A stretch of 64,000 bases of DNA, from NCBI GenBank assembly GCA_965116885.1, contig OZ220741.1, positions 2,816,001 to 2,880,000 on the forward strand, written 5' to 3'. The number at the start of each line of letters is the position of its first letter. The first letter of the stretch is position 1. Shown here piece after piece: positions 1 through 64,000 of this stretch. The notes under the pieces were generated by a model. It saw nothing but the letters and a program-made list of their open reading frames with translations, made no database searches and was not told the origin of the DNA. The translations under genes and the position numbers were made by a program. The DNA is from Candidatus Latescibacterota bacterium (GTDB taxonomy: Bacteria > Latescibacterota > UBA2968).

Positions 1-636
1 AGACAGACTGCGTTCAAAAAAGTCGCGCTTTTCCGTGAGGAAATATTGGATATAAGCCATGACTTCGGGTCTGAGGTCAATGGGTACATCGGCTTGCCCT
101 GCCAGTACTCTTATTTTGAGTTCTCGGTAGTGTGGATGATGCAACAAATCGGCAACTACAGATTCGGGAAGGGCATTGAGCAGGGTTGCCAGTGGTGCCT
201 GCGGTGGTATGGGCACATGGGACGAAATCGCGTGATAGCGTTCGAGTGTGAAACGGATCAACGCGGCCCATTTTTTTGCTGTTTCCGGTTCGGAAACAAA
301 ACGCTCGCGCAATATGAAAGATGCCGTATCGAGCAAAGCTCTTACGCGAAGAGAGTGGGTTTCGACTGCGGCCTTTTGAAGCAGATCATAGAGACGGTCG
401 CCCCTGGGTTCTATATCTTCTATTGACACTGGCTCTGTTGGTATAATGGGTTCTGCAACTTCTGCTGGTTCTGTAACTGCTGGTACAGTTACGGGGGCAG
501 GCACAGGTGCAAGAGGCGTGCGTGCGGTGGTTGCACAACCCGCCAAAACTATAACTGCAATGAGACACAGGTTATACCGCAGGGCTGTCTTCGCGTTATT
601 GAGAAGATTTTGTCTGTACAATGAATGCTGTTTCAT
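1..636 (-). CDS. Lytic transglycosylase (MltD-like) lipoprotein, N-terminal part; runs off the window start
   Basis: Not in the ORF track. Manual translation from ATG 636 is open to base 1. It shows a lipobox (VIVLAGC), a Pro/Glu-rich linker, then DVPIDLRPEVMAYIQYFLTEKRDFFERSLS, resembling the segment preceding the SLT domain of MltD-type enzymes. It follows a SPOR gene. Confidence 0.65.
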   Translation of the reverse strand, partial: MKQHSLYRQNLLNNAKTALRYNLCLIAVIVLAGCATTARTPLAPVPAPVTVPAVTEPAEVAEPIIPTEPVSIEDIEPRGDRLYDLLQKAAVETHSLRVRALLDTASFILRERFVSEPETAKKWAALIRFTLERYHAISSHVPIPPQAPLATLLNALPESVVADLLHHPHYRELKIRVLAGQADVPIDLRPEVMAYIQYFLTEKRDFFERSLS

Positions 637-1312
637 AGCCTTTCTTTGTTACCTCCTCGAGTAATATTTCTGCATCGTTGCGCGTCTGAAAATTGCCGAC
701 GCGCACCTTGAAATAAGGGGGTTCAAAATCGATAAAAACATCGTCGCGCCTCAGTTGAGCACGCGCTTGCATTTGTGCATTTTCTGCTGAGCCTCGCGTC
801 GATGACGAAAAAATTTGAACTCTAAACCCCGATGTGGCATCGCTTTCAGGTTGCACATTGGCAATTTGTGTGCGAACCACATAAGCATCGGGAAAGCCCA
901 GCGCTCTAATGGCGTCGCGCAGTGTTTTGGCCGATTCGGGCGTGCGACTGTTGCCCGCTTGAATTTTGTAGAGTTGGATATCTTCGTCAAGATGAATATA
1001 TGTCAGGACTTGAGCGTCGCGCTGAATTTGTTCGCGCAAGGCTTCTGCCCGATTGTGATCGCGAAGGGCTGCAACTTGAACGCGGAAGCCCTCAATTTGT
1101 GATACTTCCGCAGAGGGCATTGCTTCGGTGCGTACAGGTGTTTGCAACACCGGGTCGTCGTCCATGAGGGTCTGCGGGTCAAATTCTTCTCGCGCCGCCG
1201 GAGAATCAGCCTTCGGAGCATCAACCGGAGGAGCGAGTTGGGTCTGCTGTGCGACACAGCCGATCAGGAACACGACAAATAAGACAAATAACAAGATATT
1301 TTTTCTTATCAT
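596..1312 (-). CDS. SPOR domain-containing lipoprotein (two SPOR domains)
   Basis: Lipobox LIGC. Two repeats of the SPOR pattern: GFRVQVAA...YKIQAGN...GFPDAYVV and GFRVQIFS...FKVRVGNF...GYETAFIV. Confidence 0.85.
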   Translation of the reverse strand: MIRKNILLFVLFVVFLIGCVAQQTQLAPPVDAPKADSPAAREEFDPQTLMDDDPVLQTPVRTEAMPSAEVSQIEGFRVQVAALRDHNRAEALREQIQRDAQVLTYIHLDEDIQLYKIQAGNSRTPESAKTLRDAIRALGFPDAYVVRTQIANVQPESDATSGFRVQIFSSSTRGSAENAQMQARAQLRRDDVFIDFEPPYFKVRVGNFQTRNDAEILLEEVTKKGYETAFIVQTKSSQ

Positions 1313-1381
1313 TTTGCCTCCACAAGCAGTTGTCAGTTTTATTTTTTAACCTTTACACGATCACGTATGCGTGACCCTCAC

Positions 1382-1410
1382 ACTTTAAGAATACATGCAA
1401 AATTTGTCAA
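1382..1410 (-). promoter_or_regulatory. Sigma70-like promoter for the SPOR/transglycosylase genes
   Basis: TTGACA (1410-1405), 17-bp spacer, TAAAGT (1387-1382). Confidence 0.55.
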
Positions 1411-1514
1411 CGACTTATATTGCGTAATTTATCGAAAAATGCACTATTTTCCCCAATATCTTGTATATCTTAAAAAAATAATAAAGTCGCTTAATTATGC
1501 AATAAACCAGGGCG

Positions 1515-2552
1515 TCACTCTCCAAACCACCGCTCAAATATTTTTGTGTAATTGTCTTTTGCCACGCCTTTTTCCGTTATGATCGCCGTGACGAGGTGGT
1601 TGGGGGTCACGTCAAAGGCGGGATTGTACACATGGATGCCACTGGGCGCGGTTTGCCGGCCCATGCCGTGTGTGATTTCTTCTGTTTCGCGCTCTTCTAT
1701 GGGAATTTGCGCGCCAGTGTCGCGTTTCATGTCAATGGTAGATAAGGGTGCGGCCACGTAAAAAGGCACCTGATGTGCTTTGGCCAGAATGGCCAGTCCA
1801 TAGGTACCGATTTTGTTGGCTACGTCTCCGTTTTTGGCAATGCAATCTGCTCCGACAACGATGCTGTCGATGTTTTTTTCGCGTAGCACCGCAGCGGCCA
1901 TGCTATCGCATATTACGGTGACATCTACGCCGCTTTGATTCAGTTCCCAGGCCGTGAGGCGTGATCCCTGTAAGAGCGGGCGGGTTTCGTCGGCATAGAC
2001 CGCGACTTGTTTGCCCGCTTCAACGGCGGCGTAAACCACTGCGAGAGCCGTGCCGTAGTCGGCCGTAGCCAGGCCGCCCGCATTGCAGTGGGTCAATACA
2101 GTCGCTTGCGAAGATAGCAATTCGGCACCATTGAGACCAATTTGGCGACATATTCGTTTGTCGTCTTCAAAAATTTCATGGGCTTTTTTGAGCAGGCGAT
2201 CGCGTTTTTCAGTGGGTGAATGGTCGGTTGCTTTGGCGAGGACCTTTTTTTGACGGTCAAGTGCCCAAAAGAGGTTGACGGCTGTGGGGCGCGTTTGCGC
2301 CAATTTTTGAATGCTTTCTGCGACATACCGATCAAAGTCGGCATTTTGCGCTATGGCTTCTTGCGCTGCAATCACGACGCCATAAGCAGCCGCTACGCCG
2401 ATGGCTGGCGCGCCGCGTACCCTCAAGCTGACGATGGCCTCTGCCACTGTGCCGACATCGCGGCAAGTGATGAATATGTACTTTTCGGGCAATAAGGTCT
2501 GGTCGATGAGGCGCAGAGCATCATTTTCCCAGGTGATGGTTGGAACGGGCAT
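1515..2552 (-). CDS. mtnA: S-methyl-5-thioribose-1-phosphate isomerase
   Basis: Motifs IDQTLLP, VRGAPAIG, RPTAVNLFWA, LTHCNAGGLAT, ETRPLLQGSRLT, NKIGT, NPAFDVTP. Confidence 0.95.
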   Translation of the reverse strand: MPVPTITWENDALRLIDQTLLPEKYIFITCRDVGTVAEAIVSLRVRGAPAIGVAAAYGVVIAAQEAIAQNADFDRYVAESIQKLAQTRPTAVNLFWALDRQKKVLAKATDHSPTEKRDRLLKKAHEIFEDDKRICRQIGLNGAELLSSQATVLTHCNAGGLATADYGTALAVVYAAVEAGKQVAVYADETRPLLQGSRLTAWELNQSGVDVTVICDSMAAAVLREKNIDSIVVGADCIAKNGDVANKIGTYGLAILAKAHQVPFYVAAPLSTIDMKRDTGAQIPIEERETEEITHGMGRQTAPSGIHVYNPAFDVTPNHLVTAIITEKGVAKDNYTKIFERWFGE

Positions 2553-2582
2553 TGGCCATCTCCATTTGTCTTGTGTCGCGGA

Positions 2583-2948
2583 TTAAATTATCAATACGTC
2601 ATCTTCAATGTGCTCTATCGGCGCGTCGCGCCACAGGCGTTCCAGACCGTAAAATTGGCGCGAGTCTTGTTGAAAAATATGTACGACAATGTCGAAAAAG
2701 TCGATTAGTACCCATTTTCGCACATCATATCCTTCGACCTGATAAGGGGGCTGTCCTTCTGCTTTGAGACCCTCGATTACCGCATCGGCTAAGGCGCGAA
2801 CATGCACATCGGATGTTCCCGTGCAGATGATAAAATAATCGGCAAAGTCGGCTGTTTGACGCAGATCAACCGCAATGATGTCTTCGGCTTTGCGCGATAG
2901 CAAATGTTCAATGCAGGCACTGCGAACGTTTTCGGTGGTATCTGACAA
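2583..2948 (-). CDS. rsfS: Ribosome silencing factor (Iojap family)
   Basis: KAEDI..DLR..DYFIICTGTS..HVRALAD..WVLID..DIVVHIF..R.FYGLERLW. Start placed at TTG 2948 after GGAG. Confidence 0.9.
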   Translation of the reverse strand: MSDTTENVRSACIEHLLSRKAEDIIAVDLRQTADFADYFIICTGTSDVHVRALADAVIEGLKAEGQPPYQVEGYDVRKWVLIDFFDIVVHIFQQDSRQFYGLERLWRDAPIEHIEDDVLII

Positions 2949-2964
2949 AATAGGCTCTCTCTCC

Positions 2965-3381
2965 TCACTTAAATATTTCCAGTCCACGATAATCTCGCCC
3001 AATGATGACGGTGACTTCCTCGATGCGAAAGGGGTCGGGTGTCTTTTGCTGGATCACATTGGGCGTACCGAGCACATTGGCGACTTGTTTGGCATATTCT
3101 ATTTTTCCCATGCGGTCTATGACAATGGTTTCGGGAAAGTTGAAATTTTCAGCATTGCCCAGGGTCATGACATCTATGCCAAAATCGCGCAGTTTTTGCC
3201 CGACCTCGGTTGCAATGCCGCCTGTGCCACAGCCATTGAGAATTTCAACGCGAATATTGTGAGAGACCTGGGAGACTTCGGGCACGACTTCAGGTGCCGT
3301 TTGCGGATCCCAATAGGCTTTTGTCGCAAAGACCAGTCCGGCGATGAGCAGTCCGCCGATAATCCATAACCAGCGTTTCAT
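2965..3381 (-). CDS. LytR C-terminal domain-containing membrane protein
   Basis: N-terminal TM, VEILNGCGTGGIA and VTVIIGRDY. Typical position upstream of rsfS. Confidence 0.85.
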   Translation of the reverse strand: MKRWLWIIGGLLIAGLVFATKAYWDPQTAPEVVPEVSQVSHNIRVEILNGCGTGGIATEVGQKLRDFGIDVMTLGNAENFNFPETIVIDRMGKIEYAKQVANVLGTPNVIQQKTPDPFRIEEVTVIIGRDYRGLEIFK

Positions 3382-3399
3382 GTTGATAAATATAAGGAT

Positions 3400-3435
3400 A
3401 AAAAAAAAAGACGCCAGTCTTACGTGCTGGCGTCC
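3400..3435 (-). terminator. Rho-independent terminator
   Basis: GACGCCAG-loop-CTGGCGTC followed by a long U-tract on the minus strand. Confidence 0.75.
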
Positions 3436-3456
3436 CTATCTGTTAATATCGCGCTT

Positions 3457-3924
3457 TTAATAGCGCCTGTATCTGTCGTTGTAATAATAGGGATAGCCAT
3501 AGCCGTTGAAGGTACTGAATCCAAATTCGATGCGAATATTGGGCTTGGGCTGATACAAAAGATTGACATTGGGAACGACGACTTGAACACCACCCGATGA
3601 GGTCGAACCGTAACGCGTATTGCCCGACATTCGATTGACCAGGCCAACTTGCGCTCTGACGATGAGCGGTTTGGATATCTGATAGGTGATGTCGTTGAGA
3701 TAGTACTGGTTCAGGCCGCCGCCGTATCCCGAACTGTAACTGACCCCAATGGTGTGGTTAAATTTGAGCTTTTTCAGGTCGAACAAACCGCTGGTGGTTT
3801 TTAACCCGTTCACGAGGTTTTCACCTGCGAGCGGGATTTTATTTTGCGGCTGAATGCCAATGTCTGCCCGTGCCTGTGTCGCGATAAAAGCTACAACTGC
3901 AAGTGTATAAATCCATTTATACAT
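3457..3924 (-). CDS. Hypothetical secreted/outer-membrane protein
   Basis: Signal peptide (AxA), beta-strand-rich. Has its own promoter (TTGACA 3980-3975, 17 bp, TATTCT) and terminator. Confidence 0.7.
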   Translation of the reverse strand: MYKWIYTLAVVAFIATQARADIGIQPQNKIPLAGENLVNGLKTTSGLFDLKKLKFNHTIGVSYSSGYGGGLNQYYLNDITYQISKPLIVRAQVGLVNRMSGNTRYGSTSSGGVQVVVPNVNLLYQPKPNIRIEFGFSTFNGYGYPYYYNDRYRRY

Positions 3925-4109
3925 GTGTAAAACCCCCTTTCCGTTATGAACAGAATACTGAAACTGAGATGAGATGTCAAGTGTTCTGTTTTCTTAGACA
4001 CCTGAGCATATCTTTATGTTCCATAATGGAAATTGCGCTTGAAAGAGAAGGGTGGGATGGCTATACTTATGTGTGTTCTATGCGTAAGACATTCGAAAGG
4101 AAATGAAAA

Positions 4110-4340
4110 ATGAAATTTCAACGCATCACGATTTCTGCCGATCAAATGGGGGGATTGCCCTGTATAAGAGGTCTTCGTATCCCCGTTTCTGTCATTGTTG
4201 ATCTCGTCGCTGCAAACACACCTGATGAGGAAATTTTGAGACTCTATCCCGACCTCGAACCCGAAGACATACGCGAAGCACTTGCTTTTGCTGCGGTCGC
4301 AGTGCGTGAACGAGAACTTCCTCTCCAGATGACACCATGA
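4110..4340 (+). CDS. DUF433 family antitoxin
   Basis: RITI...[15 protein letters not shown]...[27 protein letters not shown] overlap with the next gene. Confidence 0.9.
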
Positions 4341-4711
4341 GATTTCTCATTGATAATGCGCTTTCTCCATTGCTGGCTCAAAAGCTCGTTGAAGAGGGAT
4401 ACGATGCTGTACACATCCGCGAATATAATATGCAATCTGCATCCGATGAGGATATTTTCCAATTCGCTCAGAGAGAGGATAGGATCATTATTTCGGCTGA
4501 CACGGACTTTGGCTCATTACTCGCATTGAGTAGTGCTCCCAAACCATCTGTAATCCTTTTTCGAAGAGGTACGGAGAGGCATCCAGAGCAACAATTTAAA
4601 CTGTTACAGGCCAATCTACCGACTATTTCCAATGATCTTCAAGATGGCAGCGTTGTTGTTTTTACTCAAAATAGCATACGGATCAGGCATCTTCCCATCG
4701 CATTAAATTAA
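4337..4711 (+). CDS. DUF5615 PIN-like toxin (VapC45-like)
   Basis: [35 protein letters not shown]. Translationally coupled to DUF433. Confidence 0.9.
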
Positions 4712-4747
4712 AAGAAACTCCTCCGAACTTCTCAGAAGGAGAATGAC

Positions 4748-5026
4748 ATGGCAGAACAAATATCTACAACAGACGCACCTCTATCGTGTCCAACATTGGA
4801 AAAATTGACAGAGAAAGAGCAAGAGATGTTGTTCGATGCGTTTGAGAAGGCTATCGAATTGGCAGAAAAAGCAGGTTTCTCAGAGGCTGAGATTTTTCAG
4901 TTTTTTGAAGATGTGATTGATGTCCGTGCGTCTGAACAGGTCCTGGATAAGATGGAGAGAACCGGAGAGAAACCAATGACTCTGAAGGAATTTAAAGCAG
5001 AGGTACAGATTGTAGCGTCAAACTAG
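4748..5026 (+). CDS. Putative antitoxin-like acidic protein; ends at an IS630 end
   Basis: Strong RBS (AAGGAG). Acidic, with a C-terminal GEKPMTLKEFKAE resembling RelB/ParD-type antitoxin tails. The stop TAG coincides with the CTAG at the IS end. Confidence 0.5.
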   Translation: MAEQISTTDAPLSCPTLEKLTEKEQEMLFDAFEKAIELAEKAGFSEAEIFQFFEDVIDVRASEQVLDKMERTGEKPMTLKEFKAEVQIVASN

Positions 5027-5226
5027 TGGTCATACCCAGAAGTTGATGTGAAGTTAAGCAGCCCAGTCAAGTCGCCCGATCCGTTCTTTCATATCCTGCT
5101 TTGTGAAGCGCCAGTTGAAAGGTTTGGCCGTCAGATTATATTGTTCCTGAAAGCCGAGGATGCGGTTTTGCATCGCCTGTCGATCTGCCAAGTCATTGGG
5201 TGTGAGCGCCTTTCTTTTCAATAGTT
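5025..5226 (-). mobile_element. IS630-family transposase 3' remnant with right end
   Basis: LKRKALTPNDLAD...RILGFQEQYNLTAKPFNWRFTKQDM matches IS630 transposase C-termini. It is followed by ...TTCTGGGTATGACCACTAG, ending in TA/CTAG, the IS630 target preference. Confidence 0.75.
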
Positions 5227-5411
5227 CTAGCGAGCAGTTCGCGAAAGCTTGTTTCCAACATTGTGGTTCCTCCATATCCAGCAGCATTTCGTCAGCAAAT
5301 GATCAATCTTGTCGATCTGGTCGTAATTTTGGAGAGTAGAGGTGGATACGAGGCGTGTCAACCAATCCGTTCTCCCCAGCATACATATTGAACTCTTTTC
5401 CACAACGACCA

Positions 5412-5648
5412 TCACATCCGATCCACATCACGAGCATTCAGAATACTCGAAGGCCGAACGCGGGTTCCCGTCGCTTCCTTGCGCTCGCGAACTCTGTGTA
5501 GCCACTCTTCAACCGAGGGGCGCGATGCGATTCGTTCCAATTCACTGCGGAGAAATGCTTGCATGGACTGGCGTTGGCGGGCGGCGCGGACAGCAAGCGC
5601 GTCGTGTACATCTTCCGGGACGTCTTCTATGGTGATTTGTACTGGCAT
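5412..5648 (-). CDS. FitA/VapB-like ribbon-helix-helix antitoxin
   Basis: MPVQITIEDVPEDVHDALAVRAARQRQSMQAFLR with a GAGG RBS. The ORF-track extension to 6011 is spurious. Confidence 0.8.
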   Translation of the reverse strand: MPVQITIEDVPEDVHDALAVRAARQRQSMQAFLRSELERIASRPSVEEWLHRVRERKEATGTRVRPSSILNARDVDRM

Positions 5649-5674
5649 GATGGTTTGGTCCTCATGAAATATGG

Positions 5675-6799
5675 TTATTTCGTCTTGTCCATCAACCTGG
5701 CAAATTCGTCGAAGAGATAATCCGCATCGTGCGGACCGGCGGAGGCTTCGGGGTGGTATTGGACGGAGAATGCGGGCAGTTCTCGGTGGCGCAGGCCCTC
5801 GAGGGTGTTGTCGTTGAGGTTGATGTGGGTGAGTGTTACGACTTCTCGGTCGAGGGTGTTGAGATCGACGCAGAAACCGTGGTTTTGTGCGGTGATTTCG
5901 ACTTTGCCCGTGCTGGCGTGCTGCACGGGCTGGTTGGCTCCCCGGTGACCAAATTTGAGTTTGTACGTTTTTCCGCCCAGTGCCAGGCCGAGGAGCTGAT
6001 GGCCCAGACATATTCCAAAGGTAGGGCGTTCGCGGATCAATTTGCGGATGTTTTTGACCGCATAAGTTACCGGTTCTGGGTCGCCCGGGCCGTTGGATAA
6101 AAAGATGCCGTCGGGATCGATTTCGAGGAGTTGCTCTGCGGGGGTGTCGGCGGGAAAAACAGTTACATCGCAGCCGCGGTCAACGAGGTAGCGCAAGATG
6201 TTGTGTTTGATGCCAAAGTCGTAAGCCGCCACGCGGTATTTGGTCTTTTGTCGCAGGTGTCTGGTCTGGCCGGTTTTGAGATCGCAAAGGCCCTCGGCCC
6301 AGTGGTAGGGTTCTGTGCAGGTGACATTTTGCACGAGGTCGCGGCCAATTAGGCCGGGGAAGTCGCGCGCTTTTTGAACGAGGCTGTCGGTATCGAGATC
6401 GGTGGTTGACAGCACGCCTTTCATCGCGCCTTGCCGGCGGATGTGCCGCACGAGGGCGCGGGTGTCAATGCCTTCAATGCCGGGTATGTTGTGTTCTTTT
6501 AGAAAGTCGCCGAGGGCAATGGTTGACCGCCAATTGCTGGGATATGGACAGTATTCTTTGACTACAAAGCCTGAGACCTGGGGTTTTTGAGACTCAAAGT
6601 CGGATGGATTGATGCCATAGTTGCCAATGAGTGGATAGGTCATGGTTACGATCTGGCTGTTATAAGACGGATCTGTGAGGATTTCTTGATATCCCGTCAT
6701 GCTGGTGTTGAAGACGACTTCTCCTTCGTATTCAATGTCTGCGCCAAAGGATTTGCCTTTGAAAATGGTGCCGTCTTCCAATGCGAGAATCGCTGCCAT
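5675..6799 (-). CDS. carA: Carbamoyl-phosphate synthase small subunit
   Basis: [43 protein letters not shown]. Confidence 0.97.
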
Positions 6800-6812
6800 G
6801 AATGTTGTTCCT

Positions 6813-8084
6813 TTATTGTTTGTAAGTCACCCGACCACCCAGTATCGTCATTGTGGCCCGGCCTTTTAATGACCATCCGTGAAAGGGTGTGTTGCGCGAT
6901 TTGGATTTGAACTGATTGGCATCTACAATCCATTCGAGGTCGGGATCGATGACTGTGATGTCGGCGGGTTTATCAATGGAGAGGCTGCCGCCTTCAATGC
7001 CGAGGATGCGCGCGGGTTCTATGGTGAGTTTGGCAATTGTATCTGAGAGGGGGAGCAGGTTGGTGTGGACGAGTTTGGTGAAGAGGACACCGACCGCGGT
7101 TTCGAGGCCGAGTATGCCATTGGGTGCGCTGGTAAAGGCACCCAATTTTTCTTTTATCGTATGTGGCGCGTGGTCTGTGGCGAGTGCGTCAATGGTGCCG
7201 TCCTGTAAGCCCACAATTACGGCTTCTCGGTCTTCATTGGAGCGAAGTGGCGGACTCATTTTTCCGGCCGTGCCGAGTACGCGCACGTCTTCATCGGTCA
7301 ATACAATGTGATGGGGAGAGGCTTCACAAGTAACGGGCAGGCCCTCTTCTTTGGCTTTTCGCACGAGTTCGGCAGCGCGTTTGACGCTGAGGTGCAAGAT
7401 GTGGAGACGCCCCCGGGTTTGGCGCACGAGTTCGATGTCGCGCGCGTTCATGGCAGCTTCGCCTTCGGAGGGCATGCCTTTCAGTCCGAGTTCGCGGGAG
7501 ACCGCGCCTTCGTGCATGTGCCCGCCGCGCGTGCGTTCAAAGACTTCGGAGTGGGGATAAATCGCAAAATCGCTGGCGGCGGAGCGCTCCAAGAGTTGGC
7601 GCATTAGAGATTCGGATTCAATGGGGAGGCCGTCGTCGGAAAATCCAACAGCACCTGCTTTGAGCAGGGCATCGGTGTCGGTGAGTTTTTCGCCCTGCAT
7701 TTTTTCGGTTGCACAGGCAATGGGATACACGCGAGCATCTGCCGATTTTGCCTGTTGGACGATATATTGGACAATTTCTGGGCTGTCTATCGGCGGTTCT
7801 GTATTGGGCAAACAGGCCACAGATGTGAAGCCTCCGGCGGCAGCGGCTTCACATCCAGTTTTGATGGTTTCCTTTTCGGGAAAGCCAGGATCGCGCAGGT
7901 GGACGTGCATATCGATGAGGCCGGGTACGACGATTTGACCTGAGACGTCAAAGGTCTCTGCACTTGCGGCGATATGCGGTTCAATACGCGCGATGTGACC
8001 GCGTTGGATGAGCAGGTCGGCTATCTCATCACGATTATTAGCCGGGTCGATGACGTGACCGTTTTTGAGCAGGAGATCGGGCAT
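6813..8084 (-). CDS. pyrC: Dihydroorotase (type I)
   Basis: [40 protein letters not shown]. Adjacent to carA. Confidence 0.93.
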
Positions 8085-8108
8085 TGAAAAGGGTGTAAAT
8101 ATCCTCTC

Positions 8109-9410
8109 TCAATCTGCGAAAACGGATTCGGGCACGCGGTCGCGGTAGGCTTCGATGGGCGGTAGATTGCCGTCGGCTTCGGTTTCGAGGGGGCGCAGCC
8201 CGGTGAGGATTTCGAGGTCGTCGCGGATGTCGGCTTGCGCCAGATAGGCTTCAGAGGCTTCGACTTCACCCAGGTCGAGTGTGTTGGGGATCCAGAGTAC
8301 GCGGGCGTCTTCTGGCGCGATAAGGCCAATGGATTCGAGGGCGATGTCGAGGACTTCGGCGTCTGTACCGCAGTGTAGCGGAACAGCACCTGCTGAAACG
8401 TGTTGTCCGGTGATGACGTTGGTATAGGTGGCGTGATAGTCGATTTTATCGACGAGGCGCCTGGTGGCAAATTCGGCCATGCCGATGCCGGTGGCGTTGC
8501 CGTGCGTGGCTTCGGTGAGGTCGCGCACAAAGATGCGCAAGACGCGCGGGGTTTCGTCGCCCATTGCGCGGCGGTCATTGCGTTTGCGTCCGATGACGTT
8601 GGTGTCCATGCCCGAGCCGGAGATGTTTTTGCCCATTTCGTCGATGATGAGGAGATCGACATCATCGAAGGGAAGCGAGGGGCACCATTCTTTGGATTTT
8701 GCTTGAAGTACTTTTTCGCGTTCTTCAAAGTCTGCCGCGGGAATGGCTTCGATGCGTGCGGTTTCGTCATAGCCGTTTTCAAGGGTGGCTACGCCAAAGG
8801 TGATGGGCATTTCTTCGCGCACAACTTTGCCGACTAAGCGCACGATTTTGTCAAAGGAGTGATGAATGATGGCGCGATGATACACCGAGGCGCCTTTGTG
8901 TTTGCCGAGGCCAATGAGCATCATTTTCATCAGTCCGCTTTCAATTTCGCCGGCAAATCCCGTATGCGGTTTTACGCGGTTGACCACAATGACGTGATCG
9001 GCTTCGGATGCGTGTTGGTCAAAGTAGATGGGCATGCCAAAATCCGATATGCCGATCTGGACGACGTCCATCGAAGATTTGATTGGACATTCCATTGTGC
9101 CTTCGGTGATGCCATATCCGGCCAGGACCTGGGTTTGTCCCTCGGCTGTGCCTCCGCCGTGCGATCCCATTGCGGGTACGATGTAGGGGACAGCGCCAAT
9201 GGCTTTCATTTCTTCGACGATGGTTTTGATGATGGTGTCGATGTTGGCGACGCCGCGGCTGCCCGCGGTTATGGCGACGGTTTGACCGGGTTTGATCACA
9301 GAACTGGGATCGATTCTGGCGATTTCATCGCGCACAGTGCCGGCGATGTCATCGACGCGAGGAGCGTCAAAGTGCTGGCGAATGCGGAACATCTGCGGGT
9401 AAGTCGGCAT
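8109..9410 (-). CDS. LarA-like (lactate racemase N-terminal/DUF2088) domain protein
   Basis: VAITAGSRG, PAMGSHGG, NRVKPHT, ESGLMKM..IGLGK, GKNISGSGMDTNVIGR. Confidence 0.75.
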   Translation of the reverse strand: MPTYPQMFRIRQHFDAPRVDDIAGTVRDEIARIDPSSVIKPGQTVAITAGSRGVANIDTIIKTIVEEMKAIGAVPYIVPAMGSHGGGTAEGQTQVLAGYGITEGTMECPIKSSMDVVQIGISDFGMPIYFDQHASEADHVIVVNRVKPHTGFAGEIESGLMKMMLIGLGKHKGASVYHRAIIHHSFDKIVRLVGKVVREEMPITFGVATLENGYDETARIEAIPAADFEEREKVLQAKSKEWCPSLPFDDVDLLIIDEMGKNISGSGMDTNVIGRKRNDRRAMGDETPRVLRIFVRDLTEATHGNATGIGMAEFATRRLVDKIDYHATYTNVITGQHVSAGAVPLHCGTDAEVLDIALESIGLIAPEDARVLWIPNTLDLGEVEASEAYLAQADIRDDLEILTGLRPLETEADGNLPPIEAYRDRVPESVFAD

Positions 9411-9437
9411 GGTTTATCCTCCTGTTGTGATTTGCTA

Positions 9438-10604
9438 TCACATGGATTCTTCGTAAAGGGCGATTACGTCTTTTATCGTTGTTTTGCGCGGGTTGACCTG
9501 AATATTGCCGCTTTTCATCGCGTCTTCGGCCATGACATGGATGCCTTCGGCTTTTGCACCGGCTTCGCCCAATGTGGCGGGAATGCCCACATCATCGGAT
9601 AGGTTTTGCACGGCTTCAACGGCGAGAGCAGATGCGTCAACAGCACTCAGTCCATCTACATCTTCACCCATGGCGGCGGCGATGTCGGCGAATCTTTCCG
9701 GGCAGGCATAGCGATTGTAGGTCATGATGCGGGTGAGCAAGATCGAGTTGGCAATGCCGTGTGGCACGCCGTAGTGACCGCCGACTGGATGTGACATGGC
9801 ATGTACGTTTCCCAAACGCGTTTGTGAGAATGCGAACCCGGCCATGGTGCTGCCGATGATCATGTTTTGCGTGGCCTCGTGGTTGTGGTCGCTGTACGCG
9901 GCTTGTCGCAAATTTTGCGAGATGAGGCGGATGGCGTGCAGGGCCATGCCTTCGGAGATGGGGTTGGACATCAGCGACACATAGGATTCAATGGCGTGTG
10001 TCAATGCATCCATACCAGTAGCAGCGGCAATGGGTAGCGGCAATGCGACAGCCATATCGGCATCGAGAATGCCCACATCGGGAATGACATGGGGACCTGC
10101 GACGGTGCCTTTGAAGTGGTTGTCGTCGGTAATGACGGCAAAGGGCGTGACTTCACTGGCTGTGCCATAGGTGGTGGGGATGCACAGGAGAAAGGGGATG
10201 GGGCCGGGAACGGGTTTTTCGCCAATAAAATAATCGGTGATTTTACCCCCGTGATTGACGAGTACGCCCGAGGTTTTTGCCACGTCCATCGAGGACCCCC
10301 CGCCAATGGCGAGCAAGAAATCGCAATTTTCCGACTGATATTGCGCGGCACAATCCTCGACATTGCGAATGGGCGGGTTGGGTTCAACGCCGTCGTAGAT
10401 GCTGTAGGCGATGTGCGCCTTGTCGAGTATCTCTGTAACGCGCGCGACAACGCCAGCCTGAACGAGACCCCTGTCGGTGACGATTTGTGCCTTTTTTACC
10501 TGTTTTTCATTTACAATTTGTGGGATGTTGCCAATGGTGCCCCGTCCCATGACGAGGTGTGTGGGGCCATAGTAACTAAAGTGATCTTGAAATGCCACGA
10601 GCAA
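9438..10604 (-). CDS. Iron-containing alcohol dehydrogenase
   Basis: GGGSSMD, PTTYGTASEVT, DALTHAIE, HAMSH, HGIAN. Confidence 0.93.
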   Translation of the reverse strand: MLVAFQDHFSYYGPTHLVMGRGTIGNIPQIVNEKQVKKAQIVTDRGLVQAGVVARVTEILDKAHIAYSIYDGVEPNPPIRNVEDCAAQYQSENCDFLLAIGGGSSMDVAKTSGVLVNHGGKITDYFIGEKPVPGPIPFLLCIPTTYGTASEVTPFAVITDDNHFKGTVAGPHVIPDVGILDADMAVALPLPIAAATGMDALTHAIESYVSLMSNPISEGMALHAIRLISQNLRQAAYSDHNHEATQNMIIGSTMAGFAFSQTRLGNVHAMSHPVGGHYGVPHGIANSILLTRIMTYNRYACPERFADIAAAMGEDVDGLSAVDASALAVEAVQNLSDDVGIPATLGEAGAKAEGIHVMAEDAMKSGNIQVNPRKTTIKDVIALYEESM

Positions 10605-10698
10605 ATTCCTCTGCGATTTTTATTTTTGAATAGTAGAAAAAAGAAAATGGTTTTTGATGGCGTTGTCAATGAGATAAAAACACACCCGTGGCGTTGGT

Positions 10699-13600
10699 TT
10701 AGAACGATGTGCCGAGGCGGACGTAGTAGCCGACGCCTTCCGGATCGGTGAATCGGTATGCCACGCCGAGGCGATAGCGGATTGCCGAATAGAGGACGTA
10801 ATAGTCGATGATAATCTCGGTGCCAGCCGAGAAGAGTGGGCGCGATTGCGATGTGTCGCTTCCATAGGTGTTGGCGGCGTCGGCGAAGAATGTCCAGAAG
10901 ATGCGGTTGTAGTGTATCGGCCACGCCCGCAGGCCGCGATTCTCTAATGCGAGGGGGGCGCGGTATTCCAGGGATGCGGACCAGGCGTGCTGGCCCGACC
11001 GCGTAGATGTATCGTATCCTCGTGCCGGGAAAGTGATCGGCTCAGCGCCTCCGAGGTCGAAGTAGTCGTTATCACTGCCCGGACCTCGAGATGCGCCAGC
11101 ACTCGCGCGCAGTGCCAGGACGGGTGCCGCGAATTGGCGACCCGGAAACCAGTGTGGCAGTCTCGCGTAGGTCCTGATGGTGCTTCTGATGTCATCTACT
11201 GAGCGGTTGTTTGAGGCAGGAGAGAGGTCGTGGCGTCGCCTGACGCGGACGGAGAACGATGTGCCGGTCGCCTGTCCCATCTGAAAGGCGGATGAGCGCG
11301 CATTGGTGGCGGAAAAACGCACCGATAGTTCGCCCAGGGTGCTGCGCGGATCGTCGAGTCGGAACCGATGGGTTTTTCGTAGCGCGGAGTCCAGTACTTC
11401 TCGATCCTCTCGCACGAGTCCGCCGGAGACTGTGAATGAGACACCGCTTCGCGCCTTTGGCTTTACCAGGGTCATTGATCCTGAGGCGCGGCGTTCTCGT
11501 TCGAGGATGAAGAAGGTTTCGGTTGGGGCATCGGTGCTCTCCTGGTATAATCTGGCACCGTCTTCGTCCCAGTCCTGCGATAGCGATAACCCGAGCGAGG
11601 GGTTCCCCAGGCCGCGGTACTGGTACGACAGATTGCCGGCTACTCTTTCGTCAGAATACGATCTAATTGGCAGGAAAATACGAGCACCGATTTCGTATTC
11701 GTGCCGGCTTACGAGGTCGATCCCGGAGGTGCGAGCGCCGATGGATGTACCGAGTACTTTGGTGCGGCGTATCGTCGTTTCTCCCTTGTGGTGAGCGGGT
11801 ACTGAGATGGGGTGATTCCATATGGGTTCCCAGTAGTAGGGACGCAGGGTCGCAAGCGGCGAGTAGGCACGTACCCGTCCTTCTGCGCGTCCGCGTGGTC
11901 TGTTGGAGACCTCGGCAGTGGTGTGTGTCGAGTCCGCGCGAGGCGCAGGTGGTGCAGCAATGGGTTTGAATGGAATCCGTTCGATCTCCCAGCCATCGAC
12001 ATGGTAAGCCGAGAAGTAGAGCCAGCGGTCCGACGGATCGACGCTGGGATGTGCCGCTCCTGTGCGGAGATTGGTTAGCATGACGGGGGGCGAGACTTGT
12101 CCCCTATCGACTTGTGCAGCGAGTATGTTCGGGATGCCGCTGCGGTCAGACGCCCAGACCAGCCACTGCCCGTTGGCACTCCATGATGGGGCGAAGTCGA
12201 GGGCGCGATCGCGGGTCACTTCGCAGATGAGGTTGCCATGTGTATCGAGGAGGACGATGTCGTGGTGCCCTCGGGTCCAGCGGGTCGCCGCGATCCATTG
12301 GCCATCGGGTGAGATTGCTGGGTAAGCCCAGTGGATATCCGGGTCGGGATGGACCAGCATTTCGATGGCACCGTTGCCGAGATTGACCCGCGCCAGCCCG
12401 CTGGTTCCCCCTCCTTCGGCGACAGCGACTGCCCAGCCTGCAGGACTGGCCGATGGGGCGGTTAAGCGGCCGCGAGTTGTTATGCGTCGTACATCACTGC
12501 CCGGCGTTACGCGGTAGAGATCTCTAAATCTGCGATAGCGACCAGCAAATTCATATTGCGCGAAGACGATGTCTCCATTGGGGGTGAAGGCAAATGTGGT
12601 GCTGCCGTTGGTCAGGGCTACGGTCGATTCATCACTGCCATCTAATCTGGTTGATACCAGTTTGGCATCTGACCGTCCATCTGATCGGATGTAGTACAGT
12701 GTTTCGCCATCGGGCGATACTTTTGGGTGGTATGCATAGCGGGCACCGCGGGTTATCGCCTGTGGCTCGGTGATTGCACCGAATCTGGCGAGGCGGGTGT
12801 CCAATTTTGCCGCTGCTGTTCGCTGTGTATCTGCCCACGCTTTCCACTCGTTCGTCAAGGTGGTGCCAAAGGCGCTGCGTCCGGCGGCATCGAGACGGTA
12901 GGGTATCCACTGTTTTTCCACTGCTTTGACGAAGGCTATCATGCGGTCGCGCCCGTATTTTTGTATCAGGTGCTCAAAGAAGAGCGATCCGTAAGCATAA
13001 ACACGGGTGCCACCCGGCCACTGGGGCGAGTTGCCACCCGCCTGACCGATGGACTCAAACCGCCCTTCGAGAGCCGCTGTTCGCAGTACCATTTTGTGGA
13101 ATGTTCCAAGAGTGCGTCCGGTGCCAGTCAGTGCGGATTCGTACCAGACGGCAATGCCTTCGCGTACCCATCGCGGGGTAGCGCGTGCGGGGATTGTAAA
13201 AGCCGGGACTCGCAGGCGTTCGACTGGAGAAAATGAGATGTAGGGGGACGGTACGCGTCCAAATGGTTTGTGCAACAAGCTATAGCGGCCCGGGCGATCA
13301 ATGTGGAAGATGTGCGTCAGTTCGTGTACGATGACGTTTTCCAGCCGATCGTTGTAATAAGCACGTCCGAAAGAGTCGATAGGTGGGCGGGCGTAGATGG
13401 TGATTCGGTTTGAGGGACGCACACTCGCGTAGCCGTTCGAGACGTCGATGTGATCGGTTAGTACAAGATCGATTATTCCGCGGGGCGCAGCGATGAATTG
13501 TTCGGATAACCGGGCGTGCGCCCATTCTGCGCGTTCCGCTGCCCTGCGTCCCAGGTCTTCGAGATGTGCGGGAAACGTGACGCGAAAGTGTTCTGTATCG

Positions 13601-13701
13601 AGCGTGCGCCACGATTCGTCTGGTGCAATGCGTTGTGCCGATGCAGACGCCGTACAGATGGCGAAGACGAGTAATACTTTTATCCCTATACTCATACTCA
13701 A
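10699..13701 (-). CDS. Secreted metallopeptidase-like / PD40 beta-propeller / Omp85-like outer-membrane protein
   Basis: Signal peptide. HELTH with a downstream EG (gluzincin-like), SPDG/PSWS TolB-like repeats, and C-terminal amphipathic beta-strands ending in Phe. Confidence 0.75.
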   Translation of the reverse strand: MSMSIGIKVLLVFAICTASASAQRIAPDESWRTLDTEHFRVTFPAHLEDLGRRAAERAEWAHARLSEQFIAAPRGIIDLVLTDHIDVSNGYASVRPSNRITIYARPPIDSFGRAYYNDRLENVIVHELTHIFHIDRPGRYSLLHKPFGRVPSPYISFSPVERLRVPAFTIPARATPRWVREGIAVWYESALTGTGRTLGTFHKMVLRTAALEGRFESIGQAGGNSPQWPGGTRVYAYGSLFFEHLIQKYGRDRMIAFVKAVEKQWIPYRLDAAGRSAFGTTLTNEWKAWADTQRTAAAKLDTRLARFGAITEPQAITRGARYAYHPKVSPDGETLYYIRSDGRSDAKLVSTRLDGSDESTVALTNGSTTFAFTPNGDIVFAQYEFAGRYRRFRDLYRVTPGSDVRRITTRGRLTAPSASPAGWAVAVAEGGGTSGLARVNLGNGAIEMLVHPDPDIHWAYPAISPDGQWIAATRWTRGHHDIVLLDTHGNLICEVTRDRALDFAPSWSANGQWLVWASDRSGIPNILAAQVDRGQVSPPVMLTNLRTGAAHPSVDPSDRWLYFSAYHVDGWEIERIPFKPIAAPPAPRADSTHTTAEVSNRPRGRAEGRVRAYSPLATLRPYYWEPIWNHPISVPAHHKGETTIRRTKVLGTSIGARTSGIDLVSRHEYEIGARIFLPIRSYSDERVAGNLSYQYRGLGNPSLGLSLSQDWDEDGARLYQESTDAPTETFFILERERRASGSMTLVKPKARSGVSFTVSGGLVREDREVLDSALRKTHRFRLDDPRSTLGELSVRFSATNARSSAFQMGQATGTSFSVRVRRRHDLSPASNNRSVDDIRSTIRTYARLPHWFPGRQFAAPVLALRASAGASRGPGSDNDYFDLGGAEPITFPARGYDTSTRSGQHAWSASLEYRAPLALENRGLRAWPIHYNRIFWTFFADAANTYGSDTSQSRPLFSAGTEIIIDYYVLYSAIRYRLGVAYRFTDPEGVGYYVRLGTSF

Positions 13702-13708
13702 TTTTTTA

Positions 13709-15697
13709 TTAAAAATTGTGGAAACCGTGTCCCGAGCCTGGGAACCAGATGAGGTCTATGACCATTCCGACGCCAATGCCGGTGCAATAGCCAATTACTG
13801 TGCCGTAGAAGAAGGGTTTTGCGCGTTCGTAGAGGCGGGGGCCGCCAAAATGGACGATGAGGAGTTTGGCCGCCCAGACCATGAGTATGCTCAGGGCGTA
13901 ATAGCGCGGTCCCGTTGTGTATTGAAATGCGAGGCCGAGGGGATGCAGCGGCCAGCGGGGAAACCATGTGCGCAGGCCCGCCAATAATGCGGCTATTCCT
14001 GCGCCCAGAAGCCAGATGCTGAGTTTTTGAAGGTCGAAAGATGTTTTTTCGGTTTCGCCCAACGCGCGTCCAATTCCGCCAAAAATACTCAGGGGTCCTT
14101 CCCAGAGGGTCCAGGAACGCAGGAAGAGTGCGGAGTCGCGATAACAATAGTAGATGATGGTGGCGGCACAGACAAAGAAGCCCATGGTGAATGCGAGAAA
14201 GACGACGCTATTCGTCCAGTGTTTGCCTCGTTCTGAGGGCACGTCGTCCATGGCTTTGAAGTGGTGGGGCAATACCTGCATGGTTTGAATGCGTCCGCCG
14301 CCGTAGAATACGCCGCTGTTGACGAGGTGCATTGCGGTCATTTCGCGGGTCGATAGGGTGGCTGTGCCGAGAATGGAGTTGACAAAGCCCGATCCTTTGA
14401 TCCACACGGGGAAGAGATATCCAAATCCGCTGGCGGCAATGAATTTGGAGGTTGCAAAATACGCGATGAACATCAATAGCAGATGGACAACTGCAAGGGA
14501 TAGCGACATGCCCAGGGATATGAAAAAGCTACAGAGATATAGCACGGAAATGATCAGGCCGATAACGGCGAAGCGATAGGAAATGGGGCCATCGCCGCGT
14601 TCGCCGTTTAAGGCGGTTTTTGCGACATGTATCAGATGCCGTCGCGCGATCCATACAGACCAGACGACGAGTACGGTCATTGCACCGTGGCTTTCCAGGT
14701 TGATGATTTCTCCGCCTTTGGCAACTTGTCCTTCTAACCCGACTGTGAAACCCGTGCGGTTGATGACGCCCATTTTGACCACGGCGAAGAGGCCAAAGAA
14801 CCAGAAGCTGAACAGAAGATCCAGGCTACACAAATATCCGAGGCCAATGACCAGGGGTAAGACGCGCAAATAGACGGGCGGAAAGCTCTGTGCAACGGTC
14901 ATGGATTTGGTGTTGATGCTGTCAAAGAGGGTGATGCGGGGTACGTTGGGGAACCAGAAGTTGATGATGTTCCATCCAATGATGCCCGCGGTCCAGGCAA
15001 AGCCGGCCCAGAAGATGGGGTCACGGAAAATTTTGGGTAATGCGCGTCCTTCGCCAAAGCCCTCCATGAGGTCCATGGGGAAGTTGACGAGTGGGTAGGT
15101 CAAGCGTTCGGCATCTGCCCATTGGCGGTGAAAAATAGAGATGACAAAAAATCCGGCGGCCATGAAGGCGAGGACGCCAGAGAACCACCATAAGACGGAG
15201 GGTATCCAGCCTGTCCAGGGAACAGACTCGCCCGTGTGCAGGCCGAAGTAGAAGCGGTCCATGATCCAGGGGGTGGGTTCGGGAAATGCCCAGTGGGGCA
15301 GTTCATCTAAGAACAACTCTGCCCAGCGATTTTCCGGCGATGCAAAAAAATGGGGTGCGGGCAATGCGCCGATAAAGTATCCCATCCAGCCGACGCCGGG
15401 CATCATGCCCACGATCCACATGGTGGCAAAGATGACCATCATTTCATGGCGTGAGAGTACAGATTTGGGCGAGAATCGGGCGATGAACATGTTGATCACG
15501 ACCCAGATGAGGAATCCCATGATGAGTGCGACGGGAAAACTGGATTTGACCATCGATCCCGCGTGGAGTACGATTTCGAGGACATTTTGAGAATAGGCCA
15601 TCAGGCCAGCGGTGAGCAAGCCAAGGAGGATGGATCGCCCGGTGATGCGCGGGGATTCGGTCGGTTGAATTTGAGGATCGGGTTGTGAAATAGCCAT
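13709..15697 (-). CDS. Polytopic membrane protein, DUF6785/DUF6784-like (putative transporter)
   Basis: Many TM segments. Motifs RQWADAERLTYPL, WPLHPLG, GGPRLYERAKPFFYG. Confidence 0.7.
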   Translation of the reverse strand: MAISQPDPQIQPTESPRITGRSILLGLLTAGLMAYSQNVLEIVLHAGSMVKSSFPVALIMGFLIWVVINMFIARFSPKSVLSRHEMMVIFATMWIVGMMPGVGWMGYFIGALPAPHFFASPENRWAELFLDELPHWAFPEPTPWIMDRFYFGLHTGESVPWTGWIPSVLWWFSGVLAFMAAGFFVISIFHRQWADAERLTYPLVNFPMDLMEGFGEGRALPKIFRDPIFWAGFAWTAGIIGWNIINFWFPNVPRITLFDSINTKSMTVAQSFPPVYLRVLPLVIGLGYLCSLDLLFSFWFFGLFAVVKMGVINRTGFTVGLEGQVAKGGEIINLESHGAMTVLVVWSVWIARRHLIHVAKTALNGERGDGPISYRFAVIGLIISVLYLCSFFISLGMSLSLAVVHLLLMFIAYFATSKFIAASGFGYLFPVWIKGSGFVNSILGTATLSTREMTAMHLVNSGVFYGGGRIQTMQVLPHHFKAMDDVPSERGKHWTNSVVFLAFTMGFFVCAATIIYYCYRDSALFLRSWTLWEGPLSIFGGIGRALGETEKTSFDLQKLSIWLLGAGIAALLAGLRTWFPRWPLHPLGLAFQYTTGPRYYALSILMVWAAKLLIVHFGGPRLYERAKPFFYGTVIGYCTGIGVGMVIDLIWFPGSGHGFHNF

Positions 15698-15724
15698 TTT
15701 GTGCTCCGTATTTAGAATGCGCGT

Positions 15725-15753
15725 AATATACGATGCCCAAACAGAGGTGTCAA
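15725..15753 (-). promoter_or_regulatory. Sigma70-like promoter
   Basis: TTGACA (15753-15748), 17-bp spacer, TATATT (15730-15725). Confidence 0.55.
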
Positions 15754-15847
15754 ATACCTGACGTTGTATTTGTCAATTTGTGATCTTGGGGTTATTATGG
15801 AGAGGCTGGGGACTGGTAGCTAAATCTCAAATATTTTCGGTTTTATT

Positions 15848-16102
15848 ATGGCACGCAAAGATATTCGAACCATTTCGATTTTTTGTGCGAAATGTAAAAC
15901 ACTGCTGTACAAATACCGCAAAGGTGGACGAGGCGGGTTGGTGAAGTGCATGGTGGAGCGGATTGCCGAAGACCATACCCGAGGGGATATGAAATGCCCA
16001 AAATGCAGGCAGGCGTTTGCGAGGTTCGTGATGTATGGTGGGCAGGCCGCGCACAAAATTATACAGGGAAAGGTTTTTACTAAGGGAATGAGTAGGCGGT
16101 AA
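15848..16102 (+). CDS. Small basic zinc-ribbon-like protein
   Basis: CAKC and CPKC pairs plus LYKYRKGGRGGLVKC. First gene of a plus-strand run. Confidence 0.7.
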   Translation: MARKDIRTISIFCAKCKTLLYKYRKGGRGGLVKCMVERIAEDHTRGDMKCPKCRQAFARFVMYGGQAAHKIIQGKVFTKGMSRR

Positions 16103-16123
16103 TAAAAAAGGAGCGAGAACAAG

Positions 16124-17314
16124 ATGGCTGAATTTGTCGCGAATTACGATGAAGACAAGGTACCCGATTACACGTTGCCCGATCCGTTGATTTTTGAAGA
16201 TGGGACAAAGGTCGAAGATGCGGCTATGTGGCAACAACGGCGGGCAGAGATTTTGTCTTTGTTTGAATCTCAGGTGTATGGCAAGATGCTGGGTGCATCG
16301 GCGGGCATGCATTTTGAGACTCGGTTTTGGAATGGGGATGCGCTGGATGGAATTTGCAAAGAAGTTCGGGTTTACTTTTCCACAGATGCGGAGCCACAGA
16401 TGGATATTTTAATTTTTTTGCCAAAAGACGCCGATGGGCCCGTGCCGTTGTTTGTGGGATTGAATTTTGGGGGAAACCATACCGTTCATTCCGATCCCGC
16501 CATTACATTGTCCGAGCAGTGGATGCGCTCGAAGACGGAGGGGGTTTTGGACCATCGGGCGACGGAAGCAGCGCGCGGTACGGCTGCAAGCAGGTGGCCT
16601 GTGGAGAGGATTTTGGCGAGGGGCTACGGTCTGGCTACGATTTATTGCGGCGATCTGGATCCGGATTATGACGATGGGTTTCAAAATGGCTTGCATCCGC
16701 TTTTTGATAGGCGAAATACTGGGGATGACTGGGGGGCTATTGGTGCGTGGGCGTGGGGATTGATGAGGGCGATGGATTATTTTGAAAGCGATGAGGCGAT
16801 TGATCACGCGCGGGTTGCTGTGATGGGGCATTCGCGATTGGGTAAGACAGCGTTGTGGGCTGGTGCGCAAGACGAGCGGTTTGCCCTTGTGATTTCAAAT
16901 AATTCGGGTTGTGGGGGTGCCGCGCTGTCCCGCCGTCGATATGGCGAAACAGTGGGGCGGATTAATACCAGTTTTCCACACTGGTTTTGCGATAATTTTA
17001 AGCGGTATAATGAACGCGAGGACGATTTGCCCGTTGATCAGCATTTGCTCATTGCTCTGATGGCGCCTCGTCCGGTTTATGTTGCCAGTGCAGAAGAAGA
17101 CCGCTGGGCGGATCCAAAGGGGGAGTTTTTGGGCGCGAAACACGCCGATGCGGTTTATCGTTTGTTGGGAACAGATGGTCTGGGTGCTGAAAATATGCCG
17201 CGTGTTCACGAGCCGATTACGAGCCGAATTGGGTATCATATTCGCGCAGGCGGGCACGCTGTGACGGATTACGATTGGGATCGGTATATAGATTTTGCCG
17301 ATAAACACTGGTAG
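16124..17314 (+). CDS. Carbohydrate esterase family 15 (glucuronoyl esterase-like)
   Basis: CE15 nucleophile motif [35 protein letters not shown]. Confidence 0.88.
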
Positions 17315-17351
17315 TGAAGTTCGACGCGTGGTTGAACAGAAAGGAGTAGTT

Positions 17352-18404
17352 ATGACAACTCAAGCAGAACGATCTTACGCGCTTAAAGCTGTGCCGGGAT
17401 TTTATTCGTCTTATTCGGGTATTCAGATTGCGGCGCAGACGTCGGATAATGCGAGCGATGAAGATTTGCAATTTATGCAACAACTCGGCGTGGAATGGAT
17501 GATGGTCGGCGTTGACGACCAGGAGAACCAGAATGCCGATTATTATAAGGCTTTGAAAGACAGGTTTTCAAAATACGGTTTGCAGATTTATCGCATTGCC
17601 AATCGCAGTGTACACAATATGCCCGAAGTGACCCTGAATTTGCCGGGGCGCGATGAGAAGGTCGAGGAATTTATCACTTTTATTCGCAATCTGGGAGAGG
17701 CGGGTATTCCGTACAATACGTATGCACACATGGGCAATGGAATTTGGAGTTCGGGACGCATAACGCGGCGTGGGGGCATGGATGCGCGGACGCTCGATAT
17801 CGAGAATGCCACAGGGCATTGGGACGGTCAGATTTTTGAGGGCGAATTGACACATGGGCGGGTTTATAGCGAAGACGAGCTTTGGGAAAATTACGAGTAC
17901 ATGATTCGCAAGGTCGCGCCCGTTGCCGAGGAATCGGGTGTTTATATCGGCATTCATCCCGATGATCCTCCGGTGTATCCTCTGGGCGGGATTCCGCGCT
18001 GTATGTTTGGCAATTTTAAGGGGTACAAGCAGGCGATGGATATTGCGGATAGTCCAAATATCGGGGTTTGTTTGTGCGTGGGGTGCTGGCTCGAAGGGGG
18101 TAAAGAAGGCATGGGTGTGGATGTGATTGAGGCCATTCACTATTTTGCCAGCCGCAAGAAGTTGTTTAAGGTGCATTTTCGCAATGTTTCAAATCCGATG
18201 CCCGAGCCGTGGGCAGAGACTTTGATGGACGATGGGTACCAGGATATGCATGCGGTGATGAAAGCACTGCGGGAGGTGGAATTTGACGGGGCGATTATCC
18301 CCGATCATATCCCGCAGATCCTGGGAGGCCGTCGCGCTGGGGTGGCGTATTCGATTGCCTATATGCGCGCGCTGGTTCAAGCTGTGAATAACGAAGCGGG
18401 TTGA
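17352..18404 (+). CDS. uxuA: Mannonate dehydratase family protein
   Basis: IHPDDPP, VHFRNV, IPDHIP. Start at ATG 17352 after AAGGAG. Confidence 0.8.
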   Translation: MTTQAERSYALKAVPGFYSSYSGIQIAAQTSDNASDEDLQFMQQLGVEWMMVGVDDQENQNADYYKALKDRFSKYGLQIYRIANRSVHNMPEVTLNLPGRDEKVEEFITFIRNLGEAGIPYNTYAHMGNGIWSSGRITRRGGMDARTLDIENATGHWDGQIFEGELTHGRVYSEDELWENYEYMIRKVAPVAEESGVYIGIHPDDPPVYPLGGIPRCMFGNFKGYKQAMDIADSPNIGVCLCVGCWLEGGKEGMGVDVIEAIHYFASRKKLFKVHFRNVSNPMPEPWAETLMDDGYQDMHAVMKALREVEFDGAIIPDHIPQILGGRRAGVAYSIAYMRALVQAVNNEAG

Positions 18405-18410
18405 TAGGGA

Positions 18411-19871
18411 TTACGGTCCACGTTTTCCTGTCGCGATGATTGTACCGGCGGGCAATAAGGTGTCAGGTCGGTTTGGCAGGTCGTCGCCGATGCTGTGCAG
18501 CCAGGTCATGAGTCGATCGCGCAGATCGTTTTCTATGGTTGATATGTGGGGTAGCCCACTCAGGTTTTTCATTTCGTGTGGGTCGGTTTGCAGGTCGTAA
18601 AATTCGTCGATGTCTTGCGGATTCCACACGTATTTGTATCGTTCGTTGCGAATGGCGCGCACTTCAAAGCTATAACCGTTATAGCGATAGTAGGTGCCAT
18701 AGGCAATTTGCGGCCAGTCTGTGGGACGGCTTTGCGTACCGACGAGTGGGAGAAGGTTGCGTCCCTCGCGTGGTTGGTCAGGGGATGATTCGGCGCGGAT
18801 GAGAGAGAAGAGGGTTTCGCCGATGTCGAGCAATGAGACATAGGCGTCCTGGGTTGCAGGCGGTGTGTCGGGCGCGCGGATGATGAGTGGGATGCGCCAG
18901 ACTTCTTCGTAAAAATAAGCCCCTTTGTCAAATCGGTTGTGCGCGCCTTCCATGTCGCCGTGGTCAGATGTGAAGACAACGGTTGTTGATTCGGCGAGGT
19001 CGAGGCGGTCTATGGCGTCGAGAATGCGTCCGATGGCTTCATCGACCATTGTGATGTGTGCGTGGGAATAGGCGATAACGGTTTTCCATTCTTCTTCGTC
19101 GAGCGGGGAGGTGTCCATGCAACCCCACCAGGGTGTCGAATGGAAATCGGGGCGTCCCTCGCAGTTGTCGTTCAGGTTTGCAGGCAGTTCGACGCGCGTG
19201 CGGAGTTCCTGGGCGAGTTTGACGTATTCTTCGGGCAGGTGATGCGGAAAGTGTGGCGGTGCAGATGATACGGTGAGAAAGAAGGGTTTGTTTTGGTGGC
19301 TCTTAGCCCACGTTTCGAGAAATTTTACGCCTTTGTTTACGGTGGGGAAGGGTTGGATATTTTCTTTTTGTTGCGGTGAATCTCCCCAAAATGGCGCGCG
19401 TCCTTTGATGAGGTTTTGGGTTTGGTCGGCGTAGCTGGCAACGGTCTTTTCGTAGGTGTGATCATTTGTTTGTGGGTGGTATGGCTTTGAGTGTATTTCG
19501 ATATTGGGATCAAAGCCATGTGCGCCGCGTTTTTCAGGGTTGATATGCCCGAGGTGCCACTTGCCGTAGTAACCGACGTGATAGCCGAGGCGCACGGCTT
19601 CGTCAATCCAGGTTTTTTGATCGAGTGGCATGGATTCCTGGAGGGAATAGCCTACGGATTGGTTGTCGTAAACGCCATTTTGATGCGGCCAGCGAGCCGT
19701 GAGCAATGTCCCCCGGGCAGGTGTGCAGAGGGGGCAAGATGTGAAAGCATTTGTGAATACCGTGCCCTGGGATGACAGGCGGTCAATATTCGGTGTGGGG
19801 ATGTCGGCACCGAGAAAGCCAAATGCCCATGCAGGCCATTGGTCGGTGAGGATAAATAAGACGTTTTGCAT
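18411..19871 (-). CDS. Sulfatase (Cys-type)
   Basis: FILTDQ, CPLCTPAR (CxPxR), GKWH, SDHGD, YDLQTDPHE. Confidence 0.92.
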   Translation of the reverse strand: MQNVLFILTDQWPAWAFGFLGADIPTPNIDRLSSQGTVFTNAFTSCPLCTPARGTLLTARWPHQNGVYDNQSVGYSLQESMPLDQKTWIDEAVRLGYHVGYYGKWHLGHINPEKRGAHGFDPNIEIHSKPYHPQTNDHTYEKTVASYADQTQNLIKGRAPFWGDSPQQKENIQPFPTVNKGVKFLETWAKSHQNKPFFLTVSSAPPHFPHHLPEEYVKLAQELRTRVELPANLNDNCEGRPDFHSTPWWGCMDTSPLDEEEWKTVIAYSHAHITMVDEAIGRILDAIDRLDLAESTTVVFTSDHGDMEGAHNRFDKGAYFYEEVWRIPLIIRAPDTPPATQDAYVSLLDIGETLFSLIRAESSPDQPREGRNLLPLVGTQSRPTDWPQIAYGTYYRYNGYSFEVRAIRNERYKYVWNPQDIDEFYDLQTDPHEMKNLSGLPHISTIENDLRDRLMTWLHSIGDDLPNRPDTLLPAGTIIATGKRGP

Positions 19872-19887
19872 GATCAGAAGCCTTTCT

Positions 19888-19925
19888 TCTGCGTTTATCT
19901 GCGTTTATCTGCGTTCATCTGCGGA
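19888..19925 (-). repeat. Decamer tandem repeat (GCAGATRAAC)n
   Basis: Minus strand reads TCCGCAGATGAACGCAGATAAACGCAGATAAACGCAGA. Same family as 57494-57545. Confidence 0.85.
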
Positions 19926-19982
19926 TAGTGCTTTTGAATAATAAACCGATCTTTGCGGTATTTCGCAATCTCAGATTTGCCC

Positions 19983-20011
19983 TTGATAGATGCACATATA
20001 GTCACTATATT
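19983..20011 (+). promoter_or_regulatory. parE promoter with overlapping palindrome
   Basis: TTGATA, 17 bp, TATATT. Perfect inverted repeat ATATAGT-C-ACTATAT at 19996-20010. Confidence 0.5.
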
Positions 20012-20105
20012 ATAGCACTTCTTATTCTCCTCCCCTGAGCAGTTTTTCCTTCCCCACATGTCTTTTCTGCTATCTTCACCTTCCAAACAAGGGTAGGAAT
20101 ATATT

Positions 20106-21986
20106 ATGGCAACGGCAATAAAATCGCGCACTTCCAACGCTACGCAACTCGATTTGCTCTCGCAACCGAGGACCACTGGTAAAGCCAATGGCAAGAGCAA
20201 TGGTGCTCATAATTACGACGAGAGTAAGATTAAAACCCTTTCTTCGCTTGAGCATATTCGGTTGCGTACGGGTATGTACATTGGGCGGCTCGGATCGGGT
20301 GCTGATCCCGATGATGGGATATACGTTTTGCTCAAAGAGGTTGTCGATAATGCCGTCGATGAATTTATTTCGGGTTTTGGCACAAAAATTGATGTGACTA
20401 TTGAGGCCAATCACGTCAGTGTGCGCGACTATGGGCGCGGCGTTCCGCTCGGCAAAATTGTCGAGTGCGTTTCTGTGATCAATACCGGTGCCAAATACAA
20501 CGATGATGTTTTCCAATTTAGCGTGGGTCTCAATGGCGTGGGTAGCAAAGCGGTCAACGCGCTTTCTACGGATTTTCGCGTGGTGGCCTATCGCGATGGC
20601 AAGTACGCCGAAGCCCGTTTTACGCGTGGGAAACTCATTGGCGAAAAAAAGGGGCGGACTCGGGAACCAGATGGCTCCCTTTTTGAGTTCACGCCCGATT
20701 CTGAGATTTTTGACGAATACGATTACAATTTCGAATACGTCGAGCGCCGCATGTGGAACTACGCCTGTCTCAATAGCGGTCTCTCGCTCGTTTTTAACAA
20801 ACAGAAATTCGTCTCAAGGCGCGGCTTGCTCGATTTTCTCAGCCGAGAGGTCGATGATTCGGCGCTTTATGAACCTGCGTATTACAAGGGGCAATATCTC
20901 GAATTTGCATTTACCCATACGTCCAATTATGGGGAAAACTATTTTTCTTTTGTCAATGGGCAATACACCATTGACGGGGGCACGCATCAAAGTGCTTTTC
21001 GAGAGGGCATTTTGAAAGGCGTCAATGAGTTTTACAAGAAGAATTACAGCGGTGTGGATGTGCGGGAATCCATCAATGGCGCCGTTGCGGTCAAGCTCAA
21101 AGAACCCGTTTTTGAGTCGCAAACAAAAAACAAACTCGGCAATACCGAAGTGCGCTCGTGGATTGTTTCTGAAACGCGCAGTGCGGTGGTTGATTTTTTG
21201 CACAAGAATACCACGGCGGCGCAAAAACTCCAGGAGAAGATCAACCACAATGAGCGCCTGCGCAGAGAACTCAACGATGTTAAGAAAAAGGCAAAAGAAG
21301 TCGCCCGCAAGGTTTCCATCAAAATTCCGCATTTCAAGGATTGTAAATATCACAAGGGCGATAAAAAAGGCGGCGATGAATCTACTATTTTTATTACCGA
21401 AGGTCCATCTGCTGCCGGGTCTATGGTTGCCGCGCGGGATGTGGAGACCCAGGCTATTTTCGGTTTGAAGGGCGTGCCTCTCAATGTGTTTGGGAAAACA
21501 AAAGCCGCGATTTACAAGAATGAAGAGCTCTACAATCTCATGACGGCTTTGGGCATTGAAGACAGTGTTGAAAATCTCCGTTTTAACAATGTGGTTATTG
21601 CCACTGATGCGGATTACGATGGTTTCCACATCCGCAACCTGCTGATGACTTTTTTCCTCAATTATTTTGAAGAACTCGTCACTTCTGGTCATGTCTATAT
21701 TCTGGAGACGCCAATTTTTCGGGTTCGCAATAGCCGCGAGACGCGCTATTGTTATAGCGAGAAAGAACGCAATCAGGCTGTTGCCGATTTGCGAAATCCC
21801 GAGGTTACGCGCTTCAAGGGGTTGGGGGAGATCTCTCCCGGTGAGTTTGGGCAGTTTATCGGAGAGGACATGCGCCTGATCAAAGTTGGGGTGCGCTCGC
21901 TCGTCGAGGTTCCAACGACCCTTGAATTTTACATGGGCAAGAATACGCCTGATCGCAGAGACTATATTGTAGAGCATTTGATTTAG
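20106..21986 (+). CDS. parE: DNA topoisomerase IV subunit B
   Basis: LEHIRLRTGMYIG, EVVDNAVDE, GLNGVG, TEGPSA, ATDADYDG, RFKGLGE. Confidence 0.92.
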   Translation: MATAIKSRTSNATQLDLLSQPRTTGKANGKSNGAHNYDESKIKTLSSLEHIRLRTGMYIGRLGSGADPDDGIYVLLKEVVDNAVDEFISGFGTKIDVTIEANHVSVRDYGRGVPLGKIVECVSVINTGAKYNDDVFQFSVGLNGVGSKAVNALSTDFRVVAYRDGKYAEARFTRGKLIGEKKGRTREPDGSLFEFTPDSEIFDEYDYNFEYVERRMWNYACLNSGLSLVFNKQKFVSRRGLLDFLSREVDDSALYEPAYYKGQYLEFAFTHTSNYGENYFSFVNGQYTIDGGTHQSAFREGILKGVNEFYKKNYSGVDVRESINGAVAVKLKEPVFESQTKNKLGNTEVRSWIVSETRSAVVDFLHKNTTAAQKLQEKINHNERLRRELNDVKKKAKEVARKVSIKIPHFKDCKYHKGDKKGGDESTIFITEGPSAAGSMVAARDVETQAIFGLKGVPLNVFGKTKAAIYKNEELYNLMTALGIEDSVENLRFNNVVIATDADYDGFHIRNLLMTFFLNYFEELVTSGHVYILETPIFRVRNSRETRYCYSEKERNQAVADLRNPEVTRFKGLGEISPGEFGQFIGEDMRLIKVGVRSLVEVPTTLEFYMGKNTPDRRDYIVEHLI

Positions 21987-21997
21987 AGGAATGAATA

Positions 21998-23899
21998 ATG
22001 GCTTATATCGACAAGTTATTTGACCAATATTTTTTGGAACACGCTTCTTATGTCGTGAAAGATAGGGCGATTCCCGACATTGACGATGGGTTCAAGCCCG
22101 TACAGCGCCGCATTTTACACGCGCTCAAAGAGCAGGACGATGGAAAATTTCACAAGGTCGCCAATGTCGTGGGGCAGACGATGAAATATCACCCCCACGG
22201 CGATCAGTCGATTTACGGCGCGCTGGTTCATCTGGCGAACAAAGACCTGTTCATCGATAAACAGGGCAATTTTGGCAATATTTATACCGGCGATGAAGCC
22301 TCGGCTGCGCGCTATATCGAATGCCGATTGACCCCGCTCGCGAAGGATGTGCTCTTTAATCCGGAAATTACCGAGTATATTGAATCCTACGATGGACGCA
22401 ATAGCGAACCCATTGTTTTTCCAGCGAAGATTCCCGTGCTTCTCGCGCAGGGTACCGAAGGTATTGCGCCGGGCATGACCACGCGGGTGTTGTCCCACAA
22501 TTTGATCGAATTGTTGCAGGCGCAAATTGCCTATCTCCAGGGGGAGGATTTTCAGGTCTTTCCCGATTTTGCGACGGGTGGTTTTGTCGATGTTACCGAA
22601 TATGCAGACGGCAATGGCAAAGTGCTCGTGCGTGCCAAACTCGATACCAAAAATTCCAAGCGCATTGTCGTGCGCGAATTGCCTTTTGGCTCTACGTCTG
22701 ACTCTCTCATCGCCTCAATTGAAGGTGCAGCCCGGAAAAACAAGCTCAAAATCGCGGGTATTAGCGATTATACAGGTGAGGAAGTCGAGATTGAAATTCG
22801 CCTTGCCCGGGGCGTGCATACCAAAGATACGGTGGATGCGCTTTACGCTTTTACCGACTGCGAACAATCTATCAGTGTCAGTGCTCTCGTTATTAAGGAC
22901 AATCGTCCCCATATCGCCACGGTGAGCGATATTCTCAAACACAATGCCGACCGATTGGTCGATATTCTCATGGCAGAGCTTAAAATAGAGCAGAGCCAGG
23001 TGCGCGATAAGTTGCACGCCAGAACCCTCGAACAGGTTTTTATTGAGAATCGCGTTTATAAAGAGATTGAGGATGTCGCCGATTCCAGTGCAATTCACGA
23101 GGCGATACGCAAGGGTTTGGAGCCTTTTCTCGGTACAATCAGGCGCAAGGTCACGCGAGAAGATCTCGATACGCTTTTACAAATTCCCATTCGGCGCATT
23201 TCGCTGTACGATATCACGAAAGCGAAAAGAGAGATGCGCGAGATGCGCGCGCGGCTCAGAGAGATTAAGGCCAATCTCGACAATATCACGGGCTTTACCA
23301 TTGATTTTCTGGAATATCTGATTGATGAATACAAGGACCAGTATCCTCGCCGTACTGAGGTCACTTCTTTTGATCAGGTGGATGCACGCGAAGTGGCACA
23401 GCGCAATCTCAAGTTGCGCTATGATAAGAAGACGGGTTATCTGGGGTATGATGTCAACGGCAGCACGCTTATGGATGTGTCGCAATACGACCGCGTGCTC
23501 GTGATTCGCAAAAATGGCACTTATTCTCTGCACGAGGCACCCGACCGTCTCTTTGTGGATAAGGGTATGCTATTTTGCGATTTTGTCGATTCCGAACGGG
23601 TGTACACGGTTATCTACCGGGATAAGAAGACCAATTATCCCTGTATCAAACGCTGTAAGCTGGATACATTTATTCTGAATAGGGGATATGAACTCGTGCC
23701 GCCGGGATGCCGCTTGCTCAAGCTCACAACCGACCGCGATGTCGAGGTTCACGTATCCTATAAACCCAAACCCCGCCTGCGTATTCTCAATGAAGAATTT
23801 GCTATCGAAGATTATGCGGTTCGCGGCAAGACCGCCAAAGGCATGCGCTTGGCAGCGCGTGAGGTCAGAAGCGCTAAATTTGTGAAGCCTAAAGTTTGA
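21998..23899 (+). CDS. parC: DNA topoisomerase IV subunit A (short type)
   Basis: RAIPDIDDGFKPVQRRI, YHPHGD, SAARY catalytic Tyr. Downstream of parE. Confidence 0.92.
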   Translation: MAYIDKLFDQYFLEHASYVVKDRAIPDIDDGFKPVQRRILHALKEQDDGKFHKVANVVGQTMKYHPHGDQSIYGALVHLANKDLFIDKQGNFGNIYTGDEASAARYIECRLTPLAKDVLFNPEITEYIESYDGRNSEPIVFPAKIPVLLAQGTEGIAPGMTTRVLSHNLIELLQAQIAYLQGEDFQVFPDFATGGFVDVTEYADGNGKVLVRAKLDTKNSKRIVVRELPFGSTSDSLIASIEGAARKNKLKIAGISDYTGEEVEIEIRLARGVHTKDTVDALYAFTDCEQSISVSALVIKDNRPHIATVSDILKHNADRLVDILMAELKIEQSQVRDKLHARTLEQVFIENRVYKEIEDVADSSAIHEAIRKGLEPFLGTIRRKVTREDLDTLLQIPIRRISLYDITKAKREMREMRARLREIKANLDNITGFTIDFLEYLIDEYKDQYPRRTEVTSFDQVDAREVAQRNLKLRYDKKTGYLGYDVNGSTLMDVSQYDRVLVIRKNGTYSLHEAPDRLFVDKGMLFCDFVDSERVYTVIYRDKKTNYPCIKRCKLDTFILNRGYELVPPGCRLLKLTTDRDVEVHVSYKPKPRLRILNEEFAIEDYAVRGKTAKGMRLAAREVRSAKFVKPKV

Positions 23900-23961
23900 T
23901 ATAAAACAACATGATGGGTTGGATACAGATGGACTCTGATTGATTAAAAGGATTCTGTGTT

Positions 23962-24609
23962 ATGCCGAAGTTTCTTGTCATTGGTCGGTATGTATTTTTC
24001 ATCTACTCTGCTGATGAGGTGGAGCGCGCACATATTCATGTGCGAGTCAGAGCATCGGCATTTCCTACGGCGAAGTTCTGGTTGGTTCCGGTTGTCGAGT
24101 TAGCATATAACAATGGTTTTAAGCGTAAAGAAATTTCAGATATCAGAAAATTGGCTGTGAAACACGCGCAAGAATTGTTGACAAAATGGAACGCAGAGTT
24201 TAATCAGAATCAAGCAATGGATAACGGCGAAATACGTGAAGCACTCCTGCGCGGTTATGATAAAGTGCGTTGGTTGGATGAGGCAAAGCGTTTGAAATCC
24301 CATCGTCCGTCTATTTTGGATATTCGATTCGATGAGTCACACATGCATGTTTATCTTGATGACGATCGAGGTATCTCTGTACCGTTACGGTGGTATCCGC
24401 GTTTGTACTTCGGCTCGCCCGAAGATCGGGCGGATTGGGAACTGTGGTGTCACGAAAGCGAAGATGTGTATGATGTGATTGCCTGGGAAACCCTGGATGA
24501 ACACATACGTCTTGAAAGTTTGTTGGCAGGACGAGCGAGCCGTGAAAGTGTAACATCTATACGTCGATGGTTAAAAGGGGAAAGATTGTACGAAGTATAT
24601 GATGAATAA
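23962..24609 (+). CDS. Fused DUF4160-DUF2442 toxin-antitoxin-like protein
   Basis: N-half is DUF4160-like (FFIYSADE..HIHV..AKFWL..W..F). C-half is DUF2442-like (VPLRWYPRL..R..WE..W..LDE.I.LE.LL.G). Confidence 0.75.
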   Translation: MPKFLVIGRYVFFIYSADEVERAHIHVRVRASAFPTAKFWLVPVVELAYNNGFKRKEISDIRKLAVKHAQELLTKWNAEFNQNQAMDNGEIREALLRGYDKVRWLDEAKRLKSHRPSILDIRFDESHMHVYLDDDRGISVPLRWYPRLYFGSPEDRADWELWCHESEDVYDVIAWETLDEHIRLESLLAGRASRESVTSIRRWLKGERLYEVYDE

Positions 24610-24626
24610 TGTACTTGCGAGAAGGG

Positions 24627-24827
24627 TTAATGAGTAAAATGAATTTGAATTTCCCTTTGTATTTCGGGATCAGCAGCCATTTCGCTTAACTGTGCATCAC
24701 CGTCTGTTTTATCAGAGATATTTTCTCTTATTCGGTGGCTTACGCGCTCAATAAGGAGCAATTGCTCATCTAAGGACAACCGACTGATATTTTCTTCTAA
24801 TTCAGAAAGAAGGGATGGTGCAGACAT
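24627..24827 (-). CDS. Small antitoxin-like protein, probably C-terminally truncated
   Basis: AAGGAG RBS. LSLDEQLLLIERV and QLSEMAADPEIQREI resemble small TA-associated proteins. No partner follows. Confidence 0.5.
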   Translation of the reverse strand: MSAPSLLSELEENISRLSLDEQLLLIERVSHRIRENISDKTDGDAQLSEMAADPEIQREIQIHFTH

Positions 24828-24988
24828 GGTTGTTCTCCTTAAATCATCCCGCTCAAAATGGGCGCGGATGATTTTTCTTTTTTCTCTTCAAATTGTCTAT
24901 TAACTTCCTGACCTACACGGCGACATGAAGTATAGAAAGAATTTTGAAAAAAACAAGGCCAGATGTCCTTTTAAACTGGAGAACCTCA

Positions 24989-26320
24989 ATGAGCAGTGCT
25001 GCATCTGTTGATTTGCGCGAAGTTCGCAAGCAGGATTTGGATTACGTATGGCATCCTTTGATGCAATATGAGGGTAAGAGCGAAGATGATTTGCTCGTTA
25101 TTGTGTCGGCAGATGGGTGTGAGGTTACGGATTCGGATGGGAAAACGTATCTCGATGCGTATGGCGGGATATGGAATGTCAATGTGGGGTATGGGCGGGA
25201 TGAGATTGTCGAAGCTGTGTATGAACAGATGAAGACACTTCCTTTTTATCCCATGACGCAGATCAATGTGCCCGCGGCGCAACTCGCTGCGCGGTTGGCC
25301 GAATTGTCACCGGGCGATCTCAATCATTTCTTTTTTGTGAATAGTGGTTCAGAGGCTAATGAAACCGCTATTAAAGTTGCGCGACAGTACGGCCGGGCGA
25401 CGCATCCGGGCGAAAGTCGCTTTAAAATTATCTGCCGGTATAAGGGCTATCACGGCTTTACGATGGGGGCCATGTCTGCGACTGGTCAGGTGAGACGACG
25501 CGCACCGTTTGAACCCCTGGCGCCGGGATTTATTCACGTTGAGTTGCCCACTGCCGATGCCCACGGGGCGGATGAGATCGCGCGGGTTATCGAACGCGAG
25601 GGTCCCGATACGGTCGCTGCTGTCCTTGCGGAACCCGTTGTCGGTGGCGGTGGCGTGCATGTCCCGCCAGACGATTATTTTCCCGCTCTGCGCGATGTGT
25701 GCGACCACTATGGTTGTTTGCTGATGTTTGACGAGGTGATTACTGGGTTTGGACGCACCGGGAAATTGTTCGCTGCCGAGCACTGGGGTGTTGTGCCCGA
25801 TGTGATGACGATTGCCAAGGGCGTGTCGAGCGGGTACCTGCCGCTGGGTGCATGTGCTGTTACCGAAAAGGTCTGGTCGGCATTTTTGGGAGGGGCGGAT
25901 GAGGGAAAAGAATTTGCTCAGGTTTCCACGTATGGCGGACATCCGGCATGTTGTGTTGCTGCGCTGGCAAATCTCGAGATTCTGACCCGGGAACGGCTGT
26001 GGGAAAATTCGGAGACTGTCGGTGCGTACTTGTTGACGCGGCTCAAAGATATGTCATCGCCTCTGATCAAAGAAGTTAGAGGTCTGGGGCTTATGCTCGC
26101 GGTTGAGCTTCAAAACGAAGACGGGTCGGAATTGGATAGCGAGAGGACAAACAAGTTTGGTGGCGCGCTTCGAGACGCGGGCGTGATTACCGGGAAGATG
26201 AGTCATGTTATGGTCGGGTCTGAGCCTGTTTTTACACTGGCACCGCCCTTGATTCTTACGGAGGAGCAAGCCGACCGAATAGCAGGTGCGTTTGTGACTG
26301 CGCTGCGGGCTATAAGTTGA
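24989..26320 (+). CDS. Class III PLP-dependent aminotransferase
   Basis: SGSEANE, YHG, FDEVITGFGRTG, PLP Lys in TIAKG, TYGGHP. Start at ATG 24989 after GGAG. Confidence 0.92.
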   Translation: MSSAASVDLREVRKQDLDYVWHPLMQYEGKSEDDLLVIVSADGCEVTDSDGKTYLDAYGGIWNVNVGYGRDEIVEAVYEQMKTLPFYPMTQINVPAAQLAARLAELSPGDLNHFFFVNSGSEANETAIKVARQYGRATHPGESRFKIICRYKGYHGFTMGAMSATGQVRRRAPFEPLAPGFIHVELPTADAHGADEIARVIEREGPDTVAAVLAEPVVGGGGVHVPPDDYFPALRDVCDHYGCLLMFDEVITGFGRTGKLFAAEHWGVVPDVMTIAKGVSSGYLPLGACAVTEKVWSAFLGGADEGKEFAQVSTYGGHPACCVAALANLEILTRERLWENSETVGAYLLTRLKDMSSPLIKEVRGLGLMLAVELQNEDGSELDSERTNKFGGALRDAGVITGKMSHVMVGSEPVFTLAPPLILTEEQADRIAGAFVTALRAIS

Positions 26321-26379
26321 GTTGACAAATTCGCGGGCTGTTTAGATTTTTCGCCCCTGCGATCACCACCGGAGTACGC

Positions 26380-27921
26380 ATGCACCTGAGTTGGATTGAC
26401 TATGCCATCGTTCTCGTCTATGTCGGCGGCACCATCGTCGCTGGCACGTTGGCGCGCGGTGCCATCAAGGGCATCTCCGACTTCCTCGTCGCTGGCCGCG
26501 GTCTCAAAATCCACATGGCCGTCGCCACGATGGTCTCAACCGGTCTCGGGCTGGTCACGGTCATGTACATGGCCGAGGAGGGCTTTAAATACGGCTTTGT
26601 GCCCTTCGTCTTTGGCCTCATGGCCCTGATCACCACCCTGATCATCGGCCGCACGGGCTTCATCGTCAGCCGCTTGCGCCATTTGCAGGTGATGACCGTG
26701 CCCGAATTCTACGAACTCAAGTACACGCGTGGCGTACGCCTGCTCGGCGGCATCATCCTCACCCTTGCCGGTACCCTCAACATGGGACTTTTTCCCATCC
26801 TCGGCAGCAAGTTCGTCGTCGGCTTCACCGGCCTCGACAAGGAATACGTCAACTACGTCATGATCGGCATGTTGCTCATCGTCGTCTTCTACACGCTGAT
26901 GGGCGGCATGGTCTCGGTGGTGCTGACGGACTTCGCTCAGTTCGTGCTGCTGGCGCTGGGGTTTTTCTTCGGCACGTATGTCATTCTCAATCATCCGCAA
27001 CTCGGCTGGGACAACCTCGTCCAGGCCGTGCAAATCTACAAAGGTGATATCGGCTTTGACCCCATAGCCAATCCCGGCTACGGCATCTCAATGATCTTAT
27101 TTCTATTCTGCGTCGGCCTGGTCGGCGTGGTCTGGCAACCCGAAATGATGCGGCCGCTGAGTGCCGAAAGCCCTAAGGTGGCCCGCCGCGTGTTCTGGAT
27201 TTCTTCTGCCACAGTCATGGGGCGGGCGATGGTGCCGATGTTTTGGGGTATCGCGGCACTGGCCTATTTTGGCAACCCCGAACTCGACCCCCACTACGCC
27301 ATGCCCGAAATGCTCGGCAAAATCCTGCCCATAGGCATCGCTGGCCTGCTCATGGCCGGGATGTTCGCGGCCTTCATGTCCACCCACGACAGCTATCTGC
27401 TGGCCTGGAGTGGCGTCATCGTCCGCGATGTGGTCTCGCCGATCAAGGCCATGCTCGCCAAGTCGAGCGGCGAGCGCGAAGCAGACGGAACCTGGGGCGG
27501 GCTATCGAGCGAGCGCGAGATCTACTGGACCCGGGCTATCGTCGTTATCCTCGCTACCTTCTTGGCCATTTTCGGCGCGCTCTACCAGCTTCCCGAGACG
27601 GCCTTCCGCTTTATGTACGTCACTGGCAGTATCTACTTCTCCGGCTGCGTCGGCACCGTGGCCCTGGGACTGTACTGGAAAAAGGCCAATACTCCAGGTG
27701 CGTACTGTGCCCTGATCCTGGGTGCGCTGGTGCCGCTCAACTTCCTGATTATGACCGAAAACCAGCACCTGGTGCCCGAGTTTTTGTTGCCACTGGTCGA
27801 AAACTCCAACCTCGTCGGGATTACCAGCCTGGCCCTGGGCGGCCTCGCCATGCTGGTCGTTGCCTCGCTCACGCAGCGCTCGCACCCGCCGCGTCCTTTA
27901 GACTTTAGCAACATGGAGTAG
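26380..27921 (+). CDS. Sodium:solute symporter (SSS) family transporter
   Basis: DFLVAGR, TVPEF, YTLMGG..SV.LTD..Q, AAFMST.DS. Many TMs. Confidence 0.9.
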   Translation: MHLSWIDYAIVLVYVGGTIVAGTLARGAIKGISDFLVAGRGLKIHMAVATMVSTGLGLVTVMYMAEEGFKYGFVPFVFGLMALITTLIIGRTGFIVSRLRHLQVMTVPEFYELKYTRGVRLLGGIILTLAGTLNMGLFPILGSKFVVGFTGLDKEYVNYVMIGMLLIVVFYTLMGGMVSVVLTDFAQFVLLALGFFFGTYVILNHPQLGWDNLVQAVQIYKGDIGFDPIANPGYGISMILFLFCVGLVGVVWQPEMMRPLSAESPKVARRVFWISSATVMGRAMVPMFWGIAALAYFGNPELDPHYAMPEMLGKILPIGIAGLLMAGMFAAFMSTHDSYLLAWSGVIVRDVVSPIKAMLAKSSGEREADGTWGGLSSEREIYWTRAIVVILATFLAIFGALYQLPETAFRFMYVTGSIYFSGCVGTVALGLYWKKANTPGAYCALILGALVPLNFLIMTENQHLVPEFLLPLVENSNLVGITSLALGGLAMLVVASLTQRSHPPRPLDFSNME

Positions 27922-27925
27922 TGCA

Positions 27926-28105
27926 ATGGACGTCGAAACCTGGAAAGTCTTCTGGCAATTCGTCTTTATCGCCGCTAGCGTCCTCTTTTACGGCATTGTT
28001 ATCGCCGTCGCCTGCAAGGGCTTTGGCGATGTGGTCAAGATGATCCGCAACATGGCTGCTGGCCGCGGGGCCAGCGAATCCGCCTCAGACTCCCAGCACG
28101 AGTGA
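27926..28105 (+). CDS. Small single-TM protein, putative SSS accessory subunit (59 aa)
   Basis: Below the ORF-track cutoff. MDVETWKVFWQFVFIAASVLFYGIVIAVACKGFGDVVKMIR..., with a GGAG RBS and the same codon style as the SSS gene. Confidence 0.7.
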   Translation: MDVETWKVFWQFVFIAASVLFYGIVIAVACKGFGDVVKMIRNMAAGRGASESASDSQHE

Positions 28106-28152
28106 CGCAGCGCATATACTGGCGTTGCGCTAATTCAATGAAGGAAACCGCG

Positions 28153-28632
28153 ATGATCAATGCGACCTTATGCTATGTCAAAAATGGCAATAAAACGCTG
28201 ATGTTGCACCGAGTGAAAAAGGAAAATGACATACACGAGGGCAAATGGAATGGCCTGGGTGGTAAAATGGAAGCGGGCGAGACGCCTGAGGAATGCGTGA
28301 TTCGAGAGGTGCGCGAAGAGAGTGGCTTGCAGATTCAAAATCCCGCTTTGAGAGGTGTGCTCACGTTTCCAAAATTTGATGGGATCAATGACTGGTTGGC
28401 TTTTGTGTTTACCGCGAAGAAGTTCACGGGTGAGTTGATTGACTCGAGTGAAGGTGTCCTGAAATGGATTGACGACTCAGAACTGCTCGACCTCAACCTT
28501 TGGGAAGGCGATAAAATTTTTCTGAAATGGCTAAACCGAGATGCGTTTTTTTCGGGTAAATTTACGTATGAAAACAAACGGTTGATCGCTCACGATGTCG
28601 TGTTTCACACTCTGTCTGGATCTGTGCCATGA
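28153..28632 (+). CDS. mutT: 8-oxo-dGTP diphosphatase (Nudix, MutX-like)
   Basis: ATLCY, GKWNGLGGKMEAGETPEECVIREVREESGL Nudix box, LWEGD. Confidence 0.88.
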   Translation: MINATLCYVKNGNKTLMLHRVKKENDIHEGKWNGLGGKMEAGETPEECVIREVREESGLQIQNPALRGVLTFPKFDGINDWLAFVFTAKKFTGELIDSSEGVLKWIDDSELLDLNLWEGDKIFLKWLNRDAFFSGKFTYENKRLIAHDVVFHTLSGSVP

Positions 28633-28802
28633 ACGAAAAAGCTGAAGCGATTAAAAAGCGATACAAGTATCGCCGCCTGATTCTCACGGGCAAAATCGGT
28701 CTATCCAGACACGCGGCGGTCAAATTCATCGGCGCAGATACGGCGTATCACCTGTATGCCCGTGTAACGCCTCGGCATCGTGCAAAAAAGAAAAGCGCGT
28801 AA
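28629..28802 (+). CDS. Small basic hypothetical protein (57 aa)
   Basis: ATGA overlap with the mutT stop. MNEKAEAIKKRYKYRRLILTGKIGLSRHAAVKFIGADTAYHLYARVTPRHRAKKKSA. Confidence 0.55.
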   Translation: MNEKAEAIKKRYKYRRLILTGKIGLSRHAAVKFIGADTAYHLYARVTPRHRAKKKSA

Positions 28803-28812
28803 TGCGATGGTC

Positions 28813-29670
28813 TTAGGATATGTCTGCGATAATTTTTCGCAGATAAGCCGCGTCTTCTTTTGCCCATTCCTCCAAATTGGGTGGCGATGTTTGCGCGTAA
28901 CCGACTTGACGGATGATGGTTTCATCGAATTTGTATTCGGTGTGGACGGATAAGGGTCCGTCAAATCCCATTTCGTGCAATAGCCCCAGGCAGCGATGCC
29001 AATCTACGCATCCTTCTCCTGCTTTTGTGAAGCAGGGACGATAGCGCGGTGTTTGACCTTCCGGTTGCGGCAGATAATACGCATCTTTAATTCCCACGAC
29101 TGAGATATAATCCCGAATCATTGCCAATCCCATTGCCCAGTCTTCTCCATCCAGTGCGAGATGTCCGAAATCGGGGTACGCGCCCACGTATTGCGGGTCA
29201 AAGCCGTTGATGAGGTGCATCAATCCCGCGCAGTTGCTTCCCAGGCAAGGCCCGCTGTGAATCTGATAGCAGGTCTGTACGCCGTATTTTTCACTCAGGC
29301 GTACAATTTTTTCCAGATCTCTTCGCGCTGTATCCACGATCTGCCAGTAATCATCGCCGGGCTGATATTTCCAGAATCCGATTTTGAGACGGGGAATTTC
29401 GGCTTCGGCACATGCGGTATAGTAATTTTCTATTTCCGGTGATTCTGGATCTACGAGTGTCACGGGCGCGGTTATCATGGGGCAGATCAGGTCCTGACTG
29501 CGCCAGATTTCGGCTGCTTTGGGCAATGCCTCAATTACATTGTCTGCGTGAATGGGATGGCCCGGACGCACGCACAGGTCAATGCCGTCATAGCCCAGTT
29601 CAATCGCTTTTTCGCCGAGTTCGGGCACGGAATACTGCGCGAAAAATTTGGAGTTGATAATGAGTTCCAT
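28813..29670 (-). CDS. Sugar phosphate isomerase/epimerase (xylose isomerase-like TIM barrel)
   Basis: GYDGIDL, DFGH, IKDA, GFDGPLSVHTEY. Confidence 0.85.
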   Translation of the reverse strand: MELIINSKFFAQYSVPELGEKAIELGYDGIDLCVRPGHPIHADNVIEALPKAAEIWRSQDLICPMITAPVTLVDPESPEIENYYTACAEAEIPRLKIGFWKYQPGDDYWQIVDTARRDLEKIVRLSEKYGVQTCYQIHSGPCLGSNCAGLMHLINGFDPQYVGAYPDFGHLALDGEDWAMGLAMIRDYISVVGIKDAYYLPQPEGQTPRYRPCFTKAGEGCVDWHRCLGLLHEMGFDGPLSVHTEYKFDETIIRQVGYAQTSPPNLEEWAKEDAAYLRKIIADIS

Positions 29671-29870
29671 TTGAATGATTCCTTATTATATATGGGAAAA
29701 TCGTACGTTTCATCGCCCAGGCCGCAGGGCTTGAGGGAGATTTTGAGGATTCGCCTTGAGGGCCAGAGAGGCGCGATGGTCGGATCTCAGAACCAGTTTG
29801 ATTTATGACCACTGACTCATTATACTGATTATGTGGTGTATTCGGTAGTTAAAACGACAAAGGAAATGAT

Positions 29871-30686
29871 ATGAAGACGTTGACAAAAAAAGATATTGAG
29901 GCTTTCAGAGAGCGGGGATATCACGTTGCGCGGGGCGTGTTTGATGGGGATGAAATTGCGCGTTTGCGCGAAGGATATGATTATATTCTCGAACTGGCAG
30001 CGCGGACAGATCTTCCCGATGCAATTCTTCAGGGCAAAGACCGCGAGGTGCATATTCACTTGCAGACACCCGGTCCGATGGTTGGGCCAGAGGCTGTTCC
30101 GTATCTGCGAAAAGTCCAGTGGCCTTCTCTCATTCACCCTGCGTTTGAAGAGATTCGGAATAGTGCGAAGTTTCCCGCGCTGTTAGAGCCGTTGATCGGA
30201 ACGTCGTTGAAGCAGTATATCAACCAGATCAATTTTAAAATGCCAGGTGGGGATATTCACTTTCCATGGCATCAGGATATCCGTCCCACACCGGCGTTTC
30301 GCGATCAGGTGAATAATTATGTGCAGACCATTATTGTGGTGGATGAAGCGACGGTTGCCAATGGTTGTTTGCACGTTGTTCCCGGCAGTCACAGGTTGGG
30401 AAATTTGAAGGTGACGCGGTATGCAAAGGGAGAAGTTGAAGATCAGGTGGATGTGTCGTCGGCTGTACCCTGTGAGGCAATGCCGGGTGATGTGGTGATG
30501 TTCACGTCTTATACGGTTCACGGCTCGGTACCAAATACGACAGATAAGCCGCGGCGTTCGTATATCAATGGATTTGTCCGCGCTTCGGCGTGTGATGTGG
30601 GAAAGTGGGCATTTCTGGAAGGGAAACCCGTTCCGATTACGAGTGATCGCGATTATCACGAGATTCGCTATGGGGCTGCCGGTTAA
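29871..30686 (+). CDS. Phytanoyl-CoA dioxygenase (PhyH) family
   Basis: PWHQD, NGCLHVVPGSH, GDVVMF..HGS.PN...PRR. Confidence 0.9.
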   Translation: MKTLTKKDIEAFRERGYHVARGVFDGDEIARLREGYDYILELAARTDLPDAILQGKDREVHIHLQTPGPMVGPEAVPYLRKVQWPSLIHPAFEEIRNSAKFPALLEPLIGTSLKQYINQINFKMPGGDIHFPWHQDIRPTPAFRDQVNNYVQTIIVVDEATVANGCLHVVPGSHRLGNLKVTRYAKGEVEDQVDVSSAVPCEAMPGDVVMFTSYTVHGSVPNTTDKPRRSYINGFVRASACDVGKWAFLEGKPVPITSDRDYHEIRYGAAG

Positions 30687-30703
30687 ATAAAGAGAGGTTC
30701 ACA

Positions 30704-32020
30704 ATGCGTACAGCAAAAGCCGGTTGGGCGCAGTTTGATTCAACGCCGCCACTGGGGCTGCCTATGGGTGGTCGAGGTCCGCGGTTTTCTCCCGGGTCGG
30801 AGGTGCTCGATCCTCTGGCCGCGCAGGCGGTTGTTATTGAAGATCAAAAGGGTTATCGCACGGTCTGGATTTCGATTGATATGATCGGGATGACATGGCA
30901 TGTGACGAGTCGCTTGCGCTGCGAATTGGCTTCGATAACCGGCATACCTTTTGAAGCGATTATTGTCAATTTTTCGCATACGCACAGCGGTCCCATGTCC
31001 GGGTTTGAGGGATATGCTACGACTGTGGCTAAGCCAGCAGAACTCGAGGCTTATGAAACAGATTTGTTGTCTCGCACGATAAAAATGGTGATTGAAGCCA
31101 TCGAGAATATGCGAGCGGTCTCTGTTTGTGTGCATCGCGGTACGTCGGAGATTGGGATTAACAGGCGCAGGCGAGGTGCCGATGGCAGTATGGGGATGAG
31201 GCCAAATCCAGATGGGTATATGAATCGGGATCTCTGGGTGCTCGATCTCGCCGCGGAAGATGGGCGTTGTGTGGTGTTTAACTATGGCTGCCATCCGGTG
31301 ATGGTTTACGGTTTTGCATGGGATGGCATTTCTGCTGATTTTCCCGGGGTGTGTCGCAATCGGTTGGTCGAATCTCTTGGACCGAATACCCACGCGCAGT
31401 TTATTCAGGGGCTTGCTGGCAATATTCGACCGCGCCGCCTCGCGGAGGCAGACGCATTTCGCAAATCCACGCCAGAGGATGTTGTTGCGACGGGTGCTCA
31501 ACTCGCGGATGATGTGCTCGCGGCTATGGATGCGGGCGGTGAATGGTTGGAATTGGATCTCAATTGCGTTTCGGGATTCGCACTGGCACCGCGCGACCAG
31601 GATGCGATTCCGCCCCTTTCCCATTGGGAAACACTTGCCAAAAGCGAGGCAGAACTGGAGCGTAATCTCGGTGCGTACTGGGTCGAGCGTTTGGGGTCTG
31701 GCATACCGCCTGCGCGATTTTTTCCCTGGTTATTGGGCCTTATTCGCCTGACGGGGGAACACACCATTGCATGGCTTGGCAACGAGGTTGTTGCCGAATG
31801 GCTCCCCTTGCTGAGGACTTATCTCAATGATCCGAATCTCATTGCCTGGGGATATTGTCAGGATGGGCGCAATTACATGCCGACAGACGCGCTTATTCCC
31901 GAGGGCGGGTACGAGGTCGATAGTGCGAATGCCTACACCAAAGCGGGTCCCGGTCCGTTCCAGATTGGCATTGACGAGGTGACCAGGAAGACATTTATCG
32001 AGTTGGCCGAACGGCTGTGA
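30704..32020 (+). CDS. Neutral/alkaline ceramidase-like hydrolase
   Basis: SHTHSGP, NRR, NYGCHP, ISADFPG, EGGYE. Confidence 0.75.
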   Translation: MRTAKAGWAQFDSTPPLGLPMGGRGPRFSPGSEVLDPLAAQAVVIEDQKGYRTVWISIDMIGMTWHVTSRLRCELASITGIPFEAIIVNFSHTHSGPMSGFEGYATTVAKPAELEAYETDLLSRTIKMVIEAIENMRAVSVCVHRGTSEIGINRRRRGADGSMGMRPNPDGYMNRDLWVLDLAAEDGRCVVFNYGCHPVMVYGFAWDGISADFPGVCRNRLVESLGPNTHAQFIQGLAGNIRPRRLAEADAFRKSTPEDVVATGAQLADDVLAAMDAGGEWLELDLNCVSGFALAPRDQDAIPPLSHWETLAKSEAELERNLGAYWVERLGSGIPPARFFPWLLGLIRLTGEHTIAWLGNEVVAEWLPLLRTYLNDPNLIAWGYCQDGRNYMPTDALIPEGGYEVDSANAYTKAGPGPFQIGIDEVTRKTFIELAERL

Positions 32021-32023
32021 CGG

Positions 32024-33115
32024 TTAGTTCTGATTAGATCGCCTGCCTCGTCCTCGGCGACGCTGTTCACGCCACCGCTGATATGCCTCTTCGTCAAACT
32101 CGATAACCGGGATCTCACCTTGCCAGGCCCTGGCAATGATAGGCATGATACGCGATGTTGCCAATTGGAAATCCCGCCCAAAAGGTCTCGGATTTGGAAA
32201 CCATTTCCACAGGAGAGCGCCTGTGATCCGCGGTTCGTTTTCAATGGCTTCGAGCGCGACGCGCCAGCACATTTCCTGCAAGGGGCGCGCGCCATCGTCA
32301 TCCACGCGATATGTCCACGGTTCTGACGCTGCTTTATAAGATTGGTTGTATCCCAATTCGGCAAATACGATGTTGCGATCCATTTTTTTTGCAAAAGTTC
32401 GCAGTTCTTTTACCAGACGATCCCATCCACTTCGGAGGTCGGTCTCTGTGGGATTTTGATTTTTTGTTATCGGAAAATAGCCCTGAATACCGATCACATC
32501 CAGGGCATCCCAGAATGGCACGCGCGTGTAATCCGTCCAATTCGCCGCATAGGTGATCTGTCCTTTATATATTTTTCGCACATCTGCAATCAGGGCGCGC
32601 CATTCGGCTTCGTGATGCAGGGTTTTGTCCAATTCTGTTCCTATGACAAATGCATCGGCGTCTTTGCAGGCTTCGGCTACGGCCAAAATCCAGGCGCGAT
32701 AATCCGCCCAGAAGCGCGTCCATTCTTCCTCAGAGCGAAATGCAATTTCACCCCGCCACTCAAATCCCGACCGCCAGTATGCCAGATGGGGCTTGATGCA
32801 AATTTTCAATCCCCGTTTGTGGGCTTCTACAATGGGCCGCGTCCAGTGTGCGGGAGCCAATTCACCGGCGCCTTCAAACCGCCTCACCCTGACCGATCCA
32901 TCCTGAGAAATGCCCGCGTAGGGATGGGTCGCCACCCAGTTTGCCCCCAATATTTCAATATCCCGCAGCGTTGAAACCATTTCGTCACTCGCCCAATCTC
33001 GCCCACCCCCATGCGTTGAAATCGTGATCCCCCGCATTGGCGTATCATTGTCAAATGCCTGGGGCTCAAACGCGGTTAATAAGCTGAATAATAGAATGGT
33101 GCAATAACGAGGCAT
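32024..33115 (-). CDS. Secreted GH113-like glycoside hydrolase
   Basis: Signal peptide, IKPH, WRGEI, IGTEL, TYAANW, FWDALD.IGI..YFP, FAELGY. Confidence 0.75.
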   Translation of the reverse strand: MPRYCTILLFSLLTAFEPQAFDNDTPMRGITISTHGGGRDWASDEMVSTLRDIEILGANWVATHPYAGISQDGSVRVRRFEGAGELAPAHWTRPIVEAHKRGLKICIKPHLAYWRSGFEWRGEIAFRSEEEWTRFWADYRAWILAVAEACKDADAFVIGTELDKTLHHEAEWRALIADVRKIYKGQITYAANWTDYTRVPFWDALDVIGIQGYFPITKNQNPTETDLRSGWDRLVKELRTFAKKMDRNIVFAELGYNQSYKAASEPWTYRVDDDGARPLQEMCWRVALEAIENEPRITGALLWKWFPNPRPFGRDFQLATSRIMPIIARAWQGEIPVIEFDEEAYQRWREQRRRGRGRRSNQN

Positions 33116-33134
33116 GACAGCCTTTCATTTATGC

Positions 33135-33162
33135 AAAAAAGGCGCAGTTCGCACTGCGCCTC
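33135..33162 (-). terminator. Rho-independent terminator after gltD
   Basis: AGGCGCAG-loop-CTGCGCCT followed by a U-tract. Confidence 0.75.
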
Positions 33163-33192
33163 CCTTTATTTGAGATTTGATATGACGACCTG

Positions 33193-34686
33193 TTACGGCA
33201 GGTCGGTTGATCCCATGAGATAGCGATCTGCTTCGCGGGCGGCACCGCGCCCTTCTGCGAAGGCAAAGACAACGAGGCTCATGCCGCGGCGCACATCGCC
33301 TGCGACAAAGAGGCCGGGGATTCTGGTGGTGAACTCGCCTTCGATGGCTTTGGCGTTGGAGCGTTCGTCGCGTTCGAGTTCGAGTTCTTCCAGAATGGTA
33401 TCTTCGGGACCGAGCCAGCCCATGGATAGGAAGACGAGATCAGCGGGCCATTCTTTTTCCGTGCCGGGCACTTCGCGGAATGGCGCGCCGTTTTCTGCGG
33501 GTACCCATTCCACTTGCATGGTTTTCAATGCTTTGAGTGTGCCGTTTTCATCGCCGATAAATTCCGTGGTGCTGATGAGATATTCGCGTGGGTCTCTGCC
33601 AAAAATGGCGGCTGCTTCCTCTTGGCCATAATCGGTTTTGAAAATGAGTGGCATTTGCGGCCAGGGGTTGCTGTCGGTGCGCGTTTTGGGCGGTTCGGGA
33701 ATAATGTCGAACTGGTGCAGGCTTTTGCAGCCGTGGCGCATTGCCGTGCCCACGCAGTCCGTACCCGTATCCCCTCCGCCGAGCACGATGACGTGTTTGT
33801 CTTTGGCGTTTATATAATTGCCGTCTTCAAGGTTGGAGTCGAGCAGGCTTTTGGTGTTTTTGTGCAAATACTCAATGGCCTGATGTATGCCGTTGAGTTC
33901 GCGGCCTTTGATTGGCAGGTCGCGGGGTTTGAGTGCGCCAATGCAGAGCACGACTGCGTCGTATTCATTGAGGATATCTTTTGCTGGCAGGTCTGTGCCA
34001 ATTTCTGTATTGGTGATAAACTCGATGCCCGATTCGATCATGAGGTCAATGCGGCGTTGCACAACTTCTTTTTTGTCGAGTTTCATGTTGGGAATGCCGT
34101 ACATGAGCAATCCACCAATGCGGTCAGAACGCTCGTACACAGTGACTTTGTGCCCGGCTTTGTTGAGTTGTGCCGCGCAAGAGAGGCCTGCGGGGCCTGA
34201 ACCCACGACAGCCACGCGCTTGCCCGTGCGCTTTTCGGGTATATCGGGTGTGACCCAGCCCTCTTCCCAGCCTTTGTCAATGATGGAGACTTCGATGTTT
34301 TTGATGGTGACGGCGGGGTCTGTCATGCCCAGCACGCAGGACCCTTCGCAGGGGGCGGGACAGACGCGACCTGTAAATTCGGGAAAGTTGTTGGTTTTGT
34401 GCAAGCGTTCAAGGGCTTCTTTCCAGAGGCCGCGATACACGAGATCATTCCACTCGGGAATGAGGTTGTTGATGGGACAGCCAGAGGGAAAGGGCGTAGA
34501 TTCAGGCAGGCGCACACCGGTATGGCAAAAGGGTATGCCGCAGTCCATACACCGCGCACCCTGTTCCCGAAGTTTTTCATCGGGGTGATGATGGTGAAAT
34601 TCTTCCCAATCTGCGATGCGCTGTGCGGGGTCTCTATCGGCCGGAAGTTCTCGATGAAATTCCATGAATCCGGTCGGTTTTCCCAT
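33193..34686 (-). CDS. gltD: Glutamate synthase small subunit
   Basis: [49 protein letters not shown]. Confidence 0.96.
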
Positions 34687-34700
34687 AAATACTCCTTTTT

Positions 34701-37700
34701 TCAGGCTTCAACTTCCACGCCGCGGCGGAATGCTTCGAGCCATGCATCTTCGCCTTTCAAACCCTCTTGTTGCGCGGTTTCATAAGCAGAGAGAATGCGC
34801 TTGTAGGGCTTGGGGAAGACTTTGACGAATTTGGGCAACATGTCATCCCAATGGACGAGGATGTGTTGCGCCACGCTGCTCTCGGTGTAGTCGGCGTGTT
34901 TGGTAATCATACTTTTGAGTTCTTCAATGTCTTCGTCATTTTGGACGGGTTCGAGATCGACGAGTTCGGGATTGCAGCGTATGTGGAAATCGCCGTCTTC
35001 GTCGAGCACATAAGCAATGCCGCCGGACATGCCAGCGGCAAAGTTGCGCCCGGTTTTGCCCAAAATGACAGCCATCCCACCCGTCATATACTCGCAAGCG
35101 TGGTCGCCAACGCCTTCGACGACTGCGCTAACGCCCGAGTTGCGCACGCAGAAGCGTTCGCCTGCCTGACCGCGGATGAAGGCTTGCCCATTGGTTGCAC
35201 CGTAGAAAGATACGTTGCCGATGATGATGTTGTCTTCGGCTTTGAAGGTGGATCCCTCGCGCGGATAGACAATCAGTTTGCTGCCGCACAGTCCCTTGCC
35301 AAAGTAGTCATTGGCGTCGCCTTCGAGGCGGAAGGTGATGCCCGGCGGCGTAAAGGCGGCAAAAGATTGTCCGGCCGATCCCTCAAAGGTGATGTCAATG
35401 GTGTCTTCGGGCAGGCCATCGGGGCCGAACCTGCGGGTAATTTCGCTGCCGAGGATGGTGCCGACCACGCGGTTGGTATTTTTGATGTCGAATTGCGCGC
35501 GCACTTTGCTGCCGTCTTTGAGGGCGGGTTCGCAAAGGTCGAGCAGGATCTGGTTGTCCACTGCGTTTTCGAGGCCGTGATCCTGGTCGATCTGGCAATA
35601 ACGGCCAATGTCGGGATCGGCGTCTGGTTTTTCGAGAATGGGGGACAGGTCCAGGTATTTCGCCTTCCAGTGATCGGTTTTTGCCTGGTGGAGCAGGTCG
35701 GTGCGACCGATGAGTTCATCGATGGTGCGCACGCCGAGTTGCGCCATTATTTCGCGCATGTCCTGTGCGATAAAACGCAGGAAATTGACGACCTGATCGG
35801 GGTCACCCATAAATTTTTTGCGCAGTTCGGGATGCTGCGTGGCCACACCTACAGGACAGGTGTCGAGGTGGCAAACGCGCATCATGATGCAGCCCATGGC
35901 GACGAGTGCTGTGGTGGCAAATCCAAATTCTTCGGCACCGAGCAGGGCTGCAATAATCACATCGCGTCCGGTTTTGAGTTGTCCGTCGGTTTCGACTACG
36001 ATGCGCGATCTCAGATTGTTGAGTACCAGGGTTTGGTGGGTTTCGGCAACGCCGAATTCCCAGGGCAGGCCAGCGTGTTTGATGCTGGTTTGCGGCGATG
36101 CGCCGGTGCCGCCGTCAAGGCCTGAGATGAGTACCACATCGCCGTGGCCTTTGGATACGCCGGCTGCGACGATGCCTACATTGATTTCTGCGACGAGTTT
36201 GACGTTAATTCTGGCATGGTGGTTGGCATTTTTGAGATCGTGAATGAGTTGCGCCAGATCTTCGATGGAGTAAATATCGTGATGCGGCGGTGGTGAGATG
36301 AGTTCTACGCCCGGTGTGGAGTGTCGAACCGTGGCAATCCACGGATACACCTTTTTGCCAGGCAATTCACCGCCTTCGCCCGGCTTGGCACCCTGCGCCA
36401 TTTTGATCTGTAATTCTTTGGCATTGACCAGATAATTGCTGGTGACGCCAAAGCGTCCAGAAGCCACTTGTTTGATGGCGCTGTTTTTGGAATCGCCATT
36501 GGGTTCGAGGGTATAACGCGCCGGGTCTTCGCCGCCTTCGCCGGTGTTGCTTTTGCCTCCCAGACGATTCATCGCAATGGCGAGTGCTTCGTGCGCTTCT
36601 TTGGATATCGATCCATAGGACATGGCGCCAGACTTAAAGCGCCTGGTGATTGCTTCGACGGGTTCAACTTCGTCAATGGGAATGGGTTCACTGGCGTAGT
36701 TGAAGTCCAGGAGGCCGCGCAGGGTTGCCAGGTTTTTGTCCTGTTGATCAATGAGGGTGGCATATTCTTTATACACGTCGTAATCGTTGATGCGCGTGGC
36801 GTGCTGGAGCTTGTGAATCGTAAGGGGGTTAAAGAGGTGATATTCCCCGCCTTGTCGCCACTGGAAATGCCCGCCGACGTCGAGGGTGCTGCCATTGACT
36901 GAAATTTCGGGATATGCATCGCGATGTCGCATCAGGGCTTCTCGAGCAATGACATCGAGGCCAATGCCGTCTATGCGGGAGTCTGTCCAGGTAAAATATT
37001 GATCAATAATGTTTTTTGAAATGCCAACGGCTTCAAAAATTTGAGCACCTCGATAAGACTTGATGGTGGAGATGCCCATTTTGGCCATGACTTTGACCAC
37101 GCCTTTGGTCGCGGATTTGACATATCCTTTGACCGCATCGCGGTAGGAGATATCGGTCAGTTGCTTTTCGGCGATCATGTCGGCCAGGCTTTCATAAGCC
37201 ATATAGGGATTAATCGCCTGAGCGCCATAGCCGATGAGCAAGCAGAAGTGATGCACTTCTCTGGGTTCACCTGTTTCGAGGGCAATCCCGACTTTGGTGC
37301 GCGTACCTTCTCGGATGAGGTGGTGATGGAGACCGCTCATGGCCAGGAGCGCGGGAATGGGGGCGTGGTCTTTATCGACACCGCGGTCTGAAAGAATGAG
37401 TATGGTATAACCGTCTTCAATGGCGTTGTCAGCTTCTGCACACAATTTATGCATGGCTTTTTCGAGGCCGGCTTCACCATCGGCCACATTGAAGAGCATG
37501 GGAATGGTGGTGGCTTTGAGCCCCGGGCGGTCAACGCCGCGCAATTGCTCGAGTTCTTCATTGGTCAAAACGGGCGTGTCGAGATGAATTTGCCTGCAAC
37601 TTTCGGGTTCGGGAATAAGCAGATTGCGCTCTGGACCAATGGTGGCGTCAGCCGAGGTGATGACTTCTTCTTTGAGGGGATCGAGAGGCGGATTGGTCAC

Positions 37701-39275
37701 CTGTGCAAAGAGTTGTTTGAAGTAGTTGTAGAGCAGGTGTGGTTTGTTGGACAATACCGCCAATGGTGCGTCGTTGCCCATTGATCCGACGGGATCGCGC
37801 CCAATTTTGGACATGGGACCAACAAAAATTTTGAGGTCTTCAAACGTGTAGCCAAAAGCCTGTTGTCGCATGAGCACTTCGGCGTGATTTGTAGGGGGTG
37901 CAATGGGTGCGACTGCGGGCAGGTCTTTGAGTGAAATGAGGTGGTCGTCGAGCCATTGCTGGTAGGGATGCTCGGAGGCCATTGACTGTTTGACTTCGTC
38001 ATCGGAAATGATACGGCCCTTTTCGGTATCGACGAGAAGGATGCGACCGGGTTGCAATCGACCTTTGTAAGCGATGCGCTCGGGTTCTAATTCGCAGACA
38101 CCTGCCTCGGAACTGAGGATGAGCAGGTCGTCTTTGGTGACGTAATAACGCGAAGGACGCAAGCCATTGCGGTCGAGGCAGGCACCCACGATTTCGCCAT
38201 CGGTAAAGCCAATAGAGGCCGGACCGTCCCAGGGTTCCATGAGGCAGGAATGGTATTCGTAGAAGGCGCGCCTTTCGGGGGACATGCTCTCGTGGTTTTC
38301 CCAGGGTTCGGGAATCATCATGACGGCTGCGTGCGCCATTGAGCGGCCAGATAGAGACAGAAATTCAAAGCAGTTGTCAAAGATCGCGGAATCCGAACCG
38401 TCTTCGTAGAGGATAGGGACTATTTTTTGTACGTCATCACCCCAGAGCGCTGAAGCCAGCATAGCCTGTCGGGTTTTCATCCAGTTTTGATTACCGCGCA
38501 GGGTGTTGATTTCGCCGTTGTGGATGAGGTAGCGATAGGGGTGCGACCTTTCCCAGGAGGGAAAGGTGTTGGTGGAAAACCGGGAATGCACGAGGACAAT
38601 CGCGGCTTCCATGCGGTGATCTTGCAGGTCGGGGTAAAATTCGGGCACCTGCATGGGCGTGAGCATGCCTTTGTACACAATGGTGCGCGACGACAAGCTG
38701 GGGATATAAAAATTTTCGTCGTGCCCGGCATAGCGGATCGTATTGGTGGCGCGTTTGCGAATGACGTAGAGTTTGCGTTCAAATGCCATGGCGTCGGACA
38801 AGTCGGCACTGCGACCAATGAAAATTTGCCACACAACGGGTTCGCAAGACCTGGAAGTGAGACCCAGATAGAAGTTGTCGGTGGGCACTTTGCGCCAGCC
38901 GAGGACTTCCTGTCCTTCTTCCTGGACAATATCCTCGATGATTTGACGCGTTTTTTGACGGATGGACCGGTCCTGGTCATCGGTCATGAAAATCATGCCG
39001 ACTCCGTATTGACCGGGATCTGGTATATCAATGCCCACTCCCTTGCAGGCGTGTTCAAAGAAACGATGTGGAATTTGCATCAAAATGCCAGCGCCATCAC
39101 CCGTGTTGTCTTCGGCACCGCGCGCACCCCGGTGGTCGAGACAGACAAGAGATTCGAGGGCCATTTTGACGATCTGGTTGGATTTTTCGCCTTTGATATT
39201 CACGACAAATCCAATGCCACAGGCGTCGCGTTCGTATTTGGGATTGTAGAGGCCGTGCTTGCGAGGATATGCCAT
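34701..39275 (-). CDS. gltB: Glutamate synthase large subunit
   Basis: [66 protein letters not shown]. Confidence 0.97.
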
Positions 39276-39361
39276 AAAAAATGTTCCTTAATCACATGGC
39301 GCGAAAATGCCAGAACCGCGATCCGGCTCTGGCATTTGAAAACCGGTTGTTTTGTTAGACG

Positions 39362-39625
39362 CTATTCAAAGGCGACTGCATTGATTTCGATGTACTCCAA
39401 CCATTCGTCCGGCGTGTCTTCTTCGGCGAAGATCGCTTCAACTGGACATTCGGGTTCACAGGCTCCGCAGTCGATGCACTCTTCGGGGTGAATATAGAGC
39501 ATATTGAGACGTTCATCTTCCGGCAAATCGGTTGCGTCGGGTTCGTAGATGCAGTCCACCGGACAAACTTCCACACAGGACCTGTCCATAACATCAATGC
39601 ATGGCTCGGCGATAATATAGGCCAT
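39362..39625 (-). CDS. Dicluster (7Fe/8Fe) ferredoxin
   Basis: [18 protein letters not shown] and [14 protein letters not shown]. Confidence 0.9.
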
Positions 39626-39762
39626 TTTTATTTTCCCTTTCCTTTGCTATTGTTCCGACTCATCCGGCGTCGGCTTTGCCAAATATACTTATTTGGTTGG
39701 CTTTGTCAAGTATTGTAAGTTAAAATTATGATAGCAGGTACACAAAAGAAGATATTTTACTT

Positions 39763-40326
39763 TTAGGATAGATTCTCGATGAGTGTTGCAACGGACCAAT
39801 CGCCCTCTGCGCGAATGTCCAGGGTGAATCGTTGTCCGGTATCTTTTCTGCGTTCGGCAATCACCTCTGAACCGTTGTAAAGCTGGTGCAAAAACGCCTG
39901 GAGATCGTCCTTTATGGCGTTGTGCGTGCTTTCGGTGTTGGGGGCATTGAGGCGATCGTTGAGGATGAGCCTGAGTTCATTCCCTCGAAAAGCGACCGCT
40001 TCTTCTGCTTCAAGACGCTGGCAGATTGTGCAGGCCGCGCGAACCGCTGAGGATAATTGCTGCACAAAATTACCTCCGTTGGGTTGCTTGCGGTTGTAGA
40101 GCAGGCCGCGTTTTGCGTCCGAGTCGTCAATGCTGAGGTCGTATTCGTGACCGATTAGCAGGGTCACAGGACCATTGGGTACGTGACTGTAATCGGCTAC
40201 ATCGAGTAGCACATCGGACCCATTGTGTGCTGAAATCCAGTTGTTGAAGGTTTTGAACCATGTTCCAGGCGCGATATTGTGCCCCTGGTCGAGATAAAAT
40301 TTGACACTGATTTTATGGGTTGGCAT
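39763..40326 (-). CDS. Hypothetical protein downstream of the nitrite/sulfite reductase
   Basis: Full ORF 9 bp after the reductase. Globular, with DVADYSHVPNGP and NDRLNAPN. Confidence 0.75.
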   Translation of the reverse strand: MPTHKISVKFYLDQGHNIAPGTWFKTFNNWISAHNGSDVLLDVADYSHVPNGPVTLLIGHEYDLSIDDSDAKRGLLYNRKQPNGGNFVQQLSSAVRAACTICQRLEAEEAVAFRGNELRLILNDRLNAPNTESTHNAIKDDLQAFLHQLYNGSEVIAERRKDTGQRFTLDIRAEGDWSVATLIENLS

Positions 40327-40335
40327 AATTACCTT

Positions 40336-42564
40336 TCACACCACATTCATTTGACCATAACAGGCATAGGCTTCTTCGATGAAGAGTTGGGCTTCTTCGA
40401 CGACCTGGTGGGCAATGTCGCGGGTGTATTCGGCGACTTCCTCTTCGTGAACGCGGAAGAGATAATTGGCAAATTTTGCGCCGGCAAACTGATTGTAGAA
40501 CAACTCGGTATCGCAAAAGCGCGTGCGAAATTCTTCGACGATGACATCGGCCTCTTCTGGTACGTCGAGAAACTGCGTTTTGACCAGTGCTTTGGCGGCG
40601 TGCAACATGGCGCCGAAAGCCGTTTTGTACGCAGCTTCGTAGTCGCCTTCCTCCAGGTAAATCTGCGATTCAAAGGATTCGGTTTCGCAGCCGGACAGTT
40701 CAAATTGCACCAGTGAAACCACTTCGCCAGCGCATTCGCCTTTGCCCATATCGCCGAGTGTAAATTCCCGCGTGTCGCCCCAGTCTGTATAGTAGGAGGG
40801 ATCTATTTCGTGCATGGGAACCTGCGTGAGGCCCTGAAGGAGGTCTTTGACGTCTTTTTTCCCGATGCGCTGAATATAGGCCTGGAAGCTTTCGTCTTTT
40901 TCGCGGTTTTCAACATAATTACCGGTGATGCGTTCGATGACGTCCGGAATATTTTTTGAGGGAATAGCGCCCATGGCCAGGCCGTAAGAGGCCGCATTTT
41001 CGGTCCATTGTCCGCCGAGAACGACCTGGAAGTGCGGCACGGTATAGCCATTGATTTTTCGGCTGTTGCCGTAAAAACCGAGATCGGCTACGTGGTGTTG
41101 CCCGCAGGAGTTAAAACATCCGCTAATTTTGATGCGGAAGTTTTTGATGGCGTCGTCGAGTTGGAGGTTCTGTTGCGCCAATTGCGTGCGCAATTCCGCA
41201 GCGAGACCGCGCGATGAGGAAATGCCCAATTTGCAGGTGTCGGTGCCCGGGCAGGCGGTGACATCCACGATGGTGCCAGCCCCGGGTTCTGCTAATTCCA
41301 GTTCACAGAGATCATTGTAGAGGGAAACGACATCGGATTCGCTGACCCATCGAAGGATGATGTTTTGCTCGACGGTGGCGCGAATGGTGTCTTTGACGTA
41401 TTTGCGCGCGATATCGGCCAGATTTCGCATCTGGTCGGATGTGATATCTCCCAGAGGCAGACATATTGTTGCGACCACATAGCCTTCTTGCCGCTGTTTG
41501 TAGATGTTGGTTTCTGCCCAGGCGTCAAATTCTTTGGGGCGCGCAACCCCATTGAGGGGAGCAGCGATTTTAAGGGGTTCTTCTACGTAGCTGTCCAGGT
41601 TGTCGAGATAGGCTGTCCACGCGGGGTCTTCGGGCATGATTTTGCGTTCTTCTTCGACCAGGCGAATAAATTCTTCGATGCCGAGCTTGGCGACGAGGAA
41701 TTTGATGCGTGCACGGGCGCGATTTGTTTTTTCGCCCAGGCGGGCAAACACGCGGCATATTGCCTGCGCTGTGGGCAAGAGTTCTTCGGGAGGCAGAAAT
41801 TCCGAGTAGAGTTTGGCCTGGTGGGGCACGGCTCCCAAGCCACCGCCGACGTAGGTTTCGAACCCGCGTTTGCCGTCTTTGATGCGCGCGATCATGCCCA
41901 TGTCGTGCATGCTGGTCAAACCGCAGGCTTCCTGGGCGCATCCGGAAAAGGCGATTTTGAATTTGCGACCAAAGTCCTGACAGTCGGGGTGTCCGAGAAG
42001 GAATTGGGCAAGGGCATGGGAATACGGCGTGACATCGAATGTTTCGGTGTGACACACGCCCGAAAGCGGACAGGCGGTGACATTGCGGATGGAGTTTCCG
42101 CAGGCTTCTCGGGTGGTAATGCCCACGGCGGCGAGGCGGCGCATGAGGTCGGGTGTGTCTTCGATGTGTATGTAGTGGATTTGAACATCCTGGCGCGTGG
42201 TGATGTGCAAAATGCCGTCAGAATATTCTTCGGCTATGTCGGCCAACACATCCATTTGGTCGGTGGTAAGACCGCCATAAGGGATTTTGATGCGCTGCAT
42301 ACCCGGCGCATCCCAGACCGTGTCTGGTCCTTTGAGGAGGTCGTCGCTGGGATAGTTGAGTGGTTTGGTTACCTGGCCGTCAAAGCGCTGTCCATTGTCG
42401 TAGCGCTGGCCGTAAACACCGCGGCGAAGACGGGTTTCTGCAAAGACGCGGTCGTCAATTTGTCCCTGTTTTTTTTGTTCGATCTGCGCTTCAAACGTAT
42501 CGATTTCAGCACCTATATCTTCCGGGATCAAATCGCTTAATTCTTCTTTCCAATTTGTGGCCAT
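40336..42564 (-). CRISPR. NOT a CRISPR - see the CDS entry with identical coordinates
   Basis: Entry made in error. No CRISPR repeats are present here. Confidence 0.
40336..42564 (-). CDS. Ferredoxin-dependent nitrite/sulfite reductase (siroheme) with helical C-terminal extension
   Basis: RLRRGVYGQR, TTRQDVQ, RKFKIAFSGC, and siroheme/4Fe-4S ligands ACPGTDTC...SGCFNSCGQH. Confidence 0.9.
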   Translation of the reverse strand: MATNWKEELSDLIPEDIGAEIDTFEAQIEQKKQGQIDDRVFAETRLRRGVYGQRYDNGQRFDGQVTKPLNYPSDDLLKGPDTVWDAPGMQRIKIPYGGLTTDQMDVLADIAEEYSDGILHITTRQDVQIHYIHIEDTPDLMRRLAAVGITTREACGNSIRNVTACPLSGVCHTETFDVTPYSHALAQFLLGHPDCQDFGRKFKIAFSGCAQEACGLTSMHDMGMIARIKDGKRGFETYVGGGLGAVPHQAKLYSEFLPPEELLPTAQAICRVFARLGEKTNRARARIKFLVAKLGIEEFIRLVEEERKIMPEDPAWTAYLDNLDSYVEEPLKIAAPLNGVARPKEFDAWAETNIYKQRQEGYVVATICLPLGDITSDQMRNLADIARKYVKDTIRATVEQNIILRWVSESDVVSLYNDLCELELAEPGAGTIVDVTACPGTDTCKLGISSSRGLAAELRTQLAQQNLQLDDAIKNFRIKISGCFNSCGQHHVADLGFYGNSRKINGYTVPHFQVVLGGQWTENAASYGLAMGAIPSKNIPDVIERITGNYVENREKDESFQAYIQRIGKKDVKDLLQGLTQVPMHEIDPSYYTDWGDTREFTLGDMGKGECAGEVVSLVQFELSGCETESFESQIYLEEGDYEAAYKTAFGAMLHAAKALVKTQFLDVPEEADVIVEEFRTRFCDTELFYNQFAGAKFANYLFRVHEEEVAEYTRDIAHQVVEEAQLFIEEAYACYGQMNVV

Positions 42565-42656
42565 GATGTATCACCTGTAGTGGGAGATTTTTGGTTGAGC
42601 ACGATCAAAAAGTAAGTTTGAAACTTAGTGTATTATGGGGATTTGTCAAGGGTAAA

Positions 42657-42751
42657 AGGAGAGAAGTAAGAAGTGAGAGTGAGAAGTCCACCCAACACCA
42701 CCCCAGGGCGAGGACTTCATCACACTTCACACTTCCTCCTTCACACTTCCT
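42657..42751. repeat. Inverted heptamer-repeat element (NNGAAGT)n ... (ACTTCNN)n
   Basis: Left arm GAGAAGT AAGAAGT GAGAGT GAGAAGT. Right arm ACTTCAT CACACTTCACACTTCCTCCTTCACACTTCCT. Confidence 0.65.
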
Positions 42752-43762
42752 TTATCCCCCAATTTGATACATTTCGATTTTGCGAGTTGCAGGGGTGTGT
42801 TCAGAGCGGATTTCGGAGTAGCGATCCATCCTGTGGCGCCATATCTGGATGATCTGGTCGCGGAGGTCGGTGTTGGACGCGCCTTGTCGCAGGGCATCGC
42901 GCAGGTCTGTTCCTTCTGAGGCGAAGAGACAGGTGTAGAGTTTGCCGTCGGTGGATAAGCGGGCGCGCGTGCAGTCACCGCAAAAGGGCTGCGTAACAGA
43001 GGCGATAATGCCGATTTCACCGCCTCCGTCGAGATAGCGATAGCGTTTTGCGACTTCGCCTGTGTAGTTGGGATTGAGGGGCTCGAGGGGTAAGACGGTG
43101 TGAATGCGGTCGATAATTTCTGCGGCGGGCACGACCTGATCCATATTCCAGTTGTTGCGATTGCCCACGTCCATAAACTCGATGAATCGCAGGATGTGTC
43201 CCGTGTTGTGGAAGTGTTGGGCGAGATCGATAACGAGGTGATCGTTGATGCCTTTTTGAACGACTGCGTTGATTTTTATGGCCTGAAAGCCCGCCTTTTC
43301 AGCAGCGCGGATGCCTTCTAGTACGCGCTCGGTGCCATAGGTGCGACCGCTCATGAGATTAAAGGTCTGGTCGTCAATTGCGTCGAGGCTCACGGTGAGG
43401 CGATGCAGGCCGGCGTTTTTGAGGCTCTGTGCTTTGGTGTCGAGGAGATAGCCATTGGTGGTGAGGGTGAGGTCTTGTACGCCGTTGATCTGCGACAATT
43501 TGGCGATGAGGGTTTCGAGGTCTCGGCGCAGGAGGGGTTCACCGCCAGTGACCCGGATCTTGGTGACGCCGAGATCGACAAAAATTCTGGCGAGGCGAGT
43601 GATTTCTTCAAAGGTGAGGATTTCTGCTTTGGGAAGAAATTCATATTTCTCGCCAAAAATCTCGGCGGGCATGCAATAGGGGCAGCGGAAGTTGCATTTG
43701 TCGGTGACCGAAATACGCAGGTCGCGGATAGGGCGTTGCAATGTGTCGAGGAGATCGGACAT
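42752..43762 (-). CDS. moaA: GTP 3',8-cyclase
   Basis: LRISVTDKCNFRCPYC, TGGEP, FCGDCTRARL..G.LYTCLF, C-terminal MYQIGG. Confidence 0.96.
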   Translation of the reverse strand: MSDLLDTLQRPIRDLRISVTDKCNFRCPYCMPAEIFGEKYEFLPKAEILTFEEITRLARIFVDLGVTKIRVTGGEPLLRRDLETLIAKLSQINGVQDLTLTTNGYLLDTKAQSLKNAGLHRLTVSLDAIDDQTFNLMSGRTYGTERVLEGIRAAEKAGFQAIKINAVVQKGINDHLVIDLAQHFHNTGHILRFIEFMDVGNRNNWNMDQVVPAAEIIDRIHTVLPLEPLNPNYTGEVAKRYRYLDGGGEIGIIASVTQPFCGDCTRARLSTDGKLYTCLFASEGTDLRDALRQGASNTDLRDQIIQIWRHRMDRYSEIRSEHTPATRKIEMYQIGG

Positions 43763-43765
43763 GGG

Positions 43766-43791
43766 AATTAAAAATTAAAAATTAAAAATTG
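43766..43791. repeat. Heptamer tandem repeat (AATTAAA)3+
   Basis: AATTAAAAATTAAAAATTAAAAATTG immediately upstream of the moaA start. Confidence 0.8.
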
Positions 43792-43823
43792 ATCATGATT
43801 CGGCAAGGGCTAAAAATAGTCGC

Positions 43824-44840
43824 TTAGAATTTTAAGATTGTCCACACGGGCACGTGATCCGAAGCAAAGTCGCCGCGTGTGGTATAGACGATTTCGTCAC
43901 CGGAAAAGCGGATGCGCGAGCGGGTTCCCTTCACGGCTTCGGCGTGGGTAAAAATGCCCGATGATTGGACGTGATTCTTCAGGTTTTGGGATACGAGAAT
44001 TTGGTCGAAAAGAATCGCTTTGACTTTGACGTCTCGCACAAAATTGTGGGGTCTGTCCCGCCATTTGTTATTTTCTGCGCGCGCACCCGGAACCATAGGG
44101 TCAAAGGTATCGCTTTCGATTTTGTCGTAGAGATAGTTGTATCCATACGAGCAATAGTTCGAATCCAACAAGGCTTCGGACGTGTTGTAGAGAAATGCAT
44201 CGGGCCTGTGGTCAATTCCGGCAAGTGCGTCGGGATTGCCGGATTCGAGAATGTTGAGCGAGCGGTCGTCGGGGTTATCGTTGAAGTCGCCGAGCAATAC
44301 GATGTGGTCGTATTTCACGCGGCTGGTGAGATAACGCATGGTCATAGTCGCGCTGGCTTCTCGGCGCAGGCTGGTTTTGGCGCGTCCGCCCGATCGCGAT
44401 TTGGCGTGATGAACCAGAATTATCAAGCGGCGGCCATATCCTTCGACATAAGCCTGGAGGAGATCGCGCTTTCGGGGAAATGCTTGGTCGTGTACTTTTT
44501 CAGGAAAGACCATTTTGAGGTCGGTAATTTCATAAGGTTCGCGCACTGCTATGGCGAGTTCCTGGCGTTCTTCGGGATCATCGAGCATGCCAATGGTATA
44601 GTTGTTGGGCAAAATGCGTTCGAGTGCGGATTTTGATTGGATTTCCTGAAACCCGATGATGTCCGCATCGAGTTCGCGCACAACTGTTTGCAGGCGTTCT
44701 TGACGCGCAGCGGAAATGCCATCGTCGAGCCAATAGATGTTGTAAGTCGCAACCTTGATCTCGGCGGGCTGTGGGCCACACGCAAAAAATAGAAGCAGTA
44801 TTAGGGAGGCGAGATATGTCCTCCTTACGCGTTTTTGCAT
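43824..44840 (-). CDS. Endonuclease/exonuclease/phosphatase family lipoprotein
   Basis: Lipobox FFAC, ATYNI, GFQEI, HAKS, LGDFND, FDQILVS, SDHVPV. Start trimmed to ATG 44840. Confidence 0.88.
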   Translation of the reverse strand: MQKRVRRTYLASLILLLFFACGPQPAEIKVATYNIYWLDDGISAARQERLQTVVRELDADIIGFQEIQSKSALERILPNNYTIGMLDDPEERQELAIAVREPYEITDLKMVFPEKVHDQAFPRKRDLLQAYVEGYGRRLIILVHHAKSRSGGRAKTSLRREASATMTMRYLTSRVKYDHIVLLGDFNDNPDDRSLNILESGNPDALAGIDHRPDAFLYNTSEALLDSNYCSYGYNYLYDKIESDTFDPMVPGARAENNKWRDRPHNFVRDVKVKAILFDQILVSQNLKNHVQSSGIFTHAEAVKGTRSRIRFSGDEIVYTTRGDFASDHVPVWTILKF

Positions 44841-44898
44841 GCAAATCTCCAGATAGAGTACGGGTAGGGCTATCTGCCCAATAATATACACGATTGCG

Positions 44899-44936
44899 AA
44901 AAAAATAAAAGGGCGGCGGTTTATACCGTCGCCCTT
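44899..44936 (-). terminator. Rho-independent terminator after smc
   Basis: AAAGGGCGACGGT-loop-ACCGCCGCCCTTT followed by a U-rich tail. Confidence 0.7.
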
Positions 44937-44956
44937 TGTGTTGTCTGAGGTTGGGA

Positions 44957-47900
44957 TCAATCGTCATCTGCGGGTTGTGCCACGGCCTCGGTGAACGAGT
45001 CAACACTATTGACCTGGTTTTTGCTGTCGCTGGATATTTTGACGGAAACGAGCCTGGAAACACCGGGTTCTTCCATGGTCACGCCGTGCAGGGTTTCGCC
45101 AGATTCCATTGTCCCTTTGTTGTGGGTGACAACGATGAATTGCGATTGTTTGGCAAATTTTTGGATGACTTTTACAAAACGCGCGATATTGGCATCATCG
45201 AGAGGTGCATCGACCTCATCGAGGACACAAAATGGACTGGGTTTGACCAGATAAATTGCAAAGAGAAGGGCGATGGCCGTCAGCGCGCGTTCGCCGCCCG
45301 AAAGCAGGTTGATGCTCTGAAGGCGTTTGCCCCAGGGCCGGGCTGTGATGATGATGGGGGCTTCGAGAGGATCTTCTTCGGGCGGCATGGTCAGGTCGGC
45401 TTCGCCGCCTTCAAAAAATTCCTGGAATGTATTCTGGAAGTTTTCTCGAATGCGGCCAAAGGTATTGAGAAAGCGCTGGCGCGCCGTGCGGTCGATGCGC
45501 GTGATGGTGCGCTTGACGATTTCTTCGGCCTCCAGAAGGTCGTCGCGTTGATGCGTGAGAAATTCAAGCCGTTCTTTTTGAACTTCGTACTCTTCGAGTG
45601 CCGCCAGGTTGACAGACCCCATGCGCCGCATACGCTCTTGTAGTTCGTGGGTCTTTTTTTCTGCCATATCCACATTAAATTCGGGATCCTGAAAACGCCC
45701 CTGTTCGGCAATATCGACTTCGTAATCGCGTTTGAGACGTTCGATGATCCCTTCACCGCGCTCTTTGATGTGCGCCATGGCGACTTGAATTTCGCTCAAA
45801 CGCTCGCGGTGTTGTGTTGTGCGGCGATTTTTTTCGCGCAACTTTTCTTCAATGGCGCGCGCGGCCATCACGATTTCGTGTTGTCTGTGCGCTTGTGCAT
45901 CGCGTTTGTGCTCAATGCGGGATTGTTGCTTGTGCAGGACTTCCAGTTCGCCCGATGCTGTTCCGATGCTTTCTTCGCGTTCGTGTTTGCGTTTTTGGCT
46001 TTCATCGGCCTCGCCGGACAATCGCTCGATTTCGCGGGCGATGGATTCATGCTCGCGGCCCTGACGCACGGCTTCGTGTGCGAGGCTTTCGATGCGTTCT
46101 TTCAAAGAAGCGATTTCCACGCGCACAGCGGCGACGCCATCTTGAAGTACGCGCCGCTGGTGTTCTTTTTTTCGCAAGTCTTCATCGGCACGGCGAACCA
46201 CATCTTCGAGGGTCTCTCGTTTGGTGTCGAGCTTTGTTTGCGCCTCCTCTGCCTGGGAAATCAAATGCTTCAATTCGCTTTCTCGCTGTGCGAGTTGTGC
46301 AGTCTCCTGGTCGAGTTCTGTTACAGCCCGAGCCTGGCGTTTGGCTTCTGTTTCAGCGTTTTGTCGATCTCTTTGAAGGCCCGCACGGCGGTTGTGCAAA
46401 TCGGCCAATGCGTTATCGCAGACTTCGATTTGCGCGAGGTGTTTGTCGAGTGTTTCGAGCGTTCGTGCCAGTTGTTTTTCGCACTTTGTGAGTGCGGTTT
46501 GGGCGGATTTTATGGCCGTTTGGAGGTCGTCAATTTGTTGCTGCCGACCAATGAGGCCCGATTCTGAGGTTGCATCTGCACCGCCATATACCGTGCCATC
46601 TGCGGAAAAAACTTCGCCGCTGAGTGTCACAATTTCAACGCCTCTGTCATGCATGGCACCACTGTGAACAATCGCGGTTTGTACATCGCTTACAATCAGG
46701 GTATGGCGCAACAGCGCAGACACGGCACCGTGTATATCGCGCTGTGGGTTTAACAAATCGCTTGCCAGCCCGACAATCCCCTCTCCTTTGGGTAATTCGC
46801 AAAGCGTGCCATTGGTGGAGATGATGCGTTCGAGTGGCAATAATGCAGCAGCACCATGCTCTCCTTGTCGGAGAAAATCAATGGCCCAACGCGCGTCGTC
46901 GGTATTGCTAACGATCAGACATTCCAATGCCCGCCCCAGCGCGGCTTCGATGGCGGTGACATATTCGGGCTCAACATCGACCATGTCGGCGACAACGCCC
47001 TGTATGCGATTGGAAAAAGGCGAATCCACAGCCAGGGCGCGCACGCCTTTGGAATAGCCTTCAAAGCCTTCTCTCAGTTTTTGGAGGAGGGTGACTCGCG
47101 CCTGATCAGCTTCTATATTTGCGCGCAAGCGGTTGCGCGATTCGATCTGTTCGTCTCGTTGGGCAATGCAGCGATCTCGACCCGCGATCTGTTGTTGTCG
47201 TTCTTCGGTGTGTTGGGCGATTTGACTTTCAACTTCGGCGATTTGTTTTGCGGACTGATTAGCCGTTTCGTCAGCCTCCTGGCGGCGTGCAGCCACGCGT
47301 TCAATATCCCGGGTTAAACGCGCCTGTCGCTGGGCGATGCCTTCTTGCTCGGCCTGCATGCGCTCGAGGGCTTTGCCCTGATCGCTATTTTGGCGCAACA
47401 GGTTCATCAACTGAGATTTTTGGGCATCGACTTGTGTGCGCTGTGTATCCAAATCCTGGATTTCGGCTTCGAGTTCGGTGGTTTCGGCTTCGAGTTTTGC
47501 TTCTCCATCTTCGAGTTGCTCGGTGGCTTTTTGCCTGTCTTGCTCGGCGGCTTTTTGGCCTTTTTGAGCGCTGTCAAGACGTAACTTGAGCGATTTTTGC
47601 TGCTGCTCAGCGCGTTCTAAAAATGCCTGAATGCTGCGTATCTCTTCGCGTGCAACGAGTATTTCGCTGTCTTTGCTGTGTACGCGCTCGACGTGTTGCG
47701 ATAGCTCGATATTGGCCTCGGCCAGTGCGCGATCCTGGTCGGTTAGTTCGACGCGCATTTCTTCGAGTTGGGCCTCGAGGGTGGTCATGTCGGTTTCTGA
47801 AATTTCGATGTCTTCTTTGAGGAAGACCATTTCTTCGCGCAGCGGCCCAGATTGGTCAGCAAGGTCGAAGTATTGGAACCGCGCCAGTTTGATTTCGAGG

Positions 47901-48571
47901 TCGCGCAATTCATCCGATAGTGTTTTATAGAGCCTTGCTTTGCGCTCTTGCCGTTGTAGCGATGCGACCTGGCGTTGGATTTCTCCGAGCCAGTCTTCCA
48001 TTCGCTGCAGGTCTTGTTGCACGGCGATGAGCCGATTCCACGCAGATCGTCGTCGGATTTTATACCGCGTTACACCGGCGGCTTCTTCAAAGCTCCGGCG
48101 GCGTTCTTCGGCGTTGTCACTGATGATCTCATCCACCATGCCCTGTTCGATAACATAGGAAGACTGTGTGCCCAGCCCGGTGTCCATCAGCAAGTTTTGA
48201 ATGTCTTTCAGGCGACACGGAATTTTATTGAGCAGGTAGTCGCTTTCGCCGGATCGAAACAATCGGCGGGTAATGGTGACTTCGGAAAATTCGGTGGGCA
48301 AAACTTTTTGTGAATTATCGAGTGTGAGCGATACTTCGGCCATACCGAGGGGTTTGCGCGAGCGCGTACCGGAAAAAATTACGTCTCCCATACTGCCGCT
48401 ACGCAAAGATCGGGGGCGCTGTTCGCCCAGTGCCCAGCGCAGCGCATCGACCACATTGGACTTGCCACAACCATTTGGTCCTACAACACAGGTAATACCT
48501 TTTGGCAAGGGCATGTCGAGTTTTTGTGCAAAGGACTTAAAACCCAGTGCTTGCAAACGAGTCAGGTACAA
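44957..48571 (-). CDS. smc: Chromosome segregation protein SMC
   Basis: GFKSFA, Walker A GPNGCGKSN, coiled coils and hinge, LSGGE, LDEVDAPLD, VTHN. Confidence 0.97.
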   Translation of the reverse strand: MYLTRLQALGFKSFAQKLDMPLPKGITCVVGPNGCGKSNVVDALRWALGEQRPRSLRSGSMGDVIFSGTRSRKPLGMAEVSLTLDNSQKVLPTEFSEVTITRRLFRSGESDYLLNKIPCRLKDIQNLLMDTGLGTQSSYVIEQGMVDEIISDNAEERRRSFEEAAGVTRYKIRRRSAWNRLIAVQQDLQRMEDWLGEIQRQVASLQRQERKARLYKTLSDELRDLEIKLARFQYFDLADQSGPLREEMVFLKEDIEISETDMTTLEAQLEEMRVELTDQDRALAEANIELSQHVERVHSKDSEILVAREEIRSIQAFLERAEQQQKSLKLRLDSAQKGQKAAEQDRQKATEQLEDGEAKLEAETTELEAEIQDLDTQRTQVDAQKSQLMNLLRQNSDQGKALERMQAEQEGIAQRQARLTRDIERVAARRQEADETANQSAKQIAEVESQIAQHTEERQQQIAGRDRCIAQRDEQIESRNRLRANIEADQARVTLLQKLREGFEGYSKGVRALAVDSPFSNRIQGVVADMVDVEPEYVTAIEAALGRALECLIVSNTDDARWAIDFLRQGEHGAAALLPLERIISTNGTLCELPKGEGIVGLASDLLNPQRDIHGAVSALLRHTLIVSDVQTAIVHSGAMHDRGVEIVTLSGEVFSADGTVYGGADATSESGLIGRQQQIDDLQTAIKSAQTALTKCEKQLARTLETLDKHLAQIEVCDNALADLHNRRAGLQRDRQNAETEAKRQARAVTELDQETAQLAQRESELKHLISQAEEAQTKLDTKRETLEDVVRRADEDLRKKEHQRRVLQDGVAAVRVEIASLKERIESLAHEAVRQGREHESIAREIERLSGEADESQKRKHEREESIGTASGELEVLHKQQSRIEHKRDAQAHRQHEIVMAARAIEEKLREKNRRTTQHRERLSEIQVAMAHIKERGEGIIERLKRDYEVDIAEQGRFQDPEFNVDMAEKKTHELQERMRRMGSVNLAALEEYEVQKERLEFLTHQRDDLLEAEEIVKRTITRIDRTARQRFLNTFGRIRENFQNTFQEFFEGGEADLTMPPEEDPLEAPIIITARPWGKRLQSINLLSGGERALTAIALLFAIYLVKPSPFCVLDEVDAPLDDANIARFVKVIQKFAKQSQFIVVTHNKGTMESGETLHGVTMEEPGVSRLVSVKISSDSKNQVNSVDSFTEAVAQPADDD

Positions 48572-48730
48572 TGAAAACCTCCTACTCGAATCTTTTTAAG
48601 AACATAAGGTGCGAAAAAACAAGGGAATATGGTAATAAAAGTCAGGGCATCTGTGTATCAAAACCCGATGGGGAAAATAGGGGATACACTTTGGACTGCA
48701 TTTATACACAGCAATCTGGGGAGATTTGGG

Positions 48731-48799
48731 GGACTACATTTTGTGGAGGGGAAGGTTGTTATCTGTCGCTATAATACTATATCTTGTGGCAGTCGTCAA
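48731..48799 (-). promoter_or_regulatory. smc promoter with two NrdR-box-like operators
   Basis: TTGACG (48799-48794), 17 bp, TATTAT (48776-48771). The 16-mers GGACTACATTTTGTGG (48731-48746) and ATACTATATCTTGTGG (48774-48789) lie 43 bp apart. Confidence 0.6.
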
Positions 48800-48970
48800 G
48801 GGTAAAAAATGGTCGTTGGATCGACGCAATGTTAGGGGATGGAGTCCCTGTACCTGCCCGTTGAGATGTTAGGGTGGGGTTCTTTGGCGATTGACATTAT
48901 ATCGGGGGCAGTCTAATTTAGGCATGGCGTTTCGGACCTGTGCAACACTTTCACAGAATGGGAGTTTTTT

Positions 48971-50098
48971 ATGCTGAGTTTACACGGTGAAAAAATTGTT
49001 CGAATTGAAAAAGTGATTATGAAATTTAAGCGTCCCCGCCTGATCGGGCGCAATGCGCGGATTGGCGTTCACGGAGATATGGTGACGGATCCCGTGGTTC
49101 GCATCCACACAAATAGTGGTGCTGTTGGCGTTGGGTGGTCGCGGTTGAGACAGGAAGAAGCCGAATCATTGGTGGGCAAAAGCATTGGGGATGTGTTCCA
49201 GTTGCCGGGGGGATCAAACGAAGTTGGAACGGCGATTGATTTGCCTTTGTGGGATCTGGCGGCCAAATTATCGGATCAGCCGTTGTACAAACTTTTAGGT
49301 GCTCGGGGATCTCGGGCGGTCGAGTTGTACGATGGCTCGGTTTATATCGACGATCTGGATGCTTCGGATGAGGAGGCTGTGGAGATATTCCGGGACGAAG
49401 TGAAGACCGGGCACGATTATGGGTATAAAAATTTTAAAATTAAAATTGGTCGCGGCGCGCGCTGGATGCCCGTTACAGAGGGTACGGATCGGGATGTGCT
49501 GGTTATTCACAGTGTTCGGGAAGCCGCTGGCGCAGATGCGAAGATACTCGTCGATGCGAATAATGGCACGACGCTCAATATTGCAAAAGATATTCTCGAG
49601 CGCTGTGAAGATGTGGGGATTTACTGGTTTGAAGAACCGTTTCCAGAAGATAGGGCTTTTAACGAGGATTTTAAGCAGTTTATCGTTGAGAAAGGATACG
49701 ATACGCTCGTCGCTGATGGGGAATCGGGTCCTCCGCCACCCAGCTATTTTGATATGGTCAAAAAGGGATGGATCGATGTGGTGCAACACGATTTTCGCGC
49801 TAAGGGTCTTACGTGGTGGCGCGAGACTGCCGCGATGATCGAACCGTGGGGAGGCCAATGTGCGCCTCATTGCTGGGGCAGCTTGATCGAGCGCTATGCC
49901 CACGCGCATTTTGCCGCTTCGGTCCCCCATTTTTCTCTTCAAGAAGCCGCTCCCGCAGATATGCCGGGCATTGTGCTGGATGGCTGGACGATGCAGGACG
50001 GATGTTTGATGGTGCCAGATACGCCGGGCACGGGGTTTGACCTCGAGGCAGATGTGATTGAAGAGGGCGTGAAGTGGGAAGATGGGTTCAGGGTGTAA
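48971..50098 (+). CDS. Mandelate racemase/muconate lactonizing enzyme (enolase superfamily)
   Basis: LWDL.AK, KIKIG, VDAN, WFEEP, DGES, APH.W, PGTG. Confidence 0.88.
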   Translation: MLSLHGEKIVRIEKVIMKFKRPRLIGRNARIGVHGDMVTDPVVRIHTNSGAVGVGWSRLRQEEAESLVGKSIGDVFQLPGGSNEVGTAIDLPLWDLAAKLSDQPLYKLLGARGSRAVELYDGSVYIDDLDASDEEAVEIFRDEVKTGHDYGYKNFKIKIGRGARWMPVTEGTDRDVLVIHSVREAAGADAKILVDANNGTTLNIAKDILERCEDVGIYWFEEPFPEDRAFNEDFKQFIVEKGYDTLVADGESGPPPPSYFDMVKKGWIDVVQHDFRAKGLTWWRETAAMIEPWGGQCAPHCWGSLIERYAHAHFAASVPHFSLQEAAPADMPGIVLDGWTMQDGCLMVPDTPGTGFDLEADVIEEGVKWEDGFRV

Positions 50099-50111
50099 TG
50101 GAGATAATAAT

Positions 50112-51149
50112 ATGGATATGACATTTCCTGGCGCAGAATGGGAGACGAGACCGCCCGGTGATCTCGGCTTTGACGCGGAGAAGCTCGCGCGGGTGCAGAG
50201 GTGGTTGCGCGAGGTGGCGGATGACAGGTCCTTTCAGGTGGGGATTGCGCGTTATGGGTATCTCACTGCAGAGTGGCGGCAAGGTGTTGCGGCTGATTCT
50301 TCGCACTCACAGGCGTCTGCCGCTAAGTCGTATTATTCGACGCTTCTGGGTATTATAGTGGCGAAGGGCAAGCTATCTTCGCCGGATGAAAGAGTCGTCG
50401 ATTACTATCCTGAGATGATGGATGTGGGCGAGCAGGAGGGTCCAAAGCCCGGGCGGTATGCGTTTGAGAAAGATCGCGATATTACCTTTCGGCATTTGAT
50501 ATGCAATGTGTCGGGTTATATGAAGCCGGGGGAGAAACCGGGCGAGGTTTTTCACTATCAGACTTATGGGATGAATATTCTGACCCATGCAATGGCTAAA
50601 ATTTATGGGTGTTACGATGCAGATGATCCCGAGGGTTTGCCGGGATGTGGGAAGGTGATCGAAGAAAAGTTACGCGATCCCATTGGCGGGACCTGGACGC
50701 ATTCGCATTCCAATTTTGATCTGTGGCCCAGTGCGCGGTTAAATATCTTCGGGTATTACACGCAGGTGCATACCACATTGCGCGATCAACTGCGGGTGGG
50801 GCATTTGTGGGGCAATTACGGCAATTGGAATGGGGTTCAGGTTGCGCCGGAAAGTTATTTGCGCGAGGCAACGGTGACGAATGATTTTATTCTGGAAAAC
50901 GAACCTGAAGAGAATTGGAAATACGGTCACGGATTCTGGTGCAATGATCGCGGGATGCAGTGGGCAGATGCACCGAGGGATTCTTTTGCCGCATCGGGCG
51001 CTGGTGCGAAGCATATATGGATGTGCCCGCGATTGGGTTTGGTCATTGCGCAAAATCCAGGTCTGTGGGATCAGTTCAGGGAAGAGCAGGATAAGGTCGG
51101 GAGCCAGAATGAGGTGATTGCGCGAGTTGTGAATGCGGTAAAGGAATAG
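50112..51149 (+). CDS. Serine hydrolase (beta-lactamase/class C-like)
   Basis: SAAK (SxxK), ITFRHL, PGEVFHY, YGHGFW, ASGAG. Confidence 0.8.
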   Translation: MDMTFPGAEWETRPPGDLGFDAEKLARVQRWLREVADDRSFQVGIARYGYLTAEWRQGVAADSSHSQASAAKSYYSTLLGIIVAKGKLSSPDERVVDYYPEMMDVGEQEGPKPGRYAFEKDRDITFRHLICNVSGYMKPGEKPGEVFHYQTYGMNILTHAMAKIYGCYDADDPEGLPGCGKVIEEKLRDPIGGTWTHSHSNFDLWPSARLNIFGYYTQVHTTLRDQLRVGHLWGNYGNWNGVQVAPESYLREATVTNDFILENEPEENWKYGHGFWCNDRGMQWADAPRDSFAASGAGAKHIWMCPRLGLVIAQNPGLWDQFREEQDKVGSQNEVIARVVNAVKE

Positions 51150-51162
51150 GGAGGATATATAG

Positions 51163-52485
51163 ATGGATGCAAAAACCAAAAAATTGCAGGTGGATCAGGC
51201 TGTGAAATCGCAGTCGCGGCGGGCGTTTAAGCTGTCGCGGCGTATTCACGGCTGGGCAGAGCGGCCGTTTCGGGAATACGAGTCGTCGAAGGCGTTGGCG
51301 GCGTATTTGGAGGAGAACGGATTTCAAATTGAATTTCCGTGGAAAAATATCCCGACGGCTTTTCGCGCTATATGGGGCACGGGCAAACCCTCTATTGGCA
51401 TGTTGGGGGAGTACGACGCATTGCCCAATTGCGGTGCCGAGGAGGGCACCTGGGGCCACGGCTGAGGTCATAATCTTTTGGGCGTTGCCCCGGCCGCAGG
51501 TGCGGTTGCTGCAAAGACAGTATTGGAAAATTTGAAATCATCCGGCCAGATTATTTATTACGGCTGTCCGGCCGAAGAGACGCTGGCGGGTAAGGTGTAT
51601 ATGGCCCGCGATGGCGCGTTTCGAGATCTGGATGCGGTGCTGGCATGGCATCCGGGATCGGGTACAGGTGTTAGCAATTATGGCGGTTCGTCGCTGGATT
51701 CTCTGGTGTATGAGTTTTTTGGCAAGACGTCTCACGGCGCGAGTGCTCACAATGGGCGCAGTGCATTGGACGGGGTGATGTTGATGGATGTTGCGGCGAA
51801 TTATTTGCGCGAGCACGTTCCCGAAAATGTGCGTATCCACTGCGTGATTCGGGATGGCGGGGATGCGCCCAATGTGGTGCCGGCTTATGCGAAGGTGTGG
51901 TACTATGTGCGGGGGAAGGATCGCGAACAGGTGAATAAAGTACGCAAGCGATTGACCAAATGCGCCAAAGGTGCGGCGATGGCCACGGAAACGACTATGA
52001 AATGGCATCGTATCACGGCTGTGTACCCGCGTTTGCCAAATGATGTGATGTGCGAAACTGTGCGTCAAAATCTCGAATTATTCGGTCCGCCGCGTGCTTC
52101 TAAAAAAGATAAGGAACGCGTAAAGGAATTGGGATACAAAGGTGAATTTGACGGGAAGATCAAAAAGGGGAAGGGTTCACAGGGGCGCGGGTCTTCGGAT
52201 GAAGATAATGTGTCATGGCTGGCACCGATGGGGCGGTTTCAGATGGTGTGTTATACAAAGGGCACGCCGGGTCATCACCGCGATACGACCGCACAGGCAG
52301 TAATGCCTTTTGCCGAGCGCGCGATTTTGCAAACGGCCAAGGTGTTTGCGGGGTCGGCTCTTGATCTGATTTTGGACAACAAGGTGTTGCAAGCAGCGCG
52401 TGCGGAATTTAAGAAGGGAACAAAGGAGTTTGAGTACGATCCGCTGATTCCGAAGCGCCAGAAGGTTCCCGTGGATCCTCCATAG
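51163..52485 (+). CDS. M20D/AbgB-like amidohydrolase with in-frame UGA (putative selenocysteine at codon 101)
   Basis: ORFs 51163-51465 and 51478-52485 are in the same frame, separated only by TGA 51463-51465. Joined, they read EYDAL...GHG[U]GHNLLG...GCPAEE...WHP...GRSALD...NYLREH...PNVVP...GSSD, 440 aa. Confidence 0.85.
51484..51514 (+). promoter_or_regulatory. Putative bacterial SECIS hairpin
   Basis: TTGC-CCC-GGCCGC-AGGT-GCGGTT-GCT-GCAA. The apical loop AGGU lies 32 nt 3' of the UGA. Confidence 0.6.
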
Positions 52486-52498
52486 AAGGAGATGAGAT

Positions 52499-53491
52499 TT
52501 GAAAACACAAAGATTAATATGCACAGATGTCCGGCGGATTGAATTAGAGGACGTTGATTTGCCGCGTGTGCCAGACAATGGCATTTTGGTGCAGAATGAT
52601 TATACTGCCGTGAGTGTGGGTACGGAAATTTACAATTATGCACACGGGGGTGAACCGTCGCGTGCGAGGACATTTCCGCGGCCAACGGGATATTGCAATA
52701 CGGGTGTGGTGCTCGAGGTGGGCAAAGATGTGAAGGGGATAGAACCCGGTGATCGCATTGCTGCGCAGGGCAATCACGCCAGTCATGCCGTTTTGAGCGG
52801 GAATTTTCTCAAGACTCCCGAAGGTGTTTCGCCCAGGTCCGCGGCTTTTATGGTTATGTGTGCGATTGCCATGCACGGGCATCGGGTTGGACGTCCGGAG
52901 TTGGGCGAGGTTGTTGCAATTACCGGTATGGGTATTGTGGGCCAGTTAGCAGCGACCTTTGCGCGGTTGGCTGGCGCGCTTCCGGTTATTGCGATTGATC
53001 TGGATGATTTTCGGTTGGGTAAGGCGAGAGATCGGGGGGCAGATGTTTGTGTCAATCCCAGTACTACAGAGGATGTCGCCGAGGTGGTGCGCGAGCATTG
53101 CGTGGGCGATGGTGTCGATCTGGTTATTGAAGCAACGGGTATTCCAGCGGTTTATCCCATGGCGCTGACTTTACCCCGGTTGGGTGGCCGTCTGGTCGCG
53201 TTGGGGTCTCCGCGCGGTACCGTAGAAGTGAGTTTTTTGCCCGAGGTTCACTTGCGCGAGATCACAATTCTGGGCGCACATCAGCCCAAGACGCCGGATA
53301 ATGACCATATTTATTATCCGTGGAGCAAGCACAGAGATCGCGAGCTAATTTTGCGTTTGATGGCTGCGGGCAAGTTGCCCATCGAAGATTTGATTACCCA
53401 TGTTGTCAATCCCGTCGATTGTCAGGCTACCTACGACATGCTCGCCGATAATCCCAGAGAAGCGTTAGGCGTGGTATTTGAGTGGAGGTGA
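52499..53491 (+). CDS. Zinc-binding (MDR) dehydrogenase family
   Basis: VSVGTE, GY...G.V, GMGIVG, VIEATG, LITH. Confidence 0.85.
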   Translation: MKTQRLICTDVRRIELEDVDLPRVPDNGILVQNDYTAVSVGTEIYNYAHGGEPSRARTFPRPTGYCNTGVVLEVGKDVKGIEPGDRIAAQGNHASHAVLSGNFLKTPEGVSPRSAAFMVMCAIAMHGHRVGRPELGEVVAITGMGIVGQLAATFARLAGALPVIAIDLDDFRLGKARDRGADVCVNPSTTEDVAEVVREHCVGDGVDLVIEATGIPAVYPMALTLPRLGGRLVALGSPRGTVEVSFLPEVHLREITILGAHQPKTPDNDHIYYPWSKHRDRELILRLMAAGKLPIEDLITHVVNPVDCQATYDMLADNPREALGVVFEWR

Positions 53492-53541
53492 TCTCGCCTG
53501 CTAAAATAAAATCCCTGTCAGAACCATAGAGGAGATCGAAT

Positions 53542-54510
53542 ATGAGACACCACTCTTTTGGAAATCGTGCTGCTGTAAAGGTTTTCGGATTCTATCTTCT
53601 TTTATTTTTCTCATTCTCTTTCTTTGCTAATATCGGGAAAGTTTTCGCACAAGTCTCACAAAGCAGAGGTTTGGCTTCACAGATGTCAGAGAGAGCAACC
53701 ATTAAAAATTACAAGTACGGCCCCCATGAGCGGAACGTATTTGATTTTTATCCGGCACAATCAGACGAACCCACCCCTGTTGCTGTGTATATTCACGGCG
53801 GCGGTTTCAGAAACGGCAGCAAGGACGGGATTAATAATAAGACGTTGAAAGCTTTATTAGATGCGGGCATTTCTGTCGCGGCTTTTAACTATCGCTATGT
53901 CCAGCAGGCTCCTTTGCCTGCTGCGCACTACGATTGTCGCCGAGCGCTTCAGCTTCTGCGTTCCAAAGCCACCGCATGGAACATCGATAAAAATCGGATC
54001 GGTGCATTTGGCGGATCGGCCGGAGCACAAATTTGCATGTATCTTGCTTTTCACGAAGACATGGCCCGTCCAGACAGCGATGATCCAATCGAACGCGAAT
54101 CTACCAGACTTCAGGCCGTGGCCACATCTGGCGGTCAGACCACGATGGACGTTGCCTGGTGGAAGCAGAATATTCCCGGGTACGACGAATCCCATCGAGA
54201 TTTTTATCAGACATTGGGCGCAACGACCCAGGAAGAATATCAGAATCGCGTAAGCGAGATTTCGGCACTTGATTTGGTATCAAAGGACGATCCCGCTATT
54301 TATATGAGCTATAGAATGTCACCGGAAGACCCTGTGCCAGGAGGACAGACTGCTCGTGGTTGGAAAGTGCATCATGTGCAGTTTGGTGTTGCTTTAAAAG
54401 AAAAAATGGCAGCGCTTGGTATAGAATCTGATCTGGTTTATCCAGGTTCAAAAAACAAATATCAAAGCAATGTTTACTACTTTATCTCAATGTTAAAAAA
54501 TAGAAAATAG
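53542..54510 (+). CDS. Secreted alpha/beta hydrolase (HSL-type esterase)
   Basis: Signal/TM, YIHGGGF, NYR, GGSAGA. Confidence 0.85.
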   Translation: MRHHSFGNRAAVKVFGFYLLLFFSFSFFANIGKVFAQVSQSRGLASQMSERATIKNYKYGPHERNVFDFYPAQSDEPTPVAVYIHGGGFRNGSKDGINNKTLKALLDAGISVAAFNYRYVQQAPLPAAHYDCRRALQLLRSKATAWNIDKNRIGAFGGSAGAQICMYLAFHEDMARPDSDDPIERESTRLQAVATSGGQTTMDVAWWKQNIPGYDESHRDFYQTLGATTQEEYQNRVSEISALDLVSKDDPAIYMSYRMSPEDPVPGGQTARGWKVHHVQFGVALKEKMAALGIESDLVYPGSKNKYQSNVYYFISMLKNRK

Positions 54511-54624
54511 ACGAGTTTGAGGCACCAGTTTGGGCCTTTTTTCTTTGACAAGTCGATTTTGGGGCGCAATTATAGGGGCGTAAAAATGCAGATCTACTGT
54601 TCAAAATATTTTACGAGGTGATCA

Positions 54625-55092
54625 ATGGCTTTCAAAACTACTGATTTGTGCGATGAACACGAAACCGATCCAGCACTTCAAGTTGCCGAACCGATATTCA
54701 ATGACTATGGCGGCGTTACAGTTCACGAAGACAATGTGCTGGTGCGCGAGATACTCGAAACACCGGGCGAGGGACGGGTTCTCGTCGTTGATGGCGAGGG
54801 TTCGATGTGGTGTGCGCTTTTGGGGGATATGGTCGCTGAAATTGCCAGCGACAATGGCTGGTCGGGGATTGTCATAAATGGCGGTGTGCGCGATGTGTCT
54901 GAACTTGCACAAATTGAAATAGGTGTCAAGGCGCGCTTTGCTGTGCCGCGTCGCAGCCGAAAAGAAGGACAGGGACGACAGGATACGCCTCTTGCATTTG
55001 CTGGCGTCACCTTTCTTCCGGGCGATTATCTCTACGCCGATGAAGACGGCATTTTGATTGCTACGAGAGATTTATTAGACGCGCAGGCTTGA
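54625..55092 (+). CDS. rraA: RraA/HMG-aldolase family protein (apparent internal in-frame deletion)
   Basis: TTDLCD, EDN.LV, GRVLVVDGEGS..CALLGD, G.VRD, PGDYLYADEDGI. Confidence 0.85.
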   Translation: MAFKTTDLCDEHETDPALQVAEPIFNDYGGVTVHEDNVLVREILETPGEGRVLVVDGEGSMWCALLGDMVAEIASDNGWSGIVINGGVRDVSELAQIEIGVKARFAVPRRSRKEGQGRQDTPLAFAGVTFLPGDYLYADEDGILIATRDLLDAQA

Positions 55093-55126
55093 TCTGCAAT
55101 ACAACCTCACACTACGGAGACAAACT

Positions 55127-56494
55127 ATGCCGCAGACAGATCGACCCAATATCTTGTTTATTATGGACGACCAGCATCGTTTTGATTATATGGGCTGTGC
55201 AGGTGCTGATTTTGTTCGCACGCCCAATATTGACCGCCTGGCAAAGCAGGGGGTGCATTTTACCCAATGCACGACAAATTGCCCTGTTTGTGCGCCTTCG
55301 CGCATTGCTCTGGCTTCTGGGATGCAGCCCTCGCGCCTCGGTTGCGTTGGGAACAATTGCTTTTTGCCTCGCAGCCAACCGACTTATTACCAGCAATTGC
55401 GCGATTACAATTATTACGTGGGGTGTGTGGGCAAGCTCGATCTGGCCAAACCCGACGGGTACAATGGACGCGATGGCGATAGGCCCGCTACGTATATGTG
55501 GGGTTTTACACATCCGGTTGAATGCGAGGGCAAAATGCACGCTGGACATTCCAAAACACCGCAGGGACCTTATAACCACTTTTTGGAGGAAAGAGGGTTG
55601 CTCGGTGCTTTTGTCGATGATTATACCCGTCGCTCCAGAGAGGGGTATCACGCTTCCTGTCACGATTCGGTCTTGCCTACCGAAGCTTTTGAGGATGTGT
55701 ATATCGGGCAGCGATCTGTTGAATGGATTGAGAATATTCCCGGGGATTTTCCCTGGCATTTATTTGTGAGCTTTGTGGGGCCTCACGATCCTTTTGATCC
55801 GCCAGCGGAATATGGAGAGAAGTACCGCGATGCAGAGATGCCACCCGCCACGCCTGCAAATTTGCCGGGTAAACCCGCTTACTTAAAAGATCGCATCAAA
55901 GACATGACCCCGGAAAAAATCGCGGAGACACGGCGACAATATTGCGCGGCCATTGAAGTTATTGACGATCAGATCGGCGAGATGCTCGCGGCAGTGGAAC
56001 GGCGGGGGATGGCCGATAATACGTATGTCATCTTTTCCAGCGATCACGGAGAAATGCTGGGCGATCACGGTTTGTACACCAAAAGCGTGCCTTACGAAGC
56101 ATCGGTACACGTTCCGCTCATTATTGCGGGGCCTGGGATTGAAGGCGGTCGCGTCTCTGATGCTCTCGTTGAACTCATTGACATGAATCCAACGATATGT
56201 GATCTTGCTGGCGTGCCTCCGCTTTCGGATATCGATGCGCGGTCAGTTGGCGCAGTGCTTCGCGGAGAGGCAGAGGAACACCGTACGGAAACCGTGAGTG
56301 GCATACAAAATTTCAGGTGCATCCGCACGCGGGAGTACAAATTGGTGGAGAACTACAACGATGTTGCGGAACTCTACGATCTGATCGCAGATCCGACAGA
56401 AGAACACAATATTGCCGAACAGGAGCCAGAGGTACGGCGCGAATTGTCTCGCCGTCTCTCAGCGCGTTATTTAGAAGGCACATGGTATCGGTAG
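55127..56494 (+). CDS. Sulfatase (Cys-type, choline-sulfatase-like)
   Basis: PNILFIMDDQHR, CPVCAPSR, GPHDPF, SDHGEMLGDHG, LYDL..DP.E. Confidence 0.92.
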   Translation: MPQTDRPNILFIMDDQHRFDYMGCAGADFVRTPNIDRLAKQGVHFTQCTTNCPVCAPSRIALASGMQPSRLGCVGNNCFLPRSQPTYYQQLRDYNYYVGCVGKLDLAKPDGYNGRDGDRPATYMWGFTHPVECEGKMHAGHSKTPQGPYNHFLEERGLLGAFVDDYTRRSREGYHASCHDSVLPTEAFEDVYIGQRSVEWIENIPGDFPWHLFVSFVGPHDPFDPPAEYGEKYRDAEMPPATPANLPGKPAYLKDRIKDMTPEKIAETRRQYCAAIEVIDDQIGEMLAAVERRGMADNTYVIFSSDHGEMLGDHGLYTKSVPYEASVHVPLIIAGPGIEGGRVSDALVELIDMNPTICDLAGVPPLSDIDARSVGAVLRGEAEEHRTETVSGIQNFRCIRTREYKLVENYNDVAELYDLIADPTEEHNIAEQEPEVRRELSRRLSARYLEGTWYR

Positions 56495-56503
56495 GAGGGA
56501 ATC

Positions 56504-57487
56504 GTGAAATACACCAAACTTCCCGGTACGGATATCGATGTTTCTGTTATTGCTCTGGGCTGCTGGCCTTTTTCCGGTGGTGATGTTTGGGGAGAGCAAG
56601 ACGACGATGTGTCTGTCGCTACGGTGCATGCCGCGCTCGATGCAGGTATCACTTTTTTCGATACGGCAGAAGGCTATGGCAAGTCCGAGCGCGTGCTGGG
56701 GCAGGGTCTCAAAGGTCGTCGGCAAGATGCGGTGATTGCCACCAAAGTTGGCGGCGGTCATCTTTCTTCCGATGATTTGCCCAAAGCCTGCGAGCAGAGC
56801 TTGAAAAGTCTGCAAACAGATTATATCGATTTGTACCAAATTCACTGGCCCAATCACAATATTCCCATTGCAGAAACGGCAAGCGCGCTTCAGCGTCTCC
56901 GCGATCAGGGAAAAATTCGAGCTATTGGCGTTTGCAATTTTGCCTGCGGCGATCTGCGCGACTTGCTCGCTGTTGCCGATATTGTCACCAATCAGTTGTC
57001 CTATAGCTTGCTCTGGCGCGTTATTGAACGCGAGATTCAGCCGATGTGTTTGGAGAACAATATTGGCCTGATATGCTATAGCCCACTGATGCAGGGGTTG
57101 CTTACCGGACGTTATGCCTCTGCGGATGACGTGCCAGAGGGTCTGGCGCGAACCCGCCTGTTTTCGGATGACCGCCCCATGGCCAGGCACAGTGAAGAAG
57201 GCTGTGAGGCCGAAGTGTTTGAGGCGCTGAAAAATATTCGCGCTGTTGCCGATGAAGCAGACATCGCAATGGCCGAGCTTGCCCTTGCCTGGACACTACA
57301 ACAACCCGGCATTACATCGCTTCTGGTGGGCGCGAGAAATCCCGATGAAGTGCAATGGAATCTCCCTTCGGTTGATCTCGCATTGTCAGAAGATATATTG
57401 CAACGCTTATCCGAAATTACAGAGGGTGTTAAAGACAAACTCGGCAATAATCCCGATATGTGGATGTCGGAGTCGAGGATGAGGTGA
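56504..57487 (+). CDS. Aldo/keto reductase
   Basis: FFDTAEGYG, IATK, TDYIDLYQIHWP, GKIRAIGVCN, YSPL.QGLLTG. Confidence 0.93.
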   Translation: MKYTKLPGTDIDVSVIALGCWPFSGGDVWGEQDDDVSVATVHAALDAGITFFDTAEGYGKSERVLGQGLKGRRQDAVIATKVGGGHLSSDDLPKACEQSLKSLQTDYIDLYQIHWPNHNIPIAETASALQRLRDQGKIRAIGVCNFACGDLRDLLAVADIVTNQLSYSLLWRVIEREIQPMCLENNIGLICYSPLMQGLLTGRYASADDVPEGLARTRLFSDDRPMARHSEEGCEAEVFEALKNIRAVADEADIAMAELALAWTLQQPGITSLLVGARNPDEVQWNLPSVDLALSEDILQRLSEITEGVKDKLGNNPDMWMSESRMR

Positions 57488-57493
57488 AAGGTG

Positions 57494-57545
57494 TCCGCAG
57501 ATGGACGCAGATGGACGCAGATGGACGCAGATGGACGCAGATAAA
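57494..57545 (+). repeat. Decamer tandem repeat (GCAGATGGAC)4 + GCAGATAAA
   Basis: Four exact units directly after the AKR stop. Same family as 19888-19925. Confidence 0.9.
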
Positions 57546-57670
57546 AGGCGAGAGGCAAAGAAGGGCTGGGGGGTGAGCGGGCGGGATTTGATCGCTATTG
57601 GAAACACGATGCGACTTGTCTTTGTCTCATTTTTTAGATACGCTACGTTAGAAAGGATCAGGAGGCTCTC

Positions 57671-58018
57671 ATGGCTCATCTTCAGATTGACGACCCAGAA
57701 ACATTTTTTCGCACCTTTGCAGATCTTTTGGCTGCTGGCGAAGACGACAAGCACATGGCTCGAAAACTGGGATGCTCGCGGGGCGAAAGCAAGCGCAGGC
57801 GGCAGGCATTTCAAAAAGGGGGCATTGTGACGGAAAAAGGCGTATCGAAAGAAAAATTGGATGCCTGGCTGTCTTCAAGTGACGGTCAGCGCGCACAGCG
57901 CCAGTGGGAAGGCCATCACAAGCGTCAACAGGCTATGGGGGCAACGGGTACCAAACCGCAAAAGGGTTTTCGCAGACAGCCCGAAGTCAAGCGCGGTTGG
58001 ATGCGGCAAAAGATTTGA
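57671..58018 (+). CDS. Hypothetical basic protein
   Basis: Strong RBS (AGGAGG), followed by a terminator. Confidence 0.65.
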   Translation: MAHLQIDDPETFFRTFADLLAAGEDDKHMARKLGCSRGESKRRRQAFQKGGIVTEKGVSKEKLDAWLSSSDGQRAQRQWEGHHKRQQAMGATGTKPQKGFRRQPEVKRGWMRQKI

Positions 58019-58033
58019 GGTATTAGTTTGAGA

Positions 58034-58078
58034 AAAAAAAGGCCGATGGGTGATGTTCCATCGGCCTTTTATATTTTT
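58034..58078. terminator. Bidirectional rho-independent terminator
   Basis: A-tract, AGGCCGATGG-loop-CCATCGGCCT, T-tract, between convergent genes. Confidence 0.8.
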
Positions 58079-58083
58079 ATATC

Positions 58084-59058
58084 TCACCGCTCGTCGCGTT
58101 TCATGTCCAGCCAATTGAGTTCTTCTTGGGAGAGTTTCAAATTGAGAGCCTCGATATTGGCCCTGCACTCATCGGGATGGAATACGCCGATTAGTGAAAA
58201 GAGATTCAGGGGCTGATTCAGGTTGAATGCCAGCGCGATTTGCGGCACGGTTAGTCCTTTTTCTTTTGCCAGTTCGCCCGCGCGGTCCAGGCGTTTGAAG
58301 TTTTGTTCGTAACAATAGGCTTCGACGCAGGACCCGGGTAGATTTTTCTTATAGTCTTCATAAGTTTCGCGTGTGAATCTGCCTGAGAAAAATCCCTGTG
58401 CGAGACTCGACCAGGTAAACAGGGGCGTGTTTTGTTCTGCGTACCACGCGCGGTCCGCCTCGTTTTCAGGCCCACTGATGCTGATACAACCTCTCCAGGG
58501 TTCTTTCACCTGTTCTGCAAGGCTGTAATTGGGGCTGCTTACGGTAAATGGTTCCAGGTTGTGCTTGTATGCGTATTCATTGGCTTCTTGTATGCGCGGC
58601 ACGGTCCAGTTCGATCCGCCAAATAGTCCGATTCGACCCGCTGCCTTGTGTTCGTTTAGTATCTCTACTATGGGGCCAACTTCGACATTGAGATCGTCGC
58701 GGTGCAATACGTAGATGTCGATAAAATTCGTTCGGCAACGCTCCAATGATGTGGTCAGATCGGCTGTAATATCAGGTGGGGTGACTTTATTTTTCTTTCC
58801 AGTGTGATGTGCCCCTTTGGTTAAGATGACGGCTTCGTCGTGCAGGCCGCGCTCGTCGAGCCATTGGCCCAAAACGCGCTCACACTGCCCGCCGCCGTAA
58901 ATATATGCTCCGTCAAAGCCGTTGACGCCGAGTGCCCATACGCCGTCTAACAGGTCAAATGATTCTTGCAGATCGTCTTCGCGCAACATCATTGTACCTT
59001 GCAAAATGCGCGAAATTTTTTTGTTCATTCCTTCAATTGTGCCGTATTCCATTGGCAT
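58084..59058 (-). CDS. Aldo/keto reductase
   Basis: FD.A.IYG, LTKG, IDIYVLHRDD, GGSNW, WSSLAQG. Confidence 0.9.
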   Translation of the reverse strand: MPMEYGTIEGMNKKISRILQGTMMLREDDLQESFDLLDGVWALGVNGFDGAYIYGGGQCERVLGQWLDERGLHDEAVILTKGAHHTGKKNKVTPPDITADLTTSLERCRTNFIDIYVLHRDDLNVEVGPIVEILNEHKAAGRIGLFGGSNWTVPRIQEANEYAYKHNLEPFTVSSPNYSLAEQVKEPWRGCISISGPENEADRAWYAEQNTPLFTWSSLAQGFFSGRFTRETYEDYKKNLPGSCVEAYCYEQNFKRLDRAGELAKEKGLTVPQIALAFNLNQPLNLFSLIGVFHPDECRANIEALNLKLSQEELNWLDMKRDER

Positions 59059-59062
59059 AATA

Positions 59063-60049
59063 TTATTCCCTTTCCATCGGATATTTCAATCCCCATTGCT
59101 CTCGAATCGCGTCCAGTGTCTGCATATTGGCAAGCGTATCGTCGTGTGACATGAGATCGCTTTCCAGCTTGCCTTCTCTTACGCAGCGGGCCACTTCGGC
59201 GGCTTCGCATTCGTATCCATTTCCAGCGCATTCCAGTGTCACCTCTTCCTCTTTGTCGCCAGCGGATAGGATTGCCGTGCGGGCGTCCCAAAACTTCGGT
59301 ACTGTGATCATGCCATCCGTGCCCAGAATTTTCGCTTCGTGTGGTGTTTTGATTCGCACGCCACATGAGATCAATGCGAGTTGCCCTTTGTCGTAGCCAA
59401 ATACGATCGCTGCCTGTTCATCTACGCCGGTCTCGCCAATATGCGCCTGGCTCGAAATGGTGGCAGGTTGTGTGTCGAAGATCATGGATGCATAGGAGAT
59501 GGGGTAGATGCCTATATCGAGCAGTCCGCCGCCGCCGAGTGCGAGATCGAATAAGCGCCCCTTGGGGTTGAGGCGGGCGCGAAATCCAAAATCGGCGTAT
59601 AACATCCGCACTTCGCCAATTGCGCCGTCTGTGACCCACGTCTTTACCTGTTGGGTGATGGGCAAAAATCGGGTCCACATGGCTTCCATCAAAAACACGC
59701 CTTCGCTGCGGGCGACTTCGATAACTTCTCTGGCTTCGTGCTGGTTGATTGTAAATGGTTTTTCGCACAATACGGGCTTGGCCGCTTTCAGGCATAAGAT
59801 GCTGTTCTCTTTGTGAAAGGGATGGGGCGTTGCCACATAAACCGCATCGACTTCTGGATCTTCGGCGAGTGCTTCATAAGAGGCGTGGCGGTTGGGTACA
59901 TCATACGTATCGGCAAAGGCGTCGGCGCGCTCCTGACTGCGCGATCCCACGGCGACGAGTTGTGCATCGTCGAGGGCGCGCAATCCCGTGGCGAACTTGT
60001 GTGCAATACTGCCGGGACCGATAATGCCCCAGCGGAAAATATCACCCAT
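59063..60049 (-). CDS. Gfo/Idh/MocA family oxidoreductase
   Basis: WGIIGPGSIA, YVATPH..H, CEKP, EAMWTRF, GGGLLDIGIY. Confidence 0.93.
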   Translation of the reverse strand: MGDIFRWGIIGPGSIAHKFATGLRALDDAQLVAVGSRSQERADAFADTYDVPNRHASYEALAEDPEVDAVYVATPHPFHKENSILCLKAAKPVLCEKPFTINQHEAREVIEVARSEGVFLMEAMWTRFLPITQQVKTWVTDGAIGEVRMLYADFGFRARLNPKGRLFDLALGGGGLLDIGIYPISYASMIFDTQPATISSQAHIGETGVDEQAAIVFGYDKGQLALISCGVRIKTPHEAKILGTDGMITVPKFWDARTAILSAGDKEEEVTLECAGNGYECEAAEVARCVREGKLESDLMSHDDTLANMQTLDAIREQWGLKYPMERE

Positions 60050-60066
60050 TGTTTATCCTTTTCTTA

Positions 60067-60795
60067 TCAGGAGGTTGAAAATAGAACATACAAAATCATG
60101 CGTAAGGCGAGCAGTGTTACCAGCCACCGCAAAAGCACGCGAAAATGGTGTTCGGGCACGCGCCCGCGAATCAGAGTTCCCAGGTAAGACCCCAGAGATG
60201 CCGAGGCGATCATGCCAACGACCAATTTCCAATAGGGTGCAAAGACAAATCCCAAAAACCCAAATGTCAAAATTTTCATCGCATGGCTTGATGCCATCTG
60301 AACCGAATGCGTGATTACCGTGCGATCGCGGGGCAGGTTTTCTCGCAGGAGAAATGGCATATTGAGCGGACCACTTACACCAAAAAACAAGGATAAAGCA
60401 GTTTGAAGAGCACCCAGCAGTGTGAATTTTGCGGGCAAATCGGGCGCGCGGGAAAATTTGGGCATCCAGGTGATGAGCAATATAAAAATACCCAAAAAGA
60501 GGGGCATGGTTTCCCATTCAATGTCGGCAATAAAACGAGAACCCAGTGCGGCGCCAATCACTGTTCCGATTGCATATTGCCCCACGAGACGCCATTCGGT
60601 ATGCTTGAGGCCATAGAGCGCGCGGCTCAAATTGCTGGCAATTTGCACCAGTCCGTGAACCGGGATAATCGCCGCAGCGGGAAGAAAACCCGGCATAATC
60701 GCAATGAGGACAACGCCGCCACCAACGCCGCCAACAGCCGCGATCATCGATGTTATACACGCCGCCCCGATTAAAAACCAGTCCGCTATTTCCAT
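60067..60795 (-). CDS. Sulfite exporter TauE/SafE family
   Basis: G.GGG, IPVHG..Q..SN..R, G.SGP. About 8 TMs, downstream of a sulfatase. Confidence 0.85.
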   Translation of the reverse strand: MEIADWFLIGAACITSMIAAVGGVGGGVVLIAIMPGFLPAAAIIPVHGLVQIASNLSRALYGLKHTEWRLVGQYAIGTVIGAALGSRFIADIEWETMPLFLGIFILLITWMPKFSRAPDLPAKFTLLGALQTALSLFFGVSGPLNMPFLLRENLPRDRTVITHSVQMASSHAMKILTFGFLGFVFAPYWKLVVGMIASASLGSYLGTLIRGRVPEHHFRVLLRWLVTLLALRMILYVLFSTS

Positions 60796-60802
60796 GCACT
60801 CA

Positions 60803-62251
60803 TCACCAGGTCATATAATGCGTCACAGGTTCGCCCTGTTTGGCAGTAAAGCGATCGTATTTCGGATGGATGAAATCTTCGGTTGCATCCATGTGGGCGT
60901 AAAAAGCTCGCGTCATCTCTTCTCTTTTTTCCGGTTGGGTGTCATATAAATTGTTTAGTTCAAAGGGATCGTCGATTAGATTGTACAACTCGCCGTAATT
61001 TTTTGCCGGATAGTGAATATATTTCCATTCCCGCGTGCGGATGCAGCGTTTATCGACTGCTTCGGCAAAGATTATGTCTCGTATTTCCGATTGTTCGCCA
61101 TTTATTAGCGGCGATAAATCCAGGCCCTGCACGCATTCGGGCGCATCAAAACCCGATAGCCGCGCGATTGTGGGAAATAGATCTACGGTTTCGATCAGGG
61201 CGTCACAGTCGCTGCCAGCATGACCGGGTATGGCGATAAAGCAAGGTATGTGTAACATGCAGTCGAGGAGAAATGGCGCTTTGGCCGGGATACCGTGATC
61301 GCCTAAAAATTCACCGTGGTCCGATAGAAAGATCACGATGGTCTCATCCGCCACGCCTTTTTTTTCCAATGTTTCAAGGATTAGCCCTACTTGATGGTCA
61401 ATTTGCGAGACCATGCCGTAATACGCCGCCTTCATTTTGCGAAATGTGTCGTCGGAAGCCCGGTCAAATCCGCGGTATTTGTGGTGTTCTGCTTTGAAAT
61501 ACAAACTGTATTCGGGCGGTTTTTTTGCAATGTCGTTATCCGCGCGCCGAAAGGAGGGCATCGCGTTGGGATCGTACATATTTGCAAAGCGCCCAGAAGG
61601 GACATAGGGATGGTGCGGCCCGTAGAATCCCACCCATAAGAAAAAGGGGTTGCTCGTATCCAGTCCTTCGAGGTATTCAATGCTTTTCATTCCCACATAG
61701 GCATCGATGTGGCAATCTTCGGGGAGACCGGATGGCACGGCGCCGAGGTTTTTGCGAAAATTGGGCAGGGCGTATCCCGTTTTATACTCGTATCCCTGGT
61801 CGCGAACATATTGTTCAAATGGATTGGGATCGGTGACTGTATAATTTCCATCTGCGCGCTCTTTCCATCCCCGCCGTATTCCCACGGCGTCCATGTGATC
61901 GAGTATCTGTCGAAAACGCTGCTGCCCAATGCCGTGTTTGCCCACGCTGGCGGTTGTATAGCCCTGGTTTTTGAACGCTTCTACCATTGTAATTTCATTT
62001 TCGTTGAGCTTTGATCCATTCCATTTTACGCCGTGATTTTTGGGATAACGCCCGGTCATGAATGTCGCACGCGACGGAGAACACACGGGATTTTGCACAA
62101 AGCATTTTGAAAATCGCATGCTCCTTTCAGATAGGGCGTCAATCGCAGGCGTTTGTATGACGCGGTCCCCCGTGTATCCCAGCGTATCGTATCGCAAATG
62201 GTCTGTTGTTATAAATACAATATTGGGTCGTTTCATCATTGCATACCTCAT
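60803..62251 (-). CDS. Sulfatase (Cys-type)
   Basis: PNIVFITTDH.R, NPVCSPSR, GKH, GPHHP, SDHGEFLGDHG. The exact start Met is uncertain. Confidence 0.92.
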   Translation of the reverse strand: MRYAMMKRPNIVFITTDHLRYDTLGYTGDRVIQTPAIDALSERSMRFSKCFVQNPVCSPSRATFMTGRYPKNHGVKWNGSKLNENEITMVEAFKNQGYTTASVGKHGIGQQRFRQILDHMDAVGIRRGWKERADGNYTVTDPNPFEQYVRDQGYEYKTGYALPNFRKNLGAVPSGLPEDCHIDAYVGMKSIEYLEGLDTSNPFFLWVGFYGPHHPYVPSGRFANMYDPNAMPSFRRADNDIAKKPPEYSLYFKAEHHKYRGFDRASDDTFRKMKAAYYGMVSQIDHQVGLILETLEKKGVADETIVIFLSDHGEFLGDHGIPAKAPFLLDCMLHIPCFIAIPGHAGSDCDALIETVDLFPTIARLSGFDAPECVQGLDLSPLINGEQSEIRDIIFAEAVDKRCIRTREWKYIHYPAKNYGELYNLIDDPFELNNLYDTQPEKREEMTRAFYAHMDATEDFIHPKYDRFTAKQGEPVTHYMTW

Positions 62252-62988
62252 AGCAAATCGTTACTTAAAATTGTTGGGCACCAGAATTTTTCAATAAACG
62301 AGATTACCAATTGCGTGCCCGCTTCATGGCTCACATAAGGCGGCTTTGCGGGGTTGTACATCGCATCGGTCAAATCTCGAATTAGCGCGACCTGGATGCC
62401 CCAGCGCGTCATTTGTTTGATTGCAAACGTGCGATGCAACACGCACATGTTGGTATGTACACCCATGATGAGCATTTTGCCGATTTCCCGATGCTGCATA
62501 TAGCTGTAGATTTCGTGTCCCTGATCGGAAATAATATCCCGTTCCTGGTCAATATCTATCCCCGCGTGTTGCCGCGTCCAGACTTGCGTATTGATTTTAT
62601 TGGGATCTTCACCTGTGTCTGACCCGCCATCCGAATCGTCGATTGGCAGCGGGGGATCAGCGTGATCCAAATTTTCGGGGGGTTCAATGGATGGGACATC
62701 CAATACCCGTCTCCGCGCAAGCGTATTGGCATAAACATCGAGTGTGCCCGAGGGTGCGTGAATAATGGTCACACCTTGCTTTCTCGCGCTTTGCACTACG
62801 GCGTGCATGCGGGGAATCATTGCTTCTAATCGCTCAACTGCACCGCGACACCAGTGGTTGTTCCATACATCGCATAATAACAGGACTGTTTGTTCGGGAG
62901 GCCAATAGACGCGTTCTGTGATTGTTTCCCAAACCGTGTGTTCACTGTCATCCCACAATAAGGACTGCCTCTGCATGGTTAGATTCAT
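62248..62988 (-). CDS. Isochorismatase/cysteine hydrolase family protein
   Basis: LLCDVW..HWC, IIHAPS, GVHTNMCV, RDLTD. Start at ATG 62988 after GGAGG. Confidence 0.75.
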   Translation of the reverse strand: MNLTMQRQSLLWDDSEHTVWETITERVYWPPEQTVLLLCDVWNNHWCRGAVERLEAMIPRMHAVVQSARKQGVTIIHAPSGTLDVYANTLARRRVLDVPSIEPPENLDHADPPLPIDDSDGGSDTGEDPNKINTQVWTRQHAGIDIDQERDIISDQGHEIYSYMQHREIGKMLIMGVHTNMCVLHRTFAIKQMTRWGIQVALIRDLTDAMYNPAKPPYVSHEAGTQLVISFIEKFWCPTILSNDLL

Positions 62989-63008
62989 CGCGTCCTCCAT
63001 ATTAAAGA

Positions 63009-63830
63009 TCAGGTTTCCCACACCAACCGAGGCCCCTCGTCCATCCCGCATACCACCCCCAATTGTCTCTCGCGCTGATAGCCCAGACAATGAGAAATAT
63101 ACGTCACACCCTCGATTTCTCGATACCGATTGCGATGCTGATGACCGTATATGTGAATCGATGAACCGCGTTTTCGCAATAGGCGATCTAAGGCTATTGT
63201 GCCAGCCACCCGACTGAAATTGAAATTCGACGCGTTCGTCAATGGGCGCGGACGGGGAGCGGAATGGGACCTGCCAAAGAGCAACTCCCGTCTGGGCAAA
63301 AAGTGGCTAAAGGTAATGACTGGCCCATCGCCCTGAACAGGCGCGGTATTTTGGGCCAGCATATAGTGTGCAATGGGTCGCTCGTTCTCGGGCCAGCGAA
63401 TCAGACGGTTGTCCGCCCACATGTGCAACGCTGCGTCTTCTCCTTCCTGGGGCACGTACAAACTGTCGGCACTTTCTTCGGGTTTTTCATACCACGACAA
63501 AAGCGGTACAATTTGTACACCCGGCAATTGCGCCCACGAGGTTTCTATGTCCAACACGTTGCACAAAGCCATAAGCGCGTGGAATTTCTCCAACGAGTCG
63601 CATCGCTCATTGGGCCTCACCCACAAATCGTGATTGCCCGGTACAAAAAAAACGCGTGCAAATTTTTGCTTCAGTCCGCACAGGGTATCGCGCATCGGGT
63701 CGGCGCGGTCAGTTATATCTCCGGCCACAATTACCACATCATCGGTGAAATCGCAATTGGAAAGCCGCTGCACCCACCGATGGTTTTCCTTATAATCGAT
63801 GTGCAAATCAGAAATGGCAAAAACGCGCAT
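63009..63830 (-). CDS. Metallophosphoesterase (calcineurin-like)
   Basis: SDLH, AGDI, PGNHDLW, FSHF, YGHQH. Confidence 0.9.
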   Translation of the reverse strand: MRVFAISDLHIDYKENHRWVQRLSNCDFTDDVVIVAGDITDRADPMRDTLCGLKQKFARVFFVPGNHDLWVRPNERCDSLEKFHALMALCNVLDIETSWAQLPGVQIVPLLSWYEKPEESADSLYVPQEGEDAALHMWADNRLIRWPENERPIAHYMLAQNTAPVQGDGPVITFSHFLPRRELLFGRSHSAPRPRPLTNASNFNFSRVAGTIALDRLLRKRGSSIHIYGHQHRNRYREIEGVTYISHCLGYQRERQLGVVCGMDEGPRLVWET

Positions 63831-63877
63831 GGGTTATCCAGTTGAAATAGCCATAAAAATCACAAAAGAAATCGCGC

Positions 63878-64000
63878 TCAATACCTCACATCGACCAGCC
63901 ACGCGCTTTTGGGATTTTTTTCCCAGTGTTGGCGCAACACCTGTTCGTTTGGGCAGAATTCACCGCGATAGGCGACCCCACCATGAGAGATATTAAAGCT
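63878..64000 (-). CDS. 3' end of an unidentified gene entering from the window edge
   Basis: Open frame SFNISHGG...WLVDVRY* ends 47 bp before the next gene. The frame is uncertain. Confidence 0.3.
   Translation of the reverse strand, partial: SFNISHGGVAYRGEFCPNEQVLRQHWEKNPKSAWLVDVRY

What the first reader, a model, noticed from the sequence alone, without database searches (positions are those of the whole stretch)
51163..52485. Candidate selenoprotein metallohydrolase: M20D/AbgB amidohydrolase with UGA at the metal-binding Cys
Seen in sequence: one continuous 440-codon frame with a single internal stop, TGA 51463-51465, in the context TWGHG-TGA-GHNLLG. There is no frameshift, the other M20 motifs look intact (EYDAL, PAEE, WHP, GRSALD, NYLREH), and the gene sits tightly in an operon with a good RBS. 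Established: AbgB/HmrA-type M20D enzymes have GHGCGHN or HACGH here, where the Cys and His ligate the di-metal centre. Sec is encoded by UGA at positions where homologs have a functional Cys, and most characterised bacterial selenoproteins are oxidoreductases. Inference: this is a Sec-containing amidohydrolase with selenolate as a metal ligand in a hydrolytic site, which pipelines would mis-call as a pseudogene or two fragments. I do not recall this as an established selenoprotein family but cannot confirm novelty.
Basis: partly seen in the sequence, partly recalled or inferred. Interest (0 to 1): 0.88.

Follow-up and report, generated by a model that had tools for sequence, protein, structure and literature searches.

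The report
Selenocysteine-containing M20D amidohydrolase gene
This is an intact metal-dependent amide-cleaving enzyme gene in which the cysteine that normally holds the two catalytic metal ions is encoded by a UGA "stop" codon, almost certainly read as selenocysteine, a use of selenium that does not appear in the published lists of bacterial selenoproteins I could check.

Summary
Window 51163-52485(+) is one 440-codon frame with a single in-frame TGA at 51463-51465, in TWGHG-U-GHNLLG.

The TGA is not an error or a private mutation. The same codon is TGA in 51 of 79 related loci from different species-level genomes, mostly Latescibacterota MAGs at 97-70% protein identity. It is TGC (Cys) in the other 28.

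Evidence that the gene is intact and recoded:
- Both halves are under purifying selection (dN/dS 0.06-0.18).
- In the TGA forms only, synonymous sites are frozen over codons +6 to +13, where two hairpins form; the second has an RGGU loop, as expected of a bacterial SECIS.
- TGA is otherwise a normal terminator here, ending 18 of 40 genes.

The protein is an M20D amidohydrolase closest to HmrA and PM20D2. The U aligns with the Cys of their H-x-C-G-H motif.

Gene callers split it into 100-aa and about 335-aa fragments. No M20 or hydrolase family appears in a 2026 inventory of 119 prokaryotic selenoprotein families.

Still open: selABCD/tRNA-Sec in the genome, and any biochemical proof.

The parts
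51163..52485 (+). Complete coding sequence of the Sec-type M20D amidohydrolase (440 residues with U101; stop TAG 52483-52485)
   Evidence: frame. TIGR01891 at 194.5 bits against a cut-off of 153.75. PF07687; model pLDDT 95.4, TM 0.83/0.93 to HmrA 3RAM.
51463..51465 (+). In-frame UGA, proposed selenocysteine codon (residue 101), aligned with the Cys of the GH(G/A)CGHN motif
   Evidence: TGA at the same codon in 51 of 79 loci and TGC in 28 of 79. Aligned to Cys of HmrA, PM20D2, ILL2 and 4EWT.
51480..51490 (+). Hairpin 1 of the putative SECIS: GGGC-GUU-GCCC, loop starting 18 nt after the UGA
   Evidence: All 4 pairs form in 52 of 52 TGA forms against 4 of 29 TGC forms. All 4 pairs are invariant, so there is no covariation.
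51491..51508 (+). Hairpin 2 of the putative SECIS: 7-bp stem with apical loop AGGU (51498-51501), loop starting 32 nt after the UGA
   Evidence: 7 of 7 pairs form in 51 of 52 TGA forms against 3 of 29 TGC forms. Loops are AGGU 35, GGGU 16, GGGC 1. One pair shows G-C/G-U/A-U variation, with one A-C break (L022).
51149..51154 (+). Shine-Dalgarno-like GGGAGG, 8 nt upstream of the ATG
   Evidence: Read directly.
48971..50098 (+). Conserved neighbour: enolase-superfamily (MR_MLE_C) gene, closest to acid-sugar dehydratases but far below every cut-off
   Evidence: A homologue lies next to the M20D gene in 36 of 51 TGA loci and 0 of 28 TGC loci.
50082..51149 (+). Upstream neighbour: beta-lactamase-fold serine hydrolase-like gene
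   Evidence: PF00144, 8.4e-13. Conserved in 17 of 51 TGA loci.
52499..53491 (+). Conserved neighbour: Zn-dependent dehydrogenase-like gene
   Evidence: Present near the M20D gene in 40 of 51 TGA loci and 0 of 28 TGC loci.

Best explanation
The gene encodes a full-length M20D-family metal-dependent amidohydrolase or dipeptidase of the HmrA/PM20D2 subgroup. Codon 101, UGA, is recoded co-translationally to selenocysteine. A SECIS-type stem-loop pair lies within the coding sequence, 15-43 nt downstream of the UGA, and would recruit a SelB-type elongation factor carrying Sec-tRNA(Sec). The Sec replaces the Cys of the H-x-C-G-H motif. In M20D enzymes that Cys ligates, and in CsAga bridges, the two catalytic metal ions, so the active site would hold a selenolate-ligated di-metal centre that activates water for amide hydrolysis. 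Shown here: the conserved UGA/Cys pairing, the intact and selected frame, the conserved RNA element, and family and fold membership. Inferred: that the inserted residue is Sec, that it binds the metals, and the substrate. The gene lies in a catabolic cluster with an enolase-superfamily enzyme, a Zn-dehydrogenase and a second peptidase-like hydrolase, so the likely substrate is a dipeptide or N-acyl amino acid. The Sec state most likely arose once from Cys in a Latescibacterota lineage, with a few reversions to Cys.
For: (1) TGA is at the Cys column in the window and in 51 of 79 loci from different species-level genomes (protein identity 97-70%). TGC is there in the other 28, and no other codon occurs.
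(2) All 52 TGA forms keep an open 100-codon N-part and a 336-340-codon C-part (48 of 52: 340). dN/dS is 0.10-0.18 (N) and 0.06-0.11 (C) for the 4 of 17 pairs where dS was not saturated. In the other 13 pairs dS is saturated while dN stays at 0.12-0.32.
(3) In the TGA group, synonymous codon entropy is 0-0.4 at codons +6 to +13. The same codons in the TGC group score 1.2-1.7, and the gene-wide median is 1.22. The 12 lowest of 306 14-codon windows all start at codons -2 to +9.
(4) That stretch folds into a 4-bp and a 7-bp hairpin. The second has an RGGU (once GGGC) apical loop, and 99.8% of cells are paired. Full pairing occurs in 52/52 and 51/52 TGA forms against 4/29 and 3/29 TGC forms. A small apical loop containing G is the stated hallmark of bacterial SECIS (PMC1088965, passage seen).
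(5) TGA is a normal terminator in this genome: it ends 18 of 40 genes, and there is no other in-frame TGA.
(6) No conserved restart codon follows the TGA. The first in-frame ATG/GTG/TTG is at +5 in 23 forms, +11 in 14, +4 in 3, +20 in 1, and absent within 21 codons in 11 of 52.
(7) Family and fold: TIGR01891 scores above its cut-off. HmrA 3RAM gives E 3.8e-41, or 1.2e-60 with a profile. The AF2 model has pLDDT 95.4 and TM 0.83/0.93, rmsd 1.9 A, to 3RAM.
(8) C101, H103, E138, E139, H163 and H371 are invariant in 103 aligned homologues. The Cys column aligns with GHACGHN of HmrA and PM20D2 and HACGHD of ILL2 and 4EWT. [quoted passage not shown]
(9) In the tree, all 52 Sec rows fall in one 57-row group nested among Cys forms, with a minimum of 4 state changes.
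Against: No selA, selB, selD or tRNA-Sec was seen, but only the 64-kb window and 52 loci of about 13 kb were scanned for tRNAs, and no whole genome was available.
Covariation support for the hairpins is weak. 9 of 11 pairs never vary, 1 pair has a compensatory change (3 sequences), and 24 of 500 shuffles reach the observed score.
The window's own 68 nt are not more stable than shuffles (z = 0.48). Nothing in Rfam matches.
The stretch encodes G-V-A-P-A-A-G-A-V, whose GC-rich codons pair partly by themselves: 10 of 29 TGC forms make 6 of 7 pairs and 3 of 29 make 7 of 7.
The TGA forms are essentially one clade, so the 51 loci are not 51 independent events.
The metal-ligand role of the Cys rests on one review sentence about CsAga plus my recollection for HmrA, Sapep and ILL2. 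The HmrA paper was not held.
There is no biochemical evidence of selenium in this protein.
Confidence: 0.85

Rival explanations
1. The UGA is recoded, but to cysteine or another standard residue rather than Sec. Possible routes are a SelB/SECIS-dependent tRNA charged with Cys, or hairpin-stimulated near-cognate read-through. The product would then be an ordinary Cys-type M20D enzyme made at low, regulated yield.
For: The conserved UGA, hairpins and intact frame show recoding, not which residue is inserted. No Sec machinery could be examined. Cys is fully functional at this site in relatives at up to 82% identity. That natural UGA-to-Cys recoding by Sec-like tRNAs exists is recalled, not from a call.
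Against: UGA aligned with Cys plus a G-containing apical-loop hairpin at SECIS distance is the standard signature used to call bacterial selenoproteins (PMC1088965 and PMC2398784, passages seen). Keeping a costly UGA for more than saturating synonymous divergence is hard to explain if plain Cys would do, since a single TGA-to-TGC/TGT change is available and was taken in only a few lineages.
Confidence: 0.06
2. Translation really stops at the UGA. The locus would make a 100-aa N-terminal peptide and, by re-initiation, a C-terminal protein of about 335 aa (a split enzyme). Alternatively only one piece is functional, and the hairpins serve coupling or regulation.
For: Gene callers predict exactly these two pieces in many genomes. 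A TTG lies 5 codons after the TGA in the window and in 23 of 52 forms.
Against: There is no conserved restart codon: none within 21 codons in 11 of 52 forms, and positions vary in the rest. The break falls inside the invariant GHG-x-GHN metal-binding motif and would delete the ligand residue. Both parts are under purifying selection and fold as one M20D domain pair, with pLDDT 91-97 across the junction. TGC homologues are single polypeptides.
Confidence: 0.05
3. The TGA is a sequencing or assembly error, a recent nonsense mutation (pseudogene), or a sign of a genome-wide TGA reassignment.
For: A single-base TGC/TGT-to-TGA change would produce it. Nothing else supports this reading.
Against: The same TGA occurs in 51 other species-level genomes, many of them long-read complete chromosomes. 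dN/dS is far below 1 on both sides. TGA ends 18 of 40 genes in the window, and no other gene has an internal TGA.
Confidence: 0.01

Closest known systems
HmrA of Staphylococcus aureus (PDB 3RAM), M20D metallopeptidase/carboxydipeptidase
   Same: It is the best sequence and fold match. E is 3.8e-41, or 1.2e-60 with a profile, and TM is 0.83/0.93 with rmsd 1.9 A. It shares the GH(A/G)CGHN and GCPAEE motifs and the M20 dimerisation domain.
   Different: HmrA has Cys where this protein has UGA. Identity is only about 27%. HmrA sits in an operon with the ligase LdmS (PMC9486568, passages seen), whereas this gene lies with enolase-superfamily and Zn-dehydrogenase genes.
Human PM20D2 (beta-alanyl-lysine / Xaa-Arg dipeptidase; PDB 7YH4, 8XZC)
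   Same: It is the second-best match, with E 7e-37 and TM 0.78-0.87. It carries the same GHACGHN motif at the U position.
   Different: It is a eukaryotic Cys form. Its substrate is known, whereas the substrate here is not.
   Same: It belongs to the same M20D superfamily. JGI names many homologues 'aminobenzoyl-glutamate utilization protein B'.
   Different: The solved AbgB-like protein 3IO1 is a weak match (E 1.8e-5, TM 0.60). No abgA- or abgT-type neighbour was seen in the window annotation. The AbgB name is therefore a loose automatic label.
Bacterial selenoproteins with an intragenic SECIS in which Sec ligates a catalytic metal (formate dehydrogenase Mo/W-Se; [NiFeSe] hydrogenase Ni-Se)
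   Same: The features in common are an in-frame UGA aligned with Cys in homologues, a stem-loop just downstream with G in a small apical loop, and Sec as a direct metal ligand (review PMC13188914, section 7 read).
   Different: Those enzymes are redox enzymes. Here the metal centre is that of a hydrolase. No peptidase, amidase, acylase or hydrolase appears among the 119 families in that review's Table 1.

Membership tests
M20D (ILR1/HmrA-type) amidohydrolases | Match to the family HMM above the curated cut-off | tested here: met
   TIGR01891 'amidohydrolases' scores 194.5 bits against a cut-off of 153.75 and covers residues 24-379. PF07687 M20_dimer scores 31.5 bits against 21. PF01546 itself did not reach E 0.001 for this sequence.
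M20D (ILR1/HmrA-type) amidohydrolases | Two-domain M20 fold (catalytic plus dimerisation domain) | tested here: met
   The AF2 model has mean pLDDT 95.4 and pTM 0.92. Foldseek gives 3RAM TM 0.83/0.93 and rmsd 1.9 A, with PM20D2, CsAga 6SLF, 4EWT, ILL2 and YxeP next.
M20D (ILR1/HmrA-type) amidohydrolases | Conserved metal-ligand set (Cys and His of H-x-C-G-H, Glu of PAEE, two further His); the list of ligands is recalled | tested here: met
   C101 (U in the window), H103, E138/E139, H163 and H371 are invariant in 103 homologues. The motif aligns with HmrA, PM20D2, ILL2 and 4EWT. The position itself is Sec rather than Cys.
M20D (ILR1/HmrA-type) amidohydrolases | Metal-dependent amide or peptide hydrolysis | not testable with these tools
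   This needs expression and assay.
Bacterial selenoprotein (SelB/SECIS-dependent) | In-frame UGA aligned with Cys in homologues and conserved across species | tested here: met
   TGA is in the window and in 51 of 79 loci, and TGC in 28 of 79. An all-against-all scan of the window plus 79 loci found only this site with clean U/C pairing.
Bacterial selenoprotein (SelB/SECIS-dependent) | Coding sequence intact and selected on both sides of the UGA | tested here: met
   dN/dS is 0.10-0.18 for the N-part and 0.06-0.11 for the C-part.
Bacterial selenoprotein (SelB/SECIS-dependent) | Stem-loop just downstream of the UGA with a small apical loop containing G | tested here: met
   Two invariant hairpins are present, with loops GUU (18 nt after the UGA) and RGGU (32 nt after). 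They are frozen at synonymous sites only in TGA forms. Covariation is weak, and which hairpin binds SelB is unknown. The usual spacing range is recalled.
Bacterial selenoprotein (SelB/SECIS-dependent) | selA, selB, selC (tRNA-Sec) and selD present in the genome | not testable with these tools
   No tRNA was found in the window or in 52 loci, and no sel-type family among 44 annotated window genes.
Bacterial selenoprotein (SelB/SECIS-dependent) | Selenium shown in the protein | not testable with these tools
   This needs 75Se labelling or mass spectrometry.
AbgB (PABA-Glu hydrolase subunit B) | Close similarity to AbgB and an abgA/abgT context | tested here: not met
   3IO1 gives only E 1.8e-5. 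No AbgB-specific NCBIfam model matched. The neighbours are enolase-superfamily, serine-hydrolase-like and Zn-dehydrogenase genes.

The most novel reading that the evidence does not exclude
This would be the first natural selenoenzyme that is a hydrolase. A selenolate would replace the bridging thiolate of a di-metal (Zn/Mn/Co) M20D centre, so selenium serves non-redox Lewis-acid catalysis. Possible benefits are tuning of metal affinity or selectivity, or protection of the ligand from irreversible oxidation. The trait would have been fixed and maintained across a whole clade of Latescibacterota, making this a new selenoprotein family absent from current inventories.
Probability: 0.6. Interest if true: 0.82.

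Novelty: new member of a known kind. Interest (0 to 1): 0.74.

Why it matters
Nearly all known selenoproteins are oxidoreductases, and the 2026 inventory says most uncharacterised ones are presumed redox proteins (PMC13188914, section 7). A Sec that ligates the metals of a hydrolytic centre would widen what selenium is used for in enzymes. It also offers a natural Sec/Cys pair, with relatives at up to 82% identity, for asking what selenium buys at a metal site.

There are two further practical points:
- It would show that Latescibacterota, an uncultured phylum, use the 21st amino acid.
- It exposes a systematic annotation error: hundreds of database entries split this gene into a 'hypothetical protein' and a truncated peptidase.

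Tried and rejected
- Rfam scan of the window: 0 matches. This is uninformative for an intragenic bacterial SECIS.
- Single-sequence fold of the 68 nt after the UGA: not more stable than shuffles (z = 0.48). The evidence for the element comes from comparison instead.
- tRNA scans of the window and of 52 loci: none found.
- Read-through (TGA=U) ORF list of the window. The other single-TGA fusions, 6813-9410(-) and 39763-42564(-), join unrelated families or have their own ATG just after the stop, so they were rejected as selenoproteins.
- All-against-all Sec/Cys scan of the window plus 79 loci. Only the M20D site is clean; the rest are out-of-frame noise among near-identical loci.
- PDB profile search with alignment A1 lost the N-terminal part, because more than half the rows were truncated. 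It was redone with A3.
- Literature. No paper was found that links selenocysteine with M20, amidohydrolase, AbgB, HmrA or PM20D2, or with Latescibacteria selenoproteins. The C. avium hit and PMC8318568 were irrelevant.
- The HmrA structure paper was not held.
- No complex-prediction job was sent, because no claim here rests on protein-protein binding.

Full report
**Observation.** Window 51163-52485(+) is one continuous 440-codon frame that ends in TAG. Its single internal stop is TGA at 51463-51465 (codon 101), in the context TWGHG-TGA-GHNLLG. A GGGAGG lies 8 nt upstream of the ATG. The flanking genes end 13 nt before the ORF and start 13 nt after it. Under table 11 the frame appears as a 100-aa ORF and a 335-aa ORF.

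**What the protein is.** Read through, the protein matches NCBIfam TIGR01891 'amidohydrolase' above its cut-off (194.5 against 153.75 bits) and Pfam M20_dimer.
- The nearest solved relatives are S. aureus HmrA (3RAM, E 3.8e-41) and human PM20D2 (E about 7e-37). ILL2, 4EWT, YxeP, CsAga and the AbgB-like 3IO1 are much weaker.
- With a 103-sequence profile, HmrA reaches E 1.2e-60.
- An AlphaFold2 model built on that alignment has mean pLDDT 95.4. It superposes on HmrA with TM 0.83/0.93 and rmsd 1.9 A.
- The UGA column aligns with the Cys of GHACGHN in HmrA and PM20D2 and of HACGHD in ILL2 and 4EWT.
- C101, H103, E138, E139, H163 and H371 are invariant in 103 homologues.
[quoted passage not shown] That the equivalent Cys is a ligand in HmrA, Sapep and ILL2 is my recollection, because the HmrA paper was not held.

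The 'AbgB' label is a loose automatic name. The family is M20D, HmrA/PM20D2 subgroup.

**Is the TGA real and conserved?** A protein search returned full-length 440-aa homologues with Cys at this column, at 82% identity and below. It also returned 17 of the best 120 clusters as forms of about 294-336 aa lacking the N-terminal part; most start within 20 residues after the column, and one starts 47 residues after it. A search among shorter proteins returned 22 of the best 120 as exactly 100-aa N-terminal pieces. Some of these are named 'hypothetical protein [Candidatus Latescibacteria bacterium]'.

The DNA settles the question. 79 loci were fetched from species-representative genomes.
- The codon is TGA in 51 loci: 39 labelled Latescibacterota or Latescibacteria, 7 Gemmatimonadota, 1 Planctomycetota and 4 unclassified. 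Their protein identity to the window is 97-70%.
- The codon is TGC in 28 loci: Planctomycetota, Verrucomicrobiota, Kiritimatiellota, Lentisphaerota, one unclassified and one Latescibacterota, L047.
- All 52 TGA forms keep an open 100-codon N-part and a 336-340-codon C-part (48 of 52: 340).
- For the 4 of 17 window-locus pairs with unsaturated dS, dN/dS is 0.10-0.18 upstream and 0.06-0.11 downstream. In the other 13 pairs synonymous sites are saturated while dN remains 0.12-0.32.

The TGA has therefore been kept, with both halves under purifying selection, for longer than it takes synonymous sites to saturate. An error, a private mutation and a pseudogene are all excluded. TGA ends 18 of 40 Pfam-supported genes in the window, and no other gene has an internal TGA. 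The code is therefore not reassigned.

**The recoding signal.** In the TGA group the codons for G-V-A-P-A-A-G-A (codons +6 to +13) show almost no synonymous variation (entropy 0-0.4). Neighbouring four-fold codons in the same sequences score 1.5-1.8, the same codons in the TGC group score 1.2-1.7, and the gene-wide median is 1.22. The 12 lowest of 306 sliding windows all lie at codons -2 to +9.

The frozen stretch, GGGCGUUGCCCCGGCCGYRGGUGCGGUYG, folds into two hairpins:
- a 4-bp hairpin with loop GUU, at window 51480-51490;
- a 7-bp hairpin with loop RGGU, at 51491-51508.

Full pairing occurs in 52/52 and 51/52 TGA forms against 4/29 and 3/29 TGC forms. The second loop is AGGU in 35 forms, GGGU in 16 and GGGC in 1. 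A small apical loop containing G, just downstream of the UGA, is the stated hallmark of bacterial SECIS elements (PMC1088965, passage). The usual UGA-to-loop spacing range and the E. coli fdhF comparison are recalled.

There are caveats.
- 9 of 11 pairs never vary, only one pair shows a compensatory change (G-C, G-U, A-U, with one A-C break), and 24 of 500 shuffles reach the observed covariation.
- The window's own 68 nt are no more stable than shuffles.
- Because the peptide is Ala/Gly-rich, 10 of 29 TGC forms can already make 6 of the 7 pairs.

The case for a functional RNA element therefore rests on synonymous-site freezing specific to TGA forms, not on covariation.

**Against a split gene.** The first in-frame ATG/GTG/TTG after the TGA is not conserved. 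It is at +5 in 23 forms, +11 in 14, +4 in 3, +20 in 1, and absent within 21 codons in 11 of 52. The break would also fall inside the invariant metal-binding motif.

**Evolution.** The tree held 128 rows: 52 Sec, 28 Cys loci with one extra paralogue, and 47 Cys database proteins. It used the quick LG+G4 setting with SH-aLRT support only. All Sec rows fall in one 57-row group (support 87, not starred) nested among Cys forms. Five Cys proteins lie inside that group (P0002/3, P0004, P0014/15). At least 4 state changes are needed, and 3 are forced by starred branches. The simplest reading is one Cys-to-Sec change followed by a few reversions. The root is not inferred, and the DNA of those five Cys proteins could not be inspected. 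The 51 loci are thus not independent origins.

**Context.** In the window the gene lies in a same-strand run: enolase-superfamily (MR_MLE_C, nearest to acid-sugar dehydratases but far below cut-offs), beta-lactamase-fold hydrolase, Sec-M20D, Zn-dehydrogenase, esterase, RraA-like, sulfatase, aldo-keto reductase.
- Homologues of the enolase-superfamily gene accompany the TGA form in 36 of 51 loci, and homologues of the Zn-dehydrogenase gene in 40 of 51. Neither accompanies any of the 28 TGC loci.
- In more distant TGA loci such as L033, an Iso_dh-family dehydrogenase and an M19 dipeptidase flank the gene instead.

This suggests a catabolic cluster for a peptide-like or N-acylated compound. The substrate is unknown.

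**Sec machinery.** This could not be tested. No tRNA was found in the window or in 52 loci. No sel-type family appears among 44 annotated window genes. No second selenoprotein turned up in about 1 Mb of fetched DNA. No paper linking Latescibacteria to selenocysteine use was found.

**Novelty.** The 2026 review 'Recent advances in exploring the composition and evolution of the prokaryotic selenoproteome' (PMC13188914) tabulates 119 families or subfamilies. I read section 7, parts 1-2, including the whole of Table 1. I also searched its text for peptidase, hydrolase, acylase, amidase, M20, TIGR01891 and PF01546 anywhere in a word. There were no occurrences.

Term searches in three further papers found no M20-type entry: the deep-Sep paper, the GOS paper (whose only proteases are trypsin-like and MucD-like serine proteases) and Haft's preprint. 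Their supplements were not examined. NCBIfam release 20.0 has no selenoprotein-specific model for this protein. Full-text searches combining selenoprotein or selenocysteine with M20, amidohydrolase, AbgB, HmrA, PM20D2, metallopeptidase or zinc ligand found nothing relevant.

I therefore rate it a new selenoprotein family. The recoding mechanism is of a known kind, and the enzyme family is known. The unusual feature is that Sec sits at a hydrolytic di-metal site rather than a redox site.

**Verdict.** My confidence that this is a genuine Sec-decoded M20D enzyme is about 0.85. What remains is the genome-level check for selABCD and direct biochemical proof.

Noticed in passing
window 51163-52485 and loci L001-L079: None of the 52 TGA (Sec) forms uses TGA as its true terminator (all TAA or TAG), whereas 11 of 29 TGC forms do. 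TGA also ends 18 of 40 genes in the window. This may reflect avoidance of a second UGA in a SelB-read message, or simply shared ancestry.
   Followed up: partly
L047:4629-4700: L047 is the only Latescibacterota-labelled locus with TGC. It still has GGTGGGTGCGGTC, the 3' half and loop of hairpin 2, with one stem-breaking change. This could be a SECIS remnant after a Sec-to-Cys reversion, or it could follow from the conserved peptide.
   Followed up: no
loci L025, L026, L030, L031, L036, L037, L048, L054: These TGA-bearing loci are labelled Gemmatimonadota or Planctomycetota, yet they sit inside the Latescibacterota Sec clade with the same neighbours. The cause could be mislabelled MAGs or horizontal transfer.
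   Followed up: no
window 39763-42564 (-): A 742-aa nitrite/sulfite-reductase-like gene ends in TGA. It is followed in the same frame, 9 nt later, by a 187-aa ORF with no Pfam family and its own ATG (MPTHK...). I judged these to be two genes, not a selenoprotein.
   Followed up: partly
window 6813-9410 (-): An amidohydrolase/dihydroorotase-like gene and a LarA_N-like gene lie in one frame, separated by a TGA and 24 nt. They belong to unrelated families, so I took them as two genes.
   Followed up: partly
window 16124-19871, 32024-33115, 55127-56494, 60803-62251: The window holds three sulfatases, a glucuronyl-esterase-like protein, a UxuA-like dehydratase and a GH113 glycosidase. This is a sulfated-polysaccharide degradation repertoire.
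   Followed up: no
window 23962-24609 (+): A single 215-aa ORF combines DUF4160 and DUF2442, two small domains that I recall usually occurring as adjacent separate genes. Here they appear fused.
   Followed up: no
window 13709-15697 (-) and 10699-13701 (-): A DUF6785/DUF6784 membrane-type protein lies next to a 1000-aa PD40 beta-propeller protein. Its function is unknown.
   Followed up: no
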